From the NCBI GenBank assembly GCA_009914755.4, contig CP086569.2, positions 21,248,001 to 21,312,000 of the forward strand: a DNA stretch of 64,000 nt. The letters are read 5' to 3'. Shown piece by piece: positions 1 to 64,000 of this stretch. The translations under genes were made by a program, and so were the position numbers. The stretch comes from the human T2T-CHM13v2.0 reference genome, Homo sapiens. Each line of letters starts with the position of its first letter. Position 1 is the first letter of the stretch. Below the pieces are notes generated by a model that was not told where the DNA came from, searched no databases, and worked only from the letters and a program-made list of their open reading frames with translations.

Positions 1-17559: not shown

Positions 17560-19760
17560 CTAAAAATTATGCTGTACAAAATATTGGTACTCACTTCCTA
17601 AAGTTCATTTTTTATGAATTCTTTTTGATTTAGTAGTATAGGTAGTGGTAAAAGAATCCACAAATTAAAAATACTTTTTAAATAAAGAAACTGTCAGAAA
17701 ACAAGATTTTGGAATAGAGTTTTCTATAATTACTGTGTTTTACACTAAGCACAGTACAAAATTGGTAACTAGAAAATTTTCATGAAGTGTCTTCTGAATT
17801 TATTCTAATAACACTCTGTTTCTAATGAGTTCACCATGTTAGATTTGACATCAAACCGAGAACACCTAGTATTTGTCTTGTGTCTGGCTTATTTAACTGA
17901 GCACGTTGTTTTCTAAGTCCATTGATGTTGTTGTAAATGGCTAGATATTCATCTTTTTATGGCTACATAATATTCTACTGTGCATATATAACATTTTATT
18001 TGTCATTCTTCTGTCAACAGATATTCAGGGTTTTTTTGTCTCCCTTGGCTGTTATAAATAATGCTGCAAAGAACACGAGGATGCAGATATTTTTAATCAC
18101 GGTCCTTATTTTCTTTTTGGTTATGTGTCCAGAATCTGGATTGCTGGATTATATGATAGATTTATTTATACTTTACTTTTGAAAGAAGATCCATATTGGT
18201 TTTTGTGGTGACTCTACAAAGTTACATTTAACAAAGAGTGCACAGGTTTTCTTTTCTCCACACCCTCACCAATGCTTATTAAGTCTCTTCTTTTTGTTAC
18301 TAAGCATCCTAACATATATGTGGTTGGTACCTCATCTTGCATTTGATTTACATTTGCCTGATGATTTGTAATTTTTATCAGTTTTGTATGTACTGCTTTG
18401 TTATTTGTGTGACTTCTTTGGATAAAACATCTATTCAGCCTGCTGTCTGTTTTCCAACTGAGTTATTATTGTCGTTAGTATTTTTTGCTTTGAATTGCAT
18501 GCTTTATAAGTATGCATGTATAATTTATATATATGATATTAACATACAAAATATATGGTTTGCAAATGTTTCTTTTCTGCAGGTTTTTAAAAATATTTTG
18601 TTTTTTTCTTTGGTGTGAAGACACTTTTTCATTTGATGCAGTCCCACTTGTTTATATTTGCTTGTGTTGCTGTGCTTTTGTTGTCATACCTAAAAAAAAT
18701 TTGCAAAGACCAACACCAAGAAAGTTTTGTCATGTATTTTGTTCTGATGAATTTTGAAATTTTATGTGTTACATCTGTCTTTATTTCATTTTAAGTTAAT
18801 TTGTAGTATACCATAAGAAAATGGTCAAATTCATTTATTCTGTTTATGAATAGTTAGTTTTCCAAGGGTGTTAATTTCCACATTGTGTAGTTTTGGTGCC
18901 TTTATCAAAAATTAGTTGACTTTGTATGTATAGGTTTTATTCTGGGATGTTTATACAGTTCCACTAGTTTTGTGTGGGTTGTCTGGTCATATCGTATGAT
19001 TTTCCTTAACAAAGCCTTTAAGTCACGTTTGAGATCAGGAACCATAGTGACCCCAGCTTGATTCCTTCTTAAGTCTGCTTAGACTATCTGGAGATGTTTG
19101 TGCTTCCATTCAAATCTATGAAATTGAAATACTTTTACTGGACTTTTGATTGGGATAACATTTAATCTGTAGATTTCTGTGGGCAATGTGGTGTTTATAC
19201 TACTAAATACCTTAATTTATAAACATTGAATGTACTATTATTTATTTACATCTACTTCAAATTCTATATGTATCTGAATGCACAGATGTTTAATATTCTT
19301 CATTATATTTATTCCAAGGTTTTTTTATTTTTACAATATTGTAAACTGAATTTGTTTTTTCTTTCCCTTTTTAGACAGTTTATTGTTAGCATGCAGAAAC
19401 ACAACTATTTGTGTATTTATTTTGATTTTTACTATTTTACTGAATGTACTTATTAGTTCTAACAGTCTTTTTTTGGTGTATTCTTGGATCTTAAATATAA
19501 GATTGTGCCATCTACAAATAGTGACATTTGAATGTGTAATTTAATTACTAATTTGGATGGCTCTTTAATTTTTTTTCCTAATTGTTCTGATACAGACTTT
19601 GAGTAACATGTTGAGATGAAAACATTGCTAGTACGCACAATGTAGTCTTGATCTGGTGTCTGTGCATTTAAAAATGGTAACACCTCTTCCAGTATTTACA
19701 AATTTGTAAAGTGGAGATCTCTCATTGAGTGATAAGGCTGATGTGATTGCCTCTTGGATT
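17560..19760 (-). mobile_element. Old LINE-1 (L1M/L1PB-like) 3' portion, 5'-truncated (3'UTR and ORF2 C-terminal/RT-proximal region in reverse complement)
   Basis: Diverged but colinear L1 minus-strand motifs: ttatggctacataatattctactgtgcatatata.., gatatatggtttgcaaatgtttcttttctgcaggtt, gatgcagtcccacttgtttatatttgcttgtgttgc, gtataggttttattctgggatgtttatacagttccactagttttgtgtgggtt, attgtgccatctacaaatagtgacatttgaatgtgtaatttaattactaatttggatggc. Confidence 0.6.
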
Positions 19761-20204
19761 GCAGAGAAATGGAGTTGCCTGTTCGTCACAAGTCTGCTGC
19801 TTGGTCGGCCTCTTGTGGTCCTGATACTAGGGGATTATGTAGTCATGGATTCTGTATGACCCTGAGATTGCAGATCCTTGAGTGCTTTTATCTATACGGC
19901 AGGCACTAGAATAGCATCATGCATTTGGGTCCATATACAGTGAATCTAATATCATCTGTGTAAATAGATTTCGTTCCCACTGAGTCCCTGAGATGGTTTT
20001 ACACAGGTCGCTATATGGGTCCCTGAGTGTGTCAGACTGTTAATGAACTGTGATTGTGAAGGCTGGAACTCAGTCACAGGACTGCTTTGAGAACCACAGT
20101 GCTGCCCAAGATCTGCAGGCCTGCTACAGAGCTATGGCTGGCTGATTCTCCCTGCAGGTCTTTCAATGGGAAAAATCATTTCTGGACCATTGCTGAGAGG
20201 AGTT

Positions 20205-22300
20205 GAGGTAATTCATGTAAGTGGAATCATACAGTACATGTCATTTTGTCACTGTCATTTCACTTAATATAATGTCTTCAGCATTTTCTATTGTAAAATG
20301 TGACAATATATTCTTAATGGAGCCTGGAGAACATTTTAGTGTAGTACGTATAAGTCACATTTTTAAAATTGAGTTTTCTACTGAGAAGAATTTTTGTATC
20401 GTCCAACTATTGCTTTTGTAAATATTGTTGCAATTAACATAAGTGTACTGATATCCCTTCCAGGTCCTGCTTTGCACAGTTTGAATAGATGCCTGTAAGT
20501 AGAGTTGCTGAATTATGTGATAAATTTGTTTTAATTTTTGAGGAATTTCCACACTATCTTTTGTAGCAGAGACTGCCTCATCATTTTTGTCCTCCACCAG
20601 CACACAAGGATTTCAATGTTTTTTACATCCTTAACATTATTTTTTGATTTCTTGATAGTGGCCATTTGGATGAGTATAATATGGTATGTTATTTTGGTTT
20701 TTTTTTCATTTTTTTCTAAAAAGTGGTCATTTTTCAAATTAATGTTGACTATATGTTATTTTTGAAGAAATCTCTGCTCATTTTTTTGTCCATTTCTTTA
20801 AACATTGTTGTTCACTTGTTGTTGTTAAACTTTTTGCAGTTATTTACATATCCTAGATATTATCTCCTGTCAAACATATGGTTTTAAAATACTTTGTCCA
20901 ATTCTTTGATGTAATTTTTATACCACTAAATGTTTCTTATGACAGGCACAAGTTTAAATTAATGTAGTACCATTTTAGTGTTCTCTTTGTTGCATATGAA
21001 GTTGATATCAAATCCAGAAAACATTGCCAAGATCTATATTATAACTTGTACCATATATTTTCTTTGAAAATTTGTAGAGTTTTAGTTGTTACATTTCACT
21101 GTGTAATCTATTAAAAACAGTTTTTCATATGTTTTGGAGACAAAGTCTAAACTCAAAATTTCCTAAGTAGAATATTGTTTCCCAACTTAATACACTGAAG
21201 AGAATTTCTTTTTCTTATTGTGTGATTACAGCAGCTCTGTGGAACATCATTTGATCATACACACAAGGGTTTATTTTTCTGGTTCTCTGTTCTGTTTCAT
21301 CATCTACTTTGCTGGTCTTTCTGTCAGTACTGCATTGTTATATTATTTCTATAGCCTACTAATCTGTTCTGAAATAGGAAGCGTGGGGCTTCTAATTTTA
21401 TTTTCTTTGGCTGTTTGGGCTACTCATAGTCCTTTGAGATTCTATATAAATTTAAAACTTGTTAAAATACTTCTGTAAATAACTCTCAGATTTTCATAGG
21501 GATTACATTGCATTTAAAAGACACCATGGATTGTATTTACATCTAAATAATATTAAATCTACTTACTCTTATTGAAGAGTGTGTTCAAGAGTTTAAGTTT
21601 CACATATGTATTAATTTGTCAGTATTGCTTTTGCTATTTTTACTAGTTTAATTTCATATGACCAGCGAAGACACATTGCATGATTTAGTCTTATTAAAAA
21701 TAATTAGTATTTTTTAGTGTTATAACAGATTGTCCATGAAACCACAACTATTTATTTTCTCTTCTCTATGCACCTGACAGAGTCCAATCCACTTTCTTTT
21801 TCCAAAACTTTATTTCAGGTATCTTACATAAATGGAACCATATATAGTATTTATCACTTTCTGCCTATCTTTTCACATAGCACAATGACCTCAATACATA
21901 TTTTTATTGTGAATATAACAAAAATTATTGCTCTCTAAAAGTTGAGTAATATTTAATTATTCATATATCTATATTTCTCAATATATTTTTCAAGAAAAGC
22001 TGGGTTCTTTCCACTTATTGATTTATGTGAATAATGCTACAATGAATACAGATGTGTAAATAACTTTATTTTACCCTATATACAAGAATTTATTTGCTGT
22101 ATTATGTTTCATTGATGTATTTACCTGTCTTTATTTTAGTACCAAAGTATGTTGATTACTATAGCCTTATAATATGTTTTTAGACCAGGAATTATGATGC
22201 CTCCAATGATGTTTCCCTTTTTGACAATGGTTGAGTTCTGGTCTCTTCAGATTTAATAGAGTTTACATAATTGCTATTTATATTAATGCAAAAAGTGAAT
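20205..22300 (-). mobile_element. Old LINE-1 fragments (at least two partial copies of the ORF2 C-terminal/3' region, the second starting near 21800), same orientation as the previous one
   Basis: ggaatcatacagtacatgtcattttgtcactgtcatttcacttaatataatgtcttcagcattttc (rc of the L1 motif ...ggaatcatacagtatttgtccttttgtgactggcttatttcacttagcataatgtcctc). This motif recurs at about 21830 (tggaaccatatatagtatttatcactttctgcctatcttttcacatagcacaatgacctcaatacat). Also gcagttatttacatatcctagatattatctcctgtcaaacatatggttttaaaatactttgtccaattc (rc of ...ggatattaaccccttatcagatatatggtttgcaaatattttctcccattc). Confidence 0.55.
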
Positions 22301-23079
22301 ACCTGTTATTTAAAGTATACCACCCTTTCCTTAAGCACTCTGTCAGTGGAGACAAAAACCAATATTTGAGCATTTATCTAAAAACCAGAAATGTACATAC
22401 ACATACCACTTTTCTTTTTCTCTCCCTTGGAAGCAACATAGAGTTGGAAGTTTCTCTTAATTTCACCATGCTGTACTTGGAGGAGGTAAGGCTGTGTTAG
22501 GTATATGAGACTAACTTTTCTTTCTAAATGAAACATTTTGTTGTTTTATACCCTTTTGGTCTTGCAAATATTTATCTGCTTTTTAGAGTTTCTACAAAGA
22601 CCATTAGATCAGTATAGAGTTAAGTTGATATACCTAAGATAAAATGAGAGCCACTTATTATATTTGTAAAGTATATTCAACTAAATCTGGTATGTGGGAT
22701 TTATTTTTATTTTTATTACTTTTGGTTTTGTGTAATTTGTACAACCAAAGTCTTTCACCAAAGCTAGCCATAGAAGGTTAATTTCAAAAAGTAATACTGG
22801 GAAAATATGCAAGCTGTGGCCTCAAAAATTTACATTGTAAAAAACTGGGAAAGATTAGGTGAAGATGAAGAGAAGAAATAATACCATAATACATATTATC
22901 AATTTGTCCCAATTCTCATAACAAAAATTTAAGTGCCAAAGGATATCAGGAACACAGAATATTTTAGAAAAAAAACTCAATTTATTTTGGCTACTTTTAA
23001 AGAACCACGTGTTTCTATAAACATGTATCAACATCATTTTTGAAATACACCTATCATAATAAAATTAGCAAAAAAGGAA

Positions 23080-24520
23080 ACCTTTATGGCTCAAACATTG
23101 ATAAACACCAAAGTACTAATTTTCCAAAGAATTATTACAATTGCAATAATTCATAAAATTATTTTGTTAGATCTCAAAACTTATTATCTATCAGTGTATT
23201 CATCTTTAAGAGAAGCCTTAAAATAGTAATGAGTGATAAAAATTTTAACGGTCTTCAGAACATCTAAATTTCAAATAATTCATGTTAGAACATACACAGA
23301 TGTAATAAATGCAGGAAAGCCTCTATTCACTTATTACTCAATAATTGAACCTTTAGTCAAATTATTATTAGAGAAAAATTCAAATGTAAAAAAAATTTGG
23401 CAATTATTTTAAAAAGCACTTAAACCCTACACAGCTTTACATCTCTTAATATTAGGCAGAAATTCAAATGCTAAAAAAATTGGCAAATCTTTTAACTGGC
23501 ACTCAATCCTTAAACAACATCAAAAAATCCATATAGGTGAGAAATTACAAATGTAAAAAATGTTGCAGGTCTTTATCCAGTATGCTCACCTTACATGATG
23601 TCAGAGAATCTGTACTGGTAAGAAATGCTGCAAATTTACAGAACGTGGCAAAGCCTTTAACTGTTTCTTAAACCTTATATATAAGAGAATTTATGCTGGA
23701 AAGAAGCTCTACAAATGTAAAAAAGTATAGTAAAGCCTTCAACAACTTTTAAAATTCTAGTGTACATCAGAAAATTTGTAATGGAGAGAAACCACCCAAA
23801 TGTAAAAATTGTGTCAAATATGCTAGCAGTATGCACACCTTACAGAACCTCAGAGAATGCATAGTACACCTTACACAGTATCAGAGAATGTATACAGGAG
23901 GAAAGCCCTATAAATGTGTATAAAGTTGCATAGCTTTTAACACACGTTCAAATTCTACTCAGAATCAGATAATTTATTTTAAAAAGAAATACAACAAATG
24001 TAATGAATGTGACATACCTTTCATTCATTTCTTTCTTTCTTTCTTTCTTTCCTTCTTATTTTTACTTTTGATTTTGAGACACATGTGCAGGGTGTGCCAG
24101 TTTGCTTCATAGGTAAATATGTGCCATGGTGGTTTGCTGTGTGTATCATCTGATCACATCATAGGTATTAGTGCTCAAACATTGTGCTACATAAGATAAT
24201 GTATACTAAATTTAAACCCTGCACATATAAAGAATATGTCTCAGTCATTAACTTGTGCTTACACATTACTCAACAGTAGCATATCAATACTAAATAGAAA
24301 TGCTATATCTGTAATAACTTTGAAAAGACCTCTGTTTCAAATCTACCTCTTATTGAGGACCATAGTATTTCTATTGAAAAAAATATATATGCAAATATAA
24401 AATAGGTAGTGAAGCCTTTAAGTGTTGCTCAAGTTTTACTTAAATAATTCCTATAGAAATAAACCATTATAAATGTGATAAAAATCAAGCCTACATATAA
24501 ATTACATGAATCAAGCTAGA
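23080..24520 (+). pseudogene. Decayed tandem C2H2 zinc-finger array relic (KRAB-ZNF-type finger repeats, period about 84 bp), heavily A/T-mutated, no open frame
   Basis: Repeated units of the form ..aaatgtaaaaaatgttgcaggtctttatccagtatgctcaccttacatgatgtcagagaatctgtactggtaagaaatgctgcaaatttacagaacgtggcaaagcctttaactgtttc.. versus the canonical finger unit ..ggagagaaaccctacaaatgtgaagaatgtggcaaagcctttaaccagtcctcaaaccttactacacataagagaattcatactgga... For example, cagtatcagagaatgtatacaggaggaaagccctataaatgtgtataaagttgcatagcttttaacacacgttcaaattctactcagaatcagataatttat translates approximately as [32 protein letters not shown] (cf. [33 protein letters not shown]). Confidence 0.6.
24028..24056. repeat. (TTTC)n microsatellite
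   Basis: tttctttctttctttctttctttccttc. Confidence 0.85.
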
Positions 24521-25529
24521 AATAAGACACTAGATATTACTCTAAATAACAACGTTTATTTTAAAGAATAGTTCAAAGTCCAAGTATTAGATAATTTGTT
24601 ACAAAGCAGCAGAGATTGATGGATCAATAAAATATTCACATTCAATGTATATTCATTTTGTAGTGACATTATTTGAAATGATTTGTGTGAATATTATTGA
24701 TATAATTAAAGTTATATTACTGAATAATACTTTATTTCTACTGTTTATGTAAAGCATGCAATTGATTGTTTATGTTAATCTCATCTATATTAGGTGAGCA
24801 TCATTCCCATCATCTCTCCAATAGAATATTGAAGGCACTGGCCTGAACAATGTATCATGACAATCCAAATGGTAGTGCTGTTTTGCTTTATTTACAGAAG
24901 TGTTGTAAGTCATGCATAAATTAGGTGTTCAGAGAATCATTCTTCTGAATTAAAATAGGACACCAAAACAGCTTGACATTTAGAAATAAATATTTTTACC
25001 AACTGATCATTAAGAAAAATGTCTGGCCAGTCCATTAACATTCTGATTCATCTTCATATTGGTATAGAAACAATGAACAAATCTACACAAATATTAGATG
25101 AATATTCAGATAACTTCCCTCTCATAGGACATAGATTCATTGTATGTTTAGTATTGTAAGTACATAGCCTCAGCTTAAAAAAAAAGGCATATTTTTATAT
25201 AGATCATGGTGGCAGTGGAACAAAAATACTTCTTTAGTGTTTGTAGGTCATTGAGAATAGAGTGGATTTTGAAATGCTTTACTTAGTGTAGCTTACATTT
25301 GATTTGATTAGAACTTAATTTGTTTTAATAAATAAAACTGATATTTTTAATTTATCAGCATGGCTTAATATTGAATGCTGTGTTATTCTATCAAAATTTT
25401 AACCGAATCCACCTTGCTCTAGGTTCTCATGCCATATAGTAATGACATATGATTGAGTAATATAGTCCAATGCTATGTTTATATTGTTTTTATTCTAAAT
25501 GATGAGAAACCCAAAAGAATTTAGAGGAC

Positions 25530-26130
25530 TTGGCCTGGGGCTAATAAGTGGCTGATGTGATGATTCATAGAGGCTGATTATCTTGGCCCAAGACCTATCA
25601 AGAGGTGAAGTGACAGCTTGTCCCAGGACCTTGGCCTAGGACCAGTTAGGGGCTTAAATGATGATTCATAGAGGCTGGACTCACAGTTTTAAAAAAGGGA
25701 AGAAATGTTTCCACCAGAACCCACCAGAGCTCACTGTACCCATGCCCACAAAAGAAAAAGCTTTTCTTCTGGGAGCTGACTGAGTGTACAAAGGACAAAG
25801 GTATTTCTATGACAGGCCTTCCTCTTTTATGTGTGTGAGCCAAAGGTTTCTGCAAAGTTTTATCTAAATAGGCCAGAGGTTTTTCTACCTGCACAGTCAC
25901 AGGCATGTCTCCAGACACAACTCTTTGTGCCAGAAGTTCCCTTATTGGTGCCTGTAGCTTGTACTTTTTTTTCCAGGCTGATTTTTATTATGTGAGAATG
26001 AGGCACTGACCCATGGGTCAGAGGCTTTCTGGGCAAGCTAGCTTACTCTTTTGGGTCGCCCCTTAGAAGTGGAGACCCTAACTGCTTTTAGGGAGATCGA
26101 GCATTGATCTTTCTGCCTACTTCCTGATGA
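25530..26130 (-). mobile_element. ERV LTR copy A (putative 3' LTR of a very old class-I ERV); about 75% identical to copies B and C
   Basis: Colinear with 35545-36130 and 39705-40270. Example: ...tgattcatagaggctggactcacag ... cccactgt(ac/gt)c(c/t)catgcccacaaaagaaaaag ... acaaaggacaaagg(t/c)atttct(a/g)tg(a/t)cag ... gtgagccaa(a/g)g(g/t)tt ... tg(c/t)(a/g)cagtcacaggcat / tgtgtagccatgagcat ... gagaatgaggcactgacccatgg / gaaatgagacactgacacatgg. Confidence 0.7.
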
Positions 26131-27610
26131 AGAAGGGGGTTGAGTAAAAAACAGCTGCTAAGATTCTTACTTAGGTTGGTTTAAGTGTCCTCAGAAGAAA
26201 GGTTCACTTATGCCATGGTTCTAGTTGCATTACCATTTAGATTTGGATAGTCTCTATTTGAAAAGAAACAATTTAAATACTTAGAGGGCATGTATTAAAA
26301 TAAGAAAATGGGGATAAGGACAGCCTAAGAATTCTGAGGCTGCTGACATGCCTTGATAACTGGTGCCTACAGATATGCTTGTTAACATTTGAGTGCATGG
26401 GGCTTTGCTTTGGTTCCCTTCCTTGGTCTCAATCTTCCAAACAGAAAACTCTTGGTTATGGGCACCCTGTTTACTCCCATTACCTGGCAAGACATATAGG
26501 ATAATTGCCCTAGTATTGGAGTTCTTATCCCATATTTTTACATTGCCCATTCCTTTCTGTCAACTCTGAGCTACAGCCAGAAATTGCTGGTTGGCTCACT
26601 GAAATAACCATGGTTAATCTAAAATGTAGGCAAACACTTAACAACAACTGAGACTAAAAGTCAATGACAGCTGTATGATAAGTTTTGAAACATAATCTCT
26701 CTCTTTCCAGTCCTATTTAAAAAAAAAAGAAAAACATAATAGCACTGAGCTTTTGTGAAATAGACTTTAGTCTTATACTTGGATTAATTATTTGCATAAA
26801 GTGCAGCAAGAACAATCACCTCCACACAGGCCTTTTTGATTGGCTTTGATGGAATTCTGTTTCATAAGAAATCTCAGATTGGACTTTGAAAAGCCAAGCC
26901 CAGCCATAGGTTTGTATCTTCAAATACCTGTGAGTTGAGTAAACTCTCCTCTTCTTTAGGTTTCAAGAGAATAGGTTTCCTGAGCCTACTAGAAAGTGAC
27001 ATTCTATGCTCACTGCAGGCCAGGAACTCTGTAAGGGGACTGTTTAGACAAGGTATGAGGCCAGTTTTTCCAGGAGGCTTTTATATTCTCTGCAACTTAA
27101 GCTTGATTCCTTAAAGAGAAACACATCCTTCCAGACAAAGCATTGGTAAAACAACCAGTTTTTTTTTTTTTCAATTGCATCGTGTTGTAAAAGAAAATGG
27201 ATTCTTGTTGCACTGATGCAAACAACCATATTGTTTTAATTTAATAATATTCATAACTACTTTTCAAATTCTAGAGTAACTAGGCAGAGAAACAAACATG
27301 TCTCAATTTTTGTTCATATTTTTAAGACTTGCTCAAGTGTTAAAAGCTTTTAAGAAAGTTTACTTGATTGCTGAAAAATAAAATGAGGATCAGCAATATT
27401 TCAAGCAGAAGTCAAAAATCTTGCTTCAGTTTTGTACTTGTTTAGCTCATTCCATTAATGCTTGTTCTACTTCATATTCGTAAACATTTTAGCTTTTTAT
27501 GAGTTCTGCATATTTTCTCTTATCAGAAACCTGCATTTGAGAGAACCTGTTAAATTTCCATGGCTGATTATAAACCATCTTTGGAAGGAAATTAAAATAA
27601 GACAACAGAG

Positions 27611-27894
27611 ACCAGGCATGGTGGCTCACACCTGTAATCCCAGCACTTTGGGAGGCTATGGGGGGCAGATCATGAGGTCAGGAGATTGAGACTATCCTGG
27701 CTAACACGGTGAAACCCCGTCTCTGCTAAAAATACAAAAGAATTATCTGGGCATGGTGGTGGGTGCCTGTAGTCCTAGCTACTTGGGAGGATGAGTCAGG
27801 AGAATGGCATGAACGCTGGAGGCGGAACTTTCAGTGAGCCGAGATCACGCCACTCCACTCTAGCCTGGATGACACAACAAAACTCCATCTCAAA

Positions 27895-27925
<31 letters not shown>

Positions 27926-27932
27926 AGTAAGT
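27611..27932 (+). mobile_element. Alu (+) with an (AAAT)n-expanded tail
   Basis: gaccaggcatggtggctcacacctgtaatcccagcactttgggaggc ... gcctgtagtcctagctacttgggaggatgagtcaggagaatggcatgaacgctggaggcggaactttcagtgagccgagatcacgccactccactctagcctggatgacacaacaaaactccatctc then aaataaataaataaataaataaataaataaag. Confidence 0.9.
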
Positions 27933-28294
27933 AAGACAGACAACAACTGTGTGTAAGTGACAAAATGTCCAGGGTTGTTGAAGCCAGAAACATTATGAAA
28001 AAAGAAATTTGATTATTTCTGCAATTTATAATAATCCAACTTAATAACCTTAATTGTGATTGACAACAAACATTCAGGAAATAAAACCTAAGACATCCCA
28101 GACTTTTTGAAACACAGGGGACTTCTGTAGCAACCAAAAGCCAGCGGGCAGGAAATACAAACTTGACACTGAAGATTTATGTTGGAAAACCTGTAAAAGG
28201 TGTTAGAAATGTAAAACGCTTAATATTATAAAATAGAATTTCAAATTACTATGAGTTGTTGGCTTTGCCAAAATAAGTGAAAAAAAATTGAAAA

Positions 28295-29690
28295 CACAAA
28301 AACATTTTGTATTCATCTGTTTTCATGCTGCTGACAAAACATACACAAGACTGGGCAGTTTACAAAACAAAAGATTAGAGGACTCAACAGTTCCACATAG
28401 CTGGGGAAGCCTCAAAAATCACGGTGGAAGTCAAGGCACATCTCACATGGAAACACATAACAGAAGAGAGTTCGTGCAGGGAAACTCCCACTTACAGAAC
28501 CATCAAGACTCACTCCCATCATTCAATTACCTCCCACAGGATTTCTCCCACAACTAGTGGGAGTTCAAAATGAAATTTTGGTGGGAACAGAGCCAAATCA
28601 TGTTATTCCGCCTTTGGCCAGTCCCAAATCTCTTGTCCTCATATTTCAAAACTAGTCATGCCTTCAGAAAAGTCCCCTAAAGTATTAACTCATTTCAACA
28701 TTAACTTAAATGTCTACAGTCCAAAGTCTCCACTAGACAAGCCAACTCGCTTATACTTGTGATTCTATAAAATTAAAAGCAAGTTTGTTGCTTCCTAGAT
28801 GTAATGGGGTAACAGGAATTGGGTAAACACAGCTATTCTAAATAGGATAAATTAGCCAAAACAAAGGGGCTACAGGCCTCAGGCAAGTCCAAAATCCAGT
28901 GGGGTAGTAAAATCTTAAAGCTTCAAACTAATCTCTTTGACTACATGTCTCATATCCAAGTCATGCTGATGCAAGAGGTGGGCTACCATGGCTTTGGGCA
29001 GCTGCACCCCTGTGGCACTGCAGAATATAGCCTCCCCCTGGCTGCTTTCATGAACTGGTATTTAGAGTCTGTGACTTTTCTAGGTGCACAAAGCAAGCTG
29101 TTGGTGAATGTACCATTCTGGGGCCTGGAGAATGGTGGCCCTCTTCTCACAGCTCCACGAGGTAGTGCCTCAGTAGGGACTATTTCTCAGGGATCCCTCC
29201 CCATATTTTCCTTCCATAACTGCGGTTGCAGAGGTTTTCCATGAGCACCACATCCCTGAAGCAAACTTCTGCCTAAACATGCTGGCATTTCCATATATCC
29301 TCTGAAATGTAGACTGAGGTTCCCAAATCTCAATTCTTTACTTCTGTGCTCTTGTGGGCTCAACACCACATGGAAGCTGTCAAGGATTGAGGCTTTCAAT
29401 ATCTGAAGCCACAGCTCAAGCTGTATCTTGGCCTCTTTTAGTCACAGCTGGAGTGGCTGGGATGCAGGACACCAAGTTCCTAGACTGCACACAGCAGAGG
29501 GACCCTGGGCCTCACACATGAAACCATTTTTTCCTGTTAGGTCTTTGAGTTTGTGATAGGAACAGCTGCCACAGTGGTCTCTGACATGGCCTGGAGACAT
29601 TTACCTCATTGTGTTGGGGATTAACATTTGGCTCCTTACAACTTTCACTAAAAATACATTTTATTTTTGTGTAGTTTGCATTTAAATCTA
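28295..29690 (-). mobile_element. MaLR (THE1/MST-like) element: 3' LTR (28295-28615) plus internal region (28616-about 29690) in reverse complement. Its 5' side is disrupted by the following L1 fragment.
   Basis: LTR: ttttcatgctgctgacaaaacatacacaagactgggcagtttacaaaacaaaagattagaggactcaacagttccacatagctggggaagcctcaa.aatcacggtggaagtcaaggcacatctcacatgg ... cccatcattcaattacctcccacagg.tttctcccacaac.agtgggagttcaaaatgaaattttggtgggaacagagccaaatcatgtta (rc of the THE1-type LTR). Internal: gcctttggccagtcccaaatctcttgtcctcatatttcaaaactagtcatgccttc ... tgcagaggttttccatgagcaccacatccctgaagcaaacttctgcctaaacatgctggcatttccatatatcctctgaaatgtagactgaggttcccaaatctc... (rc of the THE1/MST internal sequence). Confidence 0.8.
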
Positions 29691-29733
29691 TTTTCAGTGC
29701 TTTTTATTACATATTATATTAGAAATTCATAGA

Positions 29734-30432
29734 AATTTTTTTCTTTTTTTATTATACTTTAAGTTCTAGGGTACGTGTGCACAACGTGCAGGTTTAACTA
29801 GGTATACGTGTGCCATGTTGGTTTGCTGCACCCTCAACTCGTCATTTACACTATGTATTTCTCTTAATGCTATCCCTCCCCCAACTTCCCACCCCCTGAC
29901 AGGACCCAATGTGTGACGTTCCCCACCCTGTGTTCATGTGTTCTCATTGTTCGATTCCCCCTTATGAGTGAGAACATGCGCTGTTTCGTTTTCTGTCCTT
30001 ATAATAGTTTGCAGAGAATTGTGGCTTCCAGCTTTGCCCATGTCCCTGCAAAGGACATGAGTTCATCCTTTTTTATGGCTGCATAGTATTCCATGATGCA
30101 TATGTGCCACATTTTCTTAATCCAGTCTATGATTGATGGACATTTGGGTTGGTTCCAAGTCTTTGCTATTGTGAATAGTGCTGCAGTAGACATACGTATG
30201 CATGTGTCTTTATAGCAGCATGATTTTTAATCCTTTGGGTATATACCCAGTAATGAGATCTCTGGGTCAAATGGTATTTCTAGTTCTAGATCCTTGAGTA
30301 ATTGCCATACTGTCTTCCACATGGTTGAACTAATTTACATTCCCACTAACAGTGTAAAAGCATTCCAATTACTCTACATCCTCTCCAGCATCTGTTGTTT
30401 CCCGACTTTTTAATGAGCACCATTTTAACTCG
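29734..30432 (-). mobile_element. L1PA-type 3' end fragment (3'UTR and ORF2 C-terminus, reverse complement) inserted into the MaLR element
   Basis: T-rich run then tattatactttaagttctagggtacgtgtgcacaacgtgcaggtttaactaggtatacgtgtgccatgttggtttgctgcaccctcaactcgtcatttacactatgtatttctcttaatgctatccctccccc ... ttatggctgcatagtattccatgatgcatatgtgccacattttcttaatccagtctatgattgatggacatttgggttggttccaagtctttgctattgtgaatagtgctgcagtagacatacgtatgcatgtgtctttatagcagcatgattt... Confidence 0.85.
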
Positions 30433-31959
30433 AATTAAAAACCTAGTAAGTTGTTTTTATTATGTGCTAGGTGCAGATACAGTCTTACTTCTTTCAGCAT
30501 AGTTAGGATTGTGCTTACTTTTATATGTCCTCCAATGTTACTGGTAGTGAATGAGGCAAGGTGACAGTTTTTAAAAGTCAAAGAAGTAGTTTGAAATCTT
30601 AAAACTTTTAGCAACATAGCATCTGTCCTACATAATTTACACAATCTATTTAAATCTTGCAGACATTTGCATTTTAACAATAATCTTCAAAGGTGTTTTT
30701 ACTTTACAAAAATTAAAGTCATATGGACTGAAAAGTACCACACCCTTTATCTTTCCTTTAAAATTATTTGATTTGAGCCCATATACTTTTTTAATTAACT
30801 AGAGCTCTTTTTAAATAGATATCACACACATAACACCTATATAACCACAGAGACCAGTAGAAGATTTTGTAGTTATACAATCTCTAGTTGGTCAGTTTCC
30901 CAACTGGATTATTGGCCTCCATGTGAAGTCCTTTAAGAACTGGGTGAGGAATAAAGTTACCAAGGTCTAGTAAACAAGCATAGCCCGAAGACAAAGAGAT
31001 TTTGAGAGATAATTATTCATATGTAACTTCAGTCGTTTAAGAAGGCAAACAAGATTTGTGCTGCCTTTTCTGTTTTCTCAGGGAGCCACAGGCCACCAGA
31101 AGTGATCCCAGGGCCTTTATTCCAGGCATCAAGAGTGGCAAGATAAAGTGGAGGAAAGTAATTCTATCACCTGAGGAAAAATCCTTTTCCATAAAACAAG
31201 ACCTATGAAGACAGAAAAATAAAGACCTTTTGAATATACCTATATATTAGATATCCACTTTTAGTTAAGCTGAATGCTATTTAAGAAAATCATTTTTCAT
31301 TAATTGAACCTTACAGAGAATATAAACAGTGATTCTGATAATTTTATTTTCTGGTTTGCATCACTACCTGTTCAGAATCATGTTAAGTTTCTCCAGTTTC
31401 CTCTGGAAAAAAAGTGTTTGGGTTCAGGCAAGGGTAGGTTTTCAATTAGACTGAAGATACCTCTAATAACAAAGCTTGATATTTGAGGAGGGATTGCTAG
31501 CCAGAGGCTTCCCTTAAAGGACAGCAGTACTGCTATACTGGGTGGGATGCAAACAGTTAAGTTATTTTATGTGGTTAACACCATAGCCTCTGGCACCAGC
31601 AAAGCCACTGCTGTAATTTCTCAGAGGCAAGTTGCCCATACTTTAGCCATCAAGTCAACTTCCTCACTTAGATAACCCACTAGTTGAGCTATAACTCAAG
31701 GCTTAGTTAAAAATCCCTGGGCTATTCTTTTTTTTTCTGATACGTAGATATTAAATACATTTTCTGTCAGAAGATTGAAGGTTGACGCTTTAAGTAAGGT
31801 TTGCTTTAGCTAGCTAAAGGCTTTGAGTTTGGGGTTCATAAATGAATTTAGGGAGATAGTTTTAGCTGCTTGAGTTTATTTTATGAAGTAGTGTAAAAGA
31901 TGAACTATTTTATTGTATTCCAGTACCCAAAATCTTCAAAATAAAATAATGCCTAAGAA

Positions 31960-34900
31960 TCCTTCTAAAAGTTAAGAAAAATGAGCTCAATTGTTTCCTC
32001 CCCTGGTGCTCTGGTTCCTTCTGGTAAGACCAGATGCAGATACTTCACTGCAGCCTAACAGAGCTTAGGTTTAGATTTGGAGACACTAAATTCCCTTCCA
32101 ACTAAGAAATTAAGAAGAGCTTTAGTGTCTTCTTGAGAAATCCATCACGATCATGCCTTGGAAAAACTGAAAGGCTGGATTAGGAAAAAAAAAGAGAGAC
32201 AAGGTCTAATGTTTAGAAGAGTGTTTACTTTGCACCCTTTTACATGCAGAATCACTTGGGACTCCTGGATATTGATGGGTGTTAGAGTCCTTGGAGCCTG
32301 CCTATCAAGCTATGTGATACAATCGTCCTGCTGGACCATCAGAAAGACTGGCTTTGAACCTGGTGATTGACATTTCCTGGGACAGTTGTACTTCCAGTAG
32401 TCTTAACAGATGGGACAAGGCTGGGGTGGCTTCTTATTGCTGTTCTGGATATCCCATTTATAGTGCCCCCACTTGCCACACCAGTAACAATTAGCAGTTG
32501 CATGTTGATGATTCCAGGTCTCATTAACACGTGAAGTGGCAACTAGTGCTTTCTTTTTTCTCTTGTGCCTCCCCTTTTCTTCCTAGGTCTCCTTCTCCTG
32601 GTACATGTTGTAAAATATTGATGAGGCTAGACCTAGGAGGTTTTCTAGGTGCTATCTGGGCTCACACTCTACTTTTGTAATTTCCTTCCAAACCAGGGAT
32701 TTCCTAGGTAGTAAACTTGTCTGTTAAGATTATGTGTCCCTCAATATGTATTAGGAGATAGAGAACTGGGCTTCACTAAAGTATACTTCTTTCCAAAGAA
32801 GCTGAGAGGTTTTCAACAGGATTTAATAAGGACAGTTAAAAGTAATTGAGAAGACTGGTTATGATTATTTGCAAGCCTTTTACTATACACATAAGAAAGT
32901 GTTTTTTTTTCACAGATCAATGGGATAACTAGGGATTCAATTAGGGTTTTTAATGGACAGTGCTTCTCTTATTAAAAATGGAGATTCTGTCTCTTTCTTA
33001 CCCTCCTTCCCTTTTTGACTGGGTTTCTCTTTGACTGCCTGTAGGAGGTCTGTTGTGTGTCTCTGAATATCTCTGCTATCTGTAGAGGTGCCTGTTTCTC
33101 TGCAACAGTTAGGATTTAGCTTAGAAGTAGCATAACGTCTCTCCACATAAGATTCAATAGTTGGGTTAGATTTTGTAAAACCTCCATATATCTATCACAA
33201 TCATTAGAGAAATTGCCTAGGTCCTCCTCTTTGTTAGAGGTTCTGCAATGAGAAGAAAACTGGAACCCTAGTAACACCATGTCCACTGAATGTTTCCCAT
33301 GGGGTAAGAATGAAGGTTCGGGTCTCTTGCTTGGCAAAACAAGAGAATCTAATGATATCATTATAGGGTTCCCTGAATAAGGGAGGCAGGTAGGATACAC
33401 ATAATTTGCTTTTGAGGGTTTCCCAAAAGTTAGTCTCTCTGACTTTGGGGAATTATATTTTGTAGTCTTGCATGATAGGGATGCCAAGAGGGCAAGGTGA
33501 ATTTGACTATGCTTACAGAAATCTGGGTTGCTTCATATAAGTAAAAAAATCTAGTTGTTGAATAGTATTAAAATTATTGCTTCCCTGAAGAGGCCAGGCC
33601 TCCTTTCCATAAGATGGCTGAGTCCCTCTGAAATAGAACATAAGCTGTGTGTTTTTTTTTTTTTTCTTCAGGGTCTGAGGGAAAAAAGAGTTAAAGAAGA
33701 ATGCACTCAAGGGAAGTGTAGTCTTCAAATTGTGTGTTACCCATCTTGAAAAGTGAAGAGAAAAGGTGTCTCTCAGTCTTCTTATTTTTTTAGATTGACC
33801 CAGAATGGAGAGAAAAATAGAGGGGTGTCCCTCCTATTCTCTTTCTTTACCCTCTGGGTCCTGGCACATTAAGGGAAGTGTGACCTTCACCCATAGCTCT
33901 GGAGCAGCTCACCAGCAGGATTTGCCATGCTGACCTGCACAAAACCCTAGCTTTTTGTCCTACTGATTTCCTAGACTCACTCAACCCAAAAGGGTCTGGT
34001 GGTACTCCAGAGACCTGAGAGAAATTAGTTTCTAGTTAAATTTTAGCAAGATTCTTTAATGAAGATAGTGCTGAATTACCATCTCTGACTTTCCTTGTTA
34101 TGGCTCCAAAAAACATCGGAATCTCAGAGAATGGGACCAGTTGACATAAAATATCTTGTTTATTTAATGCTGAATATACTTAGATGCAGATGACATGCCA
34201 CAAGACAGCATAAGATGTGCCACAAAAGAGCTGTCATTTCTTTGATGGGGACAGCAAAAAGCTTAAAATCTGTCTTTTGAGGTAACATTCTCCTAATTGT
34301 TACAAGTGGATTTATCCTGCCCCCCAAATAGGGCATGGGACATGATCACTGATAAAGGGATGTAAGAGAGAAAGTACTTAGGGGACTATAAGTTTTGAAC
34401 AAAGAGTAGGCAAGGCTCCACACAGAATAACATCCCATTTTACTAGGTGACATTGTGGGGTTAGAAATGCTAGGTAAAAACTTGGAGTTGAACTTTTTTT
34501 CAGATAAATGTTAGAAAGAGAGATTTGGGATTTCATAGGCTGTCCCTATAGTATGCTCCCTGCCAGAAGAAAATTAACTTGTTTCATAAATGAAATGTTT
34601 ACATTCATTGAACAGTGCTGAGCTTTTACATGAAAAGACAACCCAAATGAAGAGGTCTCAGAGTGAAATATTCTCTCATCCAGTGCCTGTTATTAGGGGA
34701 CTTAAAGACCCTTACTAGGTACAAATTTAGAGAGATCCTAATTTTTTCTGTTTCTAGGAAATCACAAAATGAAAAACACTTTGAGTTATATTTCCAATTA
34801 CTAGGATACTGACTGACTTTACCCAGCAAGATTATATGTCTAGGTTGCAGAACACCTCCAATATTGCATATAAAGAAGGAATAGGAGATATGATAGCCAT

Positions 34901-35544
34901 AAAAAGAAAGAAGCAAAAATTGATATAGAAAGACTGGAAGTCCTTGTGCCAAAGCCCTGATGGGCTTTCAGAAAAAAGAGTTAGTCCAAGGCCTTTAGGT
35001 AACACTGAGGTGTATCTCCAGCCAGAAACCTTCAGTTGCCCTAGGATCTTTTTTAAATCCCATGCAATGGCTAGGTTTTCTGGAAAGAAAACAGGGTCAA
35101 TACAAAGCCAACATTCCCAAAGTTTCTCTTAAGAGAAAAAAACTGAGTGTAACAAGGCTCAGAAAGTAAAAAATAAAAATAAAAATAAATTAAAAATAAA
35201 GATTCTACTTCTACTCACTCTTCTAATTAATCCCTTTCTTCCTGGCCAATGTGCCAAAATATGTTGTAGTCTCACCAATGCAACAAGATGTTTCAGTTTC
35301 TTATTCTTCTGAAATAATACCTGGAGTTCTTTGTTTCATGTCCAAGATAATAAAGGAGCATGAACACAAGGGTGAGGTTGGAATAGAATAATAGTTTAAT
35401 AATTGAAAGAAGAGAGTTCTCTGCCAGCAGAGAGGGCAGGCCTCAATAAATTGCCCACTCTGAGGCTGAGAATCAGGGATTCTATGGAAAAAGAAGGTTA
35501 AATAATGTGCTTAATTTGTTGACTGTCTTGGAAATATGACTCAG
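31960..35544 (-). mobile_element. ERV internal unit 1: leader and gag (gamma-retrovirus-like), copy 1 of a ~4.1-kb tandemly repeated LTR-leader-gag unit
   Basis: Colinear (about 70-75% identity) with 36050-39704. Gag relics are on the minus strand (see the pseudogene entries). Confidence 0.65.
32339..33487 (-). pseudogene. ERV gag relic (capsid N-terminus to nucleocapsid zinc knuckle), frameshifted
   Basis: ORF 33116..33487(-) ...NDCDRYMEVLQNLTQLLNLMWRDVMLLLS (cf. MLV CA ...[32 protein letters not shown]). ORF 32339..32542(-), read across a frameshift, gives ..NCYWCGKWGHYKWDI.. = CX2CX4HX4C nucleocapsid knuckle (cf. MLV CAYCKEKGHWAKDC). Confidence 0.6.
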
Positions 35545-36130
35545 ATTGACCCAGGGCCTTGGCCAAGGACCAGTCACACATTTTGCCTTAGACTGTGCCC
35601 AGTCCAATCAGGGGCTGAAGTGCTGATTTATAGGGACTGCTCATCTTACTGTGCTACCCATCAGGAGCTGAAGTGAAAGCTTGGCCTGGGAATATAGCCC
35701 AAAACTAATCAGCATCTGAAGTAATAATTCATAGAGGCTAGGCTCACAAACGAAAAGAAAAAGATAGCACCCACTGGAATCTACCAAAGCCCACTGTGTT
35801 CATGCCCACAAAAAGAGAAGAAACTTTTTCATGAGATGCTAATTATACAAAAGACAAAGGCATTTCTGTGTCACAGCTTGTTTCCTTATATGGGTGAGCC
35901 AGATGTTTGTGAAAGTTCTTGATTAAATGGGCTGGAGATTTCCCTGTCTGTGTAGCCATGAGCATATTTTCAGTTACAACACCCCTGTGCTATTTCCCTT
36001 ATTACTGCCTGCAGCTTGATTATTTTTTCCCAGTCAGCTTTCTATGTTATGTGGAAATGAGACACTGACACATGGTTTGGGGACTCCCTGGGGGTCCTTC
36101 CTTTACTGTCTACCAAAGGCAGGCTATTTC
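35545..36130 (-). mobile_element. ERV LTR copy B (shared between the two tandem units); carries 3-4 sub-repeats of ~45-50 bp with CCAAT-like cores at its low-coordinate end
   Basis: gggccttggccaaggaccagtcacacattttgccttagactgtgcccagtccaatcaggggctgaagtgctgatttatagggactg / ctcatcttactgtgctacccatcaggagctgaagtgaaagcttggcctgggaatatagcccaaaactaatcagcatctgaagtaataattcatagaggctagg. The LTR body is colinear with copies A and C. Confidence 0.7.
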
Positions 36131-39100
36131 TTTCCAGTGCATTTCTGAAATCAGACAGAGCTGAGCTTTTGATTGTTGGACCTATATTTCTTTTCAGCTA
36201 AGAAATTAAAAAGAGTGTTTTCCTTCCCAAGAAGTCTATCAGACTTATCCTATGAGAGGAGGGAAACCCTGAATTGGAAAGGAGAACAAAGAGACTAGCC
36301 CTGGACATTCACTTTCCTCCCTTCTAATTCCATAATCTCATGGGACTCCTGGACAGTAATGGCAGTTAGAGCTATCGGAGCTGTGGAATTGGCTCTGGGA
36401 CCCATCAGTCCTGTTGGAATATTGAGGACACTTGCCCTTGACTCAGTGACCTACATCTCCAGGGAAAGTATGACTTCTAGTGGTCTCAACAATGGGTGGA
36501 AGAAGGTGGCTTCTTCTTGCTGCCTTGGCAATCCTTATTGAATACTCCCACTTGCCACATTGATAGCAATTATCAGGTGCACTTTGGGGATTCTGGATCT
36601 CATTAGCTTGCGAAGTGGCAACTAGTGCCTCTTTTTTCTCTTGTGCTATTCCTCTTTTTCCTGTGACTTCTCCTTGTCTCTCATATATAAGACCAAGAAG
36701 GCCAAACCCAGAAGGTTTTCCAAGGTGCTATCCAGGCTCACAATCTGCTTTTTTTCTGATATTAGTGGCTGCCTGAGTAATAAACTTGTCTTTTAAGATT
36801 ATCTGTCCCTCAACTGAATTACGAGATACAGAGGTGTGTTTCACTAAAGTGTCTGTCAGCCTTTCAAAAAAGGCTGAGGGATTTTCATCTTGCTTCTGAT
36901 ATGAAAAAGGAGAGTTTAAAGTAAGTAAAAGTTTGGTTCAGGTTCTTTTCAAGCCTTACAATATGCAAATCAGAAAGTGTTTTCTTTTCCAGTGACCTAT
37001 AGATCACTAGGTTTCCAAATATGGCTTCAAAGGGGCACAACCTTTCTTTCTATTAGAAATAGAAATTCTTCTCTTTTTTACCCTATTTCCACTTTCAACT
37101 GGGTCTATTTTTTGACTGACTAAAGGAGATCTGCTGTTTTTCTTCAAATCTCTCTGCTGCCTGTAGAGATGCCTATTTCTCAGCAGCAGTTAGAGTTTGG
37201 CTTAGGAGTAACAGAACATCTCCCCATGGGAGATCAAACACTTGCATTAGATTTTGGAAAGCCTTTTTATGTCTATCACAGTCATTATAAAACTTGTTTA
37301 GGTCTGTCTGATTTTTTATAAGGAGTTGTAATGAGAAGGAAACTTGGACTCTAGTGGTACCATGTCTATAGGACATTTAGTGTAGGAGCAAGAGTGAAGT
37401 TGGAGGTTTCTTGCATGCCACAACCGCAGGAGCTGATGATAGGACTATTGAGGGCCCTGGATAATAGAGGTAGGCAGAACACCCAGAAGTTGCCTTTGAG
37501 GGTTTCTCAATGGTTTGTCTTTCTGACTTTTGGGAATTATATTTTGTAGGCTTGCCTGATATGGCTGCAAAGAGGTCAGAGTGAATTTTACAATGCTTAC
37601 AAAAATCTGGATTTCATTGGAGATTAAAAAGAAAAAAGCTAGTTCTTTAATGTCATTGAAATTAATGCTACCCTGAACAGTCTAGGCCTCCTTTCCCTAA
37701 GATGAACATACAAGCCCCATAAATAGAATATATACTGTGAAATGTAATATAAACTGCTTTTTCTTTAGGGTCTGAGTGTTAAGAGTTAAAGAAGAATGTG
37801 CTCAAGGAGAGTACAGACCACAGATGTTCTGTCACACATCTAGAAAAATGTGGAGAAAATGTGCTATCTTTCTCTTTTCTCTTTTCAGAATGACCCAGGG
37901 TGGAGAGAAAGTTAGAGGGGTATCCCATTATGCAAGCATATCCATCCTTGGATCCAGATGAGCTAGCTGGAAGGATTAGCCATGGTCACCTGCACAAAGC
38001 CCTAGATTTTTACCCGGCTGATTTCCTAGACTAACTTAACCCCAAAGGATCTCAAAGTACCCCAGAAGCCCAGGAGAAATTGGGTACTAGTTAAATTTTG
38101 GCAAGACTTATTAATGATGGGAGTCTCTTAATACAATTTCTGGCTCCCCCTGATATGACCCCAGGAAAACATTGGAATATCAGAGAATGGGACCAATTGA
38201 CATGCAAATATAAAATATCTTGTTTAAATTCCAGTGTACCTGGATGCAAAACAGATGCCTCAAAAGAGCATTGAGGAGTGTATGGATTGAATGACTGTCG
38301 TTTCTATGATGGGGACAGCAAAAAGGCTAAAATATGTCCTTTAAGGGTGGCTTCCTCCCAACTATTACAAATGGAATTATCCTGCCTACAAATAGGCCAT
38401 GAGACATGATTACTGACAAAGGGATGTAAGATAGAAGATAATTAGAAACTAGATGTTTTGGAGAAAGTGTAGACAAGGCTTCCCACAGAGAAAAAATCTA
38501 ATTTTACTAGGTGGCCATTTGGGATTGAAATGCTAGGTAAAATTCTGACTTGAAATTTTTTTCAGGTAACTATTACAAAGAGAGGTCTGGGTTTTGATAG
38601 GGTGTCCCCATAACATGCCCCCAGTATAAAAAAAAATTTATAAAAAAATGTTTAGATTCATTGTACAGTTCTGGGCTTTTACAGCAAGTGAAGAAACAGC
38701 CCATATGAAGAGGAGGGTATTCACTCAGGGTAAACTATTATCTCATCCACTGCCATGAATGTTTATTATTGAGGGACAGAAAGGCCTGAACTATGTAAAA
38801 CATTAGAGAAATCCTAATTTTTTTCTGTTGCTAGGAAATCACAAAAACAAAAATTCTTTGTTACATTCCTGATTACCAAGACATTGACTGACTTTATCAG
38901 ACAAGTTTATGTCTCTAAATTGCAAAAACACACAGAACATTTCTTACAACAGAGGTATAGTAGACATAATAGCCACAAGAAGAAAGAAGGAAAATATGAT
39001 AAAATGACTGGAAGTTATTGTGCTGGTGCTCCAATGGGCTCTTGGGAACTGGAATTAGTTGAAGGGCCTTCAGGTAACATTGAGTTGTAGGCTCAGTCCC

Positions 39101-39704
39101 AAGCCTCAGTTGCCCTAGGACCACTTTCTAATCCCATGTGATGGCTAGGCCTTCTGTGAAGGGAATCTGAATTATAATAGAGCCAAAATTCAAACATCTG
39201 GGAGTAATTGGGGAATTGATAAAGTCCTCTGCAGCAAGCTTTTCCCCTGAGTCTTAAGGCTGACATTGATGTTAATTATTTTTAAATGGCTGACATGGTT
39301 CCAGTGTTTTGTCAGCTCTGGAGATTAAAAACTTAGGACAAGAACCTCAGAAAGTGGAGTGTTAAAGATCCACTCCTAATCACCCTTCTGATAAATTCCT
39401 TCTTACCCAGACCATGCATCAAAGTATGTTGTAGTCTCACTAATGTACCAAGACAAAACAGTCTCTCATTGTCTGAGATAATACGCAGAGTTCTTTGTCC
39501 TATGACCAAGATAGCTAAGAAGCGGGGACACAAGGGTGAGGTTGGAGCAAATGTTTAATAAATGAAAGAAAAAATCTCTCCACCAGCAAAAAGTGGAGGA
39601 CTGTATGGGTTTAAGCCATGGTGTCATGGTCTAGGGTTCTTATGGACTGGGAAGAAAAATGAATATGCTTTGTCTTCTGGATGTCTTGGAGACTTCATGG
39701 CTCA
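36131..39704 (-). mobile_element. ERV internal unit 2 (leader and gag only), tandem copy of unit 1; it ends directly against LTR copy B
   Basis: Colinear with 31960-35544 throughout. Examples: ...atctcatgggactcctggacagtaatggcagttagagc ~ atcacttgggactcctggatattgatgggtgttagagtcc; cttgtctttctgacttttgggaattatattttgtaggcttgcctgat ~ ttagtctctctgactttggggaattatattttgtagtcttgcatgat. Confidence 0.65.
36440..37400 (-). pseudogene. ERV gag relic, copy 2
   Basis: ORF 37173..37376(-) ...FYNDCDRHKKAFQNLMQVFDLPWGDVLLLLSQTLTAAEK (gamma-retroviral capsid W-DD..LL..TLLT..EEK motif). Zinc-knuckle remnant in the rc of 36535-36580 (..DNCYQCGKWEYS..). Confidence 0.55.
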
Positions 39705-40270
39705 GCTTTGCATAAAATCAGAAAGCATGGGCCAGGACCAATCAGCAGCTGATGAAACAATTTATAGAGGCTGTTATTTTGGCCTGGGATTTATCTAGAG
39801 CTGAAGTTATAGCTTGGCCCAAAAACTTACTCCTGGACCAATCAAGAGCTGACATGAAAATTTATAGAGCCCAGCCTCACAATTCAAAAAGAAAAGAAAA
39901 GTTCCCACTGAAACTTACTGGAGTCCACTGTGTTCAAGCCAACAAAAGGAGAATAAACTTATTACTGGGAGCCAGCTGATTACACAAAGGACAAAAGCTT
40001 TTCTATGCCAGGCTTTTTAAATTTATCTGAGTTATCTTATTTATCTGGAGGCTTGTGCAAGTTTTTATGTGAATGGGCTGGAGATTCTCCTCTCTGTGCA
40101 GCCAGTGGCATGCCTACAGTAACAACCCATGTGCTAGTTAACCTATAAGTTCCTGAAGCTTGATTTCTTTTCCCTGGCTGCTTTTTGAGTTATGTAGGAA
40201 TGAGGTCCTGTCGCATACATCAGGGGCCCTCTAGGAACCCCTCTCTTGGTTTCTACCTAATGCAAGTAAC
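39705..40270 (-). mobile_element. ERV LTR copy C (5' LTR of the upstream partial unit), with CCAAT-containing sub-repeats
   Basis: catgggccaggaccaatcagcagctgatgaaacaatttatagaggctg / ttattttggcctgggatttatctagagctgaagttatagcttggcccaaaaacttactcctggaccaatcaagagctgacatgaaaatttatagagcccagcctcac ... then the body is colinear with LTR copies A and B. Confidence 0.7.
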
Positions 40271-40379
40271 CCCTCTCAGCATAATGGTGACACTATTATA
40301 TTCTACCCAATAATCAAATATTACATCTATTAATCTTTTGTCATGTGTTTCATATATTATTAAATAAAAATAAATAAAT

Positions 40380-40495
40380 TAGTATCTGTTTTAAATTAAA
40401 TTATTATATTGATTATATTGATTATATTGAATTATATTATTAAATTAAATTATTATATTGAATTATCTGTAATAAATTAAATTATTACATGAGCG
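40380..40495. repeat. AT-rich minisatellite (about 25-40-bp units: aaattaaattattatattgaattat variants)
   Basis: aaattaaattattatattgattatattgattatattgaattatattattaaattaaattattatattgaattatctgtaataaattaaattattacatg. Confidence 0.7.
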
Positions 40496-43275
40496 TAACT
40501 AGCTTATGTGTAAAGTTATCAATGGAAGCACCGAAAGGAAGAAATATATTAAGATGCAAGAAGGCAATAAAGGCTATATTTTTTAGTCAGATTTTATTTA
40601 ATTTACAGAAATGTTTATTAAATTTTCTGTCATGATTTTTACCTCAACACATGGCTTCTAATATAATTTACCTGTTAACTCATGGATAAACTGTTACTTC
40701 AGAATTGAAGAGCCTCTTTAATTTAGCATGTGCTTAAATTGCTGGCCCCATCCTGCATATTACTGATTCAGCTGCTGTGAACTTTGGTCAAAAAATATGT
40801 CTTTTTTTTTCCAAGTTCTCAGGTGTTTTCAATGCTGCTAGCCAATGGAAACCAGTTGCAGGACCAATGGCTGGGTGCATATTTATTGATTTCATCTGCA
40901 GTAAAAATATTGACCCAGAGGGTATGCAGTCAAATACACAAGAGACCATTTTTGATTTTAAGTGGACACAGGTCTTACTCATAGTAATGTAAAAGTGGGG
41001 CCAAATATATCAGAATTATTTAATTTTGATTTTGAGGGGTTGATAAAATCTGGTTTTATGTTGAAAGCCTGAATATTGTTCTTGGCCTACGTTAGTCAGT
41101 TAAATATTCAGTTGGGGCCTATGTATTTGGTCTGGGCTGGAACTGAAATTGTGAAGTTTTATGCACTGAATATCTGGTCTGTGTGAACACATCTGGATGG
41201 GTCACTGAGAGTGCAATGGGTGAAATAATTCAATAATACAATTCTTTCTATAATTATAAATCCTTCTATTGCTGTGATGGTTACATGGGAGTGATGTGGG
41301 GATATGGTGGTGGAGACAATGAAGGTTTAGGAGCATAGAATCACACCCAGGCTTGGAAAAGATGTTACATCTCTGAACTCTGTTCTTTACTCCAGTGTAA
41401 GCCTCTTCAGGGTCCTCGTTATATAATTAGCAAAATCTCACAGAGGGGGCTGCAGATTTTGATATTACAGAAAAAAACATGCATCATAGAGTTGGCTCCA
41501 CATATCCTTAGACCTTTTCTATTCTCTCTTGTTTTACTAGCTTTGAAATTTTCCTTCAGTTGACACTCTCAGTGTTATAGTATAAAATCTATGCTGCTTA
41601 TTTATTAGGTGAAATTATATAAATGAACTACTCACATATGTAATTATATTTCTAACATTATAAATTGGTTTGAGAACTTTTAAATTTTAGGTCTTATTTG
41701 TTTCTATTTTAAATAATTTGACAATTTTTATTGATTTTTGATATACTAGAATATTTTTTAAATAAATTTTTCTCATACAATTAATTACAATACATACTCT
41801 GTATGTGATTTTGACTTTGCTTCTGTTAAAATTTTTGGAAAAAAACATTCAAATGTATCATTATTATTGTAAATATCTCTTAGGTATAATTTTACAGTTA
41901 TTATAAAAGATTTCTCAATAATTCTCATGTAAGTCTATTGCTTCATTTTGGTAAATTCATAAAGAAATTTTCATTTGTTATTTATTTTTTCTATTTTTTA
42001 GTTTCCATAGCACATCAATAATTTATTCTTTGTGTTTCAAACGTTCAATTATACTTTCTTAGTTATTTTACAATGAACAATTAAATTGCCTTCACTACAG
42101 ACACCATGTTGAGCTAGCAAATACTGGGTCTTACTTATTATTTAAATTTTTGCAGCCACTAGCCATCCACTCTTCCCTCTAACCCCACCAACTACTCTTA
42201 CCAGCATCTGACAATCATCCTTTCTTTTTCTAACTCTCTTACTTCAATTGTTTCACTTGTTAGATCTCAGAAATAAGTGAGAACATACAATATTTGTCTT
42301 TCTCTACCTCTGTTATTTCACATAACATAATGATTTCCAGTTCTATCCATGTTGTTACAAATGACAGGATCATATTTTATTTTATGGCTTAATAGTACTC
42401 CACTGTATATATGCAACAGATTTTATTGATCAGTTCCTCAGTTAGTAGACATAGGTTTCTTCCAAATCTCAGTTATTGTTAATAGTGCTGCAATAAACAT
42501 GAAAGTTCAGATATCACTTCAATATAATGACTTTATTTCTTTTGATTATATACCCAGCAGTGGGATTGTTGGCCATACAGTAGCTCTATTTTTAGTTTTT
42601 GAGAAAGTTTCAAACTGTTCCCCATAGAGGTTATACTGATTCACATTCTTACAGTGTTGGAGGGTTCCTTTTCTCCAAATCCTCAAGAGCATTTGTTATT
42701 GCCTGTGTTTTGGATAAAAGTCATTTTAAGTGGAGAGAGATAATAAGTAATTGTCATTTTGATTAACAGTTCTCTGATAATGATGTTGATGACCATTTCC
42801 CATGCCAGTTTTCCATTTGTACACCTTATGAGAAATTAGTATTCAAGTCTTTTGTCCATTTTATATGAGATTATTATATTTTTTCTATGAAGTTCTTTGA
42901 AATTCTTATATATTATGGCTATCAGTCCCTTGCCAGATGACTGGTTTTGAAATTGTTTTTCTAATTCTGTGGGGTTTTTTCCACTTTGTTGATTTTTTTA
43001 TTTGCTTTGCAGAGCCTTTTAAACTTGATGTGATTTTGTTTGTTAATTTTTGCTTTGTTTTACTTTTCCTGTGTTGTATTGCTCGAGCAATTTTTGCTGA
43101 GTTCAATGACTGGGAGAGTTTTCCATATGTTTTCTTGTTTCACAGTTTCATAGTTTCAGGATTCAGATTTAAGTCTTTAGTACAGTCTGATTCGATTTTT
43201 ATATATAGTGAGAGATAGGGGTCTGCTTTCATTCTTCTGCCTGTAGATATTCAGTTTTCATAGCACCACTTCTTG

Positions 43276-43299
43276 AAAAAAAAAAAAAAAAAAAAAAAA
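43276..43299. repeat. A(24) homopolymer inside the old L1
   Basis: gaaaaaaaaaaaaaaaaaaaaaaaag. Confidence 0.8.
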
Positions 43300-44600
43300 G
43301 CTCTTTTCCCAACGTATGTTCTCAGCACTTTTGTCCAAAATGATTTTTCTGTGAATGAATTGAGTTATTTCTGAGTCCTTTAATCTGTTCAAATGGTCTA
43401 TGTGCCTGTTTATTTGCCTGTCAACCATGTCATTTTGGTTACTATAGCTCTATAACATAATTTGAAGTGATAATATGGTTTCTATAGATTTGTTCTTCTT
43501 GCTTAAGATAGCTTTGGCTATTCTAGGTTATTTGAGGATTTATACAAAATTTAGATTTTTTTATTTCTGTAAAAATATCTGATATTATGATAGGAATTAC
43601 ATTATCTCTGTAGATTCATTTAGGTAGTACACATTTTAAAAATATTCATTCTATCATTTCATAAACAAGGCATACCTTTCCATTTTTAGGTGTCTTCAAT
43701 TTTTTACATAAGTGTTTTATAGTTTTTTCTATAGCGACTTTACACTTTATTAGCTAAGGTAAATTTTATGTATGTAATTTTATTTGTAGTATTGTAAGTA
43801 ATATTGATTTCTTATTTTTTCTCAGCTTGTTCACTGTTAGCAGATATAAATATTACTAATATTTATATGTTTATTTTTTATTCTACAACTTTGCTAATCT
43901 TATCATTATTGATCTTATAGCTGTTTGGTGGATTCTTTAAGATATTTTTCAAATGTAAGATTATATCATCAGCAAACAATAATAATTTGACTTATTTTTT
44001 TGTTTGTTTTTCTTCTGATTGCTCTAGGTAGAATTTTCAGTACTACCTTGAATAACAGTGGTGATGCTGGACATCCACTAAAATGTAAAATATTTTATAG
44101 GAACTACTTTCCTTTTTTTCCATTTAGTACGATGCTAGAGTAAGGTCTCTCATATATGGCTTTTATTATGTTGAGGTATGTTCTTTTTTGGGGGGTGAGA
44201 AGGTTTGTTATGAAGCAATTTCAAAGAAAGTGTGCTTTTTCAGCATGAATTAAAATGATCATATGGTTTTATTATTTATTCTGTTGATATGATATATTCC
44301 ATTGATTGATTTAGATATGTTGAACTCTTCTTGTATCTCTGGAATAAATGTCACTTGGTGATGATAAACAGTCTTCCTAATGTATGGTTGAATTCATTTT
44401 GCTAATATTTTCTTCCAGATTTTTTGTATTAATATTTATCAAAGATATTGGCCTGTAGTTGTTCTTTCAGGTATTTCTTTGCTTTTGGTATCAGAGTAAT
44501 ACTGGTCTTGTAGAATGAATTTGAAAGTGTTCCTTCTCCCTGTATTCTTCAAAATTTTTTGAGGAGGGCTGCTATTAGTTTCTCTTTAAATATTTAGTAC

Positions 44601-44898
44601 GGGCTGGGGATGGTGGCTCAGGTCTATAATCCAAGCAATTTTGGAGGCTAAGCAAAGTAGATCACTTATGGTGAGGAATTTGAGTGCAGCCCAGATAATG
44701 AAACCCTGTCTCTACTAAAAATAAAAAATTAGTTAGGTTTGGTTCTACCGGCCTGTAATCCTAGCTAGCAGGGAGGCTGAGGCACAAGAATTGTTAAATC
44801 CAGGAAACAGAGGCTTCAGTGAGCCACGATTGTGGCACTTTCCTCCTGCCTTGGTGACAGAGAAAGTCTTTATATTAATATTAATAATAATAATAATT
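44601..44898 (+). mobile_element. Alu (+, older/diverged) inserted in the old L1
   Basis: gggctggggatggtggctcaggtctataatccaagcaattttggaggctaagcaaagtagatcacttatggtgaggaatttgagtgcagcccagataatgaaaccctgtctctactaaaaataaaaaattagttagg ... cctgtaatcctagctagcagggaggctgaggcacaagaattgttaaatccaggaaacagaggcttcagtgagccacgattgtggcact... A/T-rich tail. Confidence 0.85.
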
Positions 44899-45392
44899 TG
44901 TGGAATCAGCAGTGAAGCCATCTGATCTCAGATATTTTTAGCTGAAAGTCTTTTTATTACAGCTTTGGCATATTTACTTGTTCTTGATTTTTTCAGGTTT
45001 GAATTTTTCATGGTTGAATATTGGCATGTTGTATGGTTCTAGAATTTTTTTTTAAGAATTCCCAATGTATTGGCATATAGTGACCTTAGTGGTCATTATC
45101 TTTTGAATTTCCGGCCCATCAGTTCTAATGTTTTCTTTTCATCTCTAATTTTTTAATTTGTGTTCTCTCTTTTAGTTTATCTTGAAAACTAAAAGGTTTA
45201 TCAATTGTATTTAGTTTTTCAATAAACCAACCTTTATTTCATTGATTTTTTCTTTTGTTTTCATAATAATTTCATTTATTTTTGTTTTCATCTTTATTAT
45301 TTATTTTCTCCTTTTAATTGTGGATTTGATTTGTTTTTGCCTTTCTAGTTCTTTAATATGTATCAATAAGTGTTTTTATATAAAAGTTAATC

Positions 45393-45607
45393 TTTTTTTT
45401 TTTTTTTTTTTGAGATGGAGTCTTGCTCTGTCACCAGGCTGGAGTTGCAGTGGCATGATCTTGGCTCACGGCAACCTCTGCCTCCCAAGTTCCAGCAATT
45501 CTCCTTCCTCAGCCCACCGAGTATCTGGGGCTATAGTGCAAGCCACCACGCCCAGCTAATTTTTGTATTTTTAGTAGAGATTGGGTTTCATCATATTGGC
45601 CAGGATT
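45393..45607 (-). mobile_element. Alu (minus orientation, 5'-truncated: about 215 bp) inserted in the old L1
   Basis: tttttttttttttttttt gagatggagtcttgctctgtcaccaggctggagttgcagtggcatgatcttggctcacggcaacctctgcctcccaagttccagcaattctccttcctcagcccaccgagtatctggggctatagtgcaagccaccacgcccagctaatttttgtatttttagtagagattgggtttcatcatattggccaggat. Confidence 0.85.
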
Positions 45608-48600
45608 CTTTTTTTATGTAGGCACTTGTAACTATATACATCATTCATAACTGCTTTTACTGTATTCCATAAATTTTGGGATAAATTTGGAATGTGGTGT
45701 TTCCATTATTTGTTTCAGAATTTTTTTAAATTTTCTTTTGAAGGTCTTTTTTAATTCACTTGTCATTCAGGAACATATTCTATTTATCTTTATGTTGATC
45801 CTTAGTTTTATTTTATTGCGGTCAGAGAAGACCCTTGATACTGTTTCAATTTTTTGAATGTTTTCATACATTTTTTACCTACTATACATCTTTGAGAAAC
45901 AACCATGTTTTAAGGAAAAAAAATGTGTATTTTGCAGCCATTTGATGAATGTTTTATAAATATCTATTAAGTTTGTTTGATCTATAGTGCAGATTTCATC
46001 TAATATTTCTGTGTTGATTTTCTGTTTGACAAATCTGTCCAGTGCTGAAAGTATAGTGTTGAAGTCTTCAGCTATTACTGTATTGAGCCTATATTTCTTA
46101 TTAGCCTTAATAATATGTGCTTTCAGTGTGGGTGTTTACACACCTAAAATTATTATATCCTCCTGCTGAATTGACCTGTTTGTCATGATTCAGTGACCTT
46201 CTTCTTACAGTTTTTGTCTTGTAATGTGTCTAGCGTGATATAAGCATAAATACTTCTGCTTTTTTTTTTGGTTTCCATTGACAGAATATTTTTTCTATTT
46301 TTTAAATTTTCAGTCTATTTGAGCCTTATAAATAATGTATGTCTTTTTCAGGCAACAGATTATCGGGCCTTGTTTTCTTATGTATTCAACCACTGTATAT
46401 TTTTTGTGTGGAGAATTTATTCTATTTCTATTCAATGTTATTATTGATAATCAGAAACAGTTTACATTTTTCTATTTGCTATTTTATCAAATTTAGTTTT
46501 CCCTTCTCTTTTTAATAAAGGTAATATTTTCAGTTATATAATTTAATTGCTTTTTATTTTCTGTGTATCTGTTGTATGTTTTCTGATTTGACCTTGCCAT
46601 AAGATAGGAAGATACTACTTTACAACCAATTATTTTAAGCTGATAACAACCTTGTTTCAGCAGCAAACAAACAAATGAACAAGCAAGAATAAAACTAGTA
46701 AACATTTACAGCTTAACTTTGCACCCCTCATTTTTAACTTTTTTTTTGTTTCTATCTTTATCTTATGTTCTGAAAAATTGTAATAGTTGTCTGTCTGTGG
46801 ACGTAGAAGTCTATGGTGTTTACTTTCAGTTTTGTTGTCTAAGTTTGTCTTGTTTTTCTTGGCAAACATTTCACATACTTAAAATGTCTTGAGTGTTGTA
46901 ATCTAAGATGTATCTGCATCAGGGGACACTCAAAATCCAGTCATGTTTTGGTTCTAGCAGACTTATATTGGTACTATCTTAATAATTTGGGTCAAGGTCT
47001 AGAATTCTCTGAATTTTACTGCAGAAATTTTTGTCCTGTTTCTTACTTTTTCTTAAGAAACTCTCTGTTTTGAGCCACCTGGAGTGGAGTGACCCAAGAA
47101 CCCCTGCTGCCACCACAATGAGGAATGTGCTGGGTTAGAATTGAAGCCAGGACAGCACTGTGTTCAGCCCAGGGCCTACTGTAACCAAACCCTGACTACT
47201 GCCTTTGTTTGCTCTACATGCTGGGGCTCTATGATAATCAGGTGGAAAAGTCAGTTAAGCCTATGTTCTTCCATATGGGTGGCAAAATTCTCTGGGTCCA
47301 TGGTTGGTCCAGAGTTGTCATCTGGGAGCCAAGGACTAGAGTCAAATATTTTACATGTTGACCTCGGTCTTCTATTGCACTGTGCCTCAGCTGGCAAAGA
47401 AATTACAAGACACAGTCTTCCTACACTTTTCTCTCCTTTTCAAAGGCAGAGGAACCGCATTTCCTGGCCATTGTGAACTCAAGTCCAAAGGACATAGTGC
47501 CAATCAGCTGCTGATATTGCTTTAGGACCCAACAGTTATTTAGTCAGCTTGTGTTAAATTTTGCCTTTCTGGGGTCACTCTTCAGGGCAGTGGTTTCCCC
47601 ACTGTCCCAGTGCAGGTCCAGGTGTGTCATTTAAGATCCAAGGCCTTTAATTGGGCTCCCCAGTGGCCAACTTTGTGTTTTATTTTGCTGTGGAAGAGCT
47701 AACACCTATGGTGCAAGCTTACTCCCCTTTATCTTTCTCCATGTTTTTCTCCAGCAGAAAACGTCTTCTTCTATAGCCACCACAACTGGAAGTGAGTTGT
47801 TTCTCACCTGAAGCCAACAAATCTCAGATTCTTACCCAAAGTTTATGACATACTACCTTGTTACTGTTGTTTATTCAGGGTCCAAGCATTCTTCAGTTAG
47901 AAGACAATAAATGCTGTCAGGATTGTGTTTATTATTCTTCAAGGTAGCAGCTTCCCTTTTAGTCCAAAGTATTTCTAGACATATCATCTTGTAACTCAGT
48001 CCTGTATAGATGGCCTCACAAATCTGACTGCTGGCCTATTCTGTTGTGGCTAAGCTGGTATTCAAGATACAAAACGAAGTCTTCCTCCACTCTTCCCATT
48101 CTTTTATTCTAGTGGAAGAAAAGGATCTCTTTTGAGCTGTAAGCTTTGCAGGCTCAAGGTAGAGTAAGAGTGGAACGAGCACTCCCTTACCTGCCCCAGT
48201 TGATTTCTTAGTAGGTAATGTGCCATACCAGTTTACCGGCTTTGAGCCCAGTGAAGTTTTAGGTCTTGCATGAGTTGCAGGCATTGTGGCCTAGAGTGTC
48301 TTTCAAGTTTGTGTGTGATCCCTTAGCACTCCAGCCTAAAGTGGTGAGACTTGTAGAAACTCGAATTCCATCCACTGAGATGAACAATTTTTCTCTGGCT
48401 AGGACTTTTTAAAATACTTTCACAGTTTATGGGTATTACCTGAATTTTGTCTGATTTTGCTTTCTGCTGTAATGAGGTATGAATAGGTTCAAAGCAAAGT
48501 CTCACAATTGATCTATTCTCCACAGAATCTCCCTCCATGTCACAGCTGATGGATGAGTAACAAGTAACATTTGCAATTCACAAGTGGATCTTCTGCCTTT

Positions 48601-49488
48601 TCAGTGCCTCTTTCACTAACATGGAGACAAAAATAGAAACTATGAGTGCTCACTTAATTTTGTTTTTTATGAAGATGCTTTTTCTGTAGATAGTTGTTAA
48701 ATTGATATGCCTATTATGGTATTATAAGTGCAAACTTCTATTTGAACATCTTGATCTGTCCTTATTCTAAATCAACTTTCTTAAATGATTGTACGTTATT
48801 CTAAAATGTCTTTGCATTGTACATTATAAACGTTTGGACACATTTGGCATTCTGGTTGTACTGGCTCTGGATTTATGATTATAATAGTATTTTACTCTGT
48901 TAAACTCACTAAGCAAATATTGTATAAATAGAACATATAAAAAGTAAGCCCTTGATCTTTGCCATCTCAAGCATATATATTTAGCTGAAACATTACTGTT
49001 CTTTCACTGGAAAATTTACCTGCTTGAAAATATTCAAAATCAAATAACTAAAATCCAGAAATACAAATGCAGAGTCTAGCACCAAGAATATTCAAAAGAG
49101 TTTAAATCTCAAGAAACATAATGTTCTGGTATCATCCAAAATGTAAGCACCTCAAATAACCCAATTTTGGAAGATTACAAGATAATTTATGACTTGTTTC
49201 CATAGAGGTTCTCCTGAACAGAAACACTACTCTTGTCAAATAGATATCTCCAAGTAAAATTTCAAATTACATTTTTTTTATAGTTTAAAATATCCCACTT
49301 TAAGTCAAATAAATATCTGGAAAATTGTGTAATTTGATAATAAGCTGTCTTTCAGTTGAACTGGCTTCTTATTATTTTTGAGATAAAAGAATGAAGCAGG
49401 TGAACTCTCCTCCTCAATACAGGAATGATTGCACATTTAATGCCTCAGCATTTAATTAATTAATGTGTTAACTTATTAATTAATTAAT

Positions 49489-49766
49489 TTTGAGATGGAG
49501 TCTCACTCTGTTGCACAGGCTGGCGTACAGTGGCATGATCTCAGCTCACTGCAACCTCCACCTGGGTTCAAGTAGTTCTCCTGCCTCAGGCTCCCCAGTA
49601 GCTAGGATTCCAAGCGCAGGTGCCCAGCTAATATTTTTGTATTTTTGGTGGAGATGGGGTTTCATCATGTTGGCCAGGCTTTTCTCTTAACTCCTGACCT
49701 TGTGATCTGCCTGCCTTGGCCTCCCAAAGTGCTGGGATTACAGGTGTGAGCCACCACGCCCGGCCC
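49489..49766 (-). mobile_element. Alu (minus orientation, full length)
   Basis: tttgagatggagtctcactctgttgcacaggctggcgtacagtggcatgatctcagctcactgcaacctccacctgggttcaagtagttctcctgcctcaggctccccagtagctaggattccaagcgcaggtgcccagctaatatttttgtatttttggtggagatggggtttcatcatgttggccaggc ... cttggcctcccaaagtgctgggattacaggtgtgagccaccacgcccggcc. Confidence 0.9.
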
Positions 49767-51729
49767 TCACCATTTATTTTAATCAAGATGCTAGAATAAT
49801 GAAAACAGTTTTAACTTCAGTCAAAAGAAGTTTATCTTAAGTCACAAAGTTCACTAAAAGTTTCATTGCTTTATGCAGGATAATTCTCAGTAAATAGTGC
49901 TAATCAAGTCTAGCTTTCTAAAGCAGATGTTGGAAAACTTACAGTAAAAGAGCAGACAGTAAATAACAAAGACTGTACCATTTGGTGTCTGTTGTTTTTA
50001 TTCACCTCAGGCCTTGAAGTGAAAGTGGCTGAAGCTGCAGGTAACAGAAAAGGGGTGGCCAGTAAAGCCCTAGTCAGCAAGCCTTGTGCCTCTTCTCATT
50101 CCACACAGAAAAAGAGCCACACAGGGGGAGAGCATGGCAGGCAGTCCTGGCTCATTGCCCTTGCTAAATAGCTTCCTGCAGATGAGGCCCAGTCCCAGCA
50201 CTAATTTAAAATGGGTCTGCTTTTTCTACTGAGTAATACTGCCCCAGTAAAGGGTGCATCTGTGGACCCACCCCTATACACATCTGAGGTTCTGCTGCAG
50301 CCCCTGATAAGGACACTTGACAGGCTTTAGATGAGTTCAGGCAGAAGAACATGAATGTCTGAGGGATTTTAGCATATTTTCTAGTCACTGATTGTATCTT
50401 ATTCCTGAAGGGACAAGGGTCAGCTGAGCTTCTTGGGCAGGGGCCTTTGATGTGCTGTCCTGGCAGGGCTTTTCTTGCCTGTCAGATGCATGGGGTTTTA
50501 AGATGTTTAAAATAGCACAAATTCTTAAACCTCCAAACTTAGAAGCAGAACCTCCTCTTCTCTATGTTACCATTCTGCCCAAGTACTTATTTATTCATGT
50601 TTAAGATTTTAAATTTAGAAAACACTTTGACCACTTTTTAATTAAAACTTCCACGAATTTATTAAATTCTTATGTTGTCAGGTAGTACTTTTGAGGCATT
50701 CCTAAAAATATATTATAGTTTCAACTTTTTTTGTGACTGTCTGCATAATTCATTTGTGATTAAAAAAACCAGTATTGTAAATCTGCCAGGTATGGCTTTT
50801 AGAAGACTTTGACCTATTAGTAGCATTTTCTGACTCTCAAAATTTATTGTAGAAAAAGGGATCATGTAAGTCTATCTTGGAGTCAGATTAATAACTTTGT
50901 GTCATGAAGAATTTAGTATCAAAATTTACAAAAATTATGCAAACAAGTTGATATGTCCTATGTCTTGTTAATCTGGGTTGCTACAATGAATTTCATAGAC
51001 TGGGGAGTTTATAAACAACAGGAATTCATTTTGTGCGTTTATAGACCTGGTCCAAGATCATGGTTAGCATATTCTTTGTCTGGAAAGGGATAGCTTTCTG
51101 CTTAATAGATGGTTATCTTTTTCATAGTGTCCTTACATGACACTATGAATAAGAAAGCCCCCTGAGTTCTTTTTTATACAGGCATTAATCCAATTTATAA
51201 GGTCTCTTTCCTCATAACCTAGTTACTTCCCAAGCTTCGACTACAAGTACCATGATATAGCAAATTAGATTTTATCATATACATTTGATGGGAACAAAAA
51301 TATTTGGCTTATAGCATCAGGTAACCCTGAGCCATATGCACTTAGAAGAGTTGTATACTACTCTGTAAATATTTTCTGGTATCCTCTGGTTTAGAAAAAA
51401 ATGGTGATTTCTGATTTAGCTATATCTAAGTTCTAAATTCTACAGTCTCCTGCACAATTTGTTTAAGGGACAGAAGAAATGTTGTAGGCAAATTGCCATT
51501 CAGTTTTAAGACAGTTCTTAAGAAGGTATGTTATCTTAATAAGAATAGGAGGCAGGAAAATGACAAAGTGCAGAAATAGATAAATCATAATGAGAAATGG
51601 TAAAAGGAACTCAGAGACATGGAAGTAAACTAGAAGACAAAAGAGTAGCAGGTTTACTAAAAACATAAGACTCTCCTGTTGCTAAAATTAGCCACTTATT
51701 TACATTTGGCTAGATACAAATCTAATAAG

Positions 51730-51890
51730 ACAATTTTTTAGAGACAATGCCTTGCTTTGTCACCCAGACTGGAGGGCATCATTTGGGGCACACTATAGCC
51801 CCAAATTCCAGAGCTCAAGCAATTTACCCATTCTTGTCTTTTAAATAGCTGGAACTACAAACGTGTGCCATCATGCCCATCTAATTTTCT
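51730..51890 (-). mobile_element. Alu-like monomer fragment (FLAM/FRAM-like?), diverged
   Basis: gagacaatgccttgctttgtcacccagactggagggcatcatttggggcacactatagccccaaattccagagctcaagcaatttacccattcttgtcttttaaatagctggaactacaaacgtgtgccatcatgcccatctaattttc. Confidence 0.4.
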
Positions 51891-52147
51891 TTTTTTTACT
51901 TAAAATCAACTGATTATAGATGTTAAACCTGTCTACAGAATACCTTCATAGCAACACCAATGTTAATGTTTGATTAAATAACTGGGTACTATGGCTTAAT
52001 CACATTGACACTTAAAACTGACCATCACACCATAGTCAGCAATTACAAGGAGCAAACTATTGATATACATAACAAACTGGATGACTCTCCAGTGAATTTT
52101 GCTAAGCAAGAAAGCCATTTCTAAAAGGTTACATGTAAGTCATTTTA

Positions 52148-52645
52148 CTATAAAGACACATGCACACATATTTTATTGCAGTACTATTTAGAGTAGCAAA
52201 GACTTAGAACCAACCCAAATGTTCATCAGTGATAGACTGGGTAAAGAAACTGTGGCATATACGCACCATGCAATACTACGCAGCCATAAAACAGAATGAG
52301 TTCACGTCCTTTTCAGGGACATGGATGAGGCTGGAAACCATCTTTCTTAGCAAACTAACACAGGAACAGAAAACCAAACACTGAATGTTCTCACTCATAA
52401 GTGGGAGTCGAACAATGAGAAAACACAGACACAGGGAGTAGAACATCACACACCACGGCCTGTCAAGGGCTGAGAGGAAAGAGGAGGGAGAGCATTAGGA
52501 AAAATACCTAATGCATGTTGGGCTTAAAACCTAGATGACAGGTTGATAGGTATAGCAAACCACTGTGGCACATGTATACCTACGTAAAAAATCTACATGT
52601 TCTGTACATGTGCCTATCTAATTTTTATATTTCTTTTAAAAAAGA
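52148..52645 (+). mobile_element. LINE-1 (L1PA/L1PB-type) 3' end fragment (last ~500 bp: ORF2 C-terminus and 3'UTR), 5'-truncated
   Basis: ctataaagacacatgcacacatattttattgcagtactatttagagtagcaaagacttagaaccaacccaaatgttcatcagtgatagactgggtaaagaaactgtggcatatacgcaccatgcaatactacgcagccataaaacagaatgagttcacgtccttttcagggacatggatgaggctggaaaccatc... catgtatacctacgtaaaaaatctacatgttctgtacatgtgcctatctaatttttatat. Confidence 0.85.
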
Positions 52646-52733
52646 TCTCCCTAGGTTGCCCAATCTTTCACATAATCTTTCACATAATCTTTCACATAAT
52701 CTCCCTAGGTTGCCTAATCTTTCACATAAAGTG
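52645..52733. repeat. Short tandem repeat: 12-mer aatctttcacat x4, nested in a duplicated ctccctaggttgcc(c/t)aatctttcacataa unit
   Basis: gatctccctaggttgcccaatctttcacataatctttcacataatctttcacataatctccctaggttgcctaatctttcacataaagtg. Confidence 0.7.
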
Positions 52734-52993
52734 ATCCTCCTGCCTCAGTAAACCAAATGGGTAAATTACAGACTCTAGCCACTTCACTCAGACTAATTAA
52801 ACAATTTTTAATTCAGAATATTATTTTAAAGTTTCTGTTCTGTGTATCATCCAAAACATTCTGCTCATTGGACAGGATAAATATTTTTTAAGGGAATCTC
52901 TCCAATGAGCATTGTTCAAATCAAATGTTCCCAGAGTGGTCACAAAAGAATCAATTCTTGATGGAGTGAGGTTGTTCAGAAAGACAGTGACAA

Positions 52994-53291
<298 letters not shown>

Positions 53292-55009
53292 TATATAGTG
53301 ACAAGAATGAGAATTGCAATTTAAAAGTACAAATAGGAAATCAATAGCTTTTTCTGAAAGTAGAGAAAATATGGCTGTAGACAACTTCAAAGGAGATAGT
53401 ACCATTTAGTAAAAACAAATGCTATACATTTTGTGTCTTGAGCTCTCATCCAAGTAGTGGGTCACCTCTGAATAAAGACACAAAAATATCTGCCTCCAGG
53501 AGGTGTAAAGAAAAAAAGGCACTCTCTTGATCACAAAACAAATGCACAGAATTAGGGAAGAAGAAAGAAGAACTTATTCCAATTGTGCATTTTTCCCTCA
53601 GAAAATTGTGTCTAAATTGATGCCTGAGCAGTGAGAAATGTAGATTCACTAGTGTGTGAAGCTGGCTCAGAAAATAGCCAAATAGGACATATTACTATGC
53701 TTATATGTTTATTCTCTGATTCTTCTCCCTATGATAAAATTTTTGATGGCATAACTCTAAACAATTATATAAATATTCAAAAGTACCTGAGATACTCAAT
53801 GTAAAGACAAGATAGCTCAGATCTAAATGTGACTTATGACATTAGTACTTATCTGACAATCATGAGCAGAGGGTGGCTCAGTGAGTGCTGGTCAAATAAT
53901 GGAGTCTAAGGTGAAAGTAAACGCAGAGGTTACTTCAGTAATACCTCCAAAATAACAGTGGCACATAATGGAGACAAGACCACCCAAATAAAATTATGAA
54001 AAGGCAATATATTTCAGCTTTGTTCCAACAAGGAAATTAGCCACCTTCACTTTTGTTCAGTGAAAACTCAAAGGCAAGCACAGGGTTTAAAAGCCACTGT
54101 TTCTGCAATGTCAGCTGTCACAGTAGAGAAGGCGATTGAGGCATATTGATGGACACCTTGTGAAGATTATGGAATTGCCACATGGACTTTCCAATAGGCC
54201 AAGCTGAAGAAATGGGAGCAACAAAATAAATAAGAATAACATTAATTTATAACCAAGATAATAAAATAAATATTTATGAGGCCATACTGATATAAATTGA
54301 ATAAGAAAGAGGAAAACAAGAAGTGTTGTAGTCTCAACAGTGGACCAAGATGTAACAGTCTCTGGTTTTATGAAATTTTTTTTGACTCTAAACAACAAAA
54401 TGAGAATCAGCAATGTTCCAAGCAAAAGTAAAAAATACTGCTTTAGTTTTCTATTAGTTTACTTTCTTTTATTAACTATTGCTCTGCTTTACAATTATAA
54501 ACATTTTAGCTTTTCATGAGCTCTGTGTGATTTTCAGTTATCAAAAACATGCATTTCAGAACACCTTTTAAAATTTCAAAGTTGATTATAAACCATATTT
54601 TAAAGACAATTAAAACCAGACAACAATTGTCTTTAAATGACAAAATCTCCAGAGTGAATACAATCAGGAACACAATGAGCAAAGAAATTCAGTTGTTTTG
54701 GGGGTTTACAATAACCCAACAAAATAACCTGAACTGTGATTGATAGTACATATTCAGACATTAGAGCCTTAGATGTTCCATATGGTTTTAAAAAGTACAT
54801 TAATATAATTCACTAAACTATAGCATGAAGAAGATTAGACATCACTTCGGCAATCTCATAAACCTAAACATGTCAAATAATCCTGTTTACCCCTTTTCTG
54901 GATACTTCAGGGCCTCTATATAGTTCCGAAAAGCTGGGCAACAGGGAGGACAACATTGAAATTGAAATTTGATTTTGGAAGTCTGCCATACACCAGCTAA
55001 AATTGCTTA

Positions 55010-64000: not shown

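What the first reader, a model, noticed from the sequence alone, without database searches (positions are those of the whole stretch)
23080..24520. Relic of a tandem C2H2 zinc-finger (KRAB-ZNF-type) array decayed beyond coding capacity
About 1.4 kb shows an 84-bp periodicity whose units align to the canonical zinc-finger-plus-linker DNA ([28 protein letters not shown] encoded by ggagagaaaccctacaaatgtgaagaatgtggcaaagcctttaac...). For example, aaatgtaaaaa(a/t)tgt..caa(a/g)..(a)gcctt(t/c)aac recurs at about 23384, 23467, 23549, 23633, 23713, 23799, 23907 and 23994. Conceptual translation still shows ..[26 protein letters not shown].. The array is riddled with stops and G>A/C>T decay, is interrupted by a (TTTC)n repeat and a short L1 3'UTR-like piece (about 24060-24210), and has no ORF. 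This looks like a dead member or fragment of a KRAB-ZNF gene cluster, the kind of region that is also rich in ERV and L1 insertions.
Basis: partly seen in the sequence, partly recalled or inferred. Interest (0 to 1): 0.5.

Follow-up and report, generated by a model that had tools for sequence, protein, structure and literature searches.

The report
Dead KRAB zinc-finger gene relic
This stretch is the badly decayed remains of an old KRAB zinc-finger transcription-factor gene in primate-type DNA, a non-functional pseudogene of a common kind, so the finding is real but ordinary.

Summary
Window 23090-24535 (+ strand) is a tandem array of about 16 units of 84 bp. These units are decayed C2H2 zinc-finger-plus-linker repeats.

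- **Periodicity:** autocorrelation peaks at lags 83/84, 165/166 and 247/249. A self-BLAST gives a match at offset 84.
- **Match to a consensus finger:** a wrap-around alignment to an 84-bp consensus finger scores 524, against at most 38 for shuffles.
- **Protein similarity:** raw-frame tblastn gives E=8e-17. The frameshift-corrected peptide hits ZNF568 at E=1.5e-54.
- **Methods that missed it:** TRF, and Pfam on raw six-frame translations, because of frameshifts and lost Cys/His residues.
- **Decay:** no unit keeps all four zinc ligands. There are 13 in-frame stops, and the longest ORF is 59 aa. C>T and G>A changes dominate.
- **Later damage:** a 5'-truncated L1 3' end in minus orientation, with its (GAAA)n tail, is inserted at 24018-~24170 without shifting the repeat phase. 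A 31-bp tandem duplication sits at 23835-23894.
- **New evidence:** a KRAB-A box remnant lies 5.8 kb upstream on the same strand (17262-17324). It scores 22.4 bits against Pfam KRAB, cut-off 20.4. A probable first half lies at 16808-16860.

This supports the KRAB-ZNF reading. No KRAB-B box and no other ZNF were found in the 64 kb, so cluster membership is not shown. Whether the pseudogene is unprocessed or processed is unresolved. Interest is low.

The parts
16808..16860 (+). Probable first half of the KRAB-A box (VETFEDMVIIRVWQQC). It is separated from the second half by about 400 bp of TA-rich and other sequence.
   Evidence: It is the third-best locus of 12,786 six-frame windows for first-half KRAB-A consensus sequences, and lies about 400 bp upstream of the second half on the same strand. 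The DNA GACATTTGAGGATATGG matches a consensus-type KRAB-A cDNA at 16/17, scoring 30 against a null maximum of 25 in 200 shuffles. Joining it to the second half raises the Pfam KRAB score to 31 bits and extends coverage to profile positions 3-38. Alone it gives no Pfam hit, so it is probable but not proven.
17262..17324 (+). Second half of the KRAB-A box (G-LDTAQ*KLCSDVMLGNYRYL), with one in-frame TGA. It is followed by tggcgtaac, which may be the remains of the exon's GTAAGT splice donor.
   Evidence: Pfam PF01352 KRAB is the only family hit. It scores 22.4 bits on the 62-aa fragment (cut-off 20.4, E=9.4e-5) and 18.2 bits in the 600-aa frame (E=0.0019), covering profile positions 19-38 of 42. 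tblastn with a ZNF91-type KRAB gives E=0.004. DNA identity to a consensus-type KRAB-A cDNA is 50/60, scoring 78-80 against a null maximum of 29. The top PDB hit is the ZNF93 KRAB domain, 7z36_D. The donor reading is my inference from the sequence.
23090..24017 (+). Decayed C2H2 zinc-finger array, upstream part. It has a partial unit at 23090, then units starting at about 23121, 23204, 23284, 23367, 23451, 23533, 23614, 23695, 23780 and 23894, and the first ~50 nt of the unit starting at 23978.
   Evidence: Wrap-around alignment, tblastn E=8e-17, self-BLAST at offset 84 and PDB phmmer hit to ZNF568 at E=1.5e-54.
23835..23894 (+). A 31-bp tandem duplication (1.9 copies, 82% matches) of the ..HLT.HQRIH.. 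segment within one finger unit. It shifts the reading frame.
   Evidence: TRF. The unit at 23780 is 114 nt instead of 84 in the wrap-around alignment.
24018..24057 (-). (TTTC)n on the + strand. This is the (GAAA)n A-rich tail of the inserted L1 fragment, read on the opposite strand.
   Evidence: TRF finds period 4 with 9.8 copies. It abuts the 3' end of the minus-oriented L1 piece. That it is the L1 tail is an inference.
24058..24170 (-). 5'-truncated L1 3'UTR fragment inserted into a finger unit.
   Evidence: 24020-24139 matches the 3' ends of other L1 copies in the window: 7610-7730 at 75% identity (E=1.5e-14), 57024-56920 and 1247-1146. An L1 3' end written from memory hits 24139-24081 on the minus strand at E=2.6e-8. 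The finger register is interrupted near column 50 of the unit and resumes near column 49-52 at about 24171, as expected for a clean insertion.
24171..24535 (+). Decayed zinc-finger array, downstream part. It holds the end of the interrupted unit, then units starting at about 24205, 24289, 24373 and 24453. These are the most decayed units.
   Evidence: Wrap-around alignment. The block starting at 24001 scores 136 against a background of 38.

Best explanation
The locus is the fossil of a KRAB zinc-finger (KZNF/KZFP) gene on the + strand. When alive it would have encoded a repressor with an N-terminal KRAB domain and about 16 tandem C2H2 fingers. The KRAB domain recruits TRIM28/KAP1 (established knowledge of the family).

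What survives is the KRAB-A exon and the large terminal zinc-finger exon. The KRAB-A remnant is at 17262-17324, with a probable first half at 16808-16860. The zinc-finger exon is at 23090-24535.

The gene lost function long ago and has since drifted neutrally in an AT-rich region:
- C>T and G>A changes dominate.
- Every finger has lost at least one zinc ligand.
- Stops and frameshifts are everywhere.
- A 31-bp tandem duplication and a 5'-truncated L1 insertion disrupted two units.

It now does nothing as a gene. The 5.8-kb gap between the KRAB-A and finger exons fits the usual intron-containing KZNF layout. I therefore favour an unprocessed pseudogene, either a dead duplicate or a dead single-copy gene, over a retrocopy, but this last step is inferred and not shown.

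The age is probably of the order of 100 million years or more. This is inferred from 32-38% change at invariant Cys/His codon positions.
For: **Zinc-finger array**
- 84-bp periodicity.
- Wrap-around score of 524 against at most 38 for shuffles, and the only such array in the window.
- tblastn E=8e-17 on raw frames, against at most 22.3 bits in shuffles.
- The corrected peptide hits ZNF568 at E=1.5e-54, plus 95 further zinc-finger chains.
- Pfam zf-H2C2_2 at E=1.6e-5.
- The only large-database hit is a KRAB+ZF protein, ZNF709-like from Otolemur, at E=7e-12.

**KRAB**
- Pfam KRAB is the sole family hit at 17262-17324, scoring 22.4 bits against a cut-off of 20.4.
- The per-model p-value implied by E=0.0019 over 24,736 models is about 8e-8 per 600 aa. 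That gives roughly 2e-5 for the whole six-frame window (my arithmetic).
- DNA identity of 50/60 to a KRAB-A consensus.
- The best PDB hit is the ZNF93 KRAB domain.
- The remnant is on the same strand and upstream of the array.

**Death and decay**
- No intact C2H2 quartet in 15 units, 13 stops, 47 deleted and 13 inserted nt.
- C>T at 32% and G>A at 32%, against A>G at 8% and T>C at 8%.
- Longest ORF is 59 aa.

**L1 insertion**
- Confirmed against the window's own L1 copies.

**Host genome**
- Primate-type L1 ORF2 copies at 79-96% identity, ancient L1 fragments, and probable Alu copies.
Against: - Pfam finds no zinc-finger family on raw six-frame translations. The corrected peptide's zf-H2C2_2 score of 25.5 bits is below the 40-bit cut-off.
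- TRF does not call the array.
- The frameshift correction was guided by a consensus finger, so the E=1.5e-54 is somewhat flattered. The raw-frame tblastn does not have this bias.
- The KRAB-A match covers only half of the box. In the 600-aa context it is just under Pfam's cut-off (18.2 against 20.4 bits). tblastn bit scores of 26 are only slightly above the best shuffled score of 23.9.
- No KRAB-B box was found.
- The consensus DNA and KRAB sequences used in local alignments were written from memory.
- The intron-versus-insertion nature of the 5.8-kb gap is unresolved. At least about 2.3 kb of it is ancient L1.
Confidence: 0.85

Rival explanations
1. Processed pseudogene. A KZNF mRNA was reverse-transcribed by L1 machinery and inserted into this AT-rich region. 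Later transposon insertions pushed the KRAB part and the finger array 5.8 kb apart.
For: - The locus is a lone ZNF relic. No other ZNF or KRAB lies in the 64 kb.
- The surrounding DNA has 29-32% GC, typical of L1-mediated insertion sites (background knowledge).
- At least about 2.3 kb of the gap is ancient L1: 17837-19714 and 20411-20701, minus strand.
- A weak KRAB-B-like string, SKPVDFASAL, lies only 36 bp after the KRAB-A end, as expected if the A and B boxes were contiguous.
Against: - The KRAB-B-like string ranks only 566 of 12,780 windows, which is not significant. PDB and Pfam alignments stop at the end of the A box.
- A GTAA-containing, donor-like sequence follows the A box (my reading).
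- About half of the 5.8-kb gap has no recognisable transposon origin with the tools available, and roughly 50% transposon content is simply the genome average.
- No poly(A) tail or target-site duplication was identified.
Confidence: 0.2
2. Relic of a poly-zinc-finger gene that never had a KRAB domain, such as a ZNF-only or SCAN-ZNF gene. On this reading the KRAB-like match 5.8 kb upstream is coincidental or belongs to something else.
For: - Only half a KRAB-A box is clearly seen.
- No KRAB-B box was found.
- tblastn scores for KRAB are close to shuffled maxima.
Against: - Pfam KRAB is the only family hit and exceeds its cut-off on the fragment.
- DNA identity to KRAB-A is 50/60, scoring 78 against a null maximum of 29.
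- The match is on the same strand, in the expected order and at a typical distance.
- A second top-ranked KRAB-A first-half match lies 400 bp upstream.
Confidence: 0.08
3. A non-genic 84-bp minisatellite or tandem repeat that resembles zinc-finger DNA only by chance.
For: TRF and Pfam (raw frames) fail to call anything.
Against: - tblastn E=8e-17 on raw frames against at most 22.3 bits for shuffles.
- 96 zinc-finger chains in the PDB matched at E<=1e-3.
- The preserved positions are those of the TGEKPY linker and of Cys, Phe and His.
Confidence: 0.01

Closest known systems
Unprocessed KRAB-ZNF pseudogenes of mammalian genomes (birth-and-death evolution of C2H2-ZNF genes; 66 of 718 human C2H2-ZNF loci were annotated as pseudogenes in PMC2443715)
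   Same: - A KRAB-A remnant lies upstream of a long 84-bp-periodic finger exon on one strand.
- The reading frame is lost through stops and frameshifts.
- Transposons have inserted into the locus.
   Different: - It is much more decayed than typical annotated ZNF pseudogenes. No finger is intact and profile HMMs miss it on raw frames.
- No neighbouring ZNF genes lie within 64 kb.
- The KRAB-B box is not detectable.
Living KRAB zinc-finger proteins such as ZNF568 (PDB 5wjq/5v3m) and ZNF93 (KRAB domain, PDB 7z36)
   Same: - 28-residue finger-plus-linker units with remnants of the TGEKPYKC...GKAF...L..H.RIH pattern.
- A KRAB-A motif, LDTAQ.NLYR.VMLENY.NL.
   Different: - There is no open reading frame.
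- All zinc-ligand quartets are broken.
- It cannot encode a protein.
Processed (retrotransposed) ZNF pseudogenes
   Same: It is a lone copy in AT-rich, L1-rich DNA.
   Different: - KRAB-A and the fingers are 5.8 kb apart rather than contiguous.
- No poly(A) tail or target-site duplication was seen.

Membership tests
Tandem C2H2 (Krüppel-type) zinc-finger array | Head-to-tail units of 28 codons (84 bp) | tested here: met
   - Autocorrelation peaks at lags 83/84, 165/166 and 247/249.
- Self-BLAST match at offset 84.
- 15 near-full units in the wrap-around alignment.
Tandem C2H2 (Krüppel-type) zinc-finger array | C-X2-C-X12-H-X3-H zinc-ligand pattern in each unit | tested here: not met
   No unit keeps all four ligands. 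The first two codon bases are retained at 83% for C8, 59% for C11, 55% for H24 and 50% for H28. This is expected of a relic. It shows descent from fingers, not functional fingers.
Tandem C2H2 (Krüppel-type) zinc-finger array | Significant sequence similarity to bona fide zinc-finger proteins | tested here: met
   - tblastn E=8e-17 on raw frames.
- phmmer against the PDB: ZNF568 at E=1.5e-54, with 96 zinc-finger chains at E<=1e-3.
Tandem C2H2 (Krüppel-type) zinc-finger array | Pfam zf-C2H2 or zf-H2C2_2 above the gathering score | tested here: not met
   Raw frames give no hit. The corrected peptide scores 25.5 bits against zf-H2C2_2, cut-off 40.
KRAB-ZNF gene (KZNF/KZFP) | KRAB-A box upstream of the fingers on the same strand | tested here: met
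   - PF01352 at 17262-17324 scores 22.4 bits on the fragment (cut-off 20.4) and 18.2 bits in the 600-aa context, covering profile positions 19-38 of 42.
- DNA identity of 50/60.
- Only half of the box is secure. The probable other half is at 16808-16860.
KRAB-ZNF gene (KZNF/KZFP) | KRAB-B box (present in many KZNFs but not all) | tested here: inconclusive
   No significant match on the + strand between 17.3 and 23.1 kb. The SKPVDFASAL string at 17361 ranks 566 of 12,780.
KRAB-ZNF gene (KZNF/KZFP) | Intact open reading frame, i.e. a living gene | tested here: not met
   The longest ORF is 59 aa. There are 13 in-frame stops and many indels, and a TGA within KRAB-A. It is therefore a pseudogene.
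KRAB-ZNF gene cluster member | Other ZNF genes or pseudogenes nearby | tested here: not met
   No other ZF array or KRAB box in the 64-kb window. Clusters are defined with distances of up to 500 kb (PMC2443715), so a wider view is needed.
Processed pseudogene | Exons contiguous, a 3' poly(A) tract and flanking target-site duplications | tested here: inconclusive
   KRAB-A and the fingers are 5.8 kb apart. Part of the gap is ancient L1. Poly(A) and target-site duplications are not recognisable at this level of decay.
5'-truncated L1 insertion | Similarity to the L1 3' end, an A-rich tail and target-site duplication | tested here: met
   - 75% identity to other L1 3' ends in the window.
- A (GAAA)n tail, read as (TTTC)n on the + strand.
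- The finger register is preserved across the insert.
- A target-site duplication could not be identified.

The most novel reading that the evidence does not exclude
The relic may be an unannotated lone fossil of a KZFP lineage that died roughly 100 million years ago or more. Its orthologue might still be alive in some other mammals. If so, it would record a dated lineage-specific loss of a transposon-controlling repressor. Nothing here suggests that the relic has a present function.
Probability: 0.15. Interest if true: 0.25.

Novelty: already known. Interest (0 to 1): 0.08.

Why it matters
It matters little on its own. KZNF genes evolve by birth and death, and dead copies are an expected by-product (PMC2443715).

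The modest value is methodological. A relic this decayed escapes both TRF and Pfam on raw frames. A periodicity-aware, frameshift-tolerant alignment recovers it cleanly, and its KRAB-A exon can still be found 5.8 kb away. Catalogues of extinct KZFP lineages could use such fossils to date gene losses.

Tried and rejected
- **TRF at minimum score 30.** It reports no 84-bp array, only the 31-bp duplication and (CTTT)n.
- **Pfam on raw six-frame translations of 22300-25000.** No family at E<=10.
- **Rfam on the whole window.** No match at gathering score.
- **Large protein database search with the corrected peptide.** Only 235 word-sharing candidates and one hit, so the closest living paralogue could not be identified.
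- **KRAB-B search.** A B-box scan over all six frames found nothing significant. The SKPVDFASAL string after KRAB-A is at background level.
- **A KRAB-A-like string at 19740-19781 (DVIASWIAEKWSCL).** It ranks second in the first-half scan, but no LDTAQ..VMLENY continuation follows it. I treated it as chance.
- **A weak ZF-like tblastn hit at 30086-29955 (E=3.5).** It overlaps the Cys-rich C-terminus of an L1 ORF2 copy, so it is not a ZNF.
- **Target-site duplication of the L1 insert.** It could not be recognised.
- **Chance or minisatellite explanation.** Rejected on the shuffle controls.

Full report

Yes. The region 23080-24520 is AT-rich, with 550 A, 465 T, 232 C and 194 G.

Its autocorrelation peaks at lags 83 and 84 (z=3.7 and 3.3), with later peaks at 166 and 247. 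In the core 23340-24020, lag 83 reaches z=4.1, with 165/166 and 247/249 also raised. I ranked 313 sliding 1.44-kb windows by the summed z at the three harmonics. The top six all overlap this region.

A self-BLAST that uses no consensus aligns 23362-23723 to 23446-23808. That is an offset of 84, at 67.6% identity and E=2e-14. It also aligns 23517-23609 to 23764-23858, an offset of about 248.

Two standard tools miss the array:
- TRF reports only a 31-bp duplication at 23835-23894 and (CTTT)n at 24018-24057.
- Pfam finds nothing on raw six-frame translations.

**2. Is it zinc-finger DNA?**

Yes. tblastn of six copies of a consensus finger against the raw frames gives E=8e-17 (23546-24022) and E=1e-13 (23473-23724). 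These are the only significant hits in the 64 kb. Block-shuffled windows reach at most 22.3 bits, against 68.9 observed.

A wrap-around DNA alignment to an 84-bp consensus finger scores 524, against 24-38 for shuffles. It traces units from 23090 to about 24480. No other 2-kb block on either strand exceeds 38.

I removed the L1 insert and one copy of the 31-bp duplication and realigned. This gave 15 near-full units plus a partial one, spanning 23090-24535. Each unit is 54-80% identical to the generic consensus.

The frameshift-corrected peptide matches 96 zinc-finger chains in the PDB. The best is ZNF568 at E=1.5e-54, followed by Aart, PRDM9 and a consensus zinc-finger protein. It gives Pfam zf-H2C2_2 at E=1.6e-5, which is below that family's cut-off.

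The correction was guided by a consensus, so the PDB score is somewhat flattered. The raw-frame tblastn result does not have this bias.

**3. State of decay**

- No unit keeps all four zinc ligands.
- There are 13 in-frame stops, 47 deleted nucleotides and 13 inserted nucleotides.
- The longest ORF is 59 aa.
- At the first two bases of the invariant Cys and His codons, 38% of sites are changed. In the seven core units the figure is 32%.

By inference, this much change at once-invariant sites points to an inactivation of the order of 100 million years ago or more. The figure is rough for two reasons. Some fingers may already have been degenerate while the gene was alive. The outer units are also hard to align.

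The two copies of the 31-bp duplication differ by about 18%. The duplication is therefore itself old.

**4. The insertion**

The segment 24020-24139 matches the 3' ends of other L1 copies in the window:
- 7610-7730 at 75% identity, E=1.5e-14
- 57024-56920
- 1247-1146

Those are the same places hit by an L1 3' end that I wrote from memory. That query also hits 24139-24081 on the minus strand at E=2.6e-8.

The fragment is therefore a minus-oriented, 5'-truncated L1 3'UTR. The adjoining (TTTC)n is best read as its (GAAA)n tail on the other strand.

The finger register stops near column 50 of the unit at about 24017 and resumes near column 49-52 at about 24171. The L1 therefore dropped cleanly into an existing array.

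**5. Outside the given coordinates: a KRAB box**

I scanned all six frames with KRAB sequences. One hit appeared on the + strand at 17256-17324, reading FQGLDTAQ*KLCSDVMLGNYRYL (tblastn E=0.004).

Pfam, which does not depend on my memory, reports KRAB (PF01352) as the only family for this frame:
- 18.2 bits, E=0.0019, for a 600-aa translation
- 22.4 bits, E=9.4e-5, for the 62-aa fragment, above the 20.4-bit cut-off
- profile positions 19-38 of 42 covered

Dividing out the 24,736 models and multiplying by the roughly 213 such pieces in the six-frame window gives an expectation near 2e-5 for this one family (my arithmetic).

At DNA level the segment is 50/60 identical to a consensus-type KRAB-A cDNA, scoring 78-80 against a null maximum of 29. 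The best PDB match is the ZNF93 KRAB domain.

The first half of the box is probably at 16808-16860, reading VETFEDMVIIRVWQQC:
- It is the third-best locus of 12,786 windows.
- Its DNA matches at 16/17, scoring 30 against a null maximum of 25.
- Joining it to the second half raises the Pfam score to 31 bits over profile positions 3-38.
- Alone it gives no Pfam hit, so it is probable rather than proven.

No KRAB-B box is detectable.

**6. Context**

The window is primate-type DNA:
- L1 ORF2 copies at 79-96% amino-acid identity to a human-type ORF2.
- A ~300-bp repeat at 15163-15462 with several copies in the window, probably Alu.
- Ancient L1 fragments.

The 5.8 kb between KRAB-A and the fingers contains old minus-strand L1 pieces at 17837/18044-19714 and 20411-20701.

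There is no second ZNF array or KRAB box in the window. Membership of a cluster is therefore not shown. Clusters are usually defined over distances of up to 500 kb (PMC2443715), so this window cannot exclude it.

**7. Explanation**

The locus is a dead KRAB-ZNF gene. A split KRAB-A exon remnant lies about 5.8 kb upstream of the remnant of the terminal finger exon. Both are on the + strand and both are heavily decayed.

The spacing and a donor-like GTAA after the A box favour an unprocessed pseudogene. A retrocopy later split by transposons remains possible, at about 0.2. I could not resolve this without a repeat library or a genome alignment.

It has no plausible present function as a gene.

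**8. Comparison and verdict**

This is a member of a well-known class. C2H2-ZNF genes evolve by duplication and loss, and 66 of 718 human loci were annotated as pseudogenes in one catalogue (PMC2443715). The only unusual aspects are the depth of decay and the apparent isolation.

The finding is correct but ordinary, and I score interest at 0.08.

Noticed in passing
window 6000-13000 (minus strand): Large, young primate-type L1 sequence with long open ORF2 pieces, including a 321-aa endonuclease-domain ORF at 10849-11814. tblastn places the ORF2 C-terminal region at two adjacent stretches (6417-7605 and 7858-9177), so more than one copy or a rearranged or nested copy is present.
   Followed up: partly
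window 1-1250 (+), 29954-30438 (-), 52172-52408 (+), 56000-59900 (mixed): Several further L1 3' portions at 72-96% amino-acid identity to a human-type ORF2. The 56-60 kb stretch looks like a mosaic of L1 pieces in both orientations.
   Followed up: partly
window 17837-19714 and 20411-20701 (minus strand); also 42269-46450 (minus): Very old L1 ORF2 remnants at 27-36% amino-acid identity. The first two lie between the KRAB-A relic and the finger array.
   Followed up: partly
window 16440-17010: Long TA-rich, low-complexity stretch (imperfect TA/TATA repeats) that flanks and partly separates the two KRAB-A pieces.
   Followed up: no
window 15163-15462: A ~300-bp element with similar copies near 2347, 27619, 44611, 45404, 49667 and 53006. 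It is probably Alu, but was not checked against a consensus.
   Followed up: no
window 25543-26033, 35606-36075, 39740-40235: A ~500-bp sequence present three times in the window at about 68% identity. Its repeat family was not identified.
   Followed up: no
window 19740-19781 (+): The string DVIASWIAEKWSCL resembles the first half of a KRAB-A box and ranks second in the scan. No continuation follows, and it lies at the edge of an old L1 fragment, so it is probably chance.
   Followed up: partly
window 60900-63400: The most GC-rich part of the window (42-44%), with several overlapping 100-180-aa ORFs on both strands, for example 61412-61957 (+) and 61818-62297 (-). Whether any is an exon was not tested.
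   Followed up: no

What the first reader, a model, noticed from the sequence alone, without database searches (positions are those of the whole stretch)
25530..40270. Very old gamma-retrovirus-like ERV with three diverged LTR copies and a tandemly repeated LTR-leader-gag unit
Three ~0.6-kb LTR copies (25530-26130, 35545-36130, 39705-40270) are mutually about 75% identical. Two ~4.1-kb units, each = gag plus leader plus LTR (31960-36050 and 36050-40150 approximately), are colinear at about 70-75% identity. Gag (capsid W-DD..LL..TLLT..EEK motif and CX2CX4HX4C nucleocapsid knuckle) reads on the minus strand in both units. That gives, 5'>3' on the minus strand, LTR(C)-leader-gag | LTR(B)-leader-gag-[about 5.8 kb holding Alu, MaLR and L1PA insertions plus about 3 kb unassigned]-LTR(A). 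So there is a provirus-like locus (B...A) plus an upstream partial copy that has only LTR-leader-gag and ends flush against LTR B. About 130 bp at 31960-32110 also resembles the U3-side edge of the LTR, so the repeat unit boundary lies inside or at the LTR edge. Possible origins: (a) ancient tandem duplication of the 5' part of a provirus (or unequal recombination); (b) two related proviruses, one inserted into the other just after gag followed by deletion. I do not see the expected pol-env-LTR remainder downstream of LTR A, which argues against (b).
Basis: partly seen in the sequence, partly recalled or inferred. Interest (0 to 1): 0.5.

Follow-up and report, generated by a model that had tools for sequence, protein, structure and literature searches.

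The report
Two stacked copies of an ancient retrovirus
This is a heavily decayed, very old gamma-type endogenous retrovirus locus in which a half-length copy sits directly in front of a fuller copy, probably because one provirus landed inside another; it is an ordinary genomic fossil with no sign of function.

Summary
The core observation is real. On the minus strand, two colinear 4.1-kb units (40290-36146 and 36145-32063) are 71% identical over 3950 aligned bases. A third LTR copy lies at 26068-25527. Several details needed correction:
- The LTRs of B and C are about 0.87 kb (U3-R-U5), each followed by a tRNA-Gly-type primer binding site. LTR A is U3 only.
- LTR identities are 64-69%, not 75%.
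- Each unit holds LTR, PBS, a 1.5-kb leader, gag, a protease stub and a reverse-transcriptase (RT) thumb stub. Both units share one ~0.9-kb pro-RT deletion.
- The "130 bp LTR-like" segment is RT sequence, not LTR. RT continues to 31347 and ERV-internal sequence to 30431.

Unit 1 stops in RT within about a dozen bases of LTR B's 5' edge. Unit 2 has roughly 35-50% more private substitutions than unit 1. The two units are no closer to each other than to other genomic copies of the family.

Best reading (about 0.55): provirus 2 integrated, in the same orientation, into the RT of provirus 1, and the displaced 3' half was later lost. Main rival (about 0.25): an in-situ tandem duplication. Either way this is an ordinary ERV fossil of low interest.

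The parts
39427..40292 (-). LTR C: complete 5' LTR of the upstream (partial) provirus, about 0.86 kb. The 5' edge is at 40281 or 40292. It has two ~100-bp repeats with an inverted CCAAT and TATAAAT-like boxes (39867, 39767), and ATTAAA at about 39558.
39404..39421 (-). Decayed primer binding site of unit 1 (TGATGCATGGTCTGGGTA, 13/18 to the tRNA-Gly-GCC PBS), at the position homologous to the unit 2 PBS.
37831..39403 (-). Leader of unit 1, about 1.5 kb. It is typical of the family: other genomic copies (L060, L064, L057) share it.
36400..37830 (-). gag of unit 1, with many stops and frameshifts. Capsid to nucleocapsid is confirmed at 37442-36408.
36145..36399 (-). Protease N-terminal stub joined at about 36240-36229 to an RT thumb stub. 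The stub ends at 36145 (GATTTCAG). Eight bases of uncertain origin (36144-36137) follow before the LTR B TG.
35262..36136 (-). LTR B: complete LTR of about 0.875 kb, the 5' LTR of the downstream provirus. It carries an extra 27-bp partial copy of the repeat motif.
35239..35256 (-). Primer binding site of unit 2: TGGCACATTGGCCAGGAA, 15/18 to the tRNA-Gly-GCC PBS. All three mismatches are transitions.
33736..35238 (-). Leader of unit 2.
32317..33735 (-). gag of unit 2. A matrix-like N-terminus lies at 33728-33540 and capsid to nucleocapsid at 33304-32325.
32147..32316 (-). Protease N-terminal stub of unit 2 (ESQVILHVKGCKVNTLLNIRPCLSF, resembling MLV [25 protein letters not shown]). It ends at the same ~0.9-kb deletion junction as in unit 1.
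31347..32146 (-). RT thumb and connection domain, corresponding to MLV PR-RT residues about 360-625. Only the first ~90 bp are duplicated in unit 1.
30431..31346 (-). Further ERV-internal sequence, 65% identical to another family copy (L060 2840-3694). By eye there are only faint RNase H remnants. It is cut off by the L1 insertion.
29735..30430 (-). Later insertion: an L1 3' end (ORF2 C-terminus [14 protein letters not shown]), 83-86% identical to other L1 ends in the window.
28900..29600 (.). It looks THE1/MST-like by eye only and was not verified with a library.
   Evidence: by eye
27348..28093 (.). Another interspersed repeat (matches 54366-54773), split by an Alu at 27612-27930 that has an (AAAT)n tail at 27892-27926.
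25527..26078 (-). LTR A: the U3 part only (about 0.55 kb), preceded by a purine-rich tract. It ends 36 nt after its second TATA-like box. No R-U5 follows.

Best explanation
Two proviruses of one old class I (gamma-like) ERV lineage lie head to tail on the minus strand. The lineage uses a tRNA-Gly primer binding site and carries a ~0.9-kb protease-to-RT-palm deletion.

Proposed sequence of events:
1. Provirus 1 (LTR C - leader - gag - PR stub - RT ...) integrated first.
2. Provirus 2 (LTR B - leader - gag - PR stub - RT thumb/connection ...) then integrated, in the same orientation, into the RT thumb of provirus 1. This made an integrase-type junction of RT sequence against the 5' edge of LTR B.
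3. The displaced 3' half of provirus 1 (rest of pol, env, LTR) was later lost. This happened either by homologous recombination between the two co-oriented 3' halves or by the deletion that also cut LTR A down to its U3.
4. Everything then decayed neutrally and received L1, Alu and other insertions.

What is shown: the anatomy, the junction position, the shared deletion, the truncation of LTR A, and the unequal private divergence of the two units.

What is inferred: the order of events and the way the remainder was lost.

No present function is indicated. All reading frames are broken.
For: 1. **Junction position.** Unit 1 matches the RT of relatives up to GATTTCAG (36145). LTR B homology to LTR C is clear from 36123, with a candidate TG at 36136. 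The junction therefore sits within about a dozen bases of a complete LTR 5' end. A random duplication breakpoint would fall there less than about 1% of the time (my estimate).
2. **No homology to drive unequal crossover.** Similarity between the LTR start and the RT region is not above chance.
3. **Relative-rate tests.** Unit 2 has more private changes than unit 1 with every outgroup.
   - gag, consensus outgroup: 76 vs 115 (p=0.006); 77 vs 127 and 83 vs 117.
   - leader, outgroup L060: 49 vs 80 (p=0.008).
   - LTRs, with A as outgroup: C 65 vs B 82.
   - Summing the most conservative sets gives 174 vs 235.
   - The excess is spread over 8 of 9 bins. It is mostly transitions, while transversions are about equal, which argues against misalignment.
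   - Copies made in place should have equal branches.
4. **Star-like phylogeny.** The units are not closer to each other (72.4% in gag) than unit 1 is to other family copies L053 and L076 (77%). Quartet counts are 8/5/4.
5. **Evidence of a deletion at the right place.** LTR A is truncated at 25527 and no second pol or LTR copy exists elsewhere in the window.
6. **Precedent.** Secondary integrations are described as a common source of mosaic HERVs (PMC4724089).
Against: - Both units share the same PR|RT deletion junction. None of the 73 other related loci sampled has it; the closest relatives L053, L076, L060 and L026 carry different deletions. Two independent integrations therefore need this deleted variant to have been a propagating lineage, which is unproven.
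- The downstream side of the supposed insertion (target-site duplication, remainder of provirus 1) is gone, so the model needs a second event.
- The relative-rate asymmetry is weak when only same-family outgroups are used in gag (60 vs 73, p=0.30).
- The three LTRs are equidistant within error (unique changes A 83, B 82, C 65; p=0.26), so they do not show which LTRs are a pair.
- The LTR 5' end cannot be placed to the base. Eight bases (36144-36137) are unassigned.
Confidence: 0.55

Rival explanations
1. In-situ tandem duplication. A single provirus that already carried the PR-RT deletion had its 5' 4.1 kb (LTR to RT thumb) duplicated at the DNA level. This would be by unequal sister-chromatid exchange or replication slippage, very soon after integration.
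For: - The units are colinear over 3950 bases with the same private deletion junction, and that junction is absent from all 73 sampled relatives.
- Unit-to-unit divergence (K2P 0.375) is about the same as LTR-to-LTR divergence, which fits one origin.
- There is no remainder of a second provirus.
- Quartets give a slight, non-significant plurality for unit 1 + unit 2 (8 vs 5 vs 4).
Against: - The left breakpoint would have to fall by chance within about a dozen bases of the LTR 5' edge, with no flanking host DNA carried along. There is no homology between the LTR start and RT to guide it.
- Adjacent copies of equal age should have equal private divergence, but unit 2 has 35-60% more.
- There is no measurable shared history of the two units apart from other family copies, so the duplication would have to coincide with integration.
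Confidence: 0.25
2. Autointegration product. During one infection, integrase joined the U3 end of a viral DNA to an internal site (the RT thumb) of viral DNA, giving a 4.1-kb circle (LTR - leader - gag - RT stub). That circle then recombined homologously with a sibling provirus or viral DNA and added one extra unit.
For: It would explain together the integrase-type RT|LTR-edge junction, the identical private deletion in both units, the star-like timing and the absence of any remainder.
Against: - It does not explain the unequal private divergence of the units.
- It needs a rare circle-by-homologous-recombination step in the germ line. To my knowledge there is no precedent in mammalian ERVs.
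- It is not distinguishable from the other models with this one locus.
Confidence: 0.05
3. Two independent neighbouring insertions. A younger provirus (C, unit 1) landed just upstream of an older one (B...A). An unrelated deletion then removed everything from its RT thumb to the edge of LTR B.
For: The branch lengths fit an older B/A pair and a younger C: LTR unique changes are A 83, B 82, C 65, and unit 1 is less diverged than unit 2.
Against: - It needs a deletion ending by chance at the LTR B edge.
- A-B is the least similar LTR pair (64.2% against 67%), although this is within error.
- It requires the same private deletion in both proviruses, as in the main model.
Confidence: 0.08

Closest known systems
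Mosaic HERV proviruses with a secondary integration (Vargiu et al. 2016, Retrovirology 13:7, PMC4724089)
   Same: An extra LTR-bearing element sits inside another provirus. The LTR edge abuts internal (pol) sequence. This is described as a common cause of non-canonical HERV chains.
   Different: - Here the insert belongs to the same family, lies in the same orientation and carries the same internal deletion as its host.
- The displaced 3' half of the host is missing, so the locus looks like a tandem partial duplication.
- The downstream junction and target-site duplication cannot be shown.
Tandem proviruses sharing a central LTR, made by unequal LTR-LTR recombination (for example HERV-K HML-2 at 7p22; from my own knowledge)
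   Same: Three LTRs in one orientation with repeated internal sequence between them.
   Different: In those, both internal regions are complete and the upstream one ends with its PPT against the central LTR. Here the upstream unit ends inside the RT thumb (36145), which LTR-LTR exchange cannot produce.
HERV-H / HERV-F supergroup (HERVHF) and old MER-type class I ERVs
   Same: - Gag capsid and nucleocapsid are 45-60% identical to abundant human HERV Gag ORFs (P0001-P0003).
- A second CPxCxxxHW motif follows the zinc knuckle in those relatives.
- There is a long leader.
- Copies with internal gag-pol deletions are frequent.
   Different: - It is much older: about 30% divergence between copies, against 1-12% LTR divergence reported for that supergroup.
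- The PBS fits tRNA-Gly rather than His or Phe.
- The exact Repbase/Dfam family could not be determined with these tools.
Moloney murine leukaemia virus (gammaretrovirus prototype)
   Same: - Gag p30 major homology region.
- Protease start motif.
- RT thumb and connection align at 30-40% identity, E=6e-17.
   Different: - Protease core and RT fingers/palm are deleted.
- No integrase or env is detectable.
- The LTR is larger (0.87 kb) with a long R.
- The PBS is a different type.

Membership tests
Class I (gammaretrovirus-like) endogenous retrovirus | Gag capsid of the p30 type (Pfam PF02093) | tested here: met
   The stitched unit-1 Gag finds 21 proteins, nearly all with PF02093, best E=1.7e-42. 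P0001 scores 78 bits on Gag_p30. The window sequence itself scores only 17.5 bits (E=0.003), below the Pfam cut-off, because of decay.
Class I (gammaretrovirus-like) endogenous retrovirus | Nucleocapsid CX2CX4HX4C zinc knuckle | tested here: inconclusive
   The motif is decayed: CYWCGKWGHYKWD(I) in unit 2 and CYQCGKWEYSIRI in unit 1. It is intact in homologues P0002, P0003 and P0014 (PF00098).
Class I (gammaretrovirus-like) endogenous retrovirus | MLV-like reverse transcriptase | tested here: met
   Thumb and connection only: 32135-31404 against MLV PR-RT residues 362-610, E=6e-17; E=6e-29 with P0022. The fingers/palm with YVDD are deleted in both units.
Class I (gammaretrovirus-like) endogenous retrovirus | Integrase and env present | tested here: not met
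   No hit with MLV IN or TM, with relatives' RNase H, IN or TM fragments, or with Pfam on the masked frames. This may reflect decay or deletion. The sensitivity of these searches is limited.
Class I (gammaretrovirus-like) endogenous retrovirus | Direct LTRs with a tRNA primer binding site just after the 5' LTR | tested here: met
   Three co-oriented LTRs. The PBS is 15/18 to tRNA-Gly-GCC at 35256, and 13/18 at the homologous site 39421.
Class I (gammaretrovirus-like) endogenous retrovirus | 4-bp target-site duplication flanking the provirus | not testable with these tools
   LTR A lacks its 3' end, and the LTR C 5' end is uncertain by about 11 bases.
Tandem provirus by unequal LTR-LTR recombination | The upstream internal region is complete and ends with its PPT against the central LTR | tested here: not met
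   Unit 1 ends in the RT thumb at 36145, directly before LTR B.
Secondary (nested) proviral integration | A complete LTR end of the insert is joined to internal sequence of the host element | tested here: met
   RT homology runs to 36145. The candidate LTR B TG is at 36136 and clear LTR homology starts at 36123. The resolution is about a dozen bases.
Secondary (nested) proviral integration | Host-element sequence resumes after the insert, with a target-site duplication | tested here: not met
   There is no second pol or LTR copy anywhere in the 64-kb window. LTR A is truncated, so a later loss has to be assumed.
In-situ tandem (segmental) duplication | The two copies are each other's closest relatives and have equal private divergence | tested here: not met
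   Unit 1 to unit 2 is 72.4% identical, against 77% for unit 1 to L053/L076. Quartets are star-like. Private changes are 76 vs 115, 49 vs 80 and 65 vs 82. The asymmetry is weaker with same-family outgroups only (60 vs 73).
A named Repbase/Dfam HERV family | Match of the LTR and internal sequence to a family consensus | not testable with these tools
   No repeat library is available. The nearest sampled relatives are unnamed human contaminant contigs L053, L076, L064 and L060.

The most novel reading that the evidence does not exclude
The 4.1-kb extra unit could be a germ-line fossil of retroviral autointegration. In that reading, a circle made when integrase joined the U3 end to the RT region of viral DNA was later added to a sibling provirus by homologous recombination. 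This would explain, in one infection event, the integrase-type RT|LTR junction, the identical private deletion and the lack of any remainder.
Probability: 0.04. Interest if true: 0.55.

Novelty: new member of a known kind. Interest (0 to 1): 0.15.

Why it matters
It matters little for biology. All frames are broken, no exaptation signal was seen, and mosaic or nested HERV loci are common. Its modest value is as a worked example. A locus that looks like a tandem duplication of LTR-leader-gag can be separated into competing origins using the position of the junction relative to the LTR end and relative-rate tests against other family copies. If a genome-wide survey confirmed the lineage, it would also document an old non-autonomous class I ERV with a tRNA-Gly-type PBS and a specific protease-RT deletion.

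Tried and rejected
- **Pfam on raw translations.** On X-masked frames it gave only a weak Gag_p30 hit (E=0.074) and nothing for 26000-32160. It is too insensitive for this degree of decay.
- **Rfam on the whole window.** No match.
- **Search for a third leader/gag copy or the missing 3' half.** nhmmer with a profile of the two units, and blastn/nhmmer with the pol part, found nothing beyond LTR A.
- **MLV IN and TM, and relatives' RNase H, IN and TM fragments, against 26000-31500.** Nothing significant beyond 31347. Their positive hits validate themselves, and they hit many related loci correctly. Their negative results carry less weight.
- **Second protein search with the RT stretch.** It returned only four short ORFs and no long Pol.
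- **LTR-like reading of 32062-31960.** Rejected by shuffle tests.
- **Extension of LTR A beyond 25527.** The MAFFT-suggested TTTATTTATTAAA match is AT-rich noise.
- **APOBEC-type G-to-A excess in unit 2 as proof of a separate reverse transcription.** Not seen: G>A is 18 vs 19.
- **Subfamily split (unit 1 with L053/L076, unit 2 with L064/L060).** Single-locus quartets suggested it. It vanished with stricter pair-consensus quartets.
- **A shared 5-bp "insertion" in gag as a shared frameshift.** It is family-wide, since L053, L076 and L064 also have it.
- **The same PR|RT junction in L072 and L047.** The apparent alignment across the junction was a spurious extension. Both loci have normal protease.
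- **Pairing of the LTRs by branch lengths.** No significant resolution.
- **Literature.** Nothing useful found for a tRNA-Gly HERV or for the origin of the B7-H6 Gag-like domain.
Full report

Yes in its core. A self-comparison of 24000-42000 gives two long colinear direct matches. 32058-35116 pairs with 36155-39191 (70.3% over 3141 columns, E=0), and 35197-36061 pairs with 39363-40204. There are 20 in-register repeat families with a spacing of 4055-4165 bases. A full alignment of the two units gives 71.0% identity over 3950 aligned positions, K2P distance 0.375, and this is fairly even across LTR, leader and gag.

A third LTR copy at about 25527-26078 matches both others.

**2. Anatomy (minus strand, 5' to 3')**

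*Gag.* A stitched conceptual translation of unit 1 finds 21 database proteins, best E=1.7e-42, almost all carrying Pfam Gag_p30. These map back by tblastn to 37442-36408 and 33304-32325, with a matrix-like N-terminus at 33728-33540. The window sequence alone reaches only 17.5 bits on Gag_p30 because of decay. Its homologue P0001 reaches 78 bits.

*LTR extent.* After the part of the LTR shared with copy A, units B and C continue for about 270 more bases. This stretch holds an ATTAAA signal. It ends at TGGCACATTGGCCAGGAA (35256-35239), which matches the PBS for tRNA-Gly-GCC at 15 of 18 positions, with only transition mismatches. The homologous site in unit 1 (39421-39404) matches at 13/18.

The true LTRs of B and C are therefore about 0.87 kb (U3-R-U5). 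Each has two ~100-bp repeats carrying an inverted CCAAT and a TATAAAT-like box.

LTR A covers only the U3 part. It ends at 25527, 36 bases after its second TATA-like box. Nothing downstream resembles R-U5.

*Pro and pol.* After the nucleocapsid, both units read a protease start (ESQVILHVKGCKVNTLLNIRPCLSF in unit 2). They then jump to the RT thumb. Database ORFs P0022-P0025 extend this to 31347 with E=6e-29.

About 0.9 kb (protease core plus RT fingers and palm) is therefore missing. The same junction occurs in both units, at about 36240-36229 and 32146-32135.

*End of unit 1.* Unit 1 carries only the first ~90 bases of the RT thumb. It matches the RT of relatives up to GATTTCAG (36145) and then passes into LTR B.

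*Rest of unit 2.* Unit 2 runs on through the RT connection. ERV-internal DNA continues to 30431, since another family copy, L060, is 65% identical over 31295-30423. There an L1 3' end (29735-30430) is inserted.

Further down lie a GC-richer block that looks MaLR-like by eye (not verified) and an Alu (27612-27930) that splits another repeat at 27348-28093, which matches 54366-54773. About 2 kb remains unassigned, in which I found no integrase or env.

**3.

It is not LTR. 32110-32063 is the RT stub common to both units. 32062-31960 is RT coding sequence. Local alignment of that stretch against the first 150-170 bases of LTRs A, B and C scores at the mean of shuffled controls. A second test on the first 60 bases after the breakpoint gives p=0.4-0.9 against relatives' RT, 0.10 against unit 2 RT and 0.04 against LTR C.

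The repeat boundary is thus in the RT thumb. LTR B begins within about a dozen bases of it. Eight bases, 36144-36137, cannot be assigned.

**4. Relatives**

One scan of metagenome contigs with a Gag alignment returned 73 loci, mostly human contamination in skin and gut metagenomes.

- Most belong to abundant, younger HERV-H-like groups.
- Four (L053, L076, L064, L060) share family-specific features with the window units, such as the CCCAGT insertion in gag.
- In gag, unit 1 is 77% identical to L053 and L076 but only 72.4% identical to unit 2.
- Strict quartets (unit 1, unit 2, L053+L076, L064+L060) give 8/5/4 informative sites, which is a star.
- Internal deletions are frequent and varied in these relatives. 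L053 and L076 join capsid to RT residue 323. L026 joins gag to RT residue 362. L039 joins gag to TM. Others have an intact protease.
- None of the 73 loci has the junction seen in the window units.

**5. Origin**

Two facts argue against a simple in-place duplication.

First, the junction is at a complete, or nearly complete, LTR 5' end, with no flanking DNA carried along and no homology between the two partners. That is what integrase produces. It is what a random breakpoint would rarely produce.

Second, copies made in place must have equal private divergence, yet unit 2 has more with every outgroup:
- gag, consensus outgroup: 76 vs 115, p=0.006.
- gag, with outgroup segments selected using either unit: 77 vs 127 and 83 vs 117.
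- The excess is spread over 8 of 9 100-base bins.
- leader, outgroup L060: 49 vs 80, p=0.008.
- LTRs, with A as outgroup: C 65 vs B 82.
- With only same-family outgroups in gag the asymmetry is weak (60 vs 73, p=0.30).
- Summing the most conservative sets gives 174 vs 235. By my own normal approximation that is p of about 0.003.
- The excess is mainly transitions, with transversions about equal. This argues against misalignment.

I therefore favour a same-orientation secondary integration of provirus 2 into the RT of provirus 1. Provirus 2 would come from a slightly more evolved member of the same deleted lineage.

The missing 3' half of provirus 1 is then explained in one of two ways. One is recombination between the two long co-oriented 3' halves, the same process that makes solo LTRs.

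The main point against my reading is the shared deletion junction, which I could not find in any other copy. If it is private to this locus, in-place duplication becomes more likely, as does re-integration of the locus's own transcript.

The three LTRs are equidistant within error (unique changes A 83, B 82, C 65; p=0.26). They do not tell which two are a pair.

**6. Age**

Private divergence from the family node is roughly 12% for unit 1 and 16% for unit 2 in gag (star decomposition of the identities). LTR-to-LTR raw divergence is 33-36%. With a neutral rate of about 2.2e-9 per site per year (general knowledge), this is of the order of 60-100 million years. That is at the old end of class I HERVs. 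Vargiu et al. report 17-32% LTR divergence for the oldest groups.

**7. Comparison with known things and verdict**

- The element works like, and passes the testable criteria for, a class I gamma-like ERV.
- It fails the test for a tandem provirus made by LTR-LTR exchange, because unit 1 ends in RT.
- It meets the upstream-junction criterion of a secondary integration, but not the downstream one.
- It does not behave like a clean in-place duplication.
- The exact Repbase/Dfam family cannot be named with the tools available.

Mosaic HERVs caused by secondary integration are described as common (PMC4724089). This is an ordinary, non-functional fossil, and interest is low.

The most novel reading not excluded is that the extra unit descends from an autointegration circle that recombined with a sibling provirus. 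I give it a few percent.

Noticed in passing
protein P0005; maps to window 33728-32379 and 37310-36449: One Gag homologue is a 318-aa protein annotated by NCBI as "Natural cytotoxicity triggering receptor 3 ligand 1" (B7-H6) in the titi monkey Plecturocebus cupreus. It is essentially a matrix-capsid-nucleocapsid Gag ORF. B7-H6 is known, from my memory, to have a Gag-like C-terminal domain, so that domain may derive from this ERV supergroup, or the annotation may be a spill-over. A literature search gave nothing useful.
   Followed up: partly
window 25527-25570: LTR A stops 36 bases after its second TATA-like box, about where the U3/R boundary (transcription start) is expected. It is therefore a U3-only LTR. 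An AATAAA lies about 35 bases further on, in unrelated AT-rich DNA. I could not tell whether the breakpoint at the U3/R border is chance or meaningful.
   Followed up: partly
window 32146-32124 and 36240-36222; L072 about 1340-1360; L053 about 705-725: The protease-to-RT deletion junction lies at a short motif (TCTCA[A/G]GA) that occurs both in the intact protease of a relative (L072 ...CATCTCAGGAAAA...) and at the RT thumb start of relatives (L053/L076 ...GGTCTCAGGAGG...). This is the kind of microhomology expected for a template-switch deletion during reverse transcription.
   Followed up: partly
loci L053 (539-604), L076 (about 796-798), L026 (806-913), L039 (748-754), L061 (1341-1343): Related human ERV copies carry a variety of different internal joins: capsid to RT palm, gag to RT thumb, gag to env TM, and RT residue 281 to 362. 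Three of these restart at or near MLV PR-RT residue 362, the same place as in the window units.
   Followed up: partly
window 35640-35560 compared with 39770-39725: LTR B has an extra 27-bp partial copy of the CTGATTGG...GGCCAAG repeat motif relative to LTRs A and C, so the ~100-bp U3 repeat array varies in copy number between the LTRs.
   Followed up: no
window 27348-27607 + 27937-28093 and 54366-54773: An unidentified interspersed repeat of at least 410 bp occurs twice in the window (72-77% identity). The copy inside the ERV is split by the Alu at 27612-27930.
   Followed up: no
window 536-1232, 6414-8335, 29735-30430, 56316-57005, 58734-60058: Several L1 3'-end fragments are 83-87% identical to each other. 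The window as a whole is AT-rich and L1-rich (GC 27-34% outside the ERV).
   Followed up: no
window 40391-40487 and 23362-23858: An AT-rich tandem repeat (periods 9-32) lies about 100 bases upstream of LTR C. A diverged tandem duplication with an ~84-base offset lies at 23362-23808 (68% identity).
   Followed up: no
locus L060 4230-5156: The metagenome contig L060 joins human ERV sequence to a 308-aa intact ORF that looks bacterial (membrane protein). It is probably a chimeric assembly. Only its ERV part was used.
   Followed up: no
gag alignment, window 37410-36550 against 33330-32470: The excess private changes of unit 2 are concentrated in C>T (32 vs 12), T>C (18 vs 4) and A>G (22 vs 12) on the sense strand. 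G>A is equal (18 vs 19) and transversions are about equal. The cause of this spectrum is unexplained.
   Followed up: partly
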